60,479 nt of DNA, taken from the IMG/VR virus record IMGVR_UViG_3300036781_000392, positions 1 through 60,479 of that record. One strand, written 5' to 3'. The DNA comes from a virus (Duplodnaviria; Caudoviricetes). The notes beneath the pieces were generated by a model that was not told where the DNA came from, ran no database searches, and saw only the letters and a list, made by a program, of their open reading frames with translations. Every line of letters begins with the position of its first letter. Positions within the stretch are counted from its first letter, which is position 1. Of this stretch, positions 1 to 60,479 are shown one piece after another. A program made the translations under genes and the position numbers.

Positions 1-127
1 TGCCTGGTCCGAGCCTGATCGCCGCAGGTCATTGCCAGGCGGTGCCTGACCATGCCTGACCGTTGGATCTTGCTTATGGTCAGGCAGGGTCAGGCTCGTG
101 ACAGGCATTGCGAGGCTCTGACCTGCG
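1..127. repeat. Terminal direct repeat (circular assembly overlap), left copy
   Basis: 1-127 is identical to 60353-60479; 127 bp matches a common assembler k-mer overlap. Confidence 0.95.
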
Positions 128-149
128 ACGTGTCAGGCAAGGTGAGGCA
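1..149. repeat. clt-like array of 8-mer repeats (TGCCTGAC/GTCAGGCA), candidate TraB recognition sequences
   Basis: TGCCTGAC at 43 and 53, variants at 1, 12, 33 and 60341; inverted GTCAGGCA at 79 and 132, variants at 89, 100, 142; about 10-11 bp spacing; directly downstream of traB. Confidence 0.65.
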
Positions 150-160
150 GATGGCAGGGT

Positions 161-2413
161 TCAGATCCGAACAGAACGGGCGTTACTCTCTGCAACCTTG
201 AGGTCGGACAGCTGGTAGCCCATGGCGCGCTTGTCGTCGACGGTCGACACCCGCACCGACTCCAGACCCAGATCGACAGCGGCCAGCTGCTGCTTCAAGG
301 TCTTGCCAGCGCGGGCCGCGTAAGCGGTGTCCGCCTCGCCCTCGTTACGGGCGTAGCGGACAGAGTCGAAACCGGCGAGCGCCTCGCAAGCCTCCACCGT
401 CGTCACACAGCCGCGACCCGTCCGCTCCGCGGCACCGACCAGGTGGTCGATCAGCGTCGCCCGGACGATGCCGCCGTTGCCGCGAGCGCCGCCGGCCGCA
501 GCCGAGGCGCCCGTGAGACGCAGCATCTCCGCCTCCACCGGGTCGTTGTAGTGACCCGGCAGGCACCCGGCCTTGCGGCGGATCTCCGCGCCCGTCTCGA
601 TCAGCGGCAGGATCTCCCCCGTCGACTCGTCGATGAACAGGCTGCGAACCTCGACCATGCCGGTGTCCGGCGTGGTCAACCAGCCGCGACCACGGGTCTG
701 CTTGCTGTTCTCGATCTCCGACGCGTCGTAGCCGTCCCCAGCCTTCCCGTCACCGAGGATGACGTTGCTGGCGCCGGGCGACTCGACCCGGTTGGCCATG
801 CGGCCGTTGCAGTTACCGCGCAGGCGCGAAGGCACAATGCCGACCTCGGGGAACTGCGTGGCGAGGGCGACGATGATGCCGACGGCTGCGCCGACCGCCG
901 CGATCTGCGCCAGGTACTCGACGATCTCCTCTGCGTGCTCCTTCGACGGGCCCTTGGGCGCGGTGTAGGTGGCGAGCTCGTCGACGACGATCAGTTCGAT
1001 GCCGCCGAGCTTGTCGATCAGCTGCTCGCTCGCCTTGGACACCTGCAGCTCGACGAGGATCTCCGTCCGCCGGTTCATCTCCTCGACCATGACCCGGAGG
1101 AACTCGACCAGGCGCCCGGGATTGCGGCGCACGAACGTAGCGAGGACCGGCGCGAACGGTACGTACTCGCCCGTGCCCTTGCCGTCGAACAGGCGAACAC
1201 GGACACGCGGGTCGAGCATCGACCCCGCAAGGAGGTTCGCCAGCGCCATGCCCTTGCCGGACCTGGTCGCCCCTGCGAACAGCATGCTGTAGTCGCTGAT
1301 CGTCACCGAGTGCACGGTGCCGCGCTTGTCGAAGACCAGGGGAATGCCGTCTCGCCATGTGTTGATGGGCTCTGTGCATCCGATGAGCGGGGACTTGCGG
1401 ACCTTCAGGAACGGGTCCGTGAGCGCTGCCCAGATGTGAAGCCGGCCGTCCCTGTCGCCCTTCTGCAGGTCGATCTGCGACCGGGCGACCCCGAAGGCGC
1501 CCGCGATCTCGTCCTGCTTCGCCATCGCCTTCTGCGCGATCACGCCCGGCGGCAGGTCGACGATCGACACGAACGCGCCGGCCTTGTCGATCGCGGGCGG
1601 GAACACGGTCTTCGTCGTCTCTTCCTTGCCGATGACCCTCGCGGCCCGCAGCGCTTCGTCGATCATGCTCGGGGTCAGGGCGTCCCCGTCACCGAGGCTG
1701 CGGTGCACCGTGGACCAGTCGTCCTCGAGGTGGTCGGCATGCCGGCCGATGAACGCACCGGTGCCGAACGTGGCAGCCGCCGCGGCGACGACGCCGAACC
1801 ATCCCAGCTCTATGAACCCGGCGATCCCGGCAGCGGTGCACGGGGCGCAGACCGCGGCAGCGCGGATGTTCCGCCAGCGCGCCCGATCCTTCTTCGCCGC
1901 CTTGTGCATGGCGATCGCGGACTGCGCGTCAGCAGTCGCCGAGAGCGCCGCCTTCGTCGCCAGCTCCTTCTTCGTCCTCAGCATGCCGGGCGTGCGACGG
2001 GCAATGCGGTTCACCTTCCGGGACTGCTTCGTGGCGACGTGCGCCTGGTGAGCGAGCGCGTCGACCTGCACCCCCTCGAACCCGCGAATCCAGTCGACGG
2101 TCATGTGCGCGCCCCGGCCGAACTGTGCGATGTGGCCGTGGGCGGTGCCCTGCCGGCGAACCCAACGACGGGCGCCACGACGGCGGGCCCGGCAGAAAAT
2201 ACCGGCCCACTGCGCCCACCCCTCAGGGGTGCGCATCCACGTGGGGATCAGCGGGAAGTCGTCGACTGCGTCAACGCCGGCGGTCTTCTTGACCGTGATC
2301 GGGGCGGCCGGGGCCTCCACGCCGGGGAGGCCGTTGAGGACTTGGCGGGCGGATTCGAGGATGAGTGTCTTGTCGTCGGTGCCCCCTTGGGGCCGGGGGA
2401 TGAGGTCCGTCAT
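161..2413 (-). CDS. traB: TraB-type FtsK/SpoIIIE conjugative DNA translocase
   Basis: Walker A AGATRSGKG, 'LFDGKG', Walker B IVVDE, 'ALATQFP', N-terminal TM segments, C-terminal wHTH-like region; AICE-like neighbourhood. Confidence 0.88.
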   Translation of the reverse strand: MTDLIPRPQGGTDDKTLILESARQVLNGLPGVEAPAAPITVKKTAGVDAVDDFPLIPTWMRTPEGWAQWAGIFCRARRRGARRWVRRQGTAHGHIAQFGRGAHMTVDWIRGFEGVQVDALAHQAHVATKQSRKVNRIARRTPGMLRTKKELATKAALSATADAQSAIAMHKAAKKDRARWRNIRAAAVCAPCTAAGIAGFIELGWFGVVAAAAATFGTGAFIGRHADHLEDDWSTVHRSLGDGDALTPSMIDEALRAARVIGKEETTKTVFPPAIDKAGAFVSIVDLPPGVIAQKAMAKQDEIAGAFGVARSQIDLQKGDRDGRLHIWAALTDPFLKVRKSPLIGCTEPINTWRDGIPLVFDKRGTVHSVTISDYSMLFAGATRSGKGMALANLLAGSMLDPRVRVRLFDGKGTGEYVPFAPVLATFVRRNPGRLVEFLRVMVEEMNRRTEILVELQVSKASEQLIDKLGGIELIVVDELATYTAPKGPSKEHAEEIVEYLAQIAAVGAAVGIIVALATQFPEVGIVPSRLRGNCNGRMANRVESPGASNVILGDGKAGDGYDASEIENSKQTRGRGWLTTPDTGMVEVRSLFIDESTGEILPLIETGAEIRRKAGCLPGHYNDPVEAEMLRLTGASAAAGGARGNGGIVRATLIDHLVGAAERTGRGCVTTVEACEALAGFDSVRYARNEGEADTAYAARAGKTLKQQLAAVDLGLESVRVSTVDDKRAMGYQLSDLKVAESNARSVRI

Positions 2414-2453
2414 GATTACTGATCTCCTGTGCTCGTGAGTGGGTCAGGGGGCC

Positions 2454-2497
2454 CGGGGCGGCCGGCACTTGCTTGGCGGCTGGACGGCCGCCCCGGG
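2454..2497. terminator. GC-rich stem-loop between the spd-like gene and traB
   Basis: CCCGGGGCGGCCG...CGGCCGCCCCGGG inverted repeat. Confidence 0.45.
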
Positions 2498-2503
2498 GCG
2501 GAG

Positions 2504-3877
2504 CTACTTGGCGATGCGGGCGGAGACTGACTTGCGGGCGGTGCCGCTGGCGGCGGCCGTGCGGTACTCGGACCGCTCCCTCATGACCCGGTCGCGCAGC
2601 CGAGCGCCACTTCCCTTGCGGATGTGCATGCGGCTCTCGAGCTGCCGCGCGGACACGGGCTTGCCCTCCGCGTAAAGGTCTTCGGCCACACTCAGAGCCT
2701 CCGGCAAGCGCGCCTCCAACTCCTCTTCGGACAGTTCATTTCCAGTGCCCCCAGAACGGGCCTCGCGGGCTTCCTGCGGGCCGTTCTCGGACGCACCCTC
2801 AATCGCGTACAACCCGCCCCCCGTCTGGCTTGTAGGGCCCTCAGGGAGGCTCGCGAAACCAGGCAGCGGAGACACCGGTCCGAGAGTCGGGAACACGTTC
2901 GGCAGAGGGCTCAACGCGGTCGCCATGAGGCCGTTGCGGAGAAGCTCCGGACGAACGTGCTCGCCCAGTTCGAACGCCGCCCCGAGCGCCACCCGAGACG
3001 TCGTCGCCGTCGTGTACAGCTCCGCCGACATACCCGGCTCGGCACCCCGGTGGATACGCCACGCCGTCGCGAACGCTTCCTCGTCCGTGATCTGTCCGAA
3101 GGGCAGCGCCGACAGAAGACGGTCCGCCTCCTTCGCGATGTCCTTGTGATCCTTCCGGCGCTTCGCCAGGTGCTCCGCGCGCGCCTTCTCCGCTGCGCGG
3201 TGCTCCTTCGCCTCCCGACGCTCGGCCTTCGTCCGGCCGTTCGTGCCGTGCATCTTCAAGTCCCAGATGCCGAACGCCACGAGCGACGAAGCACCGAGGA
3301 CGTAGGCGACCCACGGGTGCTGCACGTACTGCTCCTGGCCGTGCCAGAAGTTCACCGCCGACGCGGCCAGCGCGAAGAGCCAACCGGCGGCCCGGAACTT
3401 CCCGGCCCCCCGCTCCTTGTCCTCGGCCTGCTTCGCCATGAACGTCACCGCCCACGCCGAACCCTCGAGCATCGCCGCCAACAGCGCGGCCAACGCGACG
3501 TTGACATCCGCACCCGACAGCGCCGACACCTGGCTGACGACAGCCGGGATGATCGAGGCGGCCATGACGAACGCCACGAACGGCGTCGACGGATTCGCCT
3601 TCAGCCAGCGCACGTGGCGCGCCCGCTTGGCAGCAGCAGCAGCCTTGCCCTGCGCCTTCTTCGCGTCGCGCTGCCGCTGCTCCTCGCGCCTGACCCGACG
3701 CCCCTCCGCGTCAGCGCGGCGCTGCCGCTCCTCCGCGGCCTCCCGGTCAAGACGCTTCTGATCGGCGTCGATCTCCTTGGCCTTCAGCTGAGCCTCCAGC
3801 AGGAGGCGACGGTCTTCGCGGGCCTGTTCGGCGCTCTGCGCCCGGTCGGCGCGGCGCTCCTCGGTCCAGTTGCTCAT
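2504..3877 (-). CDS. DUF2637/Spd-like membrane protein (coiled coil, about 4 TM, C-terminal HTH)
   Basis: Charged coiled coil, hydrophobic helices with 'SAVNFWHG', C-terminal 'VSARQLESRMHIRKGSGARLRD'; adjacent to traB. Confidence 0.7.
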   Translation of the reverse strand: MSNWTEERRADRAQSAEQAREDRRLLLEAQLKAKEIDADQKRLDREAAEERQRRADAEGRRVRREEQRQRDAKKAQGKAAAAAKRARHVRWLKANPSTPFVAFVMAASIIPAVVSQVSALSGADVNVALAALLAAMLEGSAWAVTFMAKQAEDKERGAGKFRAAGWLFALAASAVNFWHGQEQYVQHPWVAYVLGASSLVAFGIWDLKMHGTNGRTKAERREAKEHRAAEKARAEHLAKRRKDHKDIAKEADRLLSALPFGQITDEEAFATAWRIHRGAEPGMSAELYTTATTSRVALGAAFELGEHVRPELLRNGLMATALSPLPNVFPTLGPVSPLPGFASLPEGPTSQTGGGLYAIEGASENGPQEAREARSGGTGNELSEEELEARLPEALSVAEDLYAEGKPVSARQLESRMHIRKGSGARLRDRVMRERSEYRTAAASGTARKSVSARIAK

Positions 3878-4107
3878 CGTGTGCTCCTACGGGTGACGAA
3901 GAGATAGAAGGCGGTGAAGGCCGCTGCTGGGATCAGGACTGCCGGGTTGATCAGCACGCCGAGCACGGCGCACAGGATCGTCGCGACGGGCACCTGGATC
4001 TGCGTCAGCAGCAGCGCCATGAGGACGAGAAGGACTCGACCTCCGGGACGGAGCGTCCGCCGCGGGGATGCGGGGGGCGCCTGATGGCGGGTGAATGTCG
4101 GGCCCAC
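3874..4107 (-). CDS. Small Spd-like membrane protein
   Basis: 77 aa with two hydrophobic stretches; stop overlaps the next start. Confidence 0.6.
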   Translation of the reverse strand: MGPTFTRHQAPPASPRRTLRPGGRVLLVLMALLLTQIQVPVATILCAVLGVLINPAVLIPAAAFTAFYLFVTRRSTR

Positions 4108-4212
4108 GGTGGGCTCCTCTCTAGGTAGTCGGTGGACAGTGGTCGGTGCCCTCGTCTGCCTTTGCAGCTACGCCCGTGATCGACGGACGAGGGTTGAGGT
4201 GGTGCCTGTGCC

Positions 4213-4803
4213 TCAGCTCTGTTCTCGTGCTTTCCGGTTCGCACGGACTGTCCTGGAGTGCTCCGTGTTGGCCGCCCTGCACTGCTCGCATCGACAGCCC
4301 TGCCGGTACCGCCACCAGCCGTGCCGAACCTCGACGACGTTGTTCTGGGGCTTGGCTGGTCGGGCTTGGCGCCGTCGTTCGTGGTAGCGCCTGTCGATCT
4401 CTCGCTTGCACGTCCGGCAGACGCGATGGCCGTCGGCGGCGATGGAGGTGTTGGCCTCATCGAACGGGTGGCCGCTATCGCACTGTTTCTTGCGGGCGTT
4501 TGCGGCGCTGAAGGATGTCCCGCGCAGGATGTTCTCTGCGTTCGTAACGGGCTCCAAGTGCTCAGGGCGCACGCAGGCTCGGTTCCGACACAGGTGGTCG
4601 ATCACGAGCCCTTCAGGTATGGCGCCGTGAGCTGCCTCGTAGGCGAGTCGGTGAGCCTGAAAAGCCTTGCCCCGCAAGCTGAATCGTCCATACCCGTCGA
4701 CATCCACGCTGCCCTGCCAGGTCCAACAGGCGTCTTGCATCTCGACGCGCGCCCGGAAGCGGACCAGGTCCGCGTCGGTCATGTCGAAACTGTTGCTAGG
4801 CAC
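4213..4803 (-). CDS. HNH (His-Me finger) homing-type endonuclease
   Basis: CWTWQG...GYGRF...AHRLAY...DHLCRNRACVRPEHLEPVTNAEN, plus Cys-rich C-terminus. Confidence 0.9.
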   Translation of the reverse strand: MPSNSFDMTDADLVRFRARVEMQDACWTWQGSVDVDGYGRFSLRGKAFQAHRLAYEAAHGAIPEGLVIDHLCRNRACVRPEHLEPVTNAENILRGTSFSAANARKKQCDSGHPFDEANTSIAADGHRVCRTCKREIDRRYHERRRQARPAKPQNNVVEVRHGWWRYRQGCRCEQCRAANTEHSRTVRANRKAREQS

Positions 4804-4860
4804 TGGCAGGATCCCTTCGTGATTGTTAGCGCCACGGCTGGATGCCGGCTGGCGTGCTGG

Positions 4861-5062
4861 TCAGTTGCCGTGCGTGCAGTTCGGGTCGCAGTCCCGCGAG
4901 TCGCAGATGGTGACGGTGCCGCAGCCGATCGCCTTGCTGATCCCGTTTGGCGATCCGTCCGCCGGTCTCGCCGGCGACCTGACGACCGGCCCCCTGCAAG
5001 CGCCGGGAGATGTACTCCGGTGCGGACATGTCGTTCTCCTCGCGTGCCTGACGTCCGAACAT
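4861..5062 (-). pseudogene. Small Cys-rich protein with a probable +1 frameshift
   Basis: Good RBS at 5062; GC3-rich frame switches at GCCAAAC (about 4947); removing one A gives ...GRIANGISKAIGCGTVTICDSRDCDPNCTHGN*. Confidence 0.5.
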
Positions 5063-5137
5063 GTGGTGCTCCTTCCTGGACCGGGACTGTCCCGGCTCCC
5101 CTCACCGCCGGTACGGGACCGGCGGATCGGGCAACCG

Positions 5138-5407
5138 TCAGGCCGCGTTGGAGGGCAGGTCGTAGCGGATGCCGCGGATCCTGTCGGCGGCGTAAAGCGC
5201 CAAGGCCACGACCAGACCGAGCGATGCGAGGGGCGGGGCGGGCAGCTTTTGCGCGAGCTCCATCACCCTGGCGTCCGCGGCTGCCCACTCCGGGGAGTCG
5301 ACGCCGTGGCTGGCCTCGATCGCGTCCAGCTCATCGAGCGCTGCAGAGTGCTCCGCCTCGACCGCGGCCAGGGCGGCCTTCCGAGCGGGGGTCTTGAATC
5401 CGAACAT
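5138..5407 (-). CDS. Hypothetical protein of the transfer operon
   Basis: GGAGG RBS, GC3 bias, 'ELDAIEA' motif, C-terminal hydrophobic segment. Confidence 0.6.
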   Translation of the reverse strand: MFGFKTPARKAALAAVEAEHSAALDELDAIEASHGVDSPEWAAADARVMELAQKLPAPPLASLGLVVALALYAADRIRGIRYDLPSNAA

Positions 5408-5493
5408 GTGGGTCCTCCGTTGAGTGGTTGGTGCGGATGGTCTGGTCGTGCTCGGCACCGTCCGGCCCGGAGGCCGGGCGGCACCGGGCTCGG

Positions 5494-5718
5494 TCAGGCC
5501 GCAGCCGGGTAGCTGGGGGCTTCGACGCCGGCCAGGACCGGCGCCTCACCCGGGTGCCGCTGGTCGTAGTCCGAGGCGAGCGCCCCGATGTGCGCCATCC
5601 CGAGCCGGTCCCAGCGCTCCAAGGCGTGCAGGTAGCTGGTCTGGAGCTCGGCCCGGCGGGCCTGGTCGGCCTCGTAGGCGTCAAGGTCGGACGTGATGAG
5701 ACGCAGGTGCGGAGACAT
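5494..5718 (-). CDS. Hypothetical protein
   Basis: RBS and GC3 bias (MSPHLRLITSDLDAYEAD...). Confidence 0.65.
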   Translation of the reverse strand: MSPHLRLITSDLDAYEADQARRAELQTSYLHALERWDRLGMAHIGALASDYDQRHPGEAPVLAGVEAPSYPAAA

Positions 5719-5890
5719 GGGGGTGCCTTTCAACTGAAGTGGATGGGTTGGTAGCCGCCGCCGCGGGGACGGGGTGGACACCGCGACGGCGGCCGAACAG
5801 GGAGTGGAGCGGTGGATCAGCGGGTCGGGTTCTCGCTGCGCTGGTTCTTCTCGCGAAGCTCGCGGAGCATCCGCTCGCGGTCGGCGTCGG

Positions 5891-6079
5891 TCATCGCGCC
5901 CACCCGCTCGGCTGCTCGGCGTTCGCGGCGGCCGACTCGAAGGCGGCGCGGGCAGACATGCCGTACACCGGCAGAGCGTCAGCCATCGGGTGAGTCGGAT
6001 CCCCGGCGATCTCGATGGCGAAGCGCACGTTGCCCTCGCCCCGGGTCTCCTCGGCCTGAGCGAAGAACGGATTCGACAT
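5891..6079 (-). CDS. Hypothetical protein
   Basis: Operon-packed small ORF with GC3 bias. Confidence 0.5.
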   Translation of the reverse strand: MSNPFFAQAEETRGEGNVRFAIEIAGDPTHPMADALPVYGMSARAAFESAAANAEQPSGWAR

Positions 6080-6084
6080 CACCG

Positions 6085-6222
6085 TCACCACCCCCGCACA
6101 GCGATGGCGCGGCGACGGGCACGAGTCTCAGTGGGAAGCGGGCGGGCGTCGGCCTGACGGGCACGGCGCAGAGCCTCATCGGCCTGGGAGGGCGAGGTGG
6201 GCTTCGGGGTCTTCTCGGTCAT
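6085..6222 (-). CDS. Hypothetical protein
   Basis: TGATG coupling to the upstream HTH gene. Confidence 0.45.
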   Translation of the reverse strand: MTEKTPKPTSPSQADEALRRARQADARPLPTETRARRRAIAVRGW

Positions 6223-6455
6223 CAGGCCACCTCCGACATCGAAGGCGGGGTGACGGCGGCGGTGTCGAGGAACGCCGCGAGCGACGCCTCCAGGACGCGG
6301 AAGCGGGGGCGGCCCTGCCCCTTCGCGATGTCGATCGCCGAGAGGCGGCCGGTACGGATGAGTTGGCGCACGTGCTGAGTGGTGCTGCAGAGGCGGCGAG
6401 CCACCTCGCCGGTGGTCAGGTAGTCGCCCGGAGGGGCGACGGAGTTGGACGTCAC
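6222..6455 (-). CDS. Excisionase-family HTH DNA-binding protein
   Basis: YLTTGEVARRL...VRQLIRTGRLSA...RFRV, typical of HTH_17/Xis. Confidence 0.85.
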   Translation of the reverse strand: MTSNSVAPPGDYLTTGEVARRLCSTTQHVRQLIRTGRLSAIDIAKGQGRPRFRVLEASLAAFLDTAAVTPPSMSEVA

Positions 6456-6518
6456 TGGGTTCTCCCCTGAGGTCGACTGGGGCTGACACCCATAGCTTGG
6501 CAGATTGATATGCAGCAA

Positions 6519-6534
6519 TCAATGGCTCTAGAGC
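6519..6534. promoter_or_regulatory. Candidate GntR/KorSA operator upstream of the transfer operon
   Basis: TCAATGGCTCTAGAGC contains the palindrome GCTCTAGAGC, which recurs upstream of the GntR gene. Confidence 0.6.
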
Positions 6535-6561
6535 ACATACAACGAATCTAAGACAGCAAAA

Positions 6562-6589
6562 GGCCCCCACCCCGTGCGGGGTGGGGGCC
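6562..6589 (-). terminator. Intrinsic terminator after the GntR gene
   Basis: GGCCCCCACCCC-gtgc-GGGGTGGGGGCC followed by TTTT on the minus strand. Confidence 0.75.
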
Positions 6590-6601
6590 AGAAGGTGCAG
6601 G

Positions 6602-7360
6602 TCAGGCCTCGAAGTCGTACACGAGGAGGAACTTCGAAGCGTCCAAAACCATTCGGTTGATCTCGACGACACGCCCGTCGGCTCGCATCGCGGAGCGGTG
6701 CTGCTCGATGACCGGCGCACCGGAGGCGAGCTTCAGGTCGTCGACCTCGGGGGGCGTCGCCAAGCGGCAACGAACCTGCTCGCGGAACTTCACCGGTCCG
6801 TGTCCGGCTTCACGCAGGCGGGCGTAGATGCCGCCCGGGCCAGCGTCGCTCTCGGTGATCCGAGTGTCGTGCGCCAAATCGTCCGGAATGTAGGAGGTGG
6901 CGCGCATGACGATCTCACCGTCCACCACGTACCGCCGATCCCGCTTCCAGACGCGGGCGTCAGGGTCCATGTCGAGCGCGCGGGCCACATCGTCTTGAGC
7001 GTTGATCAGTTCGACATCGGTCCGGCCGAGCACCGTCATGCGGCGGTCCTCGATGTCGACCTCCCACATCGAGCGTCCTTCGCCCCACTGGCTCGCCGAC
7101 AGCCGCTCCAGAGCGTTGCGCACGATCGGGCGCCACTGTGTCAGCCACCAACCGGATCCGACGCGGGACTCGACGAGACCCTCATCCTTGAGTACGCCGA
7201 GCGCCTGCCGGACCGTGGCCAGTGACGCTCCGTACTCCGTACTCAGGTCGCGCTCCGGAGGCAGCTTCCGTTTCTCGTCGAACGCCCCGCTCTTGATGCG
7301 ATCGCGCAGCTCGCCGGCGATGACCCGGTACTTGTGCGGCTCGCCGGCCTTTGGTGTCAC
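6602..7360 (-). CDS. KorSA-like GntR (HutC/UTRA) transcriptional repressor
   Basis: GntR wHTH (KLPPERDL...TVRQAL...GSG) plus UTRA domain ending 'LVYDF'; typical of pSAM2-type elements. Confidence 0.9.
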   Translation of the reverse strand: MTPKAGEPHKYRVIAGELRDRIKSGAFDEKRKLPPERDLSTEYGASLATVRQALGVLKDEGLVESRVGSGWWLTQWRPIVRNALERLSASQWGEGRSMWEVDIEDRRMTVLGRTDVELINAQDDVARALDMDPDARVWKRDRRYVVDGEIVMRATSYIPDDLAHDTRITESDAGPGGIYARLREAGHGPVKFREQVRCRLATPPEVDDLKLASGAPVIEQHRSAMRADGRVVEINRMVLDASKFLLVYDFEA

Positions 7361-7383
7361 GGGCTCTCCTTGGGATCGATTCA

Positions 7384-7474
7384 TCTAGAGCAACGCTACC
7401 TGCTCCATATCACTGCTGGTCAATCTGTGGGTAATGCGCCCCCCGAGAGGAGCTGGCGTCAATTGCTCTAGAGC
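7384..7474. promoter_or_regulatory. Candidate autoregulatory operators
   Basis: TCTAGAGC at 7384-7391 and TCAATTGCTCTAGAGC at 7459-7474. Confidence 0.55.
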
Positions 7475-7545
7475 GCTACGGTGGCTCGGTAGCCAGTTCG
7501 TCACCGAGGGCGAATGACCTCTTGCTGTTGGAACCCGGGAGGATC

Positions 7546-8064
7546 GTGTCTGCACCAGAACGCACCGCGCTGTATCGCCTGTACGACGCCGACGACCAAC
7601 TGCTGTACATCGGGATAGCCAAGGATCCAGAAGCCAGGTGGGCAAGCCACGCGACCACCACCCGCTCGTCGAAGTGGTGGCACCTCGTGGCCAGGAAGAC
7701 GGTCGAGTGGCTGCCCTCTCGGGAGGCTGCGGATGCCGCTGAGACCAGAGCCATCGCGGCCGAGAATCCCTACTACAACCAGGCCAAGCGGGACGACGTA
7801 TCGAAACGACGCTTCCGGTTCTACTCCAAAGAAATCCGTTGGGTGAGCGTTCATCTTGACCCTGCATCCGTGCAGGTAGCACGAATCATCAAGGCTGAGA
7901 TCGCAAGTGGCGCTATCCCCACTGGGGCCCTCATGCCAACGGCCCGGCAGCTCGCAGAGCGCTTCGGAATCACCGACCAGACCATGGGGAAAATGCTGCG
8001 AACCCTTGCCGACGAGGGCGTCATCCATCAGAAGAAACCGCGAGGACGCTTCTACTGCTCATGA
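7546..8064 (+). CDS. GIY-YIG nuclease fused to a C-terminal GntR-type wHTH
   Basis: ALYRLYD...LLYIG...R...H...E.RAI..ENP.YN, then 'GALMPTARQLAERFGI'. Confidence 0.8.
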   Translation: MSAPERTALYRLYDADDQLLYIGIAKDPEARWASHATTTRSSKWWHLVARKTVEWLPSREAADAAETRAIAAENPYYNQAKRDDVSKRRFRFYSKEIRWVSVHLDPASVQVARIIKAEIASGAIPTGALMPTARQLAERFGITDQTMGKMLRTLADEGVIHQKKPRGRFYCS

Positions 8065-8143
8065 GAAAGGCCGGATGGTCGCCACCATCCGGCCGAAGCA
8101 ACCAGCGGGTCGCTGCCCGCTGATCAACGAGATTGGAGTCTCG

Positions 8144-8584
8144 ATGACAACTGTACTGCCTGAAGCCCTCGTCGCGCCTGCTCCCGGCCTGCCCCGGACG
8201 TGGCTGCGTCACATCACGGGCGGCGGCCAGATCGTCGAAACCTGCCCGTCCTGGTGTACCGATTCCCACCGCACCGACACTCACGGCGCCTTGGATGACC
8301 TGCAGCACGGCCGGTCCATCCAGGGCGTGTCGCTGCCCGCATTCGACTGGGCGAAGGGCACGGTCGGCGTGCAAGTCCTGCCGGTGCGCCTGGCCGTCGA
8401 CCCGTACAGCGCCGAGCCCGAGCGGGCGGTGCCGCACATCCTCGTCGAGGTCGCCGCCGACGAGTACAGCCTGCCGCTGTCGCCCGCCGAGTTCGCGGCA
8501 ATGCTGGGGTCGGTCCGGGCTCACCTCGACTGGCTGCAGGATGCGGTGCTCGGGCAGCTGGTGGCGGCGCGGGCCGTGGCCTGA
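8144..8584 (+). CDS. Hypothetical protein (DUF6907-like)
   Basis: 'CPSWCTDSH' motif, RBS, GC3 bias. Confidence 0.65.
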   Translation: MTTVLPEALVAPAPGLPRTWLRHITGGGQIVETCPSWCTDSHRTDTHGALDDLQHGRSIQGVSLPAFDWAKGTVGVQVLPVRLAVDPYSAEPERAVPHILVEVAADEYSLPLSPAEFAAMLGSVRAHLDWLQDAVLGQLVAARAVA

Positions 8585-8595
8585 CATCTGGCATG

Positions 8596-8628
8596 AACCG
8601 GCCGGGATGCGTTGATTCCCGGCCGGTT
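8596..8628 (+). terminator. Stem-loop
   Basis: AACCGGCCGGGA...TCCCGGCCGGTT. Confidence 0.55.
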
Positions 8629-8694
8629 TCCCATGTCCGCCTGCAGTCGATCGATCGACTCGGTGACCATGCGGCTCTACCCGAGGGAGTCGTC

Positions 8695-9048
8695 ATGGCT
8701 GTCGCGTGTCCGTCGTGCACGAGCGCCGCACAGGTGCATCACCTGCCGGCGTTCTGGAAGTCCATGTCGCAGGATGCGGAGCTGAAGCGCGAGTTGGCGC
8801 CGCCGCCCGCCGCGGTGTTGCAGTGGGTTCCGGCCGTGTCATGCCTCGCCGTCGCGGTGATCCTGCTGGCGTCGAGCGTGATCCTGTTCGGGCTGTTGGC
8901 GCTGGCGGTCGCCGGGGTGGTGGGCTACACGGCCTACCGGTCGTTCGCCGCGGCGGAGGCGGCGGTCGCCGCATGGAACGCGGCGCTGTACTGCCGCCAC
9001 TGCCACAACCGATTCCTACCCGGCAGCGGGTTCCTCGAGGCGGCGTGA
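8695..9048 (+). CDS. Two-TM membrane protein with terminal CxxC pairs
   Basis: CPSC at N-terminus, CRHC at C-terminus, hydrophobic core, GAGGGAG RBS. Confidence 0.7.
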   Translation: MAVACPSCTSAAQVHHLPAFWKSMSQDAELKRELAPPPAAVLQWVPAVSCLAVAVILLASSVILFGLLALAVAGVVGYTAYRSFAAAEAAVAAWNAALYCRHCHNRFLPGSGFLEAA

Positions 9049-9055
9049 CACACGA

Positions 9056-9092
9056 CAGCCCCTCGCCGAGTAAACGCTCTGCGAGGGGCTGT
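9056..9092. terminator. Bidirectional terminator between convergent genes
   Basis: ACAGCCCCTCGC...GCGAGGGGCTGT. Confidence 0.7.
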
Positions 9093-9103
9093 GTGCTATG
9101 CAG

Positions 9104-9280
9104 CTACGACCGGACCCACGACTCCCCATCGCGTTCCCAAGTCAGCCGGTCGGACGGGTCGTCGTAGTTGTACTCCAGGCAGAGGTCGCACCAGCCGCCG
9201 TGTTCGCCGCCGTGGCCTGCCGGTTGGTCGCATTCAGTGGTGCCGTGGGCGTGGCGCAAGGTCGCCCCGCACGGCGTCAC
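9104..9280 (-). CDS. Small Cys/His hypothetical protein
   Basis: GTGA coupling, GC3 bias. Confidence 0.55.
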   Translation of the reverse strand: MTPCGATLRHAHGTTECDQPAGHGGEHGGWCDLCLEYNYDDPSDRLTWERDGESWVRS

Positions 9281-9882
9281 GCTGCGGCCCGCCGTTCCGC
9301 CATCGGCAGCCCGAGGACCTCGTCGTGCCCGTACTGCGTCTCGCACCCGGGGCACTTCGCGCCGGGGGTGTCGAGGGTGACGCGGAGGACAGCACCGCAC
9401 GGGCAGGCGACGGGGATACGGCGCGGCGCCGGCTCACCGGAGACGAGGCGTCGGGCCTGGCCGGTGACCTGCCGTATTTCGTCCGCGATCTCGCGTATCG
9501 CCGGGTGCTCGTCGCACAGCATCGGCAGGTTGACGAGCAGCAGGCTGCAGGCCCAGTCGACGATCGCCTCGACGGATCCGAGCAGCGGAATAGTCCAGCC
9601 CTCCCGCTCGCACACGTCCCGGGCCCATCCGCCGACAACACCCTCGATCCCGCCGCGGGCCCGCAAATCGAGCACGTCGAGGCTGACGGGAATGGGGGCG
9701 CTGCGGCTCCCGGACCGGCCGCCGTCACCTCGCCGGCCGGGGGCGAGCTCCTGCTCCAACTGCCGGTAGAGGCCGGGCAACTCGGCCAGATCGTCGGCGA
9801 TGTGCTGACGGCACCCATCGTGCACGCGGGGCAGGGATGGGCGGTCACAGACTGCGCAAGGGAACGAGACGGGGTCGGTCAT
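9277..9882 (-). CDS. Zn-finger phage protein
   Basis: CAVC...HDGC, CPCG...CPGC motifs. Confidence 0.75.
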   Translation of the reverse strand: MTDPVSFPCAVCDRPSLPRVHDGCRQHIADDLAELPGLYRQLEQELAPGRRGDGGRSGSRSAPIPVSLDVLDLRARGGIEGVVGGWARDVCEREGWTIPLLGSVEAIVDWACSLLLVNLPMLCDEHPAIREIADEIRQVTGQARRLVSGEPAPRRIPVACPCGAVLRVTLDTPGAKCPGCETQYGHDEVLGLPMAERRAAA

Positions 9883-9931
9883 GTCGGGCTCCATCGGTCG
9901 TGCGGGCGGGGCGGTCAGGCGGGCGGGGCGG

Positions 9932-10570
9932 TCAGGAGGTGAGGGCAGCGAGGGCCTGCTCGGCAAGTTGTCGGCGGCGGGGCGCGATGCCGGTGTCGCA
10001 GCACGCTTCACGCCAGCTGCCATGCGGGGTCGTGTCGTCGTGATACCTGCACGTCGCGGGCAGCTTCTCCAGCGCGTGCTGGATCGCTGGCAGGCACTCG
10101 CGCACCCGGTCGAGGGCGGACCGCGCGGCGACGAGCTCGGCCTCCAGACGGGCCACCTCGTCTCGCAGTTCCGGGAGTTCGGGAACCTGGCGGCCGAGTT
10201 CGCGGGCCACCTCGAACGCGATGTGGCGTCCGTCCAGACGCGCTACCGCGGCGGCCAAGGCTTCGGGCGTCCCGTACACGGTGGCGATCGCATCGAAGTG
10301 GTAGGCGGCTACCTGAATCGGACTTGCGACTCGGCACTCCTCCTCCGACTGGCCGCATTCGCCATCGCAGTCGTGCGCGGCGGCCCGGATCGCGGCGGCG
10401 TAGCGCTCGGCGAGGGTCGCCTCCGACGCCTTGAAGCCCTCAGCGCCCGTCTGAGGGCCCGGAGGGGGGTCCGAACCTCCCGGAGTGCCAACTCCAGGGC
10501 TTGAGGCGCCCTCAGGGGCCTTCAGGCCGTTCCTCGGGGCCTGTTCGGGGGTGAGTGAATCTCCGGTCAC
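9932..10570 (-). CDS. Hypothetical protein
   Basis: GGAGG RBS, coupled start, coiled-coil segment. Confidence 0.6.
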   Translation of the reverse strand: MTGDSLTPEQAPRNGLKAPEGASSPGVGTPGGSDPPPGPQTGAEGFKASEATLAERYAAAIRAAAHDCDGECGQSEEECRVASPIQVAAYHFDAIATVYGTPEALAAAVARLDGRHIAFEVARELGRQVPELPELRDEVARLEAELVAARSALDRVRECLPAIQHALEKLPATCRYHDDTTPHGSWREACCDTGIAPRRRQLAEQALAALTS

Positions 10571-10725
10571 GCTTCCTCCTTGGGTTCTGTCCTGGTTTGC
10601 GGGTCTTCGAGGCCCTCCCGCGCCAGCACGCGGATCCCGTCCCGCAGAACATCCGCCTCGCCGGGCAGCATCACGCCCCGCTCCGCCCGGTCCACGATCA
10701 GCAGCAGCAACTCGACCGGCGTCAT
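10567..10725 (-). CDS. Hypothetical protein
   Basis: MTPVELLLLIVDRAERG..., coupled at both ends. Confidence 0.55.
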   Translation of the reverse strand: MTPVELLLLIVDRAERGVMLPGEADVLRDGIRVLAREGLEDPQTRTEPKEEA

Positions 10726-10892
10726 CGCCGCCTCCCCGCCGCGCGCTTGAGGGCACGTCGAGTCGCACGGTTCGGTGCCGGCTCCGGCTGCCCGTCGTCG
10801 ACGACGACCTCGAGGCGGCGGAGCTCCGTCTCCCAGCGGGCACCCGGCGCGCCCGCACGCTCGCCGCGGGGGCTGCTCGACGGGGCGGTCAT
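10722..10892 (-). CDS. Hypothetical protein
   Basis: ATGA coupling, ends 'PNRATRRAL'. Confidence 0.55.
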   Translation of the reverse strand: MTAPSSSPRGERAGAPGARWETELRRLEVVVDDGQPEPAPNRATRRALKRAAGRRR

Positions 10893-11077
10893 GACGCCCT
10901 CCGTCGCTTCGGCTGCCCCGCCGCGTTGACCAGGCCGTCGGCGGTGGCCTTCAGCAGCAGCGCTTGATGGATCACGTCCCGCCACCGCTGACCCGGGTAC
11001 AACCCGAGGAGCAGCTTCGTGTCGGACCAGATCTCGGTGACGATCACACGGCGGGGCGGGGCAGTCGGAGTTCCCAC
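10889..11077 (-). CDS. Hypothetical protein
   Basis: GGAGG RBS before GTG at 11077 (alternative start 11158). Confidence 0.55.
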   Translation of the reverse strand: MGTPTAPPRRVIVTEIWSDTKLLLGLYPGQRWRDVIHQALLLKATADGLVNAAGQPKRRRAS

Positions 11078-11154
11078 GGTTCCTCCAGGGGTCGGTGCGT
11101 GGTTGGGTTGCGGGGCGGCTGGACCTGTTACGAGCAGGTCCAGCCCGTTGCGTG

Positions 11155-12261
11155 TCATGCGGCGGCGCGACTAGCGAGCAGGCGTATGGCCGCCTCGGCT
11201 TGCTGGGGGACGACGCCGTTGCCGAGGGCCTTGAGCTGCTGAGTGCGGGTCAGCGCGGGGACCGCGGTGACGTGGCCGGCGGGCAGACCCATGAGCCATT
11301 AGACGAACACGGGGCTCAGTCGATTGCGATCGTCAGTTGCCCTGGGAGCGGTTCGTCCGGTGGCGGACTCCCAGCGCCGAACGGCGGGGAGGAAACGGCC
11401 CCACGCAGCGTCGGGTTGCCCCGTGCATACGTCGTGCTCGTCCTGTCGCTGTCCGAGGCCGTCGGGGTTGGAAGGAGCTGTACTACTGCCGAGGGGAGCG
11501 CCAGGTCGCCTTTCGAGCCGCGCTGATTCGGGCCGCCCTTCTCCCCATCCGACGCTCGCGGTGTGGGCAGCAGCGCCACGGCTTCGGACAGGTCGACGTC
11601 CGAGAGCGGCCTCGGCCGGCCGTCCCGGCTGCGCCCCTGCGTCGCCCCGCTGCCCTTGTAGTCCGACGCGTTCGGCGTCGGCAGCAGCGACACTGCCGTC
11701 CGTAGATCCGGCCCGCCGTCCCCGTGCAGCCCCGCGCCGTTCGTGTCCGACGTCCGCGGCGTCGGCAGCAGTGGCGACGACGATGAGCCGGTTCCGCTGG
11801 TGGGGAGCGCCGACCTCCGACGCGCGTACAAGGCACCACTCCGCATCGAACCCGATCTCGGCAAGGTCGGCGAGGACGGTGTCGAATCCGAGTCGAAGGT
11901 GATTCGCGACGTTCTCAAAGATCGCGATTCGGGGTCGTAGAACGCGAAGGGCACTGGCAATGAAGGGCCAGAGGTGCCGCTCATCCGAAGTTCCTTTCAG
12001 GTCGCCAGCGAGGGAGAACGGCTGGCACGGGTAGCCGCCGCAGAGGATGTCGATGGGCCCGTACTGGTCTGCGATCTGCTGCCAGTCGGCGGTGGTGAGG
12101 TCGCCGATGTTCGGGGTGTCCGGCCAGCGGTGAGCAAGGATCTTCGAGGCGCCGGGGTCGATGTCCGACACCCAGGCGGTCTCGCCGCCGAACACGGCCT
12201 CCACGGCGGCGTCCAGGCCCCGGTATCCGGAGCAGAGTGAGGCGATCCGCGGGCCGATCAT
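11155..12261 (-). pseudogene. C5-cytosine DNA methyltransferase (alpha frame) interrupted by an in-frame TAA at 11299-11301
   Basis: Motifs I (SLCSGYRG), IV (GGYPCQPFS), VI (ENV), VIII (HQRNR); 'RLSPVFV*WLMGLP...QQLKALGNGVVP' continues in frame past the stop. Confidence 0.85.
11316..11984 (-). CDS. Nested alternative-frame methyltransferase beta-like subunit with four LLPTPxxSD repeats
   Basis: 222-aa ORF entirely within the MTase gene; 'SSPTLPRSGSMRSG' resembles the M.EcoHK31I beta N-terminus (recalled, not aligned). Confidence 0.7.
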   Translation of the reverse strand: MSGTSGPSLPVPFAFYDPESRSLRTSRITFDSDSTPSSPTLPRSGSMRSGALYARRRSALPTSGTGSSSSPLLPTPRTSDTNGAGLHGDGGPDLRTAVSLLPTPNASDYKGSGATQGRSRDGRPRPLSDVDLSEAVALLPTPRASDGEKGGPNQRGSKGDLALPSAVVQLLPTPTASDSDRTSTTYARGNPTLRGAVSSPPFGAGSPPPDEPLPGQLTIAID

Positions 12262-12449
12262 CGGGTCTCCTTCGTGGTGGTTTCGTATCGGGCCGGGTCG
12301 GCAAGGTGCGTGAGATGAACAAAGCCGCAGGGGCACTCGTATGCGTTGAGCACGCGGCCCCGGACACGCTCGAGGCGGCGGGCCACCAGCAGGGCCGCCT
12401 CCCGCGTCGCGTACCGGTGCTTCGACGGAGTCGGACAGGGCGGGGTCAT
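12258..12449 (-). CDS. Small Zn-binding protein
   Basis: CPTPSK.RY...AYECPCG..HLT. Confidence 0.7.
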   Translation of the reverse strand: MTPPCPTPSKHRYATREAALLVARRLERVRGRVLNAYECPCGFVHLTHLADPARYETTTKETR

Positions 12450-12769
12450 GCGGCCTCGGCTATCCGGCCCTGGGCCCGCCAGCGGTAGACGGTCCGGGGC
12501 TCGACGTCGAAGATCCGAGCGATCTCCTCGGCAGGCAGCCCGAGCCGCGTCAACCGCAGCCCCGCCTCGCGGCGTTCGGCCGGCCGCATCCCCGGCAGTG
12601 CGCGGCGGGCAGAAACGGCTGCCTCGATGGCGATGCCGTCCGGCTCGGCCTTGCTCTGGTGCGGGTCGCCGTATCGCCAGACCCTGGTGCGGTGGGTGGA
12701 GCAATAGCTCTGCCCCGGCCGCGGGCTTCGCGGGCATCCGGTGACACGGCATTCACGGTCGCGGATCAT
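12446..12769 (-). CDS. HTH DNA-binding protein
   Basis: 'AEEIARIFDVEPRTVYRWR' with N-terminal Cys cluster. Confidence 0.75.
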   Translation of the reverse strand: MIRDRECRVTGCPRSPRPGQSYCSTHRTRVWRYGDPHQSKAEPDGIAIEAAVSARRALPGMRPAERREAGLRLTRLGLPAEEIARIFDVEPRTVYRWRAQGRIAEAA

Positions 12770-13077
12770 GCGGCTGTCTCCTCGGCTTCGCGGTAGCGGC
12801 GTGCGTGGACGACGCCGGGGAGGAGCCGGGCCCCGTCGTTGTGGCAGGGGATGCCGGGCTCGACCTGGCACTCGGGGCAGCAGGCCGACTCGCGGGCCCA
12901 GGCGGTCACCCGGGCGGGGTGCGGTTCGGTGAGGATTCGGCCGCTAGCCCGGACGCGGCACGGTCGGTGCGCGCCGGCCTCGCAGTGCGGGCATGAGACC
13001 GCGCGGGCCGGGTGCTGGCCGGCGCGCATGAAGTGGCGGATCTCTTCGGGCATCGGGGCGTTGCGGTGTCGGGTCAT
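12766..13077 (-). CDS. Zinc-finger protein
   Basis: Two CPxC...PC...HxxR repeats. Confidence 0.75.
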   Translation of the reverse strand: MTRHRNAPMPEEIRHFMRAGQHPARAVSCPHCEAGAHRPCRVRASGRILTEPHPARVTAWARESACCPECQVEPGIPCHNDGARLLPGVVHARRYREAEETAA

Positions 13078-13607
13078 GAGGCTGCCTTTCCGGCTTCGAT
13101 TCGGGACGGGTGGAACGCGACGAGGGGTTTGTTTTGGCCGTTGCGGCACCGGCGCATTGGAGCGGCGCCGCAGTGCGGGCATTCGACGGACGACGGGCCG
13201 CTCTTGGGGGCCTCGGTGGGCACCGAGCGGCCGACGCCGGCGAGGAGTTGGGCGATGGGTCGTGGCTTGAGTTCCAGTCCGTCTGCGGCCTTGACGCGCT
13301 GTGCGCGCAGAGCGGCGAGGTATGCGGGCACGTCGTCGGGGTCGGCGTCGGGCACGGCGGCCGGGAGGCCTGGGCCTTGGAAGTCGCTGGCCTGTGCGTG
13401 CCGGATCTCGCGAACGGCCCCGCGGATATCGGCTGGCATGATCCAGCGGGTTTCTTCGGCGTAGTGCGCGGTGACGGCGGACTTGGCTGCGTTGAAGTCG
13501 ATGTCGGCGAGGACGGTCTGCCAGGCGAGGACGTCGGCCTTTCCGACGGTCCGCCGGTCGAAGGCCGCGCAGAAGGCCAGCAGCTCAGCTGTCTGGGCGG
13601 GTGTCAC
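13074..13607 (-). CDS. Replicative helicase loader/inhibitor-like protein with C-terminal Zn finger
   Basis: 'AFDRRTVG..DV.AW..VL...A...HY....WIMPADI'; follows the initiator gene. Confidence 0.7.
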   Translation of the reverse strand: MTPAQTAELLAFCAAFDRRTVGKADVLAWQTVLADIDFNAAKSAVTAHYAEETRWIMPADIRGAVREIRHAQASDFQGPGLPAAVPDADPDDVPAYLAALRAQRVKAADGLELKPRPIAQLLAGVGRSVPTEAPKSGPSSVECPHCGAAPMRRCRNGQNKPLVAFHPSRIEAGKAAS

Positions 13608-14518
13608 TGGTTGGTTCCTTCCTCGAGGGCGCGGAACTCCGCGGCGAGGGCGAGGGCGTCGTTGACGCGCTGGTCGGTGGTGGAGGGGCGGCGGCCAGCA
13701 GCAAGGGGCACGACGTTGCTGCCGTTGCTGGGTCCGTTGCCGATGGCGACGGGGGTGCGAATGGCGTGCCAGCTGTCGTAGAACCAGCGGCTGCTGAATG
13801 GCGGCCGGTTGGCACCTTGGGCTGCCTTGAGGGCCTGCTCGACCATGAGCGGGATGCCGAGGCGCTTGATGTCGTTGTGGAGGCGGATCGCGTCGTCGCC
13901 GATGAGCTTCCAGGGGACGTTGATGCCGGCGCCGCTCATGGCGTCCTGGAGGGGGGCCATCCAGTCGGGGGAGTCCACCTCTCCCGCGCTCCGCACGGCG
14001 GGCAGCCGGTCTTCGTGGCTGGCCGGGTTGGAGTGGTGGTTCCCTGACGGTTCCGTTGGTGGTTCTAGTGGTGGTTCCCCCGCAGAATTGACGGGGTTTC
14101 CGTGCTCAAACGACGGGGTTTCTGTCGCAAACGACGGGGTTTCTGTCGCAAACGACGGGGTTTCTTCAGGCGATACCCCGTCAGATGTGCGGGGTTTACC
14201 ATCGGTAACCCCGTCAGATGTTCCGGGTTTCTCGTCAGTAACCCCGTCAGATGTGCGGGGTTTCGGGGTGACCCGATACCGGTTACGAACCCTCCGGCCG
14301 CCGCCTCCCTCGACGTCCAACTCGCCGATCTCGACGAGCTTCGCGACGGCCTTCTGTACGGCACGAGGCGACAGTTTCGTGCGCTCGCAGATGTCCTCGA
14401 CAGACGGCCACGCGAACCCGGTGTCGTCCGCCCTGTCAGCCAAGGCGAGCATGACCAGCCGAGCCCCATTACGGGACTCTGACCGGGCCCACACCCAGTT
14501 GGTGACCTTGATGCTCAC
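13604..14518 (-). CDS. Phage replication initiator (N-terminal wHTH, lambda O-like)
   Basis: 'RLVMLALADRAD..G.AWPSVEDICERTKLSPRAVQ', internal iterons. Confidence 0.85.
   Translation of the reverse strand: MSIKVTNWVWARSESRNGARLVMLALADRADDTGFAWPSVEDICERTKLSPRAVQKAVAKLVEIGELDVEGGGGRRVRNRYRVTPKPRTSDGVTDEKPGTSDGVTDGKPRTSDGVSPEETPSFATETPSFATETPSFEHGNPVNSAGEPPLEPPTEPSGNHHSNPASHEDRLPAVRSAGEVDSPDWMAPLQDAMSGAGINVPWKLIGDDAIRLHNDIKRLGIPLMVEQALKAAQGANRPPFSSRWFYDSWHAIRTPVAIGNGPSNGSNVVPLAAGRRPSTTDQRVNDALALAAEFRALEEGTNQ
14089..14264. repeat. Iteron cluster / probable replication origin
   Basis: 21-bp-period AAACGACGGGGTTTC x3 (plus one partial) followed by about 33-bp-period ACCCCGTCAGATGT x3; GACGGGGT core in opposite orientations. 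Confidence 0.75.
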
Positions 14519-14550
14519 GGGATCTCTTTCCGGTCCGTAGGAATGGGGAG

Positions 14551-15843
14551 TTAGGCGGGCGTCGGGCAGCCCGGGTAGTGGCGTCGCACGCCGGACAAGG
14601 TCCGGTGGCTGGCTGGTCTGCCGCAGCCAGGGCATCGCGCATGCGATTGCGGTGCGGTCACGCGGTTCGGGTGTTCGGCCGGCCGCTGACCGGTGGCCAC
14701 CTCGGCGGGCGCGTCCACGGTCAAGGTCAGGCCGGCCGCGGAGATGCCACGGCGGGGCAGGGGCGCGCTGCGCGTGCCGGTGTCCTCGCCGTAGTGGCAG
14801 GAGTCGTCGGTCTCCCGCTGCGAGAACTCAACGTCGTCGCTGCCGCTGTCCTCGTCCTCCGGCTGGTCCTCTTCGCCGTCCGAGTAGTCGAGCCACCGGG
14901 CCTTGTCCGCTGTAGGCACCCAGAGGTAGCGGCCGGAGCGGTGATCCTTGCGCCCAGAGACGAACAGGGACGACATCTCGCCGGTGGCGGCGCCGACGAG
15001 GACCCGGCCGACGGAGTAGGCCGTTTTCGTGCCGTATCCGTCGGGCCCGTCGTCGACGAGGCGCGGGGTCTCCCATTGCAGGTGGACCTTGCCGCAGCCC
15101 GAGGTGCCGATGATTCCGCCGCGGGTGATCTTCCCGTTGGGGCAGGGTCGGCCGTCCGATCCGGCGGCGCTGCAGTGCCACTCGACCAGGACCCGGACGC
15201 CGTTCATGGTGGCCAGGTCGGAGGCGTCGCTGATTTCCTTCCACGTGTATCGAGGGGTCACGAGGTAGTTGGCCCGGTCGATGAGGTGGAAGGTGTTGTC
15301 GTCGGTTATCCAGTTCGCCGTGAGTCCGGCTTCCGCGTGGAGGCGGGAGCGGTGGCGCACGTTGCCCGCCGACGCGTTGTAGTACTGCGCCTCGCACCCA
15401 AGCCCGACGCCGCCGTCGGGCTCCACGGTCACGTCGGGGCGCCTGCGCCGCGTTGTGGCCTTCTCGACGCCGTACCTGAGGCCGGCCCGGTCGCAGGTAC
15501 GGGCGATGAAGTCCTTCGCGGCCTTGTGCTTGTCGGACTCCTCGGCGGTCACCTCGTGCGCGGTGGGCAGGTGGGCGGCCACGTACCGGGTGGTCCCGTC
15601 AGCACCGCGCTGCTTGCGCACCGCCATGTACGGGCTCTTGACCCCGCTCTCCTCGGCCTTGCAGCGCAGCCCGGCGGCGCGGGCCGTGCACATCAGCAGG
15701 TCGCGATCTCGTTCGCCGATGGGGCTGCGGATCTCGTCCCAGATCTGCTCGCTCTCTTCTGGGGTGAGGCCGTCCACGTCGAAGTTCTCGAAGGTGAGGT
15801 TCAGCTTCGTTTGCATTCGGGTGTGGAAGACGGCGTCTGCCAT
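14551..15843 (-). CDS. CoiA-like PD-(D/E)XK-family protein
   Basis: 'ESDKHKAAKDFIAR...EK...RRPDV...GCEAQ'. Confidence 0.65.
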   Translation of the reverse strand: MADAVFHTRMQTKLNLTFENFDVDGLTPEESEQIWDEIRSPIGERDRDLLMCTARAAGLRCKAEESGVKSPYMAVRKQRGADGTTRYVAAHLPTAHEVTAEESDKHKAAKDFIARTCDRAGLRYGVEKATTRRRRPDVTVEPDGGVGLGCEAQYYNASAGNVRHRSRLHAEAGLTANWITDDNTFHLIDRANYLVTPRYTWKEISDASDLATMNGVRVLVEWHCSAAGSDGRPCPNGKITRGGIIGTSGCGKVHLQWETPRLVDDGPDGYGTKTAYSVGRVLVGAATGEMSSLFVSGRKDHRSGRYLWVPTADKARWLDYSDGEEDQPEDEDSGSDDVEFSQRETDDSCHYGEDTGTRSAPLPRRGISAAGLTLTVDAPAEVATGQRPAEHPNRVTAPQSHARCPGCGRPASHRTLSGVRRHYPGCPTPA

Positions 15844-15883
15844 GTCGAGTCCTTCCGTGTGAGTCGATCGATGGGTGCGCTGC

Positions 15884-16849
15884 TCAGGCGGCGGTGTCGA
15901 GCCGCTCGGGGTGCCGGTACATCTCTTGCTGCAGGTGCTGCCGTGTGACTCCGATGCGGTCTGCGGCTTGCTCGCAGGTGTGGCCTTGCCGCATGAGTTC
16001 GCGTCCGTCGTGGGCGATCTCGGCGCCGCGGTTGCGGACTTCGGCTCTGGCGTAGGCGGCTTGTCGGCGCTTCTCGGTGACGGTGAGGTTCGCGCGCTCG
16101 GCGACCCACTGGTCGTGGGCGTCTTGGCAGGGCTGGCACATCGGCAGGCGCTGGTTGCGGTGTGTCCAGAAGCCGCGGTCGGTGCCGCAGTAGCCGGTCC
16201 AGTCGGGGCGGGAGGCGGGGTCGTCGATGTCGTCCCAGGCGCCTGCGGGAGGCCAGCCTTCGGCGGTTGCGATGCGGCGAGATTTCGTGCTGGTGCCGGG
16301 GGTGAGGGCGAGCTGCTGAAACACGTGCCGGATTGCGGATGCGGTACGACCGTCTGTTGTTTCGTACCGGGAGTTCGCGATGTGGCTGACGGCTGAGGTG
16401 TCGAGGCCGGCTGCTGCGGCGATTGTGGACGGGCTGTGCCCGAGGACGTACAGGGCTCGAATGCGCCGCTGGGTGCCGGTGGCCGGGCGTTCGGCCAACT
16501 CGTCGAAGTCGCGGGGCTGCACGGCGAGGATGCGGAGGGCCTTTTCGCGCTGGCAGCTCTTGGTGAGCCCGCGGAGGAGGTAGCTGATCGTGGCCGGGGC
16601 GACGTTGGCGCGGCGGGCGATGAGGGCTTGGCTCATCCCGGACGCCGTGAGGGTGTCGATGTGGGCGATGAGCGGTGTGCCGGGGTAGAGGGGGCCTTGT
16701 CCGTTGAGGCGGGCGAGTGCGCGGCGTTTGCATGCGCGGCTGTGGACGGTTGTGCAGAGGGCGCACCGGCATCCGGGCCATGAGCCGTCGGTGGCTCCCC
16801 TGTAGCGGTACTGGGTGCCGTGGTCGGGGAGCTTGCGTTCGGTGGTCAC
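15884..16849 (-). CDS. Multi-HTH/Zn-finger DNA-binding protein
   Basis: HGT..RY...GCRC..C, three HTH-like segments, CGT...CQPC. Confidence 0.75.
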   Translation of the reverse strand: MTTERKLPDHGTQYRYRGATDGSWPGCRCALCTTVHSRACKRRALARLNGQGPLYPGTPLIAHIDTLTASGMSQALIARRANVAPATISYLLRGLTKSCQREKALRILAVQPRDFDELAERPATGTQRRIRALYVLGHSPSTIAAAAGLDTSAVSHIANSRYETTDGRTASAIRHVFQQLALTPGTSTKSRRIATAEGWPPAGAWDDIDDPASRPDWTGYCGTDRGFWTHRNQRLPMCQPCQDAHDQWVAERANLTVTEKRRQAAYARAEVRNRGAEIAHDGRELMRQGHTCEQAADRIGVTRQHLQQEMYRHPERLDTAA

Positions 16850-17088
16850 TTGGTCTCCTCTCGGGTGAGTTCGGTCCACAGGTCTGTGAGGTGCTGTTCG
16901 ATGTCGTCCCAGTCGTGGGTGCCGACGCGTGGTGCGGGTGCTGCTGTGAGTTCGCGGCAGGTGCGGAGCTGGTGCCGGAGCCGGGCGATGGCGCGGCGTG
17001 TGCCGCGGATGAGGACGGCGGCGAGGCAGAGCAGGCAGAAGAACTTGAAGAGGTCGAACATCCCGACGGCGACCTCGGTCGGGGTCAT
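16846..17088 (-). CDS. Small membrane protein
   Basis: Coupled ORF with N-terminal hydrophobic stretch. Confidence 0.55.
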   Translation of the reverse strand: MTPTEVAVGMFDLFKFFCLLCLAAVLIRGTRRAIARLRHQLRTCRELTAAPAPRVGTHDWDDIEQHLTDLWTELTREETK

Positions 17089-17447
17089 GCGGCCTTCTCC
17101 GTTCCGGTGCCGATCCACGTCCTGCAGAGGCTGCGGTGCACAGTGGCTCGCTTCGACGGGGCTACGCCTGCTGCGCGTATGACTCCGGCGCGGGCTGCGG
17201 CGCCGAATGCGGGTCCCCATTGGGCGGGGCTGACGGGTTCGTCGACGAGTCCTTCGCGGATGAGGTCGGCGGCTTGGAATTCGATGCCGCGGCGGGCCAT
17301 GAGTTCGATGGCGCCTCGGCAGGCGGCGGTCCATCCGATGGGGGTGGCCGTTTCGGCGAGGGCCATGCCGTGGGTTTTGGCGGTCTCGCCGGCTGCCGGG
17401 TTGATGGTGCCGTGGATGGGGTCGGGGAACTGGAGCTGCTGGGTCAC
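17085..17447 (-). CDS. Hypothetical protein
   Basis: RBS, GC3 bias. Confidence 0.7.
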   Translation of the reverse strand: MTQQLQFPDPIHGTINPAAGETAKTHGMALAETATPIGWTAACRGAIELMARRGIEFQAADLIREGLVDEPVSPAQWGPAFGAAARAGVIRAAGVAPSKRATVHRSLCRTWIGTGTEKAA

Positions 17448-17517
17448 GACGTGGTCTCCTGGTTCTGGGCCGCCCTGCCTGCTTCCGACGGGCAGGGCGG
17501 CCCGAGGCTGGGGTGGG

Positions 17518-18183
17518 TTACGCGGTCTCGCCGCCGGTGAGTTCGGCGATGGACAGCCGCTTGGGCCGCTCCGGCACGACTTCGGCGTGGACGGTGCCTT
17601 CGATTTCTTCGGCGGCGTAGGGCATGCCGTGGAGGACGTCGGCGGCGATGAGGCGGCAGAGTTCGCCGGTGGCGCGGGCGACGAGCATGGTTTGCGGCTG
17701 TTTCTTCCATTCGGCTTTGCCGGTGAGCTGCATCTGTGCGGCGCGTTCGATGGTCCAGCTGACTTCCTGCCAGTTCTCGGCGCCTTTGCGGCGGCCCCGC
17801 ATCACGCAGTGCTCGGGTCCGGAGTCGACGAGCTCAATCTCGTGGCCCTTGTTGAGGACGAGTCCACGCATCGCGTGCGCGCGGAGTGCGGGGGTGCCCT
17901 GGATGATGTCGATCGCCTTGAGGGCGGCCATGGGCTTCAGTCCGAGTTCGTTCCCGGCGAGGATCACCGCGGTGACCTCTTCCGGCTTGCCTTTCAGTTG
18001 GCCGGCGAAGGATGTCTTCGCGATGGACTGGGCGACCTGCGCGGCCTGGCGGGCTTCCTGCGCCCACAGCAGGAGGGCGCTGGTCTCGGGCGTCGCGGGA
18101 AGCTGCTGCGGCTGGTGTGCGGGCTGCTCGTCGGCGACGGCGGGCAGGTCGTTGTTCTCGTCGGGGATGGCGATCTCGGTCAC
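17518..18183 (-). CDS. RecT-like ssDNA annealing recombinase
   Basis: 'G.ELGLKPM.AL..I.II.G.P', 'W...P..ML.ARA'; follows the RecE-like gene. Confidence 0.8.
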   Translation of the reverse strand: MTEIAIPDENNDLPAVADEQPAHQPQQLPATPETSALLLWAQEARQAAQVAQSIAKTSFAGQLKGKPEEVTAVILAGNELGLKPMAALKAIDIIQGTPALRAHAMRGLVLNKGHEIELVDSGPEHCVMRGRRKGAENWQEVSWTIERAAQMQLTGKAEWKKQPQTMLVARATGELCRLIAADVLHGMPYAAEEIEGTVHAEVVPERPKRLSIAELTGGETA

Positions 18184-19049
18184 TTCAGGAACTCCTCGGT
18201 GTCGCGGATGGCGGCCCAGGTGGGCAGGTTGATGAAGGGGATGTCGGCGATGGGGCCGGTCCAGTCGGGCCACCGGTCGGCGGCGGTGCACTCGGCGTAG
18301 ATGCGGAGGGCGCGTTCGGCTTTGGCGCGGCCGATGTCGAGGGCCTGCTGGTCGAGCTCCCGCACGGTGATCAGGTACGGGGCGGTCTTCTGCTGGAACA
18401 CGAAGACGAACCGCTGGTCGTCGTCGGGCCGGAGCGTCCCGAGGCCGGCCATGTACCAGGCGGCCTGGAGGTTGTAGCCGTACTCGTGTATCGCCCGGCG
18501 GATGGCCTCTGGGGAGGCGTCCTTGGTGGTCTTGTAGTCGACGGAGAGGGTGAGTCCGGGCAGCTGCTTGAGGTAGTCGACTCGGCCGCGGCACCACTGC
18601 TCGGTTGCCGCGTCCTGCCAGAACAGGGACACCTCGGGGGTGCCGCCCTGGAACAGGCCGCCGATGATGGGGTGTTCGGCGACGCGCTGGGCCATGGCTT
18701 CGGCGGTGGTCCAGTCGCCGGTGAGGATGGGCACCAGGCCACTGGCGCGGGCTTCGTCGCGTGCTTCCCGGGCGGTCTTGCTGCGCCAGTCCGGGAAGTC
18801 GAGGACCTCGAACTGCGGGCCTTCGCCGAGGACGAGGGAGTGCACGGCGTGCCCGAAGTCGAACTCGTCTCGCGGGGCCTGGCCGTGGATGCGGTCGTGC
18901 TGGAACAGGGCCGGGCAGGACGGCGGCAGGAGCTTCTTGGCGCCGGTGGAGGAGAGACTCCTGCCGGGGACCGGGTCCGCGTGGTACGCGGCCTCCGGGA
19001 TGCCCGGGTAGATGCCGGGCTCGGTGACAGTGAAGGTCGGTGCGCTCAT
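18180..19049 (-). CDS. RecE/exonuclease VIII-like PD-(D/E)XK exonuclease
   Basis: 'YHAD...LSST', 'FG.AVH', 'EVSLFW', 'RGRVD', 'DYKTT', 'Y.LQAAWY'. Confidence 0.9.
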   Translation of the reverse strand: MSAPTFTVTEPGIYPGIPEAAYHADPVPGRSLSSTGAKKLLPPSCPALFQHDRIHGQAPRDEFDFGHAVHSLVLGEGPQFEVLDFPDWRSKTAREARDEARASGLVPILTGDWTTAEAMAQRVAEHPIIGGLFQGGTPEVSLFWQDAATEQWCRGRVDYLKQLPGLTLSVDYKTTKDASPEAIRRAIHEYGYNLQAAWYMAGLGTLRPDDDQRFVFVFQQKTAPYLITVRELDQQALDIGRAKAERALRIYAECTAADRWPDWTGPIADIPFINLPTWAAIRDTEEFLK

Positions 19050-19267
19050 GCCGCACCGTCCAGCGGCGCGATGTCGATGCCGACCAGTTCGGTGCTGCCC
19101 GCTCCGACCCGGTTGCCGGTGCGGTAGAGCGCGGCGACCTGGAACGGCGTCGCGGCGTCGGTGCCGAGTAGGTAGTGGAGTTTCCCCTCGAAGCTGTCGC
19201 CGGTGGCGACGCGCTCCCTGATGTCGTCGAGGAGGCTGAGGAGCTCCTCGCGGCTCATGTTCTGCAT
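19046..19267 (-). CDS. Hypothetical protein
   Basis: RBS, coupled to the RecE-like gene. Confidence 0.6.
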   Translation of the reverse strand: MQNMSREELLSLLDDIRERVATGDSFEGKLHYLLGTDAATPFQVAALYRTGNRVGAGSTELVGIDIAPLDGAA

Positions 19268-19374
19268 GTCCTTCTCCTGATGGGTGTGGGGTGCCATGCG
19301 CCCCGGCTGGGGGTTGTCGGGGCGCATGGCTGGCGGCGGAGCTGGGGGGTGCTCGACACCGCCGGTTCGTGGGG

Positions 19375-19989
19375 TCAGGCGGCCTTGTGGGACGCGGCGA
19401 TGTTGCGGTCGGTGCCGCAGTGGATGCACGTCTCAAGGCCGCAGTCGCGTCCTGCACGGTGGTCGACGCTGGGTGCCCACGCGTAGCCGTGGCGCAGGAC
19501 GATGGCGTAGATGACGGGGCTGTACGGGGAGCCGTCGTAGTCGGCGTAGGCGCCTGCGTTGAACTCGGCAGCGAAGGCGAGGGCCATCTCGCTGGTGGGC
19601 TGGTCGTGGATGTCGTCCATGCCGGAGATCCAGACGGCCCAGTCCTGGTCCTCGTAGCCGAGGAGCTGCCGGTTCGGTCCGAACAGCGGAGGCTTGGTGG
19701 GGTTGGCGGTGACCTTGGTCGACGTGCCGTCTGCGAGGTTCGTCTGCTGGATCAGTTCGGCTTCGCTGTGTCCGAGTACGCGGCGGACCGTCGGCCCGAT
19801 GGAGGCCTGCAGTGCACCGATCACTTCGGTGCGGGCGGCGTCGGTCAGGTTGTCGCTGAGGGCGACGTGGCAGGCGACGTCCCAGCCGCCGGTTGTGGTT
19901 CGGTAGCCGAACGTCGGTCCGGGCGTGAGGTTGGCGGTGTTGATCGCGGCGGTCCACTCTTCGGTGGAAACGGTCTTGAGGTCAGGCAT
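19375..19989 (-). CDS. Hypothetical protein
   Basis: RBS, GC3 bias. Confidence 0.65.
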   Translation of the reverse strand: MPDLKTVSTEEWTAAINTANLTPGPTFGYRTTTGGWDVACHVALSDNLTDAARTEVIGALQASIGPTVRRVLGHSEAELIQQTNLADGTSTKVTANPTKPPLFGPNRQLLGYEDQDWAVWISGMDDIHDQPTSEMALAFAAEFNAGAYADYDGSPYSPVIYAIVLRHGYAWAPSVDHRAGRDCGLETCIHCGTDRNIAASHKAA

Positions 19990-20101
19990 GGCTGTCCTTC
20001 TGGGATGCTGGTGGTTGATCCCCGCCAACTAGTCCTTGGCGGGGTGCGTTGTGTGGTGCGCCGGGTCGGCTGGTCTGGTGTCATCCGGCCGGCCCGGCGG
20101 G

Positions 20102-20857
20102 TCAGGCGGCTGGGAGCACGAATGCCGACAGCCGGCGTGCGGCGGCTTCGCAGTAGTCCTCGCGGGCCTCGATCCCGATGGCGCGCCGTCCGGCCTGCCT
20201 TGCGGCGTCCAGCGTGCTGCCGGATCCCGCGAACGGGTCGAGGACCAGGCCTCCCTCGGGGCAGGCGTAGCGAATCAGCGGGTCGAGGACCGGCGCTGGC
20301 TTCTCCGTGGGATGGATCGCGTGGCCTTTCATGGACTTGGCGTGAAGGACCGATCGGGTCATCCGGGTGCCGGTTTCCGTCCACTTGCGCGCGGTCCCGT
20401 AGGCGCCTTGGTGGGCCGGCGGGGTGGTGCGGACAGCTGTGCCGTTTCGGGTTATCTGTTCGGGCGTGGCTGGTACGCGGGGGGTTTCGTGGTGGATGCC
20501 GTTCCAGGCCCCGCGGTACCAGTGCAGGGCATGTTCATGGACGCGCCGGAATCGATCGGTCGCTGAGCCGCTGCCGTTGTGCTTCTCCCACACGACGTCC
20601 TGGCTGAGCTTCCAGTCGGTGAACTGGTCGCGCTGCTGGAGGAACATGCGCATCGACCCGAAGCACCACATGCTGCTGGCGTATTCGGCGACGAGGGCGG
20701 GCCAGCCGTCGGGCCACCGGTCCCAGGCGAGGGACGTTTCGGCGTATGGCGGGTCGGCGACGATCAGGTCGGCCTGCAGCCCAAGGGCGGGCAGGATTTC
20801 CCGCATGCCGCCGAGGTAGAGCGTGACGGTGTCGTCGCGGTAGTAGGGCTCCATCAC
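20102..20857 (-). CDS. N6-adenine/N4-cytosine DNA methyltransferase (beta class)
   Basis: DPPY, HPTEKP, VLDPFAGSGST, AIGIE. Confidence 0.93.
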   Translation of the reverse strand: MMEPYYRDDTVTLYLGGMREILPALGLQADLIVADPPYAETSLAWDRWPDGWPALVAEYASSMWCFGSMRMFLQQRDQFTDWKLSQDVVWEKHNGSGSATDRFRRVHEHALHWYRGAWNGIHHETPRVPATPEQITRNGTAVRTTPPAHQGAYGTARKWTETGTRMTRSVLHAKSMKGHAIHPTEKPAPVLDPLIRYACPEGGLVLDPFAGSGSTLDAARQAGRRAIGIEAREDYCEAAARRLSAFVLPAA

Positions 20858-21306
20858 GCCACCTCCTGGGGCTGGTTGATGCGGGGTACGGGCTGGGTGT
20901 CGGCGAGCGGCGGGACGCCGATCCTGCGGACGTCGCCGTGTTCGAAGCGTTCGGTGATGACCGGGAACTGCAGGGTGCTGGTGTCGATCTCCTGCGTGCG
21001 GGTGACGACGTGTTCGGCGAGGACCTTGGTGTTGAGGCGCCGCGCCATGTCGTCGATCTGCTGCTGCATTCCGGCGACGGTTTCGGCGTGCCGGTCGTCG
21101 ATGCGGTCGAGCGCGGCCTGGAGGTCGGCTTTGTGCTTGAGTGCGGCGTCGAGGTCCGTGGCGGCCTGCATGCCGCGGAGGGTGAGGCCGGTGATCTCGC
21201 GGTCGGACACGACGGCCATGGCCCGGAGTTCCGCGTTCTCGGCTTCGAGTTCGCGGACCCGGTCTATGGCGCGGTGTCGGCCGGTCGCGGTGAGGGTGAG
21301 GCTCAT
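20854..21306 (-). CDS. Coiled-coil hypothetical protein
   Basis: Coupled ORF, GC3 bias. Confidence 0.65.
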   Translation of the reverse strand: MSLTLTATGRHRAIDRVRELEAENAELRAMAVVSDREITGLTLRGMQAATDLDAALKHKADLQAALDRIDDRHAETVAGMQQQIDDMARRLNTKVLAEHVVTRTQEIDTSTLQFPVITERFEHGDVRRIGVPPLADTQPVPRINQPQEVA

Positions 21307-21635
21307 GCGGCCACCGCCGCGCGGAGTTCGGCTGCGGTGTCTCGGAGCAGCTTGACGGCCTGCTCCTTGCCGGTGTTCCGGTGGGAGCACCAGGCGACGA
21401 TGCTGGGGGCGTCGACGCGGGACGCCAACTCCTTTTCGGCTTCGACGCCTTGCGCCGACCCGGTGTAGCGGGGCGTTTCGTGGAGGGCGATGTTGATCGC
21501 GCCGATGATGTCGACTCGGCAGTTCTTCAGGTTGGTGCCGCCGGCGGCCTGCCGGGTGTCGTACAGGTAGTTCCGGCAGAAACCGTTGGCTTCGACGATG
21601 TCGGCGGCCTTGGCGATGATGTCGGCGGTGTTCAC
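21303..21635 (-). CDS. Hypothetical protein (DUF6197-like)
   Basis: 'KAADIVEANG...D..GAI..A...I.AW'. Confidence 0.65.
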   Translation of the reverse strand: MNTADIIAKAADIVEANGFCRNYLYDTRQAAGGTNLKNCRVDIIGAINIALHETPRYTGSAQGVEAEKELASRVDAPSIVAWCSHRNTGKEQAVKLLRDTAAELRAAVAA

Positions 21636-21829
21636 AGCTCCTCCTCCTCGAGTGCGCGGCGGATCATGCGCCAGGAAGTGCGGCGTCCGGAGTCGCGTTC
21701 GGCGGCGATGCGGTCGTCGATCCAGGCCAGCGGGTCGGGCTTGCGAGCGCGGCGGTTGGCGAGGGTGACGAGGGCGGTCCCGGCGGCTATGAAGCCGACG
21801 GCCGCGTAGATCAGGTGCAGGTAGCTCAC
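21632..21829 (-). CDS. Small membrane protein
   Basis: Coupled ORF with N-terminal TM. Confidence 0.55.
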   Translation of the reverse strand: MSYLHLIYAAVGFIAAGTALVTLANRRARKPDPLAWIDDRIAAERDSGRRTSWRMIRRALEEEEL

Positions 21830-22035
21830 GGCGTGCCTCCAAGGACTCGGTCGGCCCATTCGTCGAGCGGTTCGACGTATCCGGCGGCGACGGTCGCGGC
21901 GAAGTCCGGGTCGTTGCTGCGGAGTCCCAGGGCGCGGATGAACGCGCCGTCGAGCTGCTGGCGTTGCGGGGCGGGTATCTGGTCGTGGTCGCACAGGAGG
22001 TGGGAGGCGGCGACGGTGTCGGTGCGGGGTGTCAC
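21826..22035 (-). CDS. Hypothetical protein
   Basis: Coupled ORF. Confidence 0.6.
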   Translation of the reverse strand: MTPRTDTVAASHLLCDHDQIPAPQRQQLDGAFIRALGLRSNDPDFAATVAAGYVEPLDEWADRVLGGTP

Positions 22036-22223
22036 GCTGCCTCCGTCCGTCGTGCGGCGAGGTGCCGGACGTGCGTGTAGCGGTCGTGGACGGCGGAGAC
22101 GGCGTTGAGGTATCGCTCGATGGACCAGTTCGTGTCGGCGCGGTCGGCGAAGGTCTGCTCGACGCGGACGAGTTCGTCCATCTCTCGGTCGGCGAGGGGG
22201 CGCGGGGCCGTCGCGGCGGTCAT
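22032..22223 (-). CDS. Hypothetical protein
   Basis: Coupled ORF. Confidence 0.6.
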   Translation of the reverse strand: MTAATAPRPLADREMDELVRVEQTFADRADTNWSIERYLNAVSAVHDRYTHVRHLAARRTEAA

Positions 22224-22528
22224 GAGACGGCCGCCTTCGTCTCGCAGGGGCAGCCGTAGTTGTGCGACTCGGGCGTCTCGCAGCCGTACTTGACCTTGCG
22301 CTCGATGGCGTCCGCCTTCACGCGCAGCTGTTCGGAGGCGTCGCGGCAGGGTCGGAACTTGTCGGGCTCCAGCACCCCGTCGTCCTTGCAGGTCTTCGTC
22401 TCGGCGTCGATTTCGTCGGCGGCCTCTCGCAGCACGGCCGCCTTGACGACGGCGACACCCTTCGCGAAGTCGCTGGTGGCCGCTACCTCCGCAGCGAACA
22501 GGTCGACCAGCTGGTTACGTGCGCTCAT
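22220..22528 (-). CDS. Hypothetical protein
   Basis: Coupled ORF. Confidence 0.6.
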   Translation of the reverse strand: MSARNQLVDLFAAEVAATSDFAKGVAVVKAAVLREAADEIDAETKTCKDDGVLEPDKFRPCRDASEQLRVKADAIERKVKYGCETPESHNYGCPCETKAAVS

Positions 22529-22731
22529 GCGGCCCTCCCGGGCGTCCAGTTCGGGTAGTCGGCGTCGGTGGAGCAGAGTTCGGTGTGATCGAGGAGGACC
22601 AGGTCGTATGCGTAGGCGAGCCGGTCGGACTCGGAGTGGGTGCGTTCACTCGCGGCCTGCAGGGTCTGCCGGGCGATGAGGTCCTGCAGCACGGGCAGGG
22701 GGACGTCGAGGCGGGCGATCGAGGCGGTCAT
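22525..22731 (-). CDS. Hypothetical protein
   Basis: Coupled ORF. Confidence 0.6.
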   Translation of the reverse strand: MTASIARLDVPLPVLQDLIARQTLQAASERTHSESDRLAYAYDLVLLDHTELCSTDADYPNWTPGRAA

Positions 22732-23222
22732 CGGGACGCCTCCGGGGCCTGGTCGGCGGCCGGGCGAATCGCGCCGCGCTGGGCCTTCGACGCAAGGCGC
22801 AGGAGCCAATCGGTCGGGTTCTCCCGGCGGCTCTTCGGGATCGCGTCGTACTCGCGGGCCTTCTTGTTCAGCCACGCGACGACATCGGCGACGGCAACCT
22901 GGCCGCCCTCGCGCCGCTCGCGGGCAAAGGCAGCCACTGCGCCGTCACGGTCGGCTTCCAGCGCGGCGATGCGGTCGAGCAGCCACGGGATGTCGGCGCG
23001 GGCGCGGGCGATGAACTCGCTGTTGCGGTAGGCGGTGGTCTCGTCGCCGCAAAGGACGGCCACGTCGCCGTCTGAGGCGAACCCCTCCTGGAGGGTGACG
23101 CGGGTCCCGCACTCGATCGTGTAGGTGCCGTTCAGGTCTCGGCGGGTTCCCCACGTTCCGGAGCTGGCGGCTTCGGCGCGGGCCCGGATGTCCTGCTCGC
23201 GGTCGGGCCTCTCGGCGGTCAT
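22728..23222 (-). CDS. Hypothetical phage protein
   Basis: 'IRARAEAA..G.W...FIARARADIPWLL' common phage motif. Confidence 0.7.
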   Translation of the reverse strand: MTAERPDREQDIRARAEAASSGTWGTRRDLNGTYTIECGTRVTLQEGFASDGDVAVLCGDETTAYRNSEFIARARADIPWLLDRIAALEADRDGAVAAFARERREGGQVAVADVVAWLNKKAREYDAIPKSRRENPTDWLLRLASKAQRGAIRPAADQAPEASR

Positions 23223-23701
23223 GCGGCCACCGCCCCGGTAGAGCGCGGGTCGTTGATCAGGCGGGCGATGTTGAGCGCGAACTGCTGCTCATCGCAGGCG
23301 TCGCAGTCCTCCACGCATTCGCCCTCGTCGGGGTCGCTGTCCGGGTAGTCGGCCACGTCGTGCATCGCCTCGTCGGCCTGCTCGGCTGCGCGCTCCAGCC
23401 AGGACGCCAGCACGGAGCCCAACGCGGGCTGCATGAGGGCGATGTACTCGGCGTTCCACGGCTCGCGGATGCCGCCGTAGCCGGACTTGATGCGGCCGGA
23501 GGCGACGATCTCCGAGTCGACGCTGCCTGCCGGATGGGCGTGTGAGTAGACGGCGCTCGTGCACGTCGCGCGGGGAGACCAGACGGAGCTGGTGACCCAC
23601 GGGCTGTCCGTGGCGTGCTTCACGTGCTTGCGCAGCTTCTCGACGGCCGCGCGGATCTCGTCGACGGGTGCGAGAACGATCTGAGGCGTCGTAGTGGTCA
23701 T
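23219..23701 (-). CDS. Hypothetical phage protein
   Basis: 'AT.SPW...AEYIALMQP'. Confidence 0.7.
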   Translation of the reverse strand: MTTTTPQIVLAPVDEIRAAVEKLRKHVKHATDSPWVTSSVWSPRATCTSAVYSHAHPAGSVDSEIVASGRIKSGYGGIREPWNAEYIALMQPALGSVLASWLERAAEQADEAMHDVADYPDSDPDEGECVEDCDACDEQQFALNIARLINDPRSTGAVAA

Positions 23702-24009
23702 CGGGTCGCCGCCTTCGGGGACTCGGTGCGGGCCGCGTACAGGGCCTCGCGGTGCTGCTCCATGGCCTCATCGCGGTCGGAGGCGCGGTGGTTGGTGCTG
23801 TCGATGACGTAGGGCCCGTACTTGCGACCCTCGTGCTCGTGACCGGCGAGGACCATCTCGGCGTGCCGCTTGTCGTTGCTCTCGTCGAAGATGACGGTGT
23901 CGTAGTAGCCGCCGCCGATTCGGACGGTCGAGACGAGCAGGTTCTTGGTGTCCGTGACGATCGGCGTCTGCCGAACGGTCTCGGGCGCCCGGTATTTGGA
24001 TGCGATCAT
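23698..24009 (-). CDS. Hypothetical protein
   Basis: Coupled ORF, GC3 bias. Confidence 0.6.
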   Translation of the reverse strand: MIASKYRAPETVRQTPIVTDTKNLLVSTVRIGGGYYDTVIFDESNDKRHAEMVLAGHEHEGRKYGPYVIDSTNHRASDRDEAMEQHREALYAARTESPKAATR

Positions 24010-24100
24010 TGGTGGTGGTCCACTTCTGTGTGTTCGCGGATGTGTGGTGGATCGAGAGGTCGTCCCGTGGCTGGCGCTTTCGGGGCGGCCTCGCGCCGCG

Positions 24101-24346
24101 TCAGGCGGCGGCGGCGAACTGGGCGCCGGCTCCGGCTTCGGCCGGGATGCCGAGGTATGCGGCGACACTGGCGACGTGGAAGCGCAGGGTGCGCTTCGAG
24201 CTGCCTTCGGGAGCCAGGTCGATGACGCAGCGGCGGACGAACTCCGGTTCCGCCAGGCGGTCACGGACCCACATGTCGCTGACCTGCAACCAAGCCTTGA
24301 GCTGGGCCTTCGTGATCAGCGGGGTGGGGGTGGGGAGCTGATCCAC
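24101..24346 (-). CDS. Excisionase-like wHTH protein
   Basis: 'LITKAQLKAWLQVSDMWVR...LRF'; second gene of the early lytic operon. Confidence 0.65.
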   Translation of the reverse strand: MDQLPTPTPLITKAQLKAWLQVSDMWVRDRLAEPEFVRRCVIDLAPEGSSKRTLRFHVASVAAYLGIPAEAGAGAQFAAAA

Positions 24347-24412
24347 GACGCCTCCTTTCAGTGAGTGCGAATGATCTTGCGGTGAATGTGGAAACTGCTG
24401 GCAGAGAAAAGG

Positions 24413-24664
24413 TCACGTGGGGGAGTGTTCGGCGAACAGTTCCGTGATGGGTCGCTCGAGCGCCGAGGCCACCAGGTCGGCGGAGCGGCGTTCGAACTCG
24501 CCGCGTCCGCTCGGTCCGGTGGAGACCATGTGGCCGATCGCCGAGCGGCTGATGCCGTAGCCGGCGGGGTCGGCTTCCTTGGTCTTGTCGGCGAGGCGCT
24601 CGATGGACAGTCCGGCCTCTTGCATCGCATCCCGTATGGGCTGGCCGTTGTCCAAGCGGTGCAT
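24413..24664 (-). CDS. Cro-like XRE HTH regulator
   Basis: HTH divergent from the repressor. Confidence 0.75.
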   Translation of the reverse strand: MHRLDNGQPIRDAMQEAGLSIERLADKTKEADPAGYGISRSAIGHMVSTGPSGRGEFERRSADLVASALERPITELFAEHSPT

Positions 24665-24699
24665 GTGGTGCCCCTTCGTGGCCGAGAGTTGATGCCTGG

Positions 24700-24905
24700 T
24701 GACCGATTGTGGAAATCGGTCGGTGGCTTCGTTTCCACATTCAACGGCGAATGTGGAGGGATGTCAAGCGATGTGGGGCGCATGCTGCCCGTATCAAGGG
24801 CTTGCGGCATATGCTCCGCGTCCGCATGTGGAAAAGATTGCTGGTCAGATAGGGCGACACGGGTTGTAGTGAATGTGGAGGATGCCCGATGCTTCTACAT
24901 GTGGA
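24700..24905. promoter_or_regulatory. Lysis/lysogeny switch region with ATGTGGA operator-like repeats
   Basis: Inverted pair TCCACATTC-N6-GAATGTGGA at 24734-24757; more copies at 24826, 24873, 24899, 24386. Confidence 0.65.
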
Positions 24906-25254
24906 TGACCTTGCAGAGCTGATCGAGCGCGTCCTGCGCGAGCGGGACTGGACGCTGACCACCCTCGCCCGTCGGGCAGGCCTCTCGGTCTCCACCCTGC
25001 ACTCGTGGAAGGCCGGCGACCGGGCCACCGGCAGCCGGGGGCCGAGCCCCGACAAGCTCCGCCTACTCGCCGAGGGGGCGGGCCTCCCCGTCGCCGAAGT
25101 CTTCGAGGCCGCCGGGCGGCACGTACCGGCGCCGCTGGATGACGAGGAAGAGCGCCGGTTCCTGCACATGTTCCGCCTCCTGGGCAGTGCTGACCGCAAG
25201 GTCATCGAGGCCACCATGCGGGCCATGCACGACCGGCAGGACGCCGCCAAATAA
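24889..25254 (+). CDS. Immunity repressor (XRE HTH)
   Basis: 'TLTTLARRAGLSVSTLHSW...PSPDKLRLLA'; upstream of the integrase. Confidence 0.85.
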   Translation: MLLHVDDLAELIERVLRERDWTLTTLARRAGLSVSTLHSWKAGDRATGSRGPSPDKLRLLAEGAGLPVAEVFEAAGRHVPAPLDDEEERRFLHMFRLLGSADRKVIEATMRAMHDRQDAAK

Positions 25255-25418
25255 AGGATCTTGGGTTTTTAGTGTGACCCAATCTGTGAATTTGCTTGGG
25301 GACTACACGATTCTCCAGAGTCGCTTCACTTACGGTGTTAAACACAGGTAACGTCGTGTGTCCGCCGTAACCTCCACCTGCGGCCGGGCTTCTTATGCCG
25401 TGTCTCTACGGGGGATCT

Positions 25419-25682
25419 ATGTGCGCGATAGTGGTTATGGATGGCGTGGACTCGACGGCACCTCGGTGGGACCGGGACCGCGTCGCCATCGTCATTGCAG
25501 ACGGCCTCGACTACTACGAGACGCTCCGTCAAATCCGCGCCATGCTGGAGTGGCTGGGGGCAGCGCAGCAGGAGTCTGGTGCGACATGCTGGTGCGGTGA
25601 GCCCGTAGCGGTCCCTGCCGGGGAGACCAGAGTGCCTCCACCGCGGGCCGCCAGTCCCGTGGAGTTCCACCATGCCAGCTAA
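25419..25682 (+). CDS. Hypothetical protein between repressor and integrase
   Basis: RBS GGGGGA, 'CWCGEPV' motif. Confidence 0.6.
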   Translation: MCAIVVMDGVDSTAPRWDRDRVAIVIADGLDYYETLRQIRAMLEWLGAAQQESGATCWCGEPVAVPAGETRVPPPRAASPVEFHHAS

Positions 25683-26952
25683 GGCCCGTAACAACCCTCG
25701 GCAGATCCGCGTGAAGTCCTGCAGCTGCAAGCTGTGTGTGGACGAATTCAGGCCGGGGGAGCAGTGGACGCGTAAAGCTTGTACCGGCCCGTGGCAGACC
25801 AGATACCGGGACCCCGCGGGAAAGCAGCGGGCCAAGAACTTCGTGGGAGTTGGGGCCAAGAAGAAGGCCGAGGCTTTCCTCGACCGCATGCGGGACCAGG
25901 TCCGCACGGGCAGCTTCGTTGACCTCGAGCGCGGTCAGATCAGCATCGACGCGTGGCACGCGAAGTGGTGGCCCGCGCAGCGCGTCAGCGCCACGACCAT
26001 GCAGCGGAACGAGAGCGCCTGGCGCAATCACGTGCAGCCGCATTTCGGTTCCTGGCAGCTCGTCTCGATCGGACATCTCGATGTCGAGGAGTGGATCGGG
26101 AAGCTGCTGAAGGTGACCGGGGTGCCGAACATCATCAAGGCGTTCCAGATCCTCGACCGGATGATGGCGGCGGCGCTCAGGGATAGGCGCATCGCGCACA
26201 ATCCGTGCGATGGGATCAAGCTGCCGAAGGTGACGCCGAAGCATCCGGACGACCAGATCCCGCCCACCTACGAGCAGCTGGCGCGGATCCGGTCCCACAT
26301 CCCCGAGCACTACCACCCGCTGTTCATCGTGGCCGAGGAGACCGGGCTGCGATGGGGGGAGCTCGCGGGATTGAGGCGCTGCTCGGTGAACCTGAAGGAC
26401 GGCACCATTCAGGTCCGGGAGACCGTCATCGAGGTCCACGGGGCACCGAGGCGCAAGGCCTACCCGAAGTCGGCGGCAGGCGGGCGCACCGTGCCGCTGT
26501 CGGATCTGGCGGCGGGTGTCCTCAGGGCGCACCTGGAGAAGCATCCCGCTTCCGCCGGTCGGACTTCGCCGGGTGACGGGATGCACGCGGAGGAGCTGGT
26601 CTTCCGGGGGCCGAGGGCGGGACAGAAGACGAAGAAGGGCGTCGTCTTCGAGGGCGTGCTGAAGCGGAACAACGTCAGGCGCCTGTGGGTGCCGGCGACC
26701 CGCGACGCCGGGATCGCTCGTGAGGTGAAGGATGAGGTGACGGGCCGCACCGAGCTGTGGCCGCACTTCCACGACATCCGGCATGCGTTCGCCTCGAGGC
26801 TTCACGCGGCGGGCGTGTCGGAGGCTGACGCTCAGGCGATCCTCGGGCATGAGCGCGGCGGCAAGGTCACGTGGCTGTATACGCACGCGGGCGCGGACTC
26901 GGTGGAGACGGTGCGGTCGGCACTCGGTGCGGGCCTGCGAGTCGTCTCGTAG
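25672..26952 (+). CDS. int: Tyrosine integrase
   Basis: TGLRWGEL, HDIRH, LGH, catalytic Y in 'TWLYTH'; N-terminal arm-binding region. Confidence 0.95.
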   Translation: MPAKARNNPRQIRVKSCSCKLCVDEFRPGEQWTRKACTGPWQTRYRDPAGKQRAKNFVGVGAKKKAEAFLDRMRDQVRTGSFVDLERGQISIDAWHAKWWPAQRVSATTMQRNESAWRNHVQPHFGSWQLVSIGHLDVEEWIGKLLKVTGVPNIIKAFQILDRMMAAALRDRRIAHNPCDGIKLPKVTPKHPDDQIPPTYEQLARIRSHIPEHYHPLFIVAEETGLRWGELAGLRRCSVNLKDGTIQVRETVIEVHGAPRRKAYPKSAAGGRTVPLSDLAAGVLRAHLEKHPASAGRTSPGDGMHAEELVFRGPRAGQKTKKGVVFEGVLKRNNVRRLWVPATRDAGIAREVKDEVTGRTELWPHFHDIRHAFASRLHAAGVSEADAQAILGHERGGKVTWLYTHAGADSVETVRSALGAGLRVVS

Positions 26953-27114
26953 CGAGTCCACGCAGAGTCCACATCCCGTCCACGCGCCCATGTCACTCCA
27001 CATCGAGTCACATCACATGATGTTGCGTTGTGTGTGGCCTCTGAGCTGCGGTTTCTCGTAGCGCAAGCCGTTCACCTGTGTGGATGCTCCGTCCACATTC
27101 GGGGGACGTTTGGC

Positions 27115-27157
27115 CTTACAAAGCAGATGTCGGCGGTTCGAACCCGTCCGCGCCCAC
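27115..27157 (+). other. attP core: 3' half of tRNA-Val(TAC)
   Basis: CTTACAA anticodon loop, AGCAG, T-arm GGCGG-TTCGAAC-CCGTC, acceptor strand CGCGCCCA; 5' half absent. Confidence 0.88.
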
Positions 27158-27176
27158 ATGTAGATAGAGCCTGATG

Positions 27177-27211
27177 AGGGCCCCTGTTGCCGAGTCTGGC
27201 GCGGGGGCCCT
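27177..27211 (+). terminator. Stem-loop after the attP core (replacement tRNA terminator)
   Basis: AGGGCCCC...GGGGCCCT. Confidence 0.6.
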
Positions 27212-27340
27212 TCTCAATGTGGAAGGGGCGGAGTCCACAACCCGTCCACAATGACCGACCCAGTGGACGCTCAACCGATGGAGTGAAGTAGCTCGATGGC
27301 CATTCCATCTACATGGGCGCTGTCATATGGTCTTGATCAT

Positions 27341-27600
27341 CGGGGAGGGCGCGCCGTGTGGGTGCAGTCCCTGAGGCATCCCCCATGCCGAGACCGGTGG
27401 GGAAAGGAAAAGGCGGGCTCAACTGCCCGCCGGTGGAGCCCGACTCCACCGGAGACGCCCCGGCCGGACAACGCGGCCGGGGCGTCCTTTACGTGCAACG
27501 TAGACCGCCCCGCACCGGTTCAGGTGCGAGGCGGGACGCCCGGCCGAAGCCTGGCGTCTTGTGGCCGGATCGCCGAGGCATCGGGACGATCGCGGCCACG
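27341..27600 (+). ncRNA. Candidate structured ncRNA (tandem hairpins); strand tentative
   Basis: About eight consecutive stems with almost no spacer and no convincing ORF. Confidence 0.4.
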
Positions 27601-27669
27601 AATAGAAGATCACAAAATGCATGTCTACGTAGGCTGACTCATGATCACGCGGGCATCAGGTTTTGTCGA

Positions 27670-27906
27670 GTGCCCCGCGACTCCGATCCCGACTGGATTC
27701 TCGATAGCCGTCGAGCTATCGGTGAGCGGGTTCGTGACGGGCGCATGCACGCCAACCTCACGCAGGAGAAGCTCGAAGAGCTCGCCGGCGTAACTCGCCT
27801 GACGATCCAGAACATCGAGTCTGGCGTCACCGACGCCCGCATCTCTTGGCTCCTGCGCATCGCCCGCGTTCTGGGCGTCCCCATCGAGCGTCTCCTGACG
27901 GGCTAA
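27670..27906 (+). CDS. XRE-family HTH regulator
   Basis: 'LTQEKLEELAGVTRLTIQNIESG'. Confidence 0.85.
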   Translation: MPRDSDPDWILDSRRAIGERVRDGRMHANLTQEKLEELAGVTRLTIQNIESGVTDARISWLLRIARVLGVPIERLLTG

Positions 27907-27916
27907 GGCCGAAGGG

Positions 27917-28126
27917 TCACGCGTCCTTCGCGTCGCGCCACGCCTGCTTGAGCTCGGCGGCGGTCTGGCAGTCGACGCCGTCGACGCGGCAGCTGCCGCA
28001 GTCGGCGGTGTGCGCGAGGTAGGCCCGCCAGGCGGCGTCGACGCGCATCTGGCCTGTGAGGACGACGGCTTGGATGTGCCCTGACCTGCTTCCGTCGTCG
28101 CGCCACTGGCCCGTAGTCTCGCTCAC
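27917..28126 (-). CDS. Small Cys-motif hypothetical protein
   Basis: GGAGG RBS, H..DC.SC....C. Confidence 0.7.
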   Translation of the reverse strand: MSETTGQWRDDGSRSGHIQAVVLTGQMRVDAAWRAYLAHTADCGSCRVDGVDCQTAAELKQAWRDAKDA

Positions 28127-28207
28127 GGCTGCCCGCCTCCCGGGTGGTCCACGCCCCCGGCCGGTCGCACGGCGCGGGGGTCTTCATGGTCACTGAGCGT
28201 ACCGCCC

Positions 28208-28238
28208 TATGGAGCTGTGTAGAGCTGTATGGAGCTGT
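28208..28238. promoter_or_regulatory. Three tandem 10-bp repeats, candidate GntR operator
   Basis: TATGGAGCTG-TGTAGAGCTG-TATGGAGCTG between divergent genes. Confidence 0.55.
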
Positions 28239-28279
28239 CCGGATCTGCGGGGTGCTGCACTGCATGTGACGGTCTGGGT

Positions 28280-28543
28280 ATGCCCGACGATGACCAGGAG
28301 AGTCCCTTCGAGCTGAGCTCGCACGTACCGGTGTATGTGCAGCTGGCCGATGCGATGCAGGCGCAGATGGAGGCCGGCGAGCTGAGCGTCGGGGCCCGGC
28401 TGCCTGGCGAGCGGGACCTGGCGCAGGAGTATCACGTGGCGCTCGGTACGGCCCGTCGTGCGGTGCAGGAACTCCGGGACCGCGAACTCGTAGTCACCAC
28501 GCACGGGAAGGGCACGTTCGTGCTGGAGCGTCCCGGGTCCTGA
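28280..28543 (+). CDS. Stand-alone GntR wHTH regulator
   Basis: 'PVYVQLAD...RLPGERDLA...TARRA...GKGTFV'. Confidence 0.9.
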   Translation: MPDDDQESPFELSSHVPVYVQLADAMQAQMEAGELSVGARLPGERDLAQEYHVALGTARRAVQELRDRELVVTTHGKGTFVLERPGS

Positions 28544-28575
28544 CGCGTGTCAGTCCGCCGCCCTATTCTTGATCC

Positions 28576-28746
28576 ATGCCCCCCACCACCCCTTCGCCTC
28601 GGTCTGCTGCGACCGTGAACGCGGAGATCCGCGAGCTCATGGCGCGCGCCCGCGGGGTGATGACGGCGGCGGAGGCGGCCCGGTATCAGCAGCTGCTCGG
28701 TGAGTGGGAGGCGGCGGTCCGCCGGGAGCAGGGGCTGGCCGCTTAG
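28576..28746 (+). CDS. Hypothetical protein
   Basis: 'RSAATVNAEIRELM...YQQLLGEW'; below ORF-track cutoff. Confidence 0.55.
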   Translation: MPPTTPSPRSAATVNAEIRELMARARGVMTAAEAARYQQLLGEWEAAVRREQGLAA

Positions 28747-28755
28747 GATCCGGCC

Positions 28756-28958
28756 GTGGCTATCGAACTCTCTGACGAACTGATCGAGCTGAACGCAAGG
28801 CCTGGGCTGAGCTGCAGGATCGCGCCCTGACTGTGGAGACGGCGGAGGCTGTGCAGACTGCGGTTACGGCGCACGCGGAGGCGACCGGGCAGGGGCGGTT
28901 CGAGGTCGAACAGGCGCTCAAGCGGATCGTGCGACACCCGGAGCCGGAAGAGAGCTAG
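28756..28958 (+). pseudogene. Small protein with a probable 1-bp deletion
   Basis: MAIELSDELIEL then frame shift near 28791 to ERKAWAELQDRALTVETAEAVQ...RHPEPEES*; span is 203 nt. Confidence 0.55.
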
Positions 28959-28967
28959 GAGGCACGA

Positions 28968-29180
28968 TCAGGTCGTCTGCGGCTTGTCCAACGATGTGGG
29001 GTTTGTTGCCTGCACCTCGACTGCCAGCTTCTGGAGCTTTCCGCCGAAGCTCACGGTCCCCTCGACGATCTCCTGGCCGGCAGCACCAGACCGCTTTGCG
29101 TCATGAACGAACGCGGCCAGGTCGTCAAGCGTCATGAACGCCTTCTTCGGCGCAACGTGTTCGATCTTCTTCAAGGCCAT
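28968..29180 (-). CDS. Hypothetical protein
   Basis: Strong RBS GGAGGGGG. Confidence 0.65.
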   Translation of the reverse strand: MALKKIEHVAPKKAFMTLDDLAAFVHDAKRSGAAGQEIVEGTVSFGGKLQKLAVEVQATNPTSLDKPQTT

Positions 29181-29391
29181 GTCGTCCCCCTCCGGTGAGC
29201 CCCGCCCGGTGCTGTGCGGACGGGGCTGCTTCCCGCGTTCCCCGGCTTAGTTGTCGGGATGATGCGGCCAGCGTACCGAGCGGGGATGACAGCGGCGGGC
29301 ATGCAGAAGCCCCGCCGAACGGGGGCGCAAGGCGGGGCTAGGACCACCCTGGGAGGACGACGTCCTCGAGGGCGCGCGGCGCACCGCCGCC

Positions 29392-29412
29392 TACACTCGT
29401 ACACATGTCCGA
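29392..29412 (+). promoter_or_regulatory. -10 box overlapped by a LexA/SOS-like box
   Basis: TACACT plus TCGTAC-ACAT-GTCCGA (consensus TCGAAC-N4-GTTCGA) over a leaderless ATG. Confidence 0.6.
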
Positions 29413-29707
29413 ACCGCCACTCTCGCCCACCTGGGACGAGCCCGAGCAGGCCAGACCGTGGCGCCCGGAGGACGGGCCGGAACCGCGGATGACCCTGTAC
29501 CCGCACGGAAAGCGCCCCAGGCTGTTGGCCCTCGTCAACGGCAGGTGGCTCCCCATGTCGGTGGAGATGCGGGAGGACCGGCCCGACGGCCGCGTCGCCT
29601 ACCACGGCGTCATCGCCCTGCCCGACCCCCACGACCCCCACCACAGGGGCGGCTACGAGCGGGCCTACCTGTGGCCGCAGCCAGGGAAGCTCCGGGCCGT
29701 GCGGTGA
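29405..29707 (+). CDS. Hypothetical protein, possibly SOS-inducible
   Basis: 100-aa ORF, GC3 bias. Confidence 0.7.
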   Translation: MSEPPLSPTWDEPEQARPWRPEDGPEPRMTLYPHGKRPRLLALVNGRWLPMSVEMREDRPDGRVAYHGVIALPDPHDPHHRGGYERAYLWPQPGKLRAVR

Positions 29708-29740
29708 ACGCACGAACGCCCGCCCCTGAAGGACGGCCGG

Positions 29741-29816
29741 TTTGCGGGGCCGGAGTCGAACCGGCGTCTGTGTCGGAGTTGAGTCGACGGCTCTGTACCC
29801 GTTGAGCTACCCGCCT
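29741..29816 (-). tRNA. Degenerate tRNA-like gene (apparent anticodon CAA)
   Basis: TAGCTCA D-arm and GCCGG-TTCGACT-CCGGC T-arm; only 5-bp acceptor stem, 4-bp anticodon stem, no CCA. Confidence 0.55.
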
Positions 29817-29858
29817 GTATGCCAGTCTCCCACGCGATGACCAGCGCATAACGTTCCC

Positions 29859-30188
29859 TTACCTGCTCCCGCGACGGCGCAAGGCCTCTTGGAGGATGAG
29901 CAGTTCCCTGTTGGCGTGCCAGAGATCCCTTCTCTGCTCTCGTGTGAGGTGGGTCGGCAGTGTGTCCACGACCTTCCATGCCACTCGCCGGAGTTCGCGG
30001 GCGAGTGGAAGGTCCTCATGCCGCAAGGCGACGCGGATCGCTTTGAGGCTGGCGTCGATCTGATTCAGGGCGTCCCGCTGGATCTTCGGGAGCTTCTTGC
30101 GGGGCGTGAGAGCGAACCGGGCTCGTCGCTCATCCGGGGATGGCCCACCTGTCACGAAGTGCACGCGCGGTCGATCCCTGTGCGTCAT
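29859..30188 (-). CDS. Hypothetical protein
   Basis: TGATG-coupled to the recombinase. Confidence 0.6.
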   Translation of the reverse strand: MTHRDRPRVHFVTGGPSPDERRARFALTPRKKLPKIQRDALNQIDASLKAIRVALRHEDLPLARELRRVAWKVVDTLPTHLTREQRRDLWHANRELLILQEALRRRGSR

Positions 30189-31225
30189 CAGGTGGCCGCC
30201 TCTCCTTCGCGCTCCATCCGCTCTGCGAGCCGTGCGGCGAGCGCGTAGGCGGGGTGGTTGTCGAGCTGTCGGCGGCGCCGGTTGTACCGCTGGGTGGTGC
30301 GCGGGTCGGAGTGGCTGACGGCGTCCTGGACGTCCTGGAGCGGGACGCCGCCCGCGAGGTTGTCGGTGATGAACTGGTGCCGCAGGGTGTGGGGTTTGAT
30401 GCTGGCGGCCTGCGGGATGCCTGCGCGGCGGGCGAGGACGCGCAGGTGCTTCCAGACTTCGGGTTGGGACCAGCGGCGCCCGGACTCGGTGACGAACAGA
30501 GGCCCGTCGGCCCGGTCGCCGAGGTAGGCGACGAGCGCGTCGAGGGCGAGCGGCGGTACGGGCGCGGGACGCTTCTTGCCGCCCTTCTGCGTGAGGGGCA
30601 GCGTGCGGTGGCCGCGGTCGTAGCCGAGCTGTCCGGCGTCGAGGGAGAGCAGTTCGTCGACGCGGGCGCCGGTGAGGTAGAGCAACGTGACGAGGGCGTA
30701 GGAGCGGGGTGCCCAGTCGCGCGCGGTCTCGATGAGCCGTGTCGTCTCGTCGTCCGTCATGCCCTCAGTCGGCGAGTAGTCGGGGTCGACGTAGGGCCGT
30801 AGGACGGCGGCGAACGGGTCCGCCTCGACGGCGCCGACGCGGGCCGCGTAGGTATAGAAGGACCCAGCGGCGGCGAGGGCTTGTGCCTGGGTGGTCTCTG
30901 CGGGTGGACGGCCGTTGCGGGTGGGTGTCTTGGCAATGTGCTTGGCGTAGGCGTCGGCGAGCGGCAGCTTCGCCTGCAGCAGGTGGATGCCGGTGCTGCG
31001 GGCGTACTCCTCCCAGCTGCGGAAGGTGCGCGCGTAGGCCCGGCGGGTGTGGCGGGACTTCTGGCGAGCGACCCAGCCTCCGGCGAGGGTGGGCAGCGGG
31101 TCGCGGTCGCCGTAGATGGCCGTGAGGTGGTCGGCGAGGGCGCGGGCTTCGTCGGGCCAGTCGTCGCGGGGGTCGTGCCGGTCGGTCGACAGTTCCGCCG
31201 ACGGTCGAGGGACGAGGGCGGTCAC
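30188..31225 (-). CDS. XerC/D-like tyrosine recombinase (resolvase type)
   Basis: TGARVDEL, KGGK, PHTLRH, SHSDPRTTQRY; no arm-binding domain. Confidence 0.92.
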   Translation of the reverse strand: MTALVPRPSAELSTDRHDPRDDWPDEARALADHLTAIYGDRDPLPTLAGGWVARQKSRHTRRAYARTFRSWEEYARSTGIHLLQAKLPLADAYAKHIAKTPTRNGRPPAETTQAQALAAAGSFYTYAARVGAVEADPFAAVLRPYVDPDYSPTEGMTDDETTRLIETARDWAPRSYALVTLLYLTGARVDELLSLDAGQLGYDRGHRTLPLTQKGGKKRPAPVPPLALDALVAYLGDRADGPLFVTESGRRWSQPEVWKHLRVLARRAGIPQAASIKPHTLRHQFITDNLAGGVPLQDVQDAVSHSDPRTTQRYNRRRRQLDNHPAYALAARLAERMEREGEAAT

Positions 31226-31491
31226 CGGCTTCGCTTCCGCTGGACCTCCATGGCGGCGAGACCGCAAACGAAGAGGGGGCCAGTAGCGACCGTCACCGCA
31301 AGAGGTCCGTCGAAGAGTGACACGAGCAGGCAAGCAAGCGCCAGTAGCAGCAGTGCCCCATGCCCAAGGAGACGGCGCTTCAACTGGCGGCCACCCCGTC
31401 GCTGCCGTCGGCCGATCTCCTCGCTGATCTTTCGGCGCATCTCTTCCGGGCTGGCTTGCACGGCAACCTCCAAGGCTAGGATAACTGTCAT
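31222..31491 (-). CDS. Two-TM membrane protein (start uncertain)
   Basis: Hydrophobic C-terminal half, lower GC, GTGA overlap with the recombinase. Confidence 0.45.
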   Translation of the reverse strand: MTVILALEVAVQASPEEMRRKISEEIGRRQRRGGRQLKRRLLGHGALLLLALACLLVSLFDGPLAVTVATGPLFVCGLAAMEVQRKRSR

Positions 31492-31501
31492 TATCAACCA
31501 C
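31474..31501. other. dif-like candidate recombination site
   Basis: GGCTAGGATAA-CTGTCA-TTATCAACCAC (ATAA-N6-TTAT core). Confidence 0.45.
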
Positions 31502-31572
31502 TCAGTTGCGTGATCGCCAGGGCTTCTCAGCCTTGCTACGTGTGAGTTATCGAGAGTCATCGCTCGCGACAG

Positions 31573-31635
31573 GTGCCCTGACAGAACGTCGCCCCAGCCA
31601 TCCGAAGTGGCTGGGGCGACGTTCTGTCAGGGCAC
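31573..31635. repeat. Perfect 28-bp inverted repeat with 7-nt loop
   Basis: GTGCCCTGACAGAACGTCGCCCCAGCCA and its exact reverse complement. Confidence 0.85.
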
Positions 31636-31637
31636 AT

Positions 31638-31871
31638 TCAGCGAGCCCAACTTCCGTCGGCGCACTGCTGAGTCACATACATCTCGAACGGCCCACAGCA
31701 CCATGCCGGGTCCGCGGTCGGGTCAACGCCGACCAGCGCCCCGAAGGCCGCGGTTTGCTTCACCTCTGCGGGGACGGGGCGCGCATCCTCAGTCCACAGC
31801 ACATCGATCCGATCGCCGACTTTCAGGCCGCGGAAGTGCGCCACCGGACTCAGGTCGGGAAGCCCGCTCAC
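31638..31871 (-). CDS. Hypothetical protein
   Basis: GTGA coupling, RBS. Confidence 0.55.
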   Translation of the reverse strand: MSGLPDLSPVAHFRGLKVGDRIDVLWTEDARPVPAEVKQTAAFGALVGVDPTADPAWCCGPFEMYVTQQCADGSWAR

Positions 31872-32131
31872 GCATGCCCCTCTTCTGTGAGGAGTAGCGA
31901 CATCCGCCACCCAGTTTTGTAGGCGTCCGACTGTCGATCGACCTCCTGGCCATCCACGGCGCCGGACAGGAGCCCCGCAGTGAGGTTCGCCAGCCATGGG
32001 GCGCGGTCCGGAGCCGGCATGCCGTGCAGCAGTGCAAGGAGTGGTGCGCGCAGGGCGAGCGCCGCCGCCCGGTCGATGTCGTCGTAGCCGCCGCCGCTGT
32101 ACGAGCTGAGCGGCCTGATGTCTCGGGGCAT
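31868..32131 (-). CDS. Hypothetical protein
   Basis: AAGGAGAG RBS. Confidence 0.6.
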   Translation of the reverse strand: MPRDIRPLSSYSGGGYDDIDRAAALALRAPLLALLHGMPAPDRAPWLANLTAGLLSGAVDGQEVDRQSDAYKTGWRMSLLLTEEGHA

Positions 32132-32147
32132 GGTCTCTCCTTGCTGG

Positions 32148-32318
32148 TCAGGGGCAGAGGGGGCAGGATGCGGTGAGCGGATAGCGGTGCTCGCAGTAGG
32201 AGAGACTGGCGGCCCTGCGGCCAGGGCCCGCGATGTAGTAGCGGGGGTATCGCTGCACATCCGCCAGAGTGACCTTGCCCGGAGCCTTGGGCTGCGCAGG
32301 GGCACGATCCGATGCCAT
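32148..32318 (-). CDS. Small Cys-rich hypothetical protein
   Basis: AGGAGG RBS; 'CEH.Y.LT.SCPLC'. Confidence 0.55.
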   Translation of the reverse strand: MASDRAPAQPKAPGKVTLADVQRYPRYYIAGPGRRAASLSYCEHRYPLTASCPLCP

Positions 32319-32362
32319 GCGAGTTCCTCCTTTTTAATGTGGGCCTTCCCGATGACTCCAAC

Positions 32363-32426
32363 TTAGTGGGTACCCATCAATTTGGTCAAGTGGGTACCCA
32401 TTAAGTTTCTGACGGGTACCCACTAA
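32363..32426. promoter_or_regulatory. Three palindromic GGGTACCC operators in a divergent promoter
   Basis: TGGGTACCCA x2 and CGGGTACCCA; TAAACT -10 just before leaderless ATG 32436. Confidence 0.7.
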
Positions 32427-32435
32427 ACTCGCCGC

Positions 32436-32711
32436 ATGGAGACTCCACCCGAACCGTTCGCCAGTCTCGCCGAGCTCGTCGAAGGACCCGAGACAATCGA
32501 GCAGGCCAAGGCGCTCACCGAAGCGCTAAACGCCGCGCCGAACCTGCAGAGTTGGCTGCGAGAACAGCGCCAACGCGTCGTGCGCACGCTGCATGAGCGA
32601 GACGGGATGAGCTACACCGAGATGGCGCCCCAACTCGGCGTGAAGCCGGAACGGGTGTCGGGGATCGCCCGCGGGCACGCCAGGTCTCCGAGGAGGGGAA
32701 CCAACGAGTAG
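32436..32711 (+). CDS. HTH DNA-binding protein
   Basis: 'GMSYTEMAPQLGVKPERVSGIARG'. Confidence 0.8.
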   Translation: METPPEPFASLAELVEGPETIEQAKALTEALNAAPNLQSWLREQRQRVVRTLHERDGMSYTEMAPQLGVKPERVSGIARGHARSPRRGTNE

Positions 32712-32729
32712 GCGAGCCTCTGGCAAGAA

Positions 32730-32771
32730 GAAGCCCCCACCGCCGCCATGAAGGCGGACGGTGGGGGCTTC
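32730..32771. terminator. Bidirectional terminator ending the late operon
   Basis: GAAGCCCCCACCG...CGGTGGGGGCTTC. Confidence 0.75.
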
Positions 32772-32777
32772 GCTTCG

Positions 32778-32942
32778 TCAGGAGCCATCCTGCGGTGGAT
32801 CATCGTGTGCCGGATCGGGTTCTGGTGGCTCCGGCTGCTCGGGTGCGAGGCCGAGCTCGACCATCGTGCCCAGGTCGGCGGCGGCCGGGTCGATGCGCGG
32901 CTGCGCGGGGACCGGTGCGGGCTGGTCGGGTGGCTGCGTCAC
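32778..32942 (-). CDS. Small Pro-rich protein
   Basis: GAGGAGG RBS, last gene of the late operon. Confidence 0.5.
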   Translation of the reverse strand: MTQPPDQPAPVPAQPRIDPAAADLGTMVELGLAPEQPEPPEPDPAHDDPPQDGS

Positions 32943-32953
32943 GGGCGTCCTCC

Positions 32954-33610
32954 TCACGGGTATTGGCGGCGGGTGGGGTCGAGGCCGATCGCCTGTGGCG
33001 TGGTGCCGTTGCCGTCAGTGGGCGCCGAGTCGCGGCGGCATTCGAGGGCGTCCGGGTCGCTGGGTGGGGGCTGGAGGCTGTAGCCGTCCGGGCAGGACGG
33101 TCCGGCGGGTCCGGTGTCGCCCTTGTCGCCTTGGGGGCCTTGGGGCCCTGGGTCGCCCTGGGGGCCGGCCGGTCCCGGGTCGCCGGCGGGGCCCTGCTGT
33201 CCGGCTGCTCCGTCGACGCCTGGCGTGCCGGGTTCTCCAGACGGGCCTGTGCCGTCGCTGCCGTTCGCGCCGTTCTTGCCGTTGCTGCCGTCGGAGCCGT
33301 TGCTGCCCTTGCTCCCCTTCTGGCCGGGCGGGCCGCTGGGTCCTGGCGATCCGGACGGGCCGACAGGGCCGATGACGCCCTTGCCGGGTTCTCCGCGGGA
33401 TCCGGGTGGCCCTGCGACCGGCTTGCCTCCCAGCCGCTGTACCTGTGCGGCGAGTTGATCCCGGGCGGTGTTCGAGGCGCGTAGGTCGTGGGACAGGCCC
33501 TGCATGGTGATGACGACCCAGGCGAGCGCGGCCAGCGCGGCGGCCACGCCGAGGACGTACCAGATGTCCTTGCGGCGCTTGGCTTTGGCGGGCGAGACGT
33601 GAGAGCTCAC
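32954..33610 (-). CDS. Membrane-anchored collagen-like protein (lysis cassette)
   Basis: TM, coiled coil, long Gly-X-Y tract, CPDGY...C. Confidence 0.85.
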
Positions 33611-33921
33611 GCGCTCGCCCCCCTGGTAGAGAGGTACACCTGCAGCAGCACGATCAGGACGGGCACGATCAGCGCGCTGAAGATGAGGCGCCGGTCCGCT
33701 GCTCGCTGCTGCTCTTTCTCCTTGGCCGCTTCCTCGAGGCCCTTCACGCGCTCGGTGAGCGCGGTGACGGTGCTGTCGCGGGCGACCTGCTCGAGCTGGT
33801 AGCGCTCGAGGGAGACCTTGCTGTCGAGCCGTACCCCCAGTTCCCTGAAGTCTTCCTTCAGGTCGAGGCGGACGTCTTCGAGGCGGCGCATGACCTCGCC
33901 GAGGGTCGGCTCGTCAGGCAC
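33607..33921 (-). CDS. Membrane protein (lysis cassette)
   Basis: Coiled coil plus C-terminal TM. Confidence 0.75.
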
Positions 33922-33938
33922 GTGCTGCTCCGATCAGG

Positions 33939-34262
33939 TCAGGCCGCGGCGGTCGCGGTCTTCTTCGTGCCGAGGGCCTGCGCCTTGGCGGATACGCCGG
34001 TGGGCTTCCACAGGCCGAAGTGGGTGAGCACGCCGGTGCCGAAGGTGACGAGGGCGAGGACTGCGGCGGTGCCCCAGCTCCAGTTGGAGCCGTGGTCGCC
34101 GAGCTCGACGAGGAAGCCGTTCAGGACGGACAGGGCGAGCAGGATGACGGCCTTGGTGCCGGCGCTGGTGACCTTCGTGGTGACGAGGCCGACGAGGACG
34201 GGCAGCACCACCGAGGTGAGCAGGCCGAGCCAGTAGGCGAGATCGAGGTGGAGTGTGGTCAT
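33939..34262 (-). CDS. Holin
   Basis: Three TM segments, 'LPVLVGLVT', 'HFGLWKPTGVS'; follows the endolysin. Confidence 0.8.
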   Translation of the reverse strand: MTTLHLDLAYWLGLLTSVVLPVLVGLVTTKVTSAGTKAVILLALSVLNGFLVELGDHGSNWSWGTAAVLALVTFGTGVLTHFGLWKPTGVSAKAQALGTKKTATAAA

Positions 34263-34279
34263 GACGGATCCGATCTGGG

Positions 34280-35149
34280 TCAGGACTTGGGCGGGATGAG
34301 GGAGGCGACGACTGCGGCGAGGTCGGCGAGGGCCTTGGTGAGGGTGTCGGTCTTCGCGGTGAGCGCGGTGAGGCTGTCCTCGATGCGCGCGGCCTGGTCG
34401 TGGACCTGCAGCGCGTCGTAGTGGGTGTGGGCGAGGTAGTAGCCCGCGCCGTGCTCGACGGGGTCGCCCTTGGCGTCCTTCTCGGACAGGCTCCCGATGT
34501 GCAGCAGGTTGCCGGTCAGGTCTTCGAGCATCTCGGTGTTGGATTCCACGTTGGGCTCCGGGGGTGTCGGAGGTGCGGGAGGAGTGGTGCCGGTCGCCCA
34601 CGTCTTCAGGGCGGCCTTGGTGGCGAAGTTCGCGACGTCGACGTCGGCTCCGCTGATGCCGTACTGGTGGAACGTCCACGGGTGGTCGATGGCCGGCTTC
34701 CCGGCCGCGTGGCTGGGGTCGGCGATCCACAGGCCGTCGCCGCAGTACGACGTGGTGTCGATGGTTTTCCAGTAGCTGACGTTGCAGTAAAGGACGGTGC
34801 GGTGCGTGGGTCGCAGCTTCTTTACGGCCTTGATGAAGGCGTCCTTCTCGGCGCAGGTGGGGTGCTTGCCGGTGGACGGGTCGGTCTCCCAGTCGCAGGC
34901 GAGGATGTCGCCGTCGACGCTGGCGCACTTCTCTACGAAGTACTCGGCCTGCGCCTGGATGTTGCCGGTGTGGACGAACGCGTAGAACCCGACGACGAGG
35001 CCAGCAGCACGCGCGGTCGACGCCTGTGACGCCATGTTCGGGTTGATGTACGAGGTGCCCTCAGTCGCCTTGATAAAGGTGAAGCTGAGCCCCGAGGTGG
35101 ACGGCTTCGCGGGCTGGTAACCGGCCCAGTCCTGGCCCTTGATGGTCAT
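34280..35149 (-). CDS. GH25 muramidase endolysin
   Basis: 'IKATEG', 'DWE', 'LWIA', 'WTFHQY', 'DVD'. Confidence 0.9.
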   Translation of the reverse strand: MTIKGQDWAGYQPAKPSTSGLSFTFIKATEGTSYINPNMASQASTARAAGLVVGFYAFVHTGNIQAQAEYFVEKCASVDGDILACDWETDPSTGKHPTCAEKDAFIKAVKKLRPTHRTVLYCNVSYWKTIDTTSYCGDGLWIADPSHAAGKPAIDHPWTFHQYGISGADVDVANFATKAALKTWATGTTPPAPPTPPEPNVESNTEMLEDLTGNLLHIGSLSEKDAKGDPVEHGAGYYLAHTHYDALQVHDQAARIEDSLTALTAKTDTLTKALADLAAVVASLIPPKS

Positions 35150-35889
35150 CAGTGCCCCGCGAACTTCGGCTTGAGGCAGTCGCCTCCGTCGGAGAGGAGC
35201 TGCTGCATGTCGGCGTTGGTGACGTAGCAGGAGCCCTGGTCGCCCCAGGACGCAGCCCACGAATTGTCGATCTTGAACTGCGTCCGGTCCCATCCAGAGA
35301 CGCACAGCTCGTGGCCACCCCCGACACCCGACTCCGGGTCCACGTCGAGGGACCCGTCGCGCTTCGGCGTGAACATGCTCTGGTACCAGGGGATGCCGAT
35401 CAGGACAGCACCCGTCTGGAGCGCGGTCTGCATGGCCTGCAGGCTGAAGGCGTGCAGGTAGTCGCTGAACAGACCGACGGCCTTCCCCGACTTGCCTGCG
35501 GCGAGCGAGGAGGAGCCGGTGTCGTCGGGCGGGTACTGGCCGTCCGCGTCGTCCTCGCGGGTGTTCAGCGAGTAGAACCTGAGCGCGGTCTTCTCGTCGA
35601 GCGTGTACGTGCCCGCCTTGAAGATCTTCTTGCCGTCGGCCTTCAGCTGGACAACCGGGGACGCGGTGCGGCCTGCGGAGTCGGTGCCGATCACGCCGGT
35701 GAGTGCGTTGCCGGTGCACGAGCCGACCTGGCCCTGGTCGAGTATCGGGATGCGACGCTGCCACTGCACAGACTTCAGCGCGGTTTGCGGAAGGACGTGG
35801 TGGGCGTAGTCGAGCGACCGAGAGTCGTGGACGATGTGCCGGCCGAGCCGCGGGTCCGTCGGCTGGTAGCGGTGGCGGTAGACAGTCAC
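35149..35889 (-). CDS. Papain-like (C1) cysteine peptidase
   Basis: DQGQVGSCTG (Cys), GGHE (His), NSW..SWG (Asn). Confidence 0.85.
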   Translation of the reverse strand: MTVYRHRYQPTDPRLGRHIVHDSRSLDYAHHVLPQTALKSVQWQRRIPILDQGQVGSCTGNALTGVIGTDSAGRTASPVVQLKADGKKIFKAGTYTLDEKTALRFYSLNTREDDADGQYPPDDTGSSSLAAGKSGKAVGLFSDYLHAFSLQAMQTALQTGAVLIGIPWYQSMFTPKRDGSLDVDPESGVGGGHELCVSGWDRTQFKIDNSWAASWGDQGSCYVTNADMQQLLSDGGDCLKPKFAGH

Positions 35890-35975
35890 AGATGCCTCCA
35901 GGGCATGAAAAAGCCGCCTCGACGGGCGGCGGTAGAACGAAGGGCGTGATGGCGGCGGCTGGCCGTCTGGCCGAC

Positions 35976-36587
35976 TCAGTTGGTGAGGCTGTACATGATG
36001 TTGTTGAGGCTGACCCACGGCGGTTGCACTCCGCCTTGGGTGACGATCTGGACGGTGCCGTCCGAGTTGAAGTCGATCTTTACGCTGAGGCTGTCGGAGG
36101 CGACAGCGGAGCAGGCGGCGGTTACGGTGCGCTTCGTCGCCGGCCGGGACGGGCTGGGGATCGCGGCGCTGAGGAAGTTCCCGCCGTGCGTAGGGCTGCC
36201 GCCGGAGTAGGGGACGTTGATGCCGCCGCGCCACATGACGGTCATGTCGCCGAACAGGTTGACGAGCCGGTAGGCGGCGTTGCCGTTGCTGTTGCCGCTG
36301 TTGCTGTACCCGGAGGCGAGGGCGGGTGTCGTCCAGACCTGCGAGCCTGCCGCCATCGTCGACCAGGAGGTGCCGTCGAAGACGGTCTTGATGCCCTGGT
36401 CGAGCAGCCAAGCCTCCATGCCCTCGATGGGCGCGGTGATGGTGGCGTCGCGTGTGGAGGCGTTTTGGAAGACCATGTTCGAGCGTTGGGTGAGCGGTTG
36501 GGCGATGCCGGCGCCCATGACGACGAGGTCCGGTTTGTCGGTGTAGTCGAGCCAGGTGATGCCCTGGCCGTAGGGGTCGGTGGGCAC
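35976..36587 (-). CDS. Minor tail protein
   Basis: Position, beta-rich C-terminus. Confidence 0.7.
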   Translation of the reverse strand: MPTDPYGQGITWLDYTDKPDLVVMGAGIAQPLTQRSNMVFQNASTRDATITAPIEGMEAWLLDQGIKTVFDGTSWSTMAAGSQVWTTPALASGYSNSGNSNGNAAYRLVNLFGDMTVMWRGGINVPYSGGSPTHGGNFLSAAIPSPSRPATKRTVTAACSAVASDSLSVKIDFNSDGTVQIVTQGGVQPPWVSLNNIMYSLTN

Positions 36588-36597
36588 GAAGTCTCCT

Positions 36598-37299
36598 TCA
36601 GGCGACGCGGTGCAGGTCGAGCCACGAGTGCGCGCGGACGGTGGTGGTGCCGGTGCCCATGTTGCGGGCGAACTGGAAGGTGAGGGTTCCGGCGGTGGCG
36701 CCGACGACGAGGAGCCCTTCCACGCGGATGATCAGCGGGGGTGTGGTGAGCGTTCCGAGGACCAGCGTGTCCGTCCATACGCGCTCGAGGGTGCGGAGCG
36801 TGCCGGTGTCGGAGGTCGTCGAGGAGGGCTGCCCGAACGCCGACCACCAGCCGGCCGCGCCGCTCGGTGCGCTGAAGCCGATGTTGATGTCGCCCGGGTC
36901 GACGGTGCAGATGGCGCTGATGTGGCATTCGACCCTGTAGGTGGCCCCGGCGGTGACCGGCAGGGTGAGGTGCGGGTCGGAGGTCACGGTCGCGCTGGCG
37001 TGGCCGGTGTCGGTCGGCTTCTGCACGAACGTGGCGCTGGTGGCCGGGCGGCCCTCGGCCCTCCAGTTCCCTGCGCCGGAGCGGGAGACGTGGATGAGGT
37101 CGCCAACGGCGGGCGACGGATAGGACTCCATGCGGCGTGCGGGGATCCCGTCGGTGGTGACGATGGTCCCGTCATCGTTGACTGTGGCGACGGTGGCGCC
37201 TTGCCAGTCGGCGCCGCGGGCAACAGGGTCGGCCTGGGCGGTGCTGCGTGCCGTGGTCTTCACGCGGGCTGCTGCCTGAAGGGCGGCTTTCCTCGTCAC
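36598..37299 (-). CDS. Minor tail protein
   Basis: Position, OB-fold-like N-terminus 'Y..PAVGD'. Confidence 0.7.
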   Translation of the reverse strand: MTRKAALQAAARVKTTARSTAQADPVARGADWQGATVATVNDDGTIVTTDGIPARRMESYPSPAVGDLIHVSRSGAGNWRAEGRPATSATFVQKPTDTGHASATVTSDPHLTLPVTAGATYRVECHISAICTVDPGDINIGFSAPSGAAGWWSAFGQPSSTTSDTGTLRTLERVWTDTLVLGTLTTPPLIIRVEGLLVVGATAGTLTFQFARNMGTGTTTVRAHSWLDLHRVA

Positions 37300-38396
37300 G
37301 TGTCCTCCTTGGCGGCGATGGTGGCGAGGTTGAAGCCGCCGGATGTGTCGAGGCTGATCGTGAAGGATTGGACCTGGTGGAGCTCGCGGGAACCGTCGCC
37401 GTAGACGACGCGGATCACGTCGCCGGGTTCGAGGAGCGGGTTGGGCAGGCTGGTGATGTCCGCCGAGGCGTTCGGGCGCAGGGACGTTGACAGGAGTTGC
37501 GCGGCGGCTGATGTGCATAGTCCGACGGAGGTCAGGGTCGCCGAGTTGTAGAACGTTGGTACCCGACCGAAGGGCCCGTTCACGTAGGTGGGCGAGGTCG
37601 GGTCGTCGTCTTCGACGGTGGCCTGCACGGGCGGTGCGTCGTCGACGCTGTTCTCGCCGTAGGCCGTTACAGAGTTGAAGACCTGGTCTCGGCTCATGCC
37701 GCGGTTGGCGCTGATGTAGGCGCCGCCCTCGCCCGCGGCGACCTCCCAGACGGTGTTGGCGCCGGTCAGGTCGGGTAGCGCGGCGATGATGAATTGGCCG
37801 GCGGCGTCTGCGTACAGTTCTGCCCCGAGTGCTGTCGCGAGACTCTGTGCCGCGGTCCATCGGTTGTCTTGCTGGTTCCACGTCATGGTGCCGACGCTCT
37901 GGTCCGACACCTGGTTGATGACGATCGCGGCGGGCATCGTTTCGTGGATGAGCTGGGTGATGCCGCCGACGGCGGTGGTCGCCGAGCTGAGGACGGTGGT
38001 GGGTGCGGTGAATGCGTCGTCGGAGATGAATGCCTCGAGGCCCGTGCCGGAGATGGTGACGGGTCCGACGTCGGGGTCGCCGGTGACGGAGTCGACGCGG
38101 AAGCGTCCGATGGGTGCGAGTACGGGCTGGCCGCCCATGTACAGGCCGCGGGAGACGAGTAGCTGTGAGCCGTACACGCTGAGCTTGTCGGCTGGGGTGC
38201 GCGGGATGAGCGACAGGTCGGCGAGCGTCACAGTGCAGGTGCGGCGGGCAGACTGCCCGCGGTCTGCTGTGACGGAACCGCCGGTGTGGTCGAGGGTTTG
38301 CACTGTCCCGTCGGTGAGGAACAGGTCGACTCTCGTCGCTACCCGGTGGCTGTAGTTGAGTGCGGAGAGGAAGCCTGGCTGCGGCTCGGGGTACAT
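37296..38396 (-). CDS. Minor tail/baseplate hub protein (DUF5047-like)
   Basis: 'GGSVTADR', 'PNPLLEPGDVI'. Confidence 0.8.
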   Translation of the reverse strand: MYPEPQPGFLSALNYSHRVATRVDLFLTDGTVQTLDHTGGSVTADRGQSARRTCTVTLADLSLIPRTPADKLSVYGSQLLVSRGLYMGGQPVLAPIGRFRVDSVTGDPDVGPVTISGTGLEAFISDDAFTAPTTVLSSATTAVGGITQLIHETMPAAIVINQVSDQSVGTMTWNQQDNRWTAAQSLATALGAELYADAAGQFIIAALPDLTGANTVWEVAAGEGGAYISANRGMSRDQVFNSVTAYGENSVDDAPPVQATVEDDDPTSPTYVNGPFGRVPTFYNSATLTSVGLCTSAAAQLLSTSLRPNASADITSLPNPLLEPGDVIRVVYGDGSRELHQVQSFTISLDTSGGFNLATIAAKEDT

Positions 38397-40618
38397 CAGG
38401 TCCCCCGGTTGTCGAGTGCCACGTCGAGGACTGTGTTGTAGCCGTTGGCGACGTCGAGGCTGGTGTCCCAGGTGGACAGGAGGTCTTGGACGGTCCACCC
38501 GGCGGTGCCGCCGACGCCGCCGATGGGCGCGTCGACTTGTATGAGCGGCAGGGACCACTGGCGGCGGGGCTCGCTGCCGACTGGGGAGAAGCGGGGCTCG
38601 CTGGCCTCTCCGATGGAGTAGTAGGCGTCGTCGAGTCCGAGGCCTGGCATGAACTGCAGCAGGAGCGGGTCGCCGGAGTCGAGCGCGAAGTGCAGGGCTG
38701 TGCGTTCGGCGTCGGTCGTCGTCCAGACCAGTACGGTGCCGGTGAGGCCGCCGCGGACGTCGGAGAGGATCACGGAGTTGCGGCGGCCGCGGACGCGGTA
38801 CTCGGTCAGCTCGATGGGCCGTGTCCAGTCCGGCGCGACCGAGGCGCGCAGCAGGATGTTCCGTTCGGGTTGGAGCGGGTCTTTGATCCAGCAGTCCGAC
38901 GGGTCGGGCAGGGAGAGTCGGCCGGTGGGACTGTCTCGAAAGCCGTCAGACGATCCGTCGGCCCCGTAGAACTCGACGCGGTAGCTCACGACAGCGCCGA
39001 TAGGGGCTTCATAGTCTTCGACGATCATCTGATCGGTATCGATGACCTGCCCGTCGACCCACCCGGCCGGCCCGCGGACCAGGGTCTGTGTGCCGTTGAC
39101 AACGCGATACAGGCGGATCATGTCGCCGACTGGGAGGTCACGCAGAATGAGGGTGATCCGGCCGAGGGAGCTGTCGAAGTTGAGGGAGAAGCCCGAGGAG
39201 TGGGGGGCGAGTTCGGCTGCATCGACCTGGAGGACGGAGCTACTGGTGCCTGCGTTGGCCGTCACCTCGACGCGGGCTGTGGCGGCCCCTGTGGGTGCGG
39301 GCGCGTCGACGAGAAAGAACCACCAGTGGCCGTCGTTGGGGATTGGCGCCGGCGACAGGGTGGACGTGCCGAGCGACGTGCCACCGGTGTCGTACCAGTG
39401 GATCCCAACTCCGGCTGACCATGCGCCGCTGGTGACCTTGAAGTGGGTCTCAGCGCGCCAAGGTCCGGCGGAGATGGGGTATTGCGCGCTCGCCAGCACA
39501 TTGTTCGACGCCGAGGTGCTGGACACCGTAAGCGAGTAGGAGTCGTCGAATGCCTGCGCCCCCCACGGGGTCGAGCGGGTCAGCGTGGCAGAACCTGAGG
39601 TGCGTGTCCATGATCCGACGCCCTGTTCGAAGCTGGCGTCGGCGTAGGGGATGACGTTTCCCTCGGCCAGCACATTCGTCGCGTCTATGACGACGACGGT
39701 TTCGACGTGTATGACCTGACCGGACGTGGCGCTGGCCATGCCGACGGCGACCGCGCATGTTGCCGCACTCGCCGGTGCGGGCGCGGATACGCGCTGGCGC
39801 ATGTATCCCGTCGTCACGGGGGCGAGGGTGGCGCGGGTGGCGCTGAGCTGGGTGCCGGAGGCGTTGTAGAACCGCAGCTCGATCCATGTCTGAGCCGATA
39901 GGGTCGGCGGATTGAGGTAGCAGTCGGCTCGGTAGTCGACTCCCGGCGTGACGGACGGTCGGTCCACGCAGAGCGCCGACATGTTCCCGGAGCCCGATGC
40001 GGTCAGCGCCAGGACTTGCCCGCCGGCGGTGTAGAAGTCGATGGGCCACGAGAGGATCGGCACTGTCCGCGAAAGGGCGCAGTTCGCCTCAACGCCCCAT
40101 CCGGACGTGTCGATCTCGAAGGACTCTGTATCGAAGCCGAGCAGGTTGCCGGCAGTTCTGAGGGGCGTACCCAGGTACACGTTCTCGAATGAGTGCGTCC
40201 TCGCCGCGGCGGTCGGCGTGGCAGAGAGCACTACGCGCGCTGTCGCCGTGCCGGTCGGTGCGGGACCCGCGACGCTGACGCGGTGCCACGTCACGCTCGC
40301 CGCTGACGTTGTCAGCGACCACGTCGTCGACAGGACGGTGCCGCTGCTGTTCAGCCACTGAATCCCGATGCGTTCGGCCTGGGTCGTCGATGAGGCGTCC
40401 GCGAACGTCTCGTAGGTCTGGCCGACGATTACGGGGTAGCCGGTGGCGGTCCTCGCCTGCATCTCGCCGGAGGCCGCTGACGTGAGCAGCAGCGTGCCCG
40501 CTCCGGCGCGCCCGCCCGTGCCCAGCGTCTTCGTGCAGTTGAGGATCGTGGTCCATCCGGATGTGTCCGGGTCAACCGTCTCGGTGGTCGGCGACAGGAA
40601 GTTGCCCGGGATGGCCAT
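38396..40618 (-). CDS. Distal tail protein with carbohydrate-binding-like repeats
   Basis: Follows the tape measure; three 'APxxAxxAxV' beta-sandwich repeats; 'DYEAP'. Confidence 0.8.
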   Translation of the reverse strand: MAIPGNFLSPTTETVDPDTSGWTTILNCTKTLGTGGRAGAGTLLLTSAASGEMQARTATGYPVIVGQTYETFADASSTTQAERIGIQWLNSSGTVLSTTWSLTTSAASVTWHRVSVAGPAPTGTATARVVLSATPTAAARTHSFENVYLGTPLRTAGNLLGFDTESFEIDTSGWGVEANCALSRTVPILSWPIDFYTAGGQVLALTASGSGNMSALCVDRPSVTPGVDYRADCYLNPPTLSAQTWIELRFYNASGTQLSATRATLAPVTTGYMRQRVSAPAPASAATCAVAVGMASATSGQVIHVETVVVIDATNVLAEGNVIPYADASFEQGVGSWTRTSGSATLTRSTPWGAQAFDDSYSLTVSSTSASNNVLASAQYPISAGPWRAETHFKVTSGAWSAGVGIHWYDTGGTSLGTSTLSPAPIPNDGHWWFFLVDAPAPTGAATARVEVTANAGTSSSVLQVDAAELAPHSSGFSLNFDSSLGRITLILRDLPVGDMIRLYRVVNGTQTLVRGPAGWVDGQVIDTDQMIVEDYEAPIGAVVSYRVEFYGADGSSDGFRDSPTGRLSLPDPSDCWIKDPLQPERNILLRASVAPDWTRPIELTEYRVRGRRNSVILSDVRGGLTGTVLVWTTTDAERTALHFALDSGDPLLLQFMPGLGLDDAYYSIGEASEPRFSPVGSEPRRQWSLPLIQVDAPIGGVGGTAGWTVQDLLSTWDTSLDVANGYNTVLDVALDNRGT

Positions 40619-43600
40619 CTACTCGTTCCTCCCTGCCGTGAGAGCTGTGCTGAGGTCGTCGAGGCCGCAGTCGACGCGCACGTCGATCAGGTCCTTGAGT
40701 GTCGGGTCATCGAAGTGGACGTGCACGGTGACCGGCTGCGTACTGCTGCTGCCGCCGCCGTTGCTGAGGACGTCGACGAGCCGCTCGAACGCGGCGGTCT
40801 GCCGCGGCGAGAGGACCCGCTCGGGTGCCGACGTGTTCTTCGGCATGAAGCCCTTGCCGCGCGCCAGGCCGCCCTCGTCGTACCAGTGCGGTGAGCGGGC
40901 GAGCCACTGCGCGTAGGCCGCGGCGGGTGAGCCGTACCGGTTGCGGATGTAGCCGAGGCCCCACTCGATCTGGGTTGCCGGGTTGGTCCGCCAGTCGGCG
41001 CCCGCGGACGCCATCTTCGAGCCGGGCAGCGACTGGGGGATGCCCGTCGCCCCGGAGGCGGCGTTGTAGGCGTTCTGGTTCCAGCCTGACTCGCCGTTCC
41101 ACAGCGCCTTGAGGGCAGGCCACTGGTCATCGCTCCAGCCGATGGCCTCCATCATGGTCTTGCCGATCTTCTGGTTGGACCCTGAGGTGCCGCTGCCTCC
41201 GCCTATCCCGAGGAAGCCGAGCAGGTCACCGCCGAGGCCACCAAGCGCCTTGAGCGCCTTGCCCGGTAGGGCCTCGATGTGGACGAGGCCCTTCTTGACG
41301 AGGGATCCGAGGGCCTTCGGCAGGGACCCGAAGACACGCTTGGCGATCTGCGTGCCGCCGGTCTGCGCCATGCCCTTGAGGAGGCCGCCCGTCAGGTGGC
41401 CGCCGAGCGAGGCGAAGACGGTCGACGGCGAATGGATGCCGAAGTACTTCTTCACCGCGTTGACGACGGGGTCGACGATGTGCGACTTCACCCAGGTCCC
41501 GATGCCTTTGATGGCGCCGCTGATGCCGGACTTGAGGCCGGAGATCAGCTGCGAACCGCGGCTGGTCAGCCACGTCTTCGCGGCGGAGAACCGGGAGGTG
41601 AGGGGCTGAGCGACGTGGCTGAACGCCCACGAGCCGATGGCCTTCGCCCCGGCCAGCACCCCGTTCTTCAGACCCGACACGAGCTGCGAGCCGCGCGAGA
41701 GGAGCCACGACTTCGCTGCCGAGAAGCGCGACGTGAGCGGCTGGGCAACGTGCGTAAATGCCCATGTCGCGATCGACTTGGCTCCGGCCAGCACGCCGTT
41801 CTTCAGGCCGGTGACGACGCTGCGGCCCTTCGAGACCAGCCACGATCCTGCGCCGGCCATGCGGGTCAGGATCGGCGACACGAGGTGGCTGTACACCCAT
41901 GAGCCGATCTTCAAGGCGGCGTTGAGGATTCCCGACTTGAGACCGGAGACAATGTTCCCCCCGATGCCGGAGAAAACCTTCGACGGTGAGTGGATGCCAA
42001 GCGCGTCCTTCACGCCGTTGACCACCGGGTCGACGATGTTGGTCTTCACCCAGTCGTATGCCGTGCTGATCTTCGCGACGATGCCGTTGTACAGGCCTTC
42101 GATCAGGTTGATCCCGGTCTTGTAGAACGTGAACCGGCCCCACACTTTCAGCAGGCCGCGGGTGAATTTGCTGCCCAGGCCCGGAACATGATCGGTGATC
42201 CACTTGCCGACGTCCCCGAGTAGGTCGCTGAACTTCTTCTTCAGCAACCGGCCGAGGTCCTCGATGCGGACAGGTAGCAGGGTCAGTTGGTCGGAGATCC
42301 AGCCTGCGATCTTCGGGAACTGCCGAGTCAGGGCGTCCTTGATGCTCTTGAACCAGTCGCCCACGTGCTTCGCGGCGTCGGAGAAGAGCTTCCCGATCCC
42401 CTTGGCCAGGTCACCCGCTTTGCCCCACGGGATCTTGCTGAGGAGCTTTCCCAAAAGCTCGCCGACTTTGCCCCATGGGACCTTGCTCAGGAGCTTCCCG
42501 ACTACGTCTCCCACCTTGCCGATGGGGATGACGGAGATGACAGCGATGATCGTGTCGAGCCAGTGCTTCTTCCAGAAGTCCACACTGAACAGCGGGTCGA
42601 AGAGCGACGTGATGATGCCGATCGCCAAGGGGATCGCGGTCTTGCCGAGCACCTTGCCGACGTTGGTCCAGTCGATCTTCTCGAAGATGCTCGCGATCTT
42701 CTTCGACAGGTCGGAGGCGTGCGAGACCACCCAGTCGATCGCACTCCCGAGGCCCTTGCCGAGGATGGAGCCGACCTTGCCCCAGTCGATCGACGAGATC
42801 GCAGAGTTCAGGGTCTTCGCGAGCTGCTGGCCCTGCTTCTGCGCTGCTGAGACAACCGGCTTCGGGGCGGTCTTCGGTGTGACCAGGGGTGCCGACAGTC
42901 CCGAGCCGCCATGCGGCAGCGTAGGAAGCGGCGTGGCCTTGACGAGGGGCGCAACGGAGCCGACACCGGCGTGAGGCTTGCTCAGGCTCTTCTGCTGCTT
43001 GTTCTGGAGCGCGGGGCCGACAGGGAGGTTCGAGGGGGCTGTCTTGCCGGTTCCTGCGTGCGGCGAGTCCGTGGGTTGCGGCTTGTACGGCGCTGGCGGC
43101 TTCGGGGCCTTCGCTTTGCTGGTCAATCCGAGCGCGCCGGTGATGGACTTCTTCGCCGACGAGAGGGCGTCTTTGGCCCCGACCTGCTTGAGGAAACCCT
43201 TGATGACGCCCGTCGCCGTCGTGACGTCCTTCTTGATCTGGTCGACGGGGACCAGCTTGCGGATCGCGGCGCCGACCTTCTCCGCAGCTGGCAGGGCTGT
43301 CTGGGACAGGTACTTCACAAACTTCGTGATCGGCGGCAGCAGCTTGATGCCGAGCTGGATCGTCAGCGTATCGAGACTGCTCGACAGGATCTTCCACTGC
43401 GCCTCGGCGGTTTGGCGCTGCGTCTTGACGGCCGCCCCGTACTTGCCCGTGGACTTGTTGACCTGCTCCTGCTTCTGCTTCAGGACGTCCAAGTTGTTGA
43501 CCATGGACAGGATCGCGGACGACGACTTGCCGCCGCCGAACGCGTGGCTCAGGATCTGCGACTGCTGCGAGGCACTGAGGCCGGACGCGTCCAGGTGGTT

Positions 43601-44410
43601 CTTCAGGAGCTGGATCGCCCCGATGATGCCGTCCTTGCCGCGCATCGCGTTCGCGAGCTCCAGACCGGTCAAGCCGATCTTCTTGAGCTGCTTCTCCGCT
43701 GCGCCTGAGGGTGCACCCAGCAGCGAGATGGACATACGCAGACGGGTCGCCGCGCTGTTCGCGGGAACGCCCTCATCGGTGAAGAGGGCGAGAGCGGCCC
43801 CGACTTGTCCCATGGTCAAACCGAAGGTCTTGGCCGTCGGCAGGATCCCGGAGCTCAAGGCGTCCGTGAAGTCCGTCATCGTCATGTTGCCCGCGCCGAT
43901 GATGGCGTTGACGGTGGCCGCGGCCTGCCCGAAGTTCGTGGCGCCCTTGATTCCCGTCCGCCACGCGCCAGCCAGCGCGTTGGTGGTGTCTTCGAGGTCC
44001 GCGCCACCCACCGCGGCCAGGTCGCTCGCCGTCTTCAGCGCCTTCATGGCGCTGACGTTGTCCATGCCGACGCTCTTGAGGTGGTACAGCGCCTCGGACA
44101 GCGCCTGCGGGCCCTGCTGGGTCGACGGAGCCAGCTTCAGTACCTGCTTGGTTAGAGTGGCGACGTCCTTCGCGCTGGCACCGGCCTGCGTCTGGATCTT
44201 CGTCATCGACGACTGGAACTCGGTCGCCTTCTCCGCCGCCTCGGCGGCCCCGGCGCCGAGTGCGACCAGGGCAATGCCTGCCGCCGCCGCACCCTTCGCG
44301 AGGATGCCGAAGCCCTTGTTCATCTTGTCCGCGCTACGGCCGACCTTGTCGAAAGTCTTCGACGCGCTATCGCGTGCGATCAGGTCGTAGAGGACCGCCG
44401 TACTCACCAC
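40619..44410 (-). CDS. Tape measure protein with C-terminal lytic transglycosylase-like domain
   Basis: 1263 aa, TP901-like core, Trp-spaced repeats, 'ESGW..AYN..SGATGIPQ'. Confidence 0.95.
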   Translation of the reverse strand: MVSTAVLYDLIARDSASKTFDKVGRSADKMNKGFGILAKGAAAAGIALVALGAGAAEAAEKATEFQSSMTKIQTQAGASAKDVATLTKQVLKLAPSTQQGPQALSEALYHLKSVGMDNVSAMKALKTASDLAAVGGADLEDTTNALAGAWRTGIKGATNFGQAAATVNAIIGAGNMTMTDFTDALSSGILPTAKTFGLTMGQVGAALALFTDEGVPANSAATRLRMSISLLGAPSGAAEKQLKKIGLTGLELANAMRGKDGIIGAIQLLKNHLDASGLSASQQSQILSHAFGGGKSSSAILSMVNNLDVLKQKQEQVNKSTGKYGAAVKTQRQTAEAQWKILSSSLDTLTIQLGIKLLPPITKFVKYLSQTALPAAEKVGAAIRKLVPVDQIKKDVTTATGVIKGFLKQVGAKDALSSAKKSITGALGLTSKAKAPKPPAPYKPQPTDSPHAGTGKTAPSNLPVGPALQNKQQKSLSKPHAGVGSVAPLVKATPLPTLPHGGSGLSAPLVTPKTAPKPVVSAAQKQGQQLAKTLNSAISSIDWGKVGSILGKGLGSAIDWVVSHASDLSKKIASIFEKIDWTNVGKVLGKTAIPLAIGIITSLFDPLFSVDFWKKHWLDTIIAVISVIPIGKVGDVVGKLLSKVPWGKVGELLGKLLSKIPWGKAGDLAKGIGKLFSDAAKHVGDWFKSIKDALTRQFPKIAGWISDQLTLLPVRIEDLGRLLKKKFSDLLGDVGKWITDHVPGLGSKFTRGLLKVWGRFTFYKTGINLIEGLYNGIVAKISTAYDWVKTNIVDPVVNGVKDALGIHSPSKVFSGIGGNIVSGLKSGILNAALKIGSWVYSHLVSPILTRMAGAGSWLVSKGRSVVTGLKNGVLAGAKSIATWAFTHVAQPLTSRFSAAKSWLLSRGSQLVSGLKNGVLAGAKAIGSWAFSHVAQPLTSRFSAAKTWLTSRGSQLISGLKSGISGAIKGIGTWVKSHIVDPVVNAVKKYFGIHSPSTVFASLGGHLTGGLLKGMAQTGGTQIAKRVFGSLPKALGSLVKKGLVHIEALPGKALKALGGLGGDLLGFLGIGGGSGTSGSNQKIGKTMMEAIGWSDDQWPALKALWNGESGWNQNAYNAASGATGIPQSLPGSKMASAGADWRTNPATQIEWGLGYIRNRYGSPAAAYAQWLARSPHWYDEGGLARGKGFMPKNTSAPERVLSPRQTAAFERLVDVLSNGGGSSSTQPVTVHVHFDDPTLKDLIDVRVDCGLDDLSTALTAGRNE

Positions 44411-44434
44411 GAGAGGACCCCCTCCCGTGTCTGC

Positions 44435-44991
44435 TCAGAGGTTGGTCATCGGGCGGTTCGGATGATCGGCCTGCTCGATCGCCTCAGCCTCAGCGCGTTC
44501 CTGCTCTTCATGTTCGAGCTGATAGAAGAGCTGCCACTCGAGCAATTCGCGCGCCGAGATGCTGCTCAGTAGCTCTGCACGGGTCCGTCCGAGGGCGCGG
44601 GCGAGGATGAACTGGAACTGCCGGTCGTCCCGGCTTCGAAGTTTCCCTCCATCTCCGCCTGCTCTTCCTCCGTGAGGCCCGAGAGCCGGGCGGCCACGTC
44701 CCACAGCCGGTCGAGCACCTTGGAGTTCTTCCGCCCCAGGGCCTCGACGTCCTTGTCGGTGAAGAGTCGGACGCCGTGCTCGTCGACCAGCGCCAGGGCG
44801 ACCAGCTTGGCGTGCGCGTTGGGCTGCATCACCACCTGGTTGCCGACCTGCTTCCGCAGGGAGTTGTTGTAGCTATCCAGCTCGCGGCCGGTGAGGGACC
44901 GGACGCTGACCTTGCCACCCCACTCGGGTACGTCGACCGTCTCGGTCTGGGAGTCGACGGCGCCGAGGATGGCATCGCGGGACAGGGACAT
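44435..44991 (-). CDS. Tail assembly chaperone, -1 frameshifted long form
   Basis: Slippery GGGAAAC at 44641-44647; -1 frame reads 'LARALGRT..EL...S..EL.EW'. Confidence 0.8.
44566..44991 (-). CDS. Tail assembly chaperone, short form
   Basis: 'VPEWGG.V.VRSL', position. Confidence 0.85.
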   Translation of the reverse strand: MSLSRDAILGAVDSQTETVDVPEWGGKVSVRSLTGRELDSYNNSLRKQVGNQVVMQPNAHAKLVALALVDEHGVRLFTDKDVEALGRKNSKVLDRLWDVAARLSGLTEEEQAEMEGNFEAGTTGSSSSSSPAPSDGPVQSY

Positions 44992-44998
44992 GGTTCTC

Positions 44999-45493
44999 CT
45001 AGGTGATCTTCTTGCTGACGTCGGCGACGACCCGGTTGACCGCCTTGCGCGCGAGCGGGCCGGCCTTGGGCCTCAGGGCTTTGTAGAAGTACGGGCTCGG
45101 GCCCTGGGACACCCACGCATTCGTGTTCCCGTACACCGGGTGCCGCCAGGGCTTCTTCGTGCCCTCCATGAACGCGGGCAGCGAGCCTTGCTTGGTGGCC
45201 ATCTTCCGGCCGTCGACACGAATGCGGACACCGGCCTCTTTGCCGGACACCCGCACCTCCGCCTTTACGGCCTTCGACAGGCGACCGCGCAGGCCGGCCG
45301 CGGAATACGCCCGGGACGACGGGATCGCGCGGATCGCCTTGCGGGTGATCGGCACGAGCGGTTTCGCTGCGGCCCGTAGTTCCTTGCTGAACTGCTTCTT
45401 GAGCGTCTTGTCGTCCACGGCCCGCAGCTCTTTGGAGATGCGCCGCAGGTCGTCCCCGCCGCGCATCGTGACGTTGGAGCGCCGGCTCGGCAT
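44999..45493 (-). CDS. HK97 gp10-like tail component
   Basis: Basic protein with 'WRHPVYG', 'PYFY'. Confidence 0.65.
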   Translation of the reverse strand: MPSRRSNVTMRGGDDLRRISKELRAVDDKTLKKQFSKELRAAAKPLVPITRKAIRAIPSSRAYSAAGLRGRLSKAVKAEVRVSGKEAGVRIRVDGRKMATKQGSLPAFMEGTKKPWRHPVYGNTNAWVSQGPSPYFYKALRPKAGPLARKAVNRVVADVSKKIT

Positions 45494-45981
45494 CAGGCCG
45501 CAGCGGGGATCGCGACGTCCTCGCTCGGCTCGCGGGTGACGACGCAGGTCACCATGATGAGCGCCGGGTCCGACATGGACCGCTGCTTCGAGCACGCCGA
45601 GACGAGGATCGGGAAAACGTCCATCGTGTTGCTCGGGTCGTCGCCCCCGTCCATCCAGACGATGAAGCCGCGGGTGTTCCGAGACAGCAGCGAACGGACG
45701 TCCTGGCCGTCCTCGGAGGAGTACATGGTGAGGCTGGAGTCGTCGGCGGACGTGGTCGTCGGCAGCTTGCCGACGAACGTCGAGACGAGGTCGGGGGTGT
45801 CGGCGGTGTCGGAGGTGACCGTCCAGCCGTCGAGGGCGTTGAGCTCTCCCGACAGGTCGGTGCCCGCGTCGAGCTCCGAGCGGGTCGGCGACGCAGGGTT
45901 GGAGATCGTCGGCACGTACAGGACCTTGCTGATCCCGGGTGCGAAGTACCGGGTTGCCTGGGTGATCGGGGTCGCTGACAT
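45493..45981 (-). CDS. Major tail (tube) protein
   Basis: 'PTRSELDAGTDLS', typical of actinophage tail tube proteins. Confidence 0.85.
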   Translation of the reverse strand: MSATPITQATRYFAPGISKVLYVPTISNPASPTRSELDAGTDLSGELNALDGWTVTSDTADTPDLVSTFVGKLPTTTSADDSSLTMYSSEDGQDVRSLLSRNTRGFIVWMDGGDDPSNTMDVFPILVSACSKQRSMSDPALIMVTCVVTREPSEDVAIPAAA

Positions 45982-46199
45982 CAGTCTTCCTCCTTGTGCG
46001 CACGGCGGCGCTTCGGCGCGACCGGCTCCGATGAATCCCCGCCGTCAGCGGGCTGGTGGTGCACGGCCTGCGGTTTGGTCGCGGGCACGTCGACGACGAC
46101 TTCCCAGCCAGCGGCCTGATGGTGCGGGACGGACCGCTGGGTGACGGTAATGGTCTGCGTCGGCGGCAGCGTCGGGTGCCGCATCGTCACGGCGGTCAT
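45981..46199 (-). CDS. Small hypothetical virion-cassette protein
   Basis: Coupled ORF. Confidence 0.6.
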   Translation of the reverse strand: MTAVTMRHPTLPPTQTITVTQRSVPHHQAAGWEVVVDVPATKPQAVHHQPADGGDSSEPVAPKRRRAHKEED

Positions 46200-46531
46200 C
46201 ACAGGCCCACCCGGATCGCGGCGACCGTCATGGACGTCACCGCGTCGTAGGAGAGGGCCGCACGGCCCGTGGAAGGGTCGCGGTACAGATCTGTGACGGG
46301 GATCGCCGCGGTGCCGCCGTGGGCGACTGTCACCGACCGGTCGGCGACGGCCAGCCCAGCCACAGTCTGTGGCGTCGCCAGAGTCACCGTGTGATCGCTG
46401 CTGTCGCCGTTCGCGACCAGCAGCAGCACGCCGCCGCCAGTCGCGCACGTATCGCCAGCCGCTGCGGGGGTGAGCAGGTTGTCGTAGCGCAGCCCCGTCA
46501 CCGGGACCACATGAATGGGGAGAGCAGCCAT
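46199..46531 (-). CDS. Hypothetical structural protein
   Basis: Beta-rich, RBS. Confidence 0.7.
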   Translation of the reverse strand: MAALPIHVVPVTGLRYDNLLTPAAAGDTCATGGGVLLLVANGDSSDHTVTLATPQTVAGLAVADRSVTVAHGGTAAIPVTDLYRDPSTGRAALSYDAVTSMTVAAIRVGL

Positions 46532-46619
46532 CAGGGCAGTCCTCTCGAATCGGTTGACCGCCCGTCAGCCCACTGGGACGATCCGGACCATCAGGACATG
46601 AAGAACGCAGGGGGGAACC

Positions 46620-47129
46620 ATGAAGACCGCGATCACGGCAGTCACAGCAGGAGTTGTCGGAATCGTCATCGGGGCAGGCGGATGGGCGCTGCTCGGCCCG
46701 GACGACAGCCCCAAGGCGGACACGGCGGGACACAGCAGCGCGACGACCGCGAGACCCGCCGCAGGGCCGAAGAAGCAGCACTACACCAGCGCCCAGGCCA
46801 TCGCCGACAAGATGACCGCCGCAGGACTCGTCGTGACGATGGTCCACGAGGACACCAGCGACAACTACATCAGCGACACCGGCGGGAAGTCTTACGACCT
46901 CGGCATCAGCGAGAAGACCGGCCAGCAGATCGGCGACAGCGGCATCAACATCTTCCCCAACGACAAGGCCCTCACGGCTTGGGCAGGGATCTCGCAGAGC
47001 ATGGGCGGAATCGCCGTCACCGGCGACACGTGGGCCGTCAGTCTCCCCTCCAGCAGCGAGGACCGGGCCATCACCAACCGCATGGCCCCGAAGATCGCGA
47101 AAGCGCTCGGTGGGACCATCACGCGGTAG
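46620..47129 (+). CDS. Membrane-anchored/secreted protein, counter-oriented within the structural operon
   Basis: N-terminal hydrophobic anchor, GGGGGGA RBS, GC3 bias on the plus strand. Confidence 0.75.
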   Translation: MKTAITAVTAGVVGIVIGAGGWALLGPDDSPKADTAGHSSATTARPAAGPKKQHYTSAQAIADKMTAAGLVVTMVHEDTSDNYISDTGGKSYDLGISEKTGQQIGDSGINIFPNDKALTAWAGISQSMGGIAVTGDTWAVSLPSSSEDRAITNRMAPKIAKALGGTITR

Positions 47130-47588
47130 TCAGCGGCCGGTGTAGCCGTCCGTCGTCACCTCGAAGACGACGATCGCCTGCATACCGTTCTTCGTCTGGT
47201 TCCAGGTCATCTGGTGCGAGCCGACGCTTGCGCGCATCACGCCACCGAGCGTGCGGTCCAGCGCGATGACATCGCCCGCGGCGCCCATCAGCTCGTAGAC
47301 GTCGCGACGGGCCGCCGAAGCGTCGGTGTCGCCCCGAAGGACAGCTGCCGCGCACCGGACCGTGATCTGCTCGCGGTCCGGTGTCCGCGCCAGGCCCTCC
47401 TGCTGGAGGGTGCCTTCCACGGACGTCTCGTCGTCGCCACCCGTCCACCCCACACACAGCAGGCGTTGCGTGGGCGACTGGTCCACGAACGGGCCATCCT
47501 GGACGACGGTGCCCTCCAGAGACGGCGCCTGTCGCCAGGCCGACACGAGGGCGTCCATCAGATCCGGTGTCTTTGACCGCCACGCCAT
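47130..47588 (-). CDS. Tail terminator-like protein
   Basis: Position and size, 'D.TLGG'. Confidence 0.7.
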   Translation of the reverse strand: MAWRSKTPDLMDALVSAWRQAPSLEGTVVQDGPFVDQSPTQRLLCVGWTGGDDETSVEGTLQQEGLARTPDREQITVRCAAAVLRGDTDASAARRDVYELMGAAGDVIALDRTLGGVMRASVGSHQMTWNQTKNGMQAIVVFEVTTDGYTGR

Positions 47589-48388
47589 CACGCCACCCCC
47601 GGCATCGACAGGCCGATCAGCTCCAGCGCCCGCCGCGGGATCGCAAAGCCAGGGCCAGGCATGTAGTCGTCCGTCCCGCCCATCTGCACGCCCATCGCGC
47701 CCCGCCTGGTCTCCCAGAGGTGCTGAAGGATGATGAGCCCCGCGAGGCGATAGTCGGCCGGGATGACGACCCGGCCCGCCTGGTAGGTGAAGTCCACGTC
47801 GCCCGAGAGCCGCTCTCCGGACGCGACCCTCAACAGGCCCGTGTCGGCGTCGAACTGCATGTTCGCCGGGTCCCATGTCCTCGAACCATCCACGGCCGAC
47901 ACCGACGTGAGGGACAGCACCGGCACCTTGCGAAGGAGAACCTCGGTGGCCCGGCCGATCCGATGCTGCTCAACGACGGTGCGTCGCACCACAACCTGGC
48001 CGAGCGCCCGCTCCACCGCGCCCGTCGCCGCAGCGATGAAGCCACGCAACGCGTCGTCGTCCGCGGTCTCCGACGGGCCCATGCCCAACTGGGTGCGGGC
48101 ATACGCGAGCGACACGATGCCGACAGGCATCTCGGGTTGTACGTCAAAAACATCCGCATACGAGGTGGTCGGCCCGCTGGTGACGAGCCGCCACACGTGC
48201 CGGCCAGCTTGAACGGTCACGTAGTCGACGCGGACCTGCCCGACCACCGTCGGCGTCGGCACGGCGGGACTGACCGTCGAACCGTCCGGCAGAATGATTG
48301 TGAGGTCGACCGAGCCCGGGTTCGTGGGGGTGCCTGACGCATCGGCGACGTCCACAGCCACCTGGTACACGGCTCCGAGGTCAATCAC
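47588..48388 (-). CDS. Head-tail adaptor with N-terminal Ig-like extension
   Basis: 'IVSL..AR..L...DD..L...I.AAT..VE', 'HLWETRRG'. Confidence 0.8.
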   Translation of the reverse strand: MIDLGAVYQVAVDVADASGTPTNPGSVDLTIILPDGSTVSPAVPTPTVVGQVRVDYVTVQAGRHVWRLVTSGPTTSYADVFDVQPEMPVGIVSLAYARTQLGMGPSETADDDALRGFIAAATGAVERALGQVVVRRTVVEQHRIGRATEVLLRKVPVLSLTSVSAVDGSRTWDPANMQFDADTGLLRVASGERLSGDVDFTYQAGRVVIPADYRLAGLIILQHLWETRRGAMGVQMGGTDDYMPGPGFAIPRRALELIGLSMPGVA

Positions 48389-49917
48389 TGGGCTCCCCCT
48401 TTGGCCGTCGGTACAGCTGACTTTCCGCGCTGCGCCCGAGGCCCGGCCGGCTGACCGCGGCGGGCCAGCGGCCCGGCTCCTGCAGCTCCTCGAGCTGTGC
48501 CGCGCACTACCGTGCCGTCGACCAGCCCGGACGCCTGAAGTCCCACGGTGATGACCGTGCTCCCACCAGACGTGGACCCGATCAGCCCGGACGCCGTGAG
48601 GGCCGCCGTCCCGCCGAGTCCCACATCGACACGTCGGCCGGCCGACCCCGCTGCCGCAAGAGCTGCAGTGGCGGCGAGTACCGCACTGCCGCTTCCGCCA
48701 CTGGCCACGGTGCCGTCGGCGATCAGCGATGCTGCCACCTCGAGGCCCGCCGCCCCGACCGCCCCTCGAAGGCCGCCCGCGGTCATCCCGGCTGTGGTGG
48801 CCAGCGCCGCGTCGCCTGCGGTTGCCCGCAAGCCCGACGCCGACAAGGCGGCCGCCGCTGCCAGAGCGGAAGAGCTCGCGGCGGCCCGTACACCATCCGC
48901 GGAAAGGTCCGCCGTCGCCGTGAGGGACGAGCCTCCCGCCGTACCGCGAAGACCTGAGGCAGACAGGTCCGCCGTCGCCGTGAGAGCAGTTGAGCCCGCC
49001 GTACCGCGAAGACCAGCCGCAGACAGGCCCGCGGCTGATGCGAGGGACGAGTCTCCTGCGGTGCCGTGCGAACCGGACGCCGACAGCGTGGCGGTCGATG
49101 CGAGAGCAGTCGAACTCGTCGTACCGCGAAAGCCCGAGGCGGACAGGTCTGCGGTCGTTGCCAGCGACGAGTCGCCCGCGACACCGCGAGAGCCGGACAC
49201 CGAGAGACTCGCTGTCACCGCCAGAGACGATGCTCCTGCCGTACCGCGAAGGCCTGAGGACGACAGGGTCCCGGTACCCGAGAGCGCAGCATCGCCCGTG
49301 GCGCCGCCGCTGGACGCCGGGGCCAGCGCGACGAGGGCGGCCCCCCAAATCTGGCTCGGGCTGAACGTCCCGGAGGCCGCCGACTCGCTGCCGCCCGCGG
49401 TCGAGATTTTGTACGCCATCGACCAGGGCGCGACGTCCGCGACCTCCGTGAACCCGCTCGGCGGGGTGTGCGTGATCCCGGATGAGGAGGCGATCGTGTT
49501 GACGTGCCACGCCAGCGCCGCCCCTGTCACCGTGGTGACCGTGAGCGTAGACACGGGAGCGGCGGTGCCCGTCAGCGACTGGAACGGAACCAGCGACAAA
49601 TCCAGGGCCGGATCAACGCCGGAGAAGAACTCCGCCGCCAGAGCCGACCAGCGGGTCCCGGTCCACGAATACGCGAACGCGGTCTCCGTGGTAACCCGCT
49701 GCAGGTAGACGAGCGTCTGACTTGTCGCCGTCGCGATCGTGCCACGCAATACGGCACCACTCGGCGGGGTCACCGCGGGGAAGCTCGCCGACGGCTCCCA
49801 CCGGGCGAGGAAGAACACGCCGACATCGCCCGCTGTGACGCCAGCCGGTTTCGACACCGACCTCGACGTGAGGAGCTGATCCGCACCCGTATTGACCTGC
49901 GCGACGTAGGACGTCAC
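48385..49917 (-). CDS. Repeat-rich fibre-like structural protein
   Basis: Globular N-domain plus about 13 Ala/Ser/Thr/Gly 19-aa repeats. Confidence 0.7.
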   Translation of the reverse strand: MTSYVAQVNTGADQLLTSRSVSKPAGVTAGDVGVFFLARWEPSASFPAVTPPSGAVLRGTIATATSQTLVYLQRVTTETAFAYSWTGTRWSALAAEFFSGVDPALDLSLVPFQSLTGTAAPVSTLTVTTVTGAALAWHVNTIASSSGITHTPPSGFTEVADVAPWSMAYKISTAGGSESAASGTFSPSQIWGAALVALAPASSGGATGDAALSGTGTLSSSGLRGTAGASSLAVTASLSVSGSRGVAGDSSLATTADLSASGFRGTTSSTALASTATLSASGSHGTAGDSSLASAAGLSAAGLRGTAGSTALTATADLSASGLRGTAGGSSLTATADLSADGVRAAASSSALAAAAALSASGLRATAGDAALATTAGMTAGGLRGAVGAAGLEVAASLIADGTVASGGSGSAVLAATAALAAAGSAGRRVDVGLGGTAALTASGLIGSTSGGSTVITVGLQASGLVDGTVVRGTARGAAGAGPLARRGQPAGPRAQRGKSAVPTAKGGAQ

Positions 49918-49940
49918 GACGACCGCCTCCGATCAGGCCG

Positions 49941-50339
49941 TCACACAGCCTGCGGCGAGAGACTGACACCCAGAGTCTTCAGCGTGAAAAAGTCTCCACT
50001 CGACCAGTCCTTCGATGGGGACAAGGTGACAGAGAACATGAAGGTGCCGCCCGTGGCGGCCGTCCACAGCGAGACGGCCGTCAGCTCCTCGCTGGTGCCG
50101 CCGTTCGTCCACGGTCCGACGTCGCCCGACAGGGCCAGCGCGGAACCGCCGGAGGATGCGTCGTGCGTGGCCGCGATACGAGTCGTAGACCCGGCGGAGA
50201 CTGCAGTTGTCCCGGCCGCGCCCGGGTTCGCGGTGTGCAGCTGCACATAGGCGGCAGCGATCGGCCCGAAGGCGGCCCCGGCCGGGCGCAGCGTGTTCAG
50301 CCAGTTGCTGACCAGTGTCGAACTCAGGCCCTCAGCCAT
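49941..50339 (-). CDS. Small structural (fibre-associated) protein
   Basis: 'YVQLHTANPG..GT', 'LW.AATGGTF'. Confidence 0.7.
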   Translation of the reverse strand: MAEGLSSTLVSNWLNTLRPAGAAFGPIAAAYVQLHTANPGAAGTTAVSAGSTTRIAATHDASSGGSALALSGDVGPWTNGGTSEELTAVSLWTAATGGTFMFSVTLSPSKDWSSGDFFTLKTLGVSLSPQAV

Positions 50340-50444
50340 CAACCACCACGTCCTCCCCCTCGGGGGTGTCGCTCTCCTGCTGCTCGGCCGCTGGGGTGAC
50401 CTCGCCAGAGGCCTCCAGCGTGAGTACGAACACGAGCTCGTCCA

Positions 50445-50756
50445 CTACTTGTCCTCGCCGGGCTTGGCCGGGGTGCGCTTCGCCGCGGCCTTCTTCGCGG
50501 CAGTCGGCTTCACTTCCGGGCTCGCGGGCTGCGGCTTCTGCTCGACCGCGGCCTCCGGCATCGGGTCGGCGGCAGCCGCCTCCGGAGCCGAGCCCGCCTT
50601 CTCGGTCTCCAGGTCGGCAACGTCGAAGCCGTGCCGAGCCTTCAGCACGCGAGCGACCTGTTCCGCTCGTTCGTCAAGACCGGCCTTGCGGTAGGTCCGG
50701 TAGGTAGCAACGCGCGACCTCAGGTACGCGTCGGGAATGTCTCGTATCTTAGCCAC
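50445..50756 (-). CDS. Hypothetical protein
   Basis: GGAGG RBS, Ala/Lys/Pro-rich tail. Confidence 0.65.
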   Translation of the reverse strand: MAKIRDIPDAYLRSRVATYRTYRKAGLDERAEQVARVLKARHGFDVADLETEKAGSAPEAAAADPMPEAAVEQKPQPASPEVKPTAAKKAAAKRTPAKPGEDK

Positions 50757-50773
50757 TAGTTAATGCCTCCCGG

Positions 50774-51430
50774 CTAGTCGGAGGCGGTGGCCTCCAGATA
50801 TGCGGCTGCTCGCCGCAAAACCGACGTGCGGTCATAGAACGAACCTAAGCCGGTGTTGCAAGTGCCGCATAGCAGCCCTCGAACCTTGCCCGACCGATGG
50901 CAGTGATCCACATGCCAGAAACCGTGGCTCGTTTTCGGATTCGATGTGCCGCATATGGCGCACACCTCTCCCTGCTTCGCCAGAAGCGCTTCGTAGTCGT
51001 CGACTGTGATCCTGTACTTACTCCACAGCCTGTACGCGCGCCGCCGTTCAGGGGTGAGGTTGCGTCCGCGATACCGCCCTGCACAGGTTCCACTGCAGAA
51101 GCGAGCATCCTTGCGCATGTGCGTGATGTCGGTCTTACAGAAGTCACAACTGCGCGCCTCTCGCGGATTGTCACGCCAGTAGCGTGCTCGCATCTTGCAG
51201 TTGCTCGAACAGAACCGCTGCGCGAGGCTTCGCTGTTTTGGCGTGTACTCCTTGGCGCACCATTCGCAGGCGCGTGGATCATCGCTGCCTTTGGGCTTGT
51301 ATCGATCCCGGTGCCATCTCCGATAGCAGTCGATACACCAGGGATTGAGACCGTCCGAGGCGGACTTCCGTTTATAGAAGCCCGCCTCGGGCTTCGTCTC
51401 GCCACATCGATTGCATCGCTTCTGGCTCAT
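50774..51430 (-). CDS. Endonuclease VII-family homing-type endonuclease
   Basis: CAICG...HVDHCH..GKVRGLLC..CN..LG; several N-terminal Zn fingers; low GC. Confidence 0.9.
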   Translation of the reverse strand: MSQKRCNRCGETKPEAGFYKRKSASDGLNPWCIDCYRRWHRDRYKPKGSDDPRACEWCAKEYTPKQRSLAQRFCSSNCKMRARYWRDNPREARSCDFCKTDITHMRKDARFCSGTCAGRYRGRNLTPERRRAYRLWSKYRITVDDYEALLAKQGEVCAICGTSNPKTSHGFWHVDHCHRSGKVRGLLCGTCNTGLGSFYDRTSVLRRAAAYLEATASD

Positions 51431-51466
51431 ACCTCATTCTACTGGAAATGAGGTGATGATTAGAGA

Positions 51467-52861
51467 TCAAAAGCTAGGCGAAGCCAGGCCGGACCCGCCG
51501 ATTTCGACGATGCTCTTCGGATAACGGGCCGCGGTAAAGGCCAAGTAGCCGTAGACCTGGAGGCGCACCGTGAGGTTGCCGGAGCCGACCTCGGGGAGCA
51601 CGCGCGAGCGAATCCCCGACTCGTACAGCAGGGCGTCCGACGCACGCAGGACGTGAATGACGTCCTCGTCGGTGTCGTCGCCGAGAGTCGTCGGGAGCGA
51701 CGGGTCGGTGATGACCGGCAGGCCGTGCATCTGACCGACGACCTGCTCCGAGGCGACTGCGCCGAGCGTCGCGATGACGTTCTGCGGGTTCCCGGCGGAC
51801 GGGACGACGAGCGGCCGGCCGGTGCTGTCGGACGCGGCCAGAAGGTAGGCCCACCTGCGCGGGTGCATGACGATCGCAGTCGGCGCCATGAACCGCAGCG
51901 TGTGCACGCGCTGCACCGCGTCGGCGACCTTCGAGTACAGCTTCGCCACGGTCGGGCTCGCGTCGTCGTAGGTGACGGTCTCGATGCCCGACGTCCCACG
52001 GATGCCGGTCACCTGACCGTTCGTGCCGGTGCCGGAGATGACCTGCACGTCGACCTTCGTGGCGTAGTCCGCGACCAGGTCACGGAAGATGACCTCATCG
52101 AAGGAGACCGGCGACTGGTCGAGGAGCTGGATAGCCACGTCCTGCTGGCCCGCGATCGTGCGCACCGGGGCGTTGATGAACGTGTCCGTCAGGTCGGTCT
52201 CCTGCACGGCCGCATTGTCCGCGGTCTGCGCCGAGGTGGCCGTGCCGGTGGCGATCTTCGGGATGTTGATGCTGTCCGTGCCACCCGGGAGCGGCTGCCC
52301 GTTGACGAGGTTCGCGTAGGCCCGACCGGGCCTCGCCAGCTCGATGAACTGGGACATGAGCCACAGCGGCGGGATGGCGTACCCGCCGGTGCCGTCCGTG
52401 CGGTTCAGGTCCCGGTACTCCGGGTCCGACGCGACGTCCTGGGCGTGCCGCATCAGGCGGTCGCGGGCGCTGCCGTCGGCGTCCATGTTGAGCTGGAGGC
52501 GCGCGAGGTCCTGGAGGTACGAGCGGCCGTTGCCGCGGTCGTAGGTGCGGGCCTCGGAGACGGAATCGACACGGGCGCGGGCCCGCTTCACCGCAAGGGC
52601 GCCCGCCGTGACGGTGCGCTCCCGCTCGGACTCCTCCGACAGCTCGGAGATGCGCTCGTCGAGACCGCGGAGCTCCTCGTCCTTCGACTTGACCTGCGCG
52701 GTCAGCTCGCGGAACTCGGAGTCCTCCTCGGCCAGAAGGTCCTCACGGGCCTCCTCCTCGGCAAGGTCGGTGATGGCCTTGCGCTGCGCGACGATCTGCT
52801 CGCGCTCTCCAGCGGCCTTGTCACGCCTGGCCACCAGGCGCTTGAAACGCTCGTCAGACAT
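51467..52861 (-). CDS. Major capsid protein (HK97 fold with delta domain)
   Basis: Coiled-coil N-terminus, 'GGYAIP', 'GTGTNGQ..GI', 'VMHPR.W'. Confidence 0.93.
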   Translation of the reverse strand: MSDERFKRLVARRDKAAGEREQIVAQRKAITDLAEEEAREDLLAEEDSEFRELTAQVKSKDEELRGLDERISELSEESERERTVTAGALAVKRARARVDSVSEARTYDRGNGRSYLQDLARLQLNMDADGSARDRLMRHAQDVASDPEYRDLNRTDGTGGYAIPPLWLMSQFIELARPGRAYANLVNGQPLPGGTDSINIPKIATGTATSAQTADNAAVQETDLTDTFINAPVRTIAGQQDVAIQLLDQSPVSFDEVIFRDLVADYATKVDVQVISGTGTNGQVTGIRGTSGIETVTYDDASPTVAKLYSKVADAVQRVHTLRFMAPTAIVMHPRRWAYLLAASDSTGRPLVVPSAGNPQNVIATLGAVASEQVVGQMHGLPVITDPSLPTTLGDDTDEDVIHVLRASDALLYESGIRSRVLPEVGSGNLTVRLQVYGYLAFTAARYPKSIVEIGGSGLASPSF

Positions 52862-52890
52862 GACGAAGCTCCTCAGGTTGAGTTGGGTGA

Positions 52891-52976
52891 ACGACGGCCA
52901 GTGCCAGGCCGGTTGAAGCCGTCGTCAGCCAGTGCCAGGCGCACGACAGCGACCGCGATCAGTGCCAGACCGCGGT
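52891..52976 (-). repeat. Three CTGGCACTG motifs, each in a hairpin loop, in the capsid leader
   Basis: CAGTGCCAG at 52899, 52930, 52960 on the plus strand, each flanked by different complementary arms. Confidence 0.6.
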
Positions 52977-52995
52977 TGAGTGAGTGGAGACGCCG

Positions 52996-54039
52996 TCAGT
53001 CGGCGTCGGTGAGGTGGCGGCGCAGATGCCGCTCGACGGCGGCGCGCTCCTCCTCGGGGATGTCCGACTGCGGCAGCCGGGACAGGGCGTAACGGACCGC
53101 GCCGACATTCGCGGGTGCCCCGATGCGGCCCTCGTGGTGGGCGAAGCGGTACGACGCTTTGTCCTCCGGGTCCCCAGTTGGGTCAACCCAGGCGTGCATG
53201 TAGCGCAACGCGACCTGGTCGGCGGGCGCGGCCTCGATGGCGGCACGCCGGTCCATCTGGCCCTCGGTGACGCCGGTCGAGTGCGCGGGGATCGCGGCAG
53301 GCAGCCGGAGCAGCTTGAAGTCGTCCTCCATCGCCCGCGCTTCCGCGACCGACAGCCGCACACGCGGCCTCGCTCCGGACGCCGATCGGTGGAGAGTCAG
53401 GAGGTTGTCCCGCGCCTGCGTGAGGCGCTGGAGGGCATCCGTCCCGCCCGAGCGCACCTCCGACAGCGCCTCCTCGGGGTCCCAGGTCGCGAGAACCTCC
53501 AGGGCGTCCGTGGCGCTGTTCAGCTGGACGCTCGTGGCCGGGTTGGCGCCGAAATTCACGACACTGACGTCGCCCTTGTGGAGACTGACCTCCATGAGCC
53601 GGCGCTGCGTGTAGTCGTCGCTCCACTCGTCCTGCTTGACGCGGAAAGCGAAGGACATCTCGTCCATGTCGCCGCGGTCCATCTTCGGAGCGAGGCGCTG
53701 CACGTCCGGATCGGACGGGTCGAGACCGGCCTCGACGTGCAGGCCGGTCGAGTCGGTGGCCAGCTTGAGCGTGCCGGACTTGGTACGCGCGAGCGGCATC
53801 CCCGCGTGGTTGATCAAGAGGTGCAGATCGGGGCTGGCCGCGAGTGTCTGGTCGAAAGCTCGCGGATCCACAGTCTCCGTCCAGCCGACCGGGGGACCAC
53901 CGAGTACGTCATAGCCGTTGTTGAAGATGGACGCGTAGCCGGTCAGAGTCAGCTGGCCGCCCTGCGCGCGCAGTTCGAACTGGCCAGACGCGATACCGCG
54001 GCGCTCAGGGGAATCCCGAAGATCTCGCCGGTCAACCAT
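52996..54039 (-). CDS. HK97-family prohead protease with C-terminal extra domain
   Basis: 'GYASIF', 'NH', 'MSFAF', 'DVSVV..GANP.T'. Confidence 0.92.
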   Translation of the reverse strand: MVDRRDLRDSPERRGIASGQFELRAQGGQLTLTGYASIFNNGYDVLGGPPVGWTETVDPRAFDQTLAASPDLHLLINHAGMPLARTKSGTLKLATDSTGLHVEAGLDPSDPDVQRLAPKMDRGDMDEMSFAFRVKQDEWSDDYTQRRLMEVSLHKGDVSVVNFGANPATSVQLNSATDALEVLATWDPEEALSEVRSGGTDALQRLTQARDNLLTLHRSASGARPRVRLSVAEARAMEDDFKLLRLPAAIPAHSTGVTEGQMDRRAAIEAAPADQVALRYMHAWVDPTGDPEDKASYRFAHHEGRIGAPANVGAVRYALSRLPQSDIPEEERAAVERHLRRHLTDAD

Positions 54040-55285
54040 GGTCCCTCCTCGGGGGCTTGATCAGATGCAGCCCGGAGTCAAGGTCACGGACCTGAGGCAC
54101 GGTGATCGCCGTACCCGCTTGGATCGGCAGCGGCGTGTAGTCCTCGCCGCCCGCGCCATCAGGCAGCGGCGGCATGTCTTCCTTCGCACGGATCTCATCG
54201 CGGTTCATGACGCCGATCAGGCGCGACCGCTCGTAGACCGTGTAACGCGTCTCGATGTCCGTGCGGATCAGATGGTCCGCGTCGAACTTGATGTACTGCC
54301 CCCGCGGCAACAGGGCCGACAGGTGGGACTCGAACTTCGTGATCCACGGCAGCAGGCTCATCTGGATGAACTCGATCTGTCGCTGCTCAGGCGAGCTGTA
54401 CGTGTACGAGCCGCCCGTCTCGCCGCCGATCATCTCCGGCGGGATCCCGTAGATCGCCGCGATCTGCGTCGCCCCCAGGCGCATCGTGTCGACGAACTGG
54501 GCTTCCGCCAAGTTCACCGAGATCGGGCTGTACTCCCAGTCCTTGCCGTACACGATCGGCTCATGCGACCGGATCGACTGCACCAGGCGCCGCTTGATCG
54601 TCGTCGCCTCTGTCTGGTCCACCGTCTGCGTCGTGTTCCGGAAGTGCCCAGGAGGCTGCCCACCCGACTTGAACCAGTCGTCAGAGAACCTCTGCGCCGC
54701 CAGCCCCGTCGACACCGTCACCGCATAAGCGGCCAGCGGCGACAGACCCCACACACGGCCCGGATGCGTCATCCACGGGATGTGGACGATGTCCTCCGAC
54801 GGGATCTCCACCCCGCGGTACGACCACACAGGATCCGTCGGAGAGCCCCGCAGCCCAATCGGGAGCGAGTCCTCGACGAACACGTCCACCGGGTTCAGCC
54901 ACTCGATCGCCGTCGGGTACTCCAGGTAGTCCCGCTCCATGACGAGCCCCACGGCATTACCGCCGTACACCAGCGACGTCATCGCACGGAACAACCAGTC
55001 GTCGAGCGTGCCCTGGGCTCCAGGCTTCATGAACAGAGAACTGAGCGGCAGCGCCGACCGGGCATCACCCGACTTCCGGTATTGCCGGATCGGGAGACTC
55101 GACAGAGACGACGCCAGCAGCCGGCCCGCCGCGAACACAGGCGTCAGCCGCAGCGCGCCCTCGAGGCTCACCGCCGCCGGATCCGCCAACTCATCGATCG
55201 GCCACGACATCGCACCCGCGTCCAGGCGCCGCCGCTCCGGCTCACCAGCGCCCCGTCGCAGCATTCCGCGGAAGGGATTACGCAT
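54032..55285 (-). CDS. Portal protein (HK97 family)
   Basis: 'GNA', 'GLSPL', 'IA..YGIPP..IG', 'EIR..E'. Confidence 0.93.
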   Translation of the reverse strand: MRNPFRGMLRRGAGEPERRRLDAGAMSWPIDELADPAAVSLEGALRLTPVFAAGRLLASSLSSLPIRQYRKSGDARSALPLSSLFMKPGAQGTLDDWLFRAMTSLVYGGNAVGLVMERDYLEYPTAIEWLNPVDVFVEDSLPIGLRGSPTDPVWSYRGVEIPSEDIVHIPWMTHPGRVWGLSPLAAYAVTVSTGLAAQRFSDDWFKSGGQPPGHFRNTTQTVDQTEATTIKRRLVQSIRSHEPIVYGKDWEYSPISVNLAEAQFVDTMRLGATQIAAIYGIPPEMIGGETGGSYTYSSPEQRQIEFIQMSLLPWITKFESHLSALLPRGQYIKFDADHLIRTDIETRYTVYERSRLIGVMNRDEIRAKEDMPPLPDGAGGEDYTPLPIQAGTAITVPQVRDLDSGLHLIKPPRRDHG

Positions 55286-55296
55286 CGCGTCTCCCC

Positions 55297-56823
55297 TCAA
55301 AAGATGCTCGACAACACGTCGTACTGCGAGCCCGCCAGCAGATGCGAGCGGGTCTCAAAGCTCCAGCGGGCCAAAGTCATCGCCACCAGCGGCGAGATGT
55401 CGCACTCGGCGCCCTTCACCGTCCACGCGATCGTGTCGCCCGTCGCCCGCGTCTTCGCCCCCGCCACCGCCGAGTCCAGATGCCGGTTCGGCACGTACCG
55501 GAACGACTCCTCGCGGACCGCCTCCAGCAGCTGCCCAGCCGCCGCCGCCATGTCCACCGGCCCCGTCACAGCCAAATCCCCGACGCCGGGCGCCTCGGGA
55601 TCCTCCGGCTTCACGAAGCCGGCCTTGTCGAGCTCCGTCTCCAAGAACGCGTGTGTGCCCCGGCCCATCGCGATCGCCACCGGCCCCAAGGCGTCCCGCA
55701 ACTCGAGCAGCCGCGGGACCAGCCACTTCGACCCCGGCCGGTAGTCAGCGAGCTGCACATGCCCCAACTCGTCACCGCGCAGCCCGTACACGCACACAGC
55801 GCCGTAGTCCCTCAACGGCGACAAGTCCACGCCGATCGCGACGCCGCCCGAACGCCGCGACTCCGCATCCGCCATCCCCGCCCACACCGCCGGATCGAGG
55901 ACCAAGCCGCCACGCGACATCTGCGGCCACATGCACAGCCGCTCCCGCGCGAAGCCAGCGTCGCCCATCGAGCGTCGCTCCCGAAGGATCGTCTCCTCGG
56001 TGAGCCTCATACCGAGGGCAGGGTTCGATGCCGCCCACAAGCGCCGGTCGTCCAGGTCCACCTGATCCAGGTGGTCGAGGTCGCCCTCGATGCCCCAATC
56101 ACGCCAGCCGAGACTGTCGTCGCCACCGGCGTCCGCGCGCTTCTTCAGGTTGAACATCACCTCGCCGGAGATGCCGTCAAGCGGCGGCGACGAGGTGTAG
56201 ATGATCTGCGGATTCGGGCGGGCCGCCAGCGCCGGCATCAGCGCTTCCTGCTGCAGCAGCGTGTACGCGAACGACTCGTCGATGATGATGAGGTCGCCGG
56301 AGAAGCCACGCCCCGAGCCCTTCGACCGGGCCACGAACTTCACCCGGGCGCCGGTGTCGAGCCGCTCGAAGCTCTCTTCCCCGTTGGTGTTACTGATCTT
56401 GATGAGGACGCCGCCGACATCCAGCAGGTTCTCGTTGTTCGGGTTGACCAGCTTGCCCAGCCTGCGCAGCAACGTCCGGAAGCGCCGGAACGCCTCCATG
56501 GCCGTCTTGTACTCGTGCGCCGACCACATGATGAGCTCTTCGCCGAGCAGCAAGAAGCCGGCCAGCACCCGAATCTCCAGCAGCGCACCCTTGCCGTTCT
56601 GCCGAGCCAGGATCTCCCCGTACTCGAAGCAGGCCCACTTCCCATCCTCGCGACAGGAGAGCAGCAGGTCGATCGCATCCGCCTGCCACGGATCCGGCGT
56701 CAGACCCGCCCGCTCGGCCAGCTCACACGCCTCCGGACCCAGCGTGTAAGCCGAGTGGGGAGCGAGCTCAACTCGAGGCCGCCTTGCGCCGCGCGGTGAT
56801 TCGCGCACTGAGGTCGGAGACAC
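55297..56823 (-). CDS. terL: Terminase large subunit
   Basis: 'ARQNGKG' Walker A, 'IIDE' Walker B, 'SNPALG', 'DISPLVA'. Confidence 0.95.
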   Translation of the reverse strand: MSPTSVRESPRGARRPRVELAPHSAYTLGPEACELAERAGLTPDPWQADAIDLLLSCREDGKWACFEYGEILARQNGKGALLEIRVLAGFLLLGEELIMWSAHEYKTAMEAFRRFRTLLRRLGKLVNPNNENLLDVGGVLIKISNTNGEESFERLDTGARVKFVARSKGSGRGFSGDLIIIDESFAYTLLQQEALMPALAARPNPQIIYTSSPPLDGISGEVMFNLKKRADAGGDDSLGWRDWGIEGDLDHLDQVDLDDRRLWAASNPALGMRLTEETILRERRSMGDAGFARERLCMWPQMSRGGLVLDPAVWAGMADAESRRSGGVAIGVDLSPLRDYGAVCVYGLRGDELGHVQLADYRPGSKWLVPRLLELRDALGPVAIAMGRGTHAFLETELDKAGFVKPEDPEAPGVGDLAVTGPVDMAAAAGQLLEAVREESFRYVPNRHLDSAVAGAKTRATGDTIAWTVKGAECDISPLVAMTLARWSFETRSHLLAGSQYDVLSSIF

Positions 56824-57145
56824 CCGTCGCCTCCTCACCCTTGGCGGGCTTCGCAGAAACGACCGCGCCCTGCCGAATCTCGGCGAGAAGCACCTTCAAA
56901 GCACCTGCCTGCAGCCGCGCTTCAGCCAACCACTGCGAGATATCCCCGGATTCACTCTCCGGATCGTTGACCCCGGCAGCGCCCGCGCGGATAATCGAAT
57001 CCAGCAGTTCCAGCCGGTCAACAGCCCGGCAAGCCTCCTCCAATAGCACCAAGTGCGCCGGAGAGAGCGACCACTGCGCCAGCGAATCCCGCCACAGCCG
57101 GCGGCCCCGGGCTTCAAGCCCCGGAGGAGCCTTCACCGCCATCAA
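56768..57145 (-). CDS. terS: Terminase small subunit
   Basis: 'PPGL...GRRLW...LLEEACR..DRL'. Confidence 0.85.
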   Translation of the reverse strand: MMAVKAPPGLEARGRRLWRDSLAQWSLSPAHLVLLEEACRAVDRLELLDSIIRAGAAGVNDPESESGDISQWLAEARLQAGALKVLLAEIRQGAVVSAKPAKGEEATGVSDLSARITARRKAASS

Positions 57146-57284
57146 AGACCCCCTCCAAGATCATCTGACCCCTGCCAAAAACAGCGGGGGGAGGGGGCGG
57201 ATAGGTGGGGGCGGGTCGGGAAGGCGCTCCGTAAAAAACGGACATTCCTACGCACCTCGGGCTTGGATCAAGCATCGTCGCAGG
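57146..57284. other. Probable cos/packaging region (exact site not identified)
   Basis: Non-coding gap between HNH and terS with A- and G-tracts, the usual cos position in HK97-like phages. Confidence 0.45.
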
Positions 57285-57611
57285 TCAGAGCGCTCTCGCG
57301 TCCATGCTGAACCCCGGACGCGGCCTGATCTTGGCTCTGAGCTGGTTGTTTCGGATCGTGTTGCATCGCCGATGGCATAGCCGCAGGTTGGAGCGGTCGG
57401 TCGGGTCACCACCGAGCCACAGTGCATGCACATGGTCAGCAGTACGACCCATGGGGTGGGTGGGTGGCAGCCCCTGGTCCACGTACTGGTGACACCACCA
57501 GCAGTGGGTCTCTTCAGCGAACACAGCGGCCTGCGAGCGCAGGAAGGCGGGGCTGTTGCGCCCCTCCTTGGTGCGGCGAGCAAGGTCAGGATCGGTGGGT
57601 GGAGTGCTCAT
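57285..57611 (-). CDS. Packaging-associated HNH endonuclease
   Basis: CWWC...DH...GG...NL...H..CN, adjacent to terS. Confidence 0.88.
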   Translation of the reverse strand: MSTPPTDPDLARRTKEGRNSPAFLRSQAAVFAEETHCWWCHQYVDQGLPPTHPMGRTADHVHALWLGGDPTDRSNLRLCHRRCNTIRNNQLRAKIRPRPGFSMDARAL

Positions 57612-57625
57612 GCACACCCCCGTGG

Positions 57626-58042
57626 TCAGCTGCCGGTGATGATGCCGCGAGAACGCAGCTCGGTAAGCAGGGTATTGAGGTCGGCCACCACGCCCGGCGT
57701 ATCGGTGGCCACGGAGTGGTTGACCGCACTCGCCGACCCGGTCAGCAGACGAGCGTCGTTGCCAGCACAGGCCGTCGTGCTGGTGGTGCCCAGTGCACGC
57801 ACGGTGGCCGTACCTGCAGCACCTGCACTCAGCCGGCCGTCGTTACCCGCTATCGCCGTGGAAGCCGTGGTGCCGATGGCAGGCGGGAACGTCGTCGGCT
57901 TACCAGTGATGTCGGTCCACGCGGGGGCACTACCCTCGCCACTGGTGAAGTCGCCACCGACGACGACCCCTTCGACTACCTGCTGTTCACCTGCATCGTC
58001 GATGTCGCCGCTGTTGAGGTTGAAGTACATGGGCGTGTTCAC
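57626..58042 (-). CDS. Head-fibre-like protein
   Basis: 'W.DITGKP.TF', 'AGND.RL' x2, C-terminal 'VADLNTLLTELRSRGII'. Confidence 0.6.
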   Translation of the reverse strand: MNTPMYFNLNSGDIDDAGEQQVVEGVVVGGDFTSGEGSAPAWTDITGKPTTFPPAIGTTASTAIAGNDGRLSAGAAGTATVRALGTTSTTACAGNDARLLTGSASAVNHSVATDTPGVVADLNTLLTELRSRGIITGS

Positions 58043-58245
58043 GGTCGGCGCTCCCTGTTCCGGATGCGGTCGATGTTGGGGAATGACGGTCCGGTCGAGC
58101 CAGGCCATAGCGGGTCGGACCCGCGGTCGCCTGCTGCGAGACGTTCGGGCTGGCGACAGACGTCCCAGTCGCATGGGGTGCCGGGCTCGATGTGGAAGCA
58201 CGGGCCGAACTCGACCTCGTCGTCTTCCTCATACCTGCTTCGCAT
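58039..58245 (-). CDS. Hypothetical protein
   Basis: GGAGG RBS, coupled. Confidence 0.55.
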   Translation of the reverse strand: MRSRYEEDDEVEFGPCFHIEPGTPCDWDVCRQPERLAAGDRGSDPLWPGSTGPSFPNIDRIRNRERRP

Positions 58246-58344
58246 GACGTGCACCTCCAGCCCGCCTCGGGAGCGCGGGCGGGCGCCCGGAGTATGCAGT
58301 CCCGCCGCCGTGCCCTCAGTCACGGTCGGCGGGACGATCGGGGG

Positions 58345-58578
58345 TCACGCGGCCTGTCGCGTCCGCGGCTTGTACGTGACGGCCTGCTCTTGTATCTCCG
58401 GCAGGGCGTACATGGTCTTGTACTCGTGCCCTTCGCCCGAGTAGCGGCCGTTGCCCTGGAACCGCTGGATCTTCCCGCGCCGGGCCCACTGCCGGATCAC
58501 CGTGCCGGGGATCCCGGTGACGGCGACGGCCTGGTGCTCGAAGACGAGGTCGCGGGTGTACAGCTCGCTCGGGAGCAT
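58345..58578 (-). CDS. MerR-like HTH protein, candidate late-gene regulator
   Basis: 'GIPGTVIRQWARRGKI...Y.L.EI'. Confidence 0.7.
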   Translation of the reverse strand: MLPSELYTRDLVFEHQAVAVTGIPGTVIRQWARRGKIQRFQGNGRYSGEGHEYKTMYALPEIQEQAVTYKPRTRQAA

Positions 58579-58600
58579 CGGGCCTCCCTGGGCATGCAGA

Positions 58601-58629
58601 AGGCCCCCGGCGGTAACCGCTGGGGGCCT
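58601..58629 (-). terminator. Stem-loop
   Basis: AGGCCCCCGGCGG-taa-CCGCTGGGGGCCT. Confidence 0.55.
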
Positions 58630-58708
58630 GAAGTCTGCGGGCATGAAGGTGTCCCGCCGATGGCACTGTGACATACCGATGATCAGTAGGTCAAGGCGGT
58701 GGATCCTG

Positions 58709-59260
58709 CTACGCGCCGCCCTCACGGTCGATCTGTCCTGCCAGGGCATTGAACGCGGTCACGTACTGATTGGCGGCCCGCATCACGGCCTTGTCGGGCT
58801 TGACGTTGTACGTCTGCGCGGCGCCGTTCCCGAACGTCAGGTTGATCACCGCGACGCCCTTGTTCTTCCGCCCCGTCATCGCTGCCGAGGCACCGAGGGT
58901 TGCGGCTCCCGCGACGAGACGCGTAGCCGTCCACCCTTTGTGCGCGCCGGCGTCAATGAACTCAGCATGGCCGCCGCCAATGGGGCCGTAACGTGTCTCG
59001 CCGCGTTTCGACTGGGGCCACGACTGCAGGCTCGCCGCGGCGTTGAGCGTCTTCTCCGCGGGGTGCGAGGCCCGAAAGCTACTCAACCCCACCTTGGCCT
59101 CTTGGGCTTTGGCGGCTGCAGCAGCGCGAGCCTGGGTGCGCTCTTCGCGGCGAACGGCGGCTTCCTCGCGACGCTTGGCGGTCGCGACTTCGCGTTCCTT
59201 CTGCCTTTCCTCACGCTGAGCGGCGGCAACTGCCGCTTTCTCGGGATCACGCTTGAACAC
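58709..59260 (-). CDS. Hypothetical protein
   Basis: GGGGG RBS, coiled-coil N-terminus. Confidence 0.7.
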   Translation of the reverse strand: MFKRDPEKAAVAAAQREERQKEREVATAKRREEAAVRREERTQARAAAAAKAQEAKVGLSSFRASHPAEKTLNAAASLQSWPQSKRGETRYGPIGGGHAEFIDAGAHKGWTATRLVAGAATLGASAAMTGRKNKGVAVINLTFGNGAAQTYNVKPDKAVMRAANQYVTAFNALAGQIDREGGA

Positions 59261-59434
59261 GACGGGTGTCCCCCTTCTGTGGCTGGCGAGATCCAGGACA
59301 ACGTGACGCGGGCGATGGTTGCAGGGGGTTGGGTATGAATTCCTCTACGCCGCAGCGCCCTTAGCGCTCGATCCACGTGACGGCATTCGCCTCGGGGTGA
59401 TCAGCAGCGGTGCGGCCTGCCAGCACCGGGTAAC

Positions 59435-59800
59435 TCAGTGCGGCAGATCCTCCGGCTGTTCCGCCCGCCGTGCCGCTTCCTCATAGTTGCCGCGAATCTT
59501 CGCCCGCAGAGCTTCCGGGTCGGGAGCTTCATCGAGCTTCTTCAGGTCCCGGTTCCCCCGGAGTTCCTGATTGATGCCCCATTCGGTGTTCTCCTCGACC
59601 CGCTTCCTCTTCAGGTCTTCGAGGACCTTGATGACGTCGTCGAGGGCACTTAGCGGGACGGGATAGGAGCCGTACTGCCGCTGCCCGTCGCCGGTCTGCA
59701 CAGCGATCCGTATGCTCTCCTCGCCCTCGCCGAATCGCCGGTCGTACACCCCGCCGATGAAGCAGATTGCGTAGAGGAGCCGGCTGATGTCCCTGCTCAC
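59435..59800 (-). CDS. Hypothetical protein
   Basis: Follows the upstream gene by 1 nt, GC3 bias. Confidence 0.6.
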   Translation of the reverse strand: MSRDISRLLYAICFIGGVYDRRFGEGEESIRIAVQTGDGQRQYGSYPVPLSALDDVIKVLEDLKRKRVEENTEWGINQELRGNRDLKKLDEAPDPEALRAKIRGNYEEAARRAEQPEDLPH

Positions 59801-59801
59801 C

Positions 59802-60302
59802 TCACAGCCCCCTTGCCGCTGCGAGTCGTGCGGCCTGCCCGAGGAGCCGGGCAGCTTCGGGGGCGCCGGAGAGGCGCCGGTTGATGTGCGTGATCGGGTC
59901 GCCGCTGCCGAGGACCGAGCGCAGCACGATCCGCGCTTCCTGCTCTTCGGCTTCGCTGCGGGCCTCGGCCTGCAGGGCGTACTCAAGGCAGACACCGCCC
60001 GCGCCGTCGGTGCCGGTCTCGCGACTCCAACCGCCGGGCCGGAGCACACGCACCTGAGCCCGCCGAAGCAGTGCGGCGACGGGCGCCAGTCGCTCGCCGG
60101 TCGGGACCGCGACGGGGACGGTGATCACGTCGGCCAGGTCGACGGGCTGCTCTACGTGCGCAGAATCGATGTCGAGGGCGAGCAGGGCGCTCTCCAGACG
60201 AAGCGTCATCTCGGCGTCGACGGCGGCGAGGCGGGCCTCGAGGCTGAGGACGACCGGGGCGGGGGCCACAACGGTCGGGCTGTAACTCTCTGTAGCGATC
60301 AT
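59802..60302 (-). CDS. Hypothetical protein (DUF6197-like), downstream of traB/clt on the circle
   Basis: GGAGGGAG RBS; 'LL.RA.....GW.....G..CL..AL'. Confidence 0.7.
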   Translation of the reverse strand: MIATESYSPTVVAPAPVVLSLEARLAAVDAEMTLRLESALLALDIDSAHVEQPVDLADVITVPVAVPTGERLAPVAALLRRAQVRVLRPGGWSRETGTDGAGGVCLEYALQAEARSEAEEQEARIVLRSVLGSGDPITHINRRLSGAPEAARLLGQAARLAAARGL

Positions 60303-60352
60303 GGGGCGTGCTCCCTCCAGGGATGTATGTGGTGGTTTGTTGCCTGGCCAGT

Positions 60353-60479
60353 TGCCTGGTCCGAGCCTGATCGCCGCAGGTCATTGCCAGGCGGTGCCTG
60401 ACCATGCCTGACCGTTGGATCTTGCTTATGGTCAGGCAGGGTCAGGCTCGTGACAGGCATTGCGAGGCTCTGACCTGCG
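60353..60479. repeat. Terminal direct repeat, right copy
   Basis: Identical to 1-127. Confidence 0.95.

Follow-up and report, generated by a model that had tools for sequence, protein, structure and literature searches.

We analysed a window of 60,479 nucleotides that represents a whole viral record from soil (IMGVR_UViG_3300036781_000392), with genes called by GC3 and families assigned by Pfam or, in the case of 'excise', by NCBIfam. The record is a circular assembly of 60,352 bp with a 127-bp end overlap, bases 1-127 recurring at 60353-60479. Region 1-7474 had been put forward in a preliminary description as a co-oriented transfer module containing a KorSA-like GntR/UTRA repressor, a xis-like helix-turn-helix protein, several small genes, two Spd-like membrane proteins, a TraB-type FtsK ATPase and a clt-like repeat array. 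All of these features were recovered and every gene of the region lies on the minus strand; only the labels 'KorSA-like' and 'xis-like' have to be qualified. The GntR/UTRA (HutC-type) repressor (6602-7384) matches both of its domains (PF00392, E 1.9e-18; PF07702, E 9.6e-22), and its gene has an alternative GTG start at 7360 that is preceded by AAGGAGA. It is followed by a gene for a 98-aa excisionase-family HTH_17 protein (6222-6518), which adjoins the GntR gene in relatives as well. Since this protein reaches only 25.5 bits for HTH_17 (cut-off 27) and 22.3 for 'excise' (cut-off 28.8), its assignment as xis-like is borderline. Three small ORFs (5891-6091; 5494-5781, with one homologue in locus L069; and 5138-5458, with one hydrophobic segment) have no family match, and the ORF at 4826-5062 is doubtful (GC3 0.74, Arg/His-rich). 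The operon is interrupted by several unmatched small ORFs and by an HNH_3 endonuclease gene (4213-4803) that the preliminary description had not named. The next gene (3874-4107), which occupies the place of spd79, encodes a membrane protein of 77 aa, and its stop overlaps the start of the following gene as ATGA, indicative of translational coupling. That following gene (2504-3877) encodes a 457-aa SpdB2 homologue with a charged N-terminal region (about residues 1-95) and hydrophobic segments from residue 100; this homologue aligns over 98% of its length with the pSG5 ORF 4087-5301 (52% identity) and over 94% with its pSVH1 counterpart (48% identity). Between the end of the spdB2-like gene and the start of traB lies a perfect inverted repeat (2452-2497, minus strand; arms of 13 bp, spacer of 20 nt), whose role is unknown. 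Neither a SpdB3 equivalent nor Orf108 was found in the module; the SpdB2 homologue, the coupling and a GntR repressor with repeated operators, all features of a pSVH1-type spd operon, are present.

In the 60 kb, the exact sequence GCTCTAGA has only three occurrences, all of them grouped around the GntR gene. The site at 7384-7391 and the palindrome at 7465-7474 flank the GntR promoter region, and the palindrome GCTCTAGAGC (6525-6534), a candidate operator of the transfer operon, is found just upstream of the HTH_17 gene. A hairpin of 12 pairs with a T tract, resembling an intrinsic terminator (6562-6589, minus strand), separates the GntR gene from the operon. Two other loci (L026 and L035) have three GCTCTAGA sites at matching relative places, and these are the only TCTAGA occurrences in 22 kb. 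TraR of pSG5/pSVH1-type plasmids is the best reference for the regulator of the window, for which 'KorSA-like' is no more than a putative label.

The last gene of the operon (161-2413, minus strand), with the ribosome-binding site GGAGA 9 nt before its ATG, encodes a 750-aa protein with an FtsK/SpoIIIE domain (PF01580, E 1.5e-8). It aligns to TraB of pSG5 with 41.7% identity over 624 aa (385 bits) and to TraB of pSVH1 with 348 bits, whereas two chromosomal FtsK proteins reach only 43-50 bits (28% identity over about 200 aa). A 112-row tree places it inside a 97-row clade (support 100) together with TraB of pSG5 (L003) and pSVH1 (L100). This comparison, which the preliminary description had called for, supports a TraB-type protein and not a chromosomal FtsK; DNA binding and transfer by this protein are inferences. 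The motor domain extends from about residue 245 to 600, the GxxxxGK and DE motifs (G381, G386, K387, D478, E479) are invariant in 25 homologues, and the predicted model has the FtsK motor fold (Foldseek match 2ius, E 8e-15). A hydrophobic segment (residues 183-212), detected by a simple hydropathy scan and not by a dedicated TM predictor, lies within the long N-terminal helices of the model, which predicts an N-terminal membrane-association region. The C-terminal domain (654-747) is modelled with a pLDDT of 83.6 as helix-strand-helix-helix-strand-strand. Its best Foldseek rows are all winged-helix domains but weak (E 0.044 or worse), and the best Z in VIA (5.9) is below the stated noise level. 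The model is thus merely consistent with a winged helix, and the assignment is not significant; it has indirect support in that the 8-mer of the array described next varies with this domain.

The clt-like array of TGCCTGAC 8-mers (1-160, minus strand) starts 12 nt after the traB stop. Within 160 nt of this stop it contains eight 8-mers, five in one orientation and then three inverted, a layout like that of clt in pSVH1-type plasmids. Copies of TGCCTGAC(C) are found at 43-50, 53-60, 79-86, 89-96, 100-107, 132-139 and 142-149, with weaker ones nearer position 1. Allowing at most one mismatch, GTCAGGCA has seven copies in 43-149, the total for the whole window being 77 versus 64 expected. At least eight copies of any 8-mer are present in only 3 of 1208 overlapping 200-bp segments, namely the clt-like array and two that lie over iterons near 14.1 kb. 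The repeat array exceeds chance. An unbiased 8-mer scan of the 220 nt past the traB stop recovered GACCCGGA, the published recognition sequence of pSVH1 (PMC5133688), in loci of the pSVH1 clade; plus-then-minus arrays were detected in most of roughly 100 loci, including the window. Six of the nine pairs that combine a motor identity below 50% with a C-terminal identity above 60% have CCTGGAC in common, and in the 101 pairs with a motor identity above 70% and a C-terminal identity below 45% the 8-mer similarity is at background. The 8-mer tracks the C-terminal domain of TraB and not its motor.

The module is flanked on one side by early genes and on the other by HNH, TerL, portal, protease, capsid, tail and lysis genes, in agreement with the gene order described before. 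The late region (31502-60302, minus strand) encodes TerL (55297-56838), portal (54032-55300), S78 protease (52996-54039), HK97 capsid (51467-52861), a head-tail adaptor domain (47588-49510), tail tube (45493-45981), chaperone (44566-44991), tape measure (40619-44410), a tail protein (38396-40618) and a peptidase/lysin (35149-36411). All late genes scanned are full-length open frames. The gene set of a temperate tailed phage is complete and siphovirus-like, although no sheath-specific search was made. The element is also integrative, as had been claimed: tyrosine integrase A (25672-26952, plus strand) ends 163 bp before an attP core (27115-27157, plus strand) that matches the 3' 43 nt of a Streptomyces tRNA-Val(TAC) at 98% and is surrounded by GTCCAC-type repeats. 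The window has two tyrosine recombinases and not one. The proposed theta origin is suggested only by iterons at 14.05-14.27 kb.

The contig has an even depth (9.6-10.7 over 1-20000), and an independently built contig extends 3149 nt past position 1. A second genome that was also circularly assembled (G027) is colinear, with a TerL of 80% identity and traB in the matching slot, and the same slot is occupied by the module in phages whose TraB is only 31-35% identical. The survey of terL/traB co-occurrence that had been proposed yielded 20 other loci, from isolate genomes and soil metagenomes, in which TerL is encoded 2.5-9 kb downstream of TraB on the same strand. They include a Streptomyces pacificus prophage that contains a GntR homologue, HTH_17, TraB and TerL and whose two boundaries, at a distance of 59,765 bp, are 44-bp repeats of the tRNA-Val core seen in the window. 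On the TraB tree, TerL-linked loci are dispersed (at least 12-15 changes), and 13 of the 34 IMG/VR records with TraB have no TerL match. The nearest TraB relatives include AICE- or plasmid-like elements, such as L004 with Prim-Pol and ParA, and Kitasatospora loci with an integrase 8-10 kb downstream. The transfer module is frequently exchanged, and in any given genome it could be a recently acquired cargo.

How does this arrangement compare with known systems? The rolling-circle plasmids pSVH1 and pSG5 have transfer regions (traR, spdB3-spd79-spdB2-orf108-traB, clt) that share with the window a TraB of 42% identity, a SpdB2 of 48-52% identity, a GntR repressor, translational coupling of spdB2 to a gene for a small membrane protein and a plus-then-minus 8-mer array within 200 nt after traB. 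However, the repressor is co-oriented with the operon in the window but divergent in the plasmids, the 8-mer is TGCCTGAC instead of GACCCGGA, matches to SpdB3 or Orf108 are missing, an HNH gene and unrelated small ORFs are inserted, and the carrier is a 60-kb phage and not a 12-kb plasmid. As anticipated, a conjugative plasmid-phage has a precedent, the nearest one being pZL12 (phage ZL12, GQ919031.1; Zhong et al., 2010), a 90-kb plasmid prophage with ParAB. It resembles the window in combining a tailed-phage genome with a Streptomyces-type transfer region, in which a GntR/UTRA regulator (pZL12.80) and tra genes (pZL12.73c-.71c) directly precede, without a change of strand, TerL (pZL12.67c) and the late gene after it. 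In contrast to pZL12 with its ParAB, the window has a tRNA attP and no match to ParA-type proteins (PF13614 or PF01656). Moreover, pZL12.71c, which has no PF01580 match at E 0.01, is not similar to TraB of the window (BLASTP 26.6 bits). Neither of the two criteria for a pZL12-type plasmid-phage, ParAB and a homologous Tra, is therefore met. Finally, pZL12 is described as a singleton (PMC7157519), whereas the layout of the window recurs in 20 loci. Like the window, pSAM2/SLP1-type members of the AICEs (actinomycete integrative and conjugative elements), which are defined by Int, Rep and Tra (PMC3218068, PMC2440964), combine a tyrosine integrase and an attP that equals the 3' end of a tRNA with a GntR regulator and with a single FtsK-like Tra accompanied by Spd proteins. 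Two AICE criteria, a recombinase with att and an FtsK/SpoIIIE Tra, are met, but an AICE-type Rep (PF09250, PF12307, PF02486) is not. Searches of the window for Prim-Pol (PF09250), Rep_trans (PF02486) and NUDIX (Pif-like) proteins gave no match; nor did that for RepAM (DUF3631, PF12307), a weak blank as the control matched nowhere, and RepSA, which has no public model, was outside the search. Within this scope, neither an integrase nor an AICE-type Rep is encoded in or next to the module. The window also differs from AICEs in its full virion and lysis module and is several times larger than those named in PMC2440964 (10.9-17.3 kb). A Spd-type membrane protein is known from other temperate Streptomyces phages: SpdB2 homologues of phiC31 and VWB have been proposed to help spread phage DNA (PMC4447253). 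These phages are cited for SpdB2 only, however, and the window adds TraB, clt and a repressor.

From the observed genes, homologies, operators, attP, cis site with its positional conservation and recurring layout we infer, with rather more confidence than doubt, that the window represents the circularised genome of a temperate siphovirus-like phage that infects Streptomycetaceae, integrates at tRNA-Val and carries an intact Streptomyces-type dsDNA transfer module, the expression, DNA binding and transfer activity of which are themselves inferences. The GntR/UTRA protein would bind the three GCTCTAGA sites and repress its own gene as well as the operon, of which the HTH_17 gene is the first. 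Once repression is lifted, the operon would yield the Spd79-like and SpdB2-like membrane proteins and TraB, whose C-terminal domain is predicted to bind the TGCCTGAC array just after traB. The excised double-stranded phage circle could then be pumped by TraB into a neighbouring hypha, and TraB and the Spd proteins might also move it across septa. In the recipient the genome would integrate by the phage's own integrase or go lytic. Because the phage genome carries both plasmid DNA-pumping genes and their recognition site, the phage may spread as virus particles and by direct contact. Virion-free transfer through the mycelium is an inference, strengthened by the conserved clt, and there are no experiments or RNA data on the element.

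It is conceivable, if unlikely, that the module serves spread within one mycelium only, with TraB and Spd carrying phage DNA across septal cross-walls and no donor-to-recipient conjugation. Spreading of plasmids within the mycelium requires both SpdB2 and TraB, and the proposal for phiC31 and VWB points the same way (PMC4447253); in the window, spdB2 and traB are kept together with the gene in the position of spd79 as one coupled set. However, the same source gives plasmid TraB with clt as sufficient for primary transfer, nothing in the sequence disables this step, and septal spread and conjugation are not exclusive. Somewhat less likely still is that the element is mainly an integrating element that spreads by conjugation and has lost the ability to form infectious virions from its phage genes, be it a defective prophage or one that makes particles only for occasional packaging. 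There is no cultured phage relative, the best TerL identity to any GenBank phage being 35%; the relatives are all predicted proviruses or metagenome contigs, and TraB (E up to 1e-5) and SpdB2 (E up to 1e-3) of the window had no tblastn match in 50,697 GenBank phage records. No member of the lineage has therefore been seen as a plaque-forming phage, and virion production by the lineage is unproven. On the other hand, the scanned late genes have intact frames, IMG/VR rates the record as 100% complete (CheckV completeness 100), and the late module is shared with G027, the proteins of the two being 36-80% identical. We regard it as improbable that the module does not move the phage genome and is merely carried along or acts otherwise, for instance in a kill function or in the exclusion of other elements. 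The frequent exchange of TraB between element types, the HNH insertion within the operon and the toxicity of unregulated plasmid traB (PMC4447253) would fit this view; yet a cis array is useless unless the element's own DNA is the substrate, and TerL-linked loci retain the array immediately behind traB, its 8-mer tracks the TraB C-terminal domain, and the slot is constant across phages with a TraB identity of only 31-35%. A chimeric assembly that joins a phage to an AICE or plasmid, the outcome named beforehand as refuting, or an AICE nested in a prophage, is already largely refuted and can practically be dismissed: the contig ends do lie inside the repeat-rich array, but depth is even, the independent contig crosses position 1, no integrase, AICE-type Rep or flanking exact direct repeats accompany the module, and the combination recurs in independent assemblies with the same junctions in G027, L051 and S. 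pacificus.

As vehicles of gene flow, phages and conjugative elements are commonly kept apart, the former limited by receptors and the latter by cell contact. A phage with Streptomyces transfer genes was already known in pZL12, the one studied Streptomyces exception, a plasmid-type singleton with unrelated Tra and plasmid maintenance genes. New here is that integrating phages carry the canonical set (TraB, SpdB2, repressor, clt) at a constant position, a layout that recurs in at least 20 loci. The boldest extension of the conjugative-phage reading, on which we would bet neither way, is that a whole lineage of integrating Streptomycetaceae phages are conjugative prophages. Naked dsDNA circles would be pumped from hypha to hypha and across septa by a TraB that reads a private 8-mer code, providing two infection routes of which one is receptor- and capsid-independent, and the TraB reading head and clt would be swapped as a unit among phages, plasmids and AICEs. 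If the module works, phage resistance by receptor loss would fail against these prophages, lysogeny could sweep a mycelium without lysis, and prophage and AICE predictors would each misfile such elements. Named, cultured lysogens have now been identified in which transfer can be tested directly.

We confirm that the window carries the transfer module within a phage genome, and every element listed for that module in the preliminary description is present. Genes were called by third-position G+C, and families were scanned with Pfam, PHROGs and NCBIfam. The minus-strand order is headed by the GntR/UTRA gene (7384-6602), followed by the HTH_17 gene (6518-6222), small ORFs, an HNH_3 gene (4803-4213), the genes of a 77-aa (4107-3874) and a 457-aa membrane protein (3877-2504), that of the FtsK-domain protein TraB (2413-161) and a repeat array (160-1). 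Beyond the junction from the array lie a DUF6197 gene (60302-59802), small genes including an HNH gene (57617-57285), and TerL (56838-55297). After TerL come, in order, portal, S78 protease, HK97 capsid, head-tail adaptor domain, tail tube, chaperone, a 1263-aa tape measure, a 740-aa tail protein, a peptidase-type lysin and a collagen-repeat protein, and the order ends with a tyrosine recombinase (31501-30188). The opposite flank of the GntR gene holds early-type genes for DUF7341, zinc-finger, CoiA-like nuclease-domain and HTH proteins, a PD-(D/E)XK nuclease and an N6/N4 methylase, and farther out come a Cro/CI-type HTH gene and a second tyrosine integrase (integrase A, 25672-26952, plus strand). 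The collagen triple-helix repeat protein (32954-33610, PF01391, E 1.4e-15), near the lysis/tail-fibre region, has partial matches in two IMG/VR relatives (G013, G031).

A chimeric contig, joining a phage to an actinomycete integrative and conjugative element (AICE), is ruled against by an independent assembly that runs past position 1, by a colinear relative and by a sibling whose integrated unit holds both modules. The window is a whole IMG/VR virus record with a completeness rating of 100% and a unit length of 60,352 bp; its ends are repeated (1-127 is identical to 60353-60479), which indicates a circular (or concatemeric) assembly. G+C is 64-72% throughout, the module shows no compositional break, and none of the whole-window direct repeats flanks it. 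Contigs from a separate pipeline, made from the probable source run, cover positions 1-20000 at an even depth of 9.6-10.7; one of 10,328 nt matches 1-7179 without a difference and extends 3,149 nt past position 1. This is an independent assembly, not independent data. The relative G027 (IMG/VR, circularly assembled, 69.9 kb) is colinear with the window, in the order integrase, nuclease, HTH, DUF7341, GntR, HTH_17, TraB, HNH, TerL, portal, tail tube and tape measure. Its TerL is 80%, its portal 57% and its tape measure 47% identical to those of the window, and its TraB just 35%.

The integrated sibling was found through the attachment site. A 43-nt stretch located 163 bp after integrase A (27115-27157) and surrounded by GTCCAC-type repeats matches the tRNA-Val(TAC) 3' end at 98% identity in four Streptomycetaceae genomes of the five searched and at 91% in the remaining one. 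The predicted-provirus ends of G013, G031 and G022 showed no att-like repeats, just chance matches of 13-14 nt, and att sites were instead located from the tRNA core. Streptomyces pacificus CWH03 contains two copies of the core, which form a 44-bp exact repeat with a spacing of 59,765 bp; one copy is in tRNA-Val and the other is without a tRNA. Between the repeats lie, in window order, a homologue of the att-proximal GntR-HTH paralogue, tail genes, TerL, TraB (53%), HTH_17 (56%) and GntR (54%), and a distant integrase A homologue adjoins the far repeat. Since the repeats enclose both modules, this sibling integrated as one unit. Near attP of the window, an open frame absent from the gene calls (27668-27907, plus strand) resembles a small XRE-type HTH protein by eye, without a family scan. 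The other tyrosine recombinase (30188-31501) is XerC/D-like, with 118 bits to NF001399, and adjoins a complete tRNA-Leu(CAA) (29739-29816); at the corresponding position G018 carries a homologue of 70% identity. The protein may act either as a dimer resolvase or as a second integrase. The densest repeat array of the genome, at 14051-14273, consists of about four copies of a 21-22-nt unit and then three of a 33-nt unit, which share the core ACGGGGTTT / AAACCCCG. On the minus strand it closely follows the gene for the 430-aa CoiA-like nuclease-domain protein (14551-15843), and it is probably the replication origin.

The product of 161-2413 is a TraB rather than a chromosomal FtsK, and on this point phylogeny and homology bear out the initial assignment. 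Over about 620 residues it scores 385 and 348 bits against the studied TraBs of the Streptomyces plasmids pSG5 and pSVH1, compared with 43-50 bits over about 200-240 residues against the chromosomal FtsK motor-plus-gamma of Kitasatospora and Streptomyces griseus genomes. A quickly built maximum-likelihood tree comprises 112 proteins; six fragments and one duplicate record (seven rows) were left out. With shorter FtsK-domain proteins of other Actinomycetota as outgroup, the tree places the window's protein inside a 97-row clade (support 100) with both studied TraBs, and the outgroup is separate. It matches 61 plasmid records, 54 of them Streptomyces, including pSG5 (NC_008792.1, 41.7%) and pSVH1-type plasmids. 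A tblastn search with TraB against 50,697 GenBank phage records gave no match, and blastn of 1-7474 against GenBank phages recovered only 108 nt of the HNH gene, in five mycobacteriophage records. The motor of the AlphaFold model (pLDDT 81.4) is confident and resembles FtsK and TcpA structures; N-terminal to it are long helices that include a hydrophobic stretch at 183-212, and a small domain forms the C-terminus. On its own (pLDDT 83.6), this C-terminal domain is modelled with a winged-helix topology; the structures nearest to it are winged-helix DNA binders, none of them significant (Foldseek, VIA). The NCBIfam plasmid_TraB model was rejected as a criterion for TraB because it is too narrow: pSG5 TraB scores 32.8 against a cut-off of 800.

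A single-protein scan of viral contigs found no TraB relative, and an alignment-based profile was needed. Searching IMG/VR with this profile yielded 46 loci, 34 of which are full TraB relatives. TerL (phrog_9) is present in 21 of these 34 records, HK97 capsid in 19 and the PF04860 portal in 8; in the 19 TraB records rated at least 90% complete, TerL and capsid are each present in 14. A scan of one genome per species found 79 TraB loci, nearly all in Streptomyces, Kitasatospora or close kin. BLAST iteration from the TerL, portal and capsid of the window did not link the diverged late genes; the TerL profile was built from 19 IMG/VR TerLs plus that of the window, chosen by highest GC3. By this profile, a same-strand TerL lies 2,541-8,947 bp after traB in 20 loci (13/34 viral, 7/60 genome). 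The full 9-10 kb flank is without TerL in 19 viral and 41 genome loci, and flanks were short in 2 and 12, respectively. In all seven genome cases TraB shares at least 45% identity with that of the window, a level reached by 22 loci, and TerL is nearby in none of the 37 pSG5-like loci (TraB 36-45%). The latter have a divergent GntR, an SpdB2 homologue and often an integrase downstream; judged by sequence, they are ordinary AICEs and plasmids. On the TraB tree TerL linkage requires at least 12-15 changes, and thus the module moved many times between phages and non-phage elements. The evidence supports the structural interpretation and extends it to a lineage.

Two observations from these surveys stand apart. 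Three TraB-bearing records listed as proviruses of 77.9-80.8 kb (G002, G003 and G007; loci L006, L007 and L011) and rated 91-100% complete have no phrog_9, PF05065 or PF04860 match; they could be phages whose late genes belong to other families, or else AICE-like elements that were classed as viruses. Moreover, a contig binned as Kofleriaceae (Myxococcota; L104) carries a relative of TraB along with a homologue, 73% identical, of window gene 49941-50342. Since its tree neighbours are all Streptomyces, this is probably a binning error and not a host jump.

The 457-aa protein aligns over 98% of its length with the pSG5 ORF in the spdB2 position, at 52% identity, and is 48% identical to that of pSVH1. 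It shares a charged N-terminal region and membrane segments with SpdB2 as described in PMC4447253, and the 77-aa membrane protein gene overlaps its gene by ATGA, as in the described spd operon coupling. Between the spdB2-like gene and traB (2452-2497) lies a perfect inverted repeat of 13 bp, CCCGGGGCGGCCG / CGGCCGCCCCGGG, with arms 20 nt apart and no T tract; attenuation, processing and protein binding are possible functions. The HNH_3 endonuclease gene inside the transfer operon (4213-4803) has a 108-nt stretch 79% identical to HNH genes of Mycobacterium phage Ariel/Courthouse cluster-mates. Its homologues lie at differing places in seven of the compared loci (L009, L010, L021, L035, L064, L065 and L066), a scatter that fits a mobile homing-type gene.

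Identity between the GntR protein and the repressors of the plasmids is 23-31%. The genome has just three exact copies of GCTCTAGA: two lie around the start of GntR and the third just before the HTH_17 gene. This third site is the palindrome GCTCTAGAGC, and a strong terminator-like hairpin lies between it and the GntR gene. In two loci with a GntR protein 72-73% identical (L026, L035), three sites at matching relative places are the sole TCTAGA in 22 kb. L069 keeps two sites, L017 and L068 one each, and six loci with more distant GntR proteins have no such site near the gene. We read the GntR protein as a putative autoregulated repressor that would also gate the transfer operon, by analogy with TraR in pSVH1. 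A 104-aa GntR-type protein consisting only of a winged helix is encoded at 28229-28543 (region 28208-28543), preceded by about three copies of a 10-nt unit (TATGGAGCTG / TGTAGAGCTG) whose TAGAGC is like a half-site of GCTCTAGAGC. Its homologues (32-49%) adjoin the att site in G027, G013, G018, G031, G022 and S. pacificus, and it may cross-talk with the transfer repressor.

The array after traB resembles clt, the cis 8-mer array recognised by TraB. It holds seven GTCAGGCA-type 8-mers within 107 nt, the genome-wide count being near expectation (77 vs 64). Only 3 of 1208 sliding 200-bp windows contain at least eight copies of any 8-mer: the array, plus two over the iterons at about 14.05-14.27 kb. 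For about 100 loci, we searched the 220 nt that follow the traB stop for the 8-mer with the most copies, counting both orientations and tolerating at most one mismatch. In pSVH1-clade loci the scan yields GACCCGGA or a shifted form; GACCCGGA is the pSVH1 recognition sequence given in a review (PMC5133688), and the method thus has a positive control. Most loci have four to six copies one way at about +4 to +90 and three to five inverted at about +100 to +180. In the window the copies are at +12, +22, +65 and +75 (plus) and +99, +109, +140 and +163 (minus), and those of L004 are at nearly identical offsets. The repeated word varies between clades: TGCCTGAC in the window, CCCCTGAC in a locus of the cultured Streptomyces sp. 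NPDC005969 (L051), ACCCTGCC in L006/L007/L067, CCTGGAC in L014/L019/L031/L061 and CCGCACAG in L017/L018.

Across 76 distinct TraBs (2850 pairs, which are not independent events), motif similarity correlates with C-terminal-domain identity when motor identity is controlled (partial r 0.24; reverse 0.17). Six of nine pairs with a diverged motor and a similar C-terminal domain have CCTGGAC in common, and in 101 pairs with a near-identical motor and a different C-terminal domain motif similarity equals background. These comparisons show the putative reading domain and the array moving together, as a TraB-clt pair predicts. L014, L031 and L034 have TraB motors just 31-32% identical to those of L061 and L064, C-terminal domains 65-73% identical, and the same CCTGGAC array. 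The predicted reading domain and clt appear to have been swapped as a cassette between TraB lineages, and several of the loci compared are phage-linked.

Among known systems, pZL12, a Streptomyces plasmid-phage, comes nearest. Its GntR and tra genes occupy the same slot upstream of TerL as in the window, although its Tra protein is unrelated and the window has no ParA-type match. From the predicted proteins alone, the window is not a pZL12-type plasmid-phage; we take the likeness of the slot to be convergent or a very old shared architecture, and pZL12 to be the closest functional precedent. Nor, on its predicted genes, is the window an AICE in the sense of Int, AICE-type Rep and Tra, following the definitions in PMC3218068 and PMC2440964. 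It has a full virion module, and the AICE replicase is absent, as claimed, in that no Prim-Pol, RepAM or Rep_trans match occurs (the DUF3631 control matched nowhere, and RepSA has no public model). In the open literature, without subscription journals or supplements, we came across no report of a TraB module in an integrating phage, and a 2025 plasmid-mobility review discusses phage-plasmids, with no conjugating ones in the part of its text that was returned. The function of the module is inferred. The lineage is of interest to those who work on actinomycete mobile elements and on phage ecology, and it is testable in named strains.
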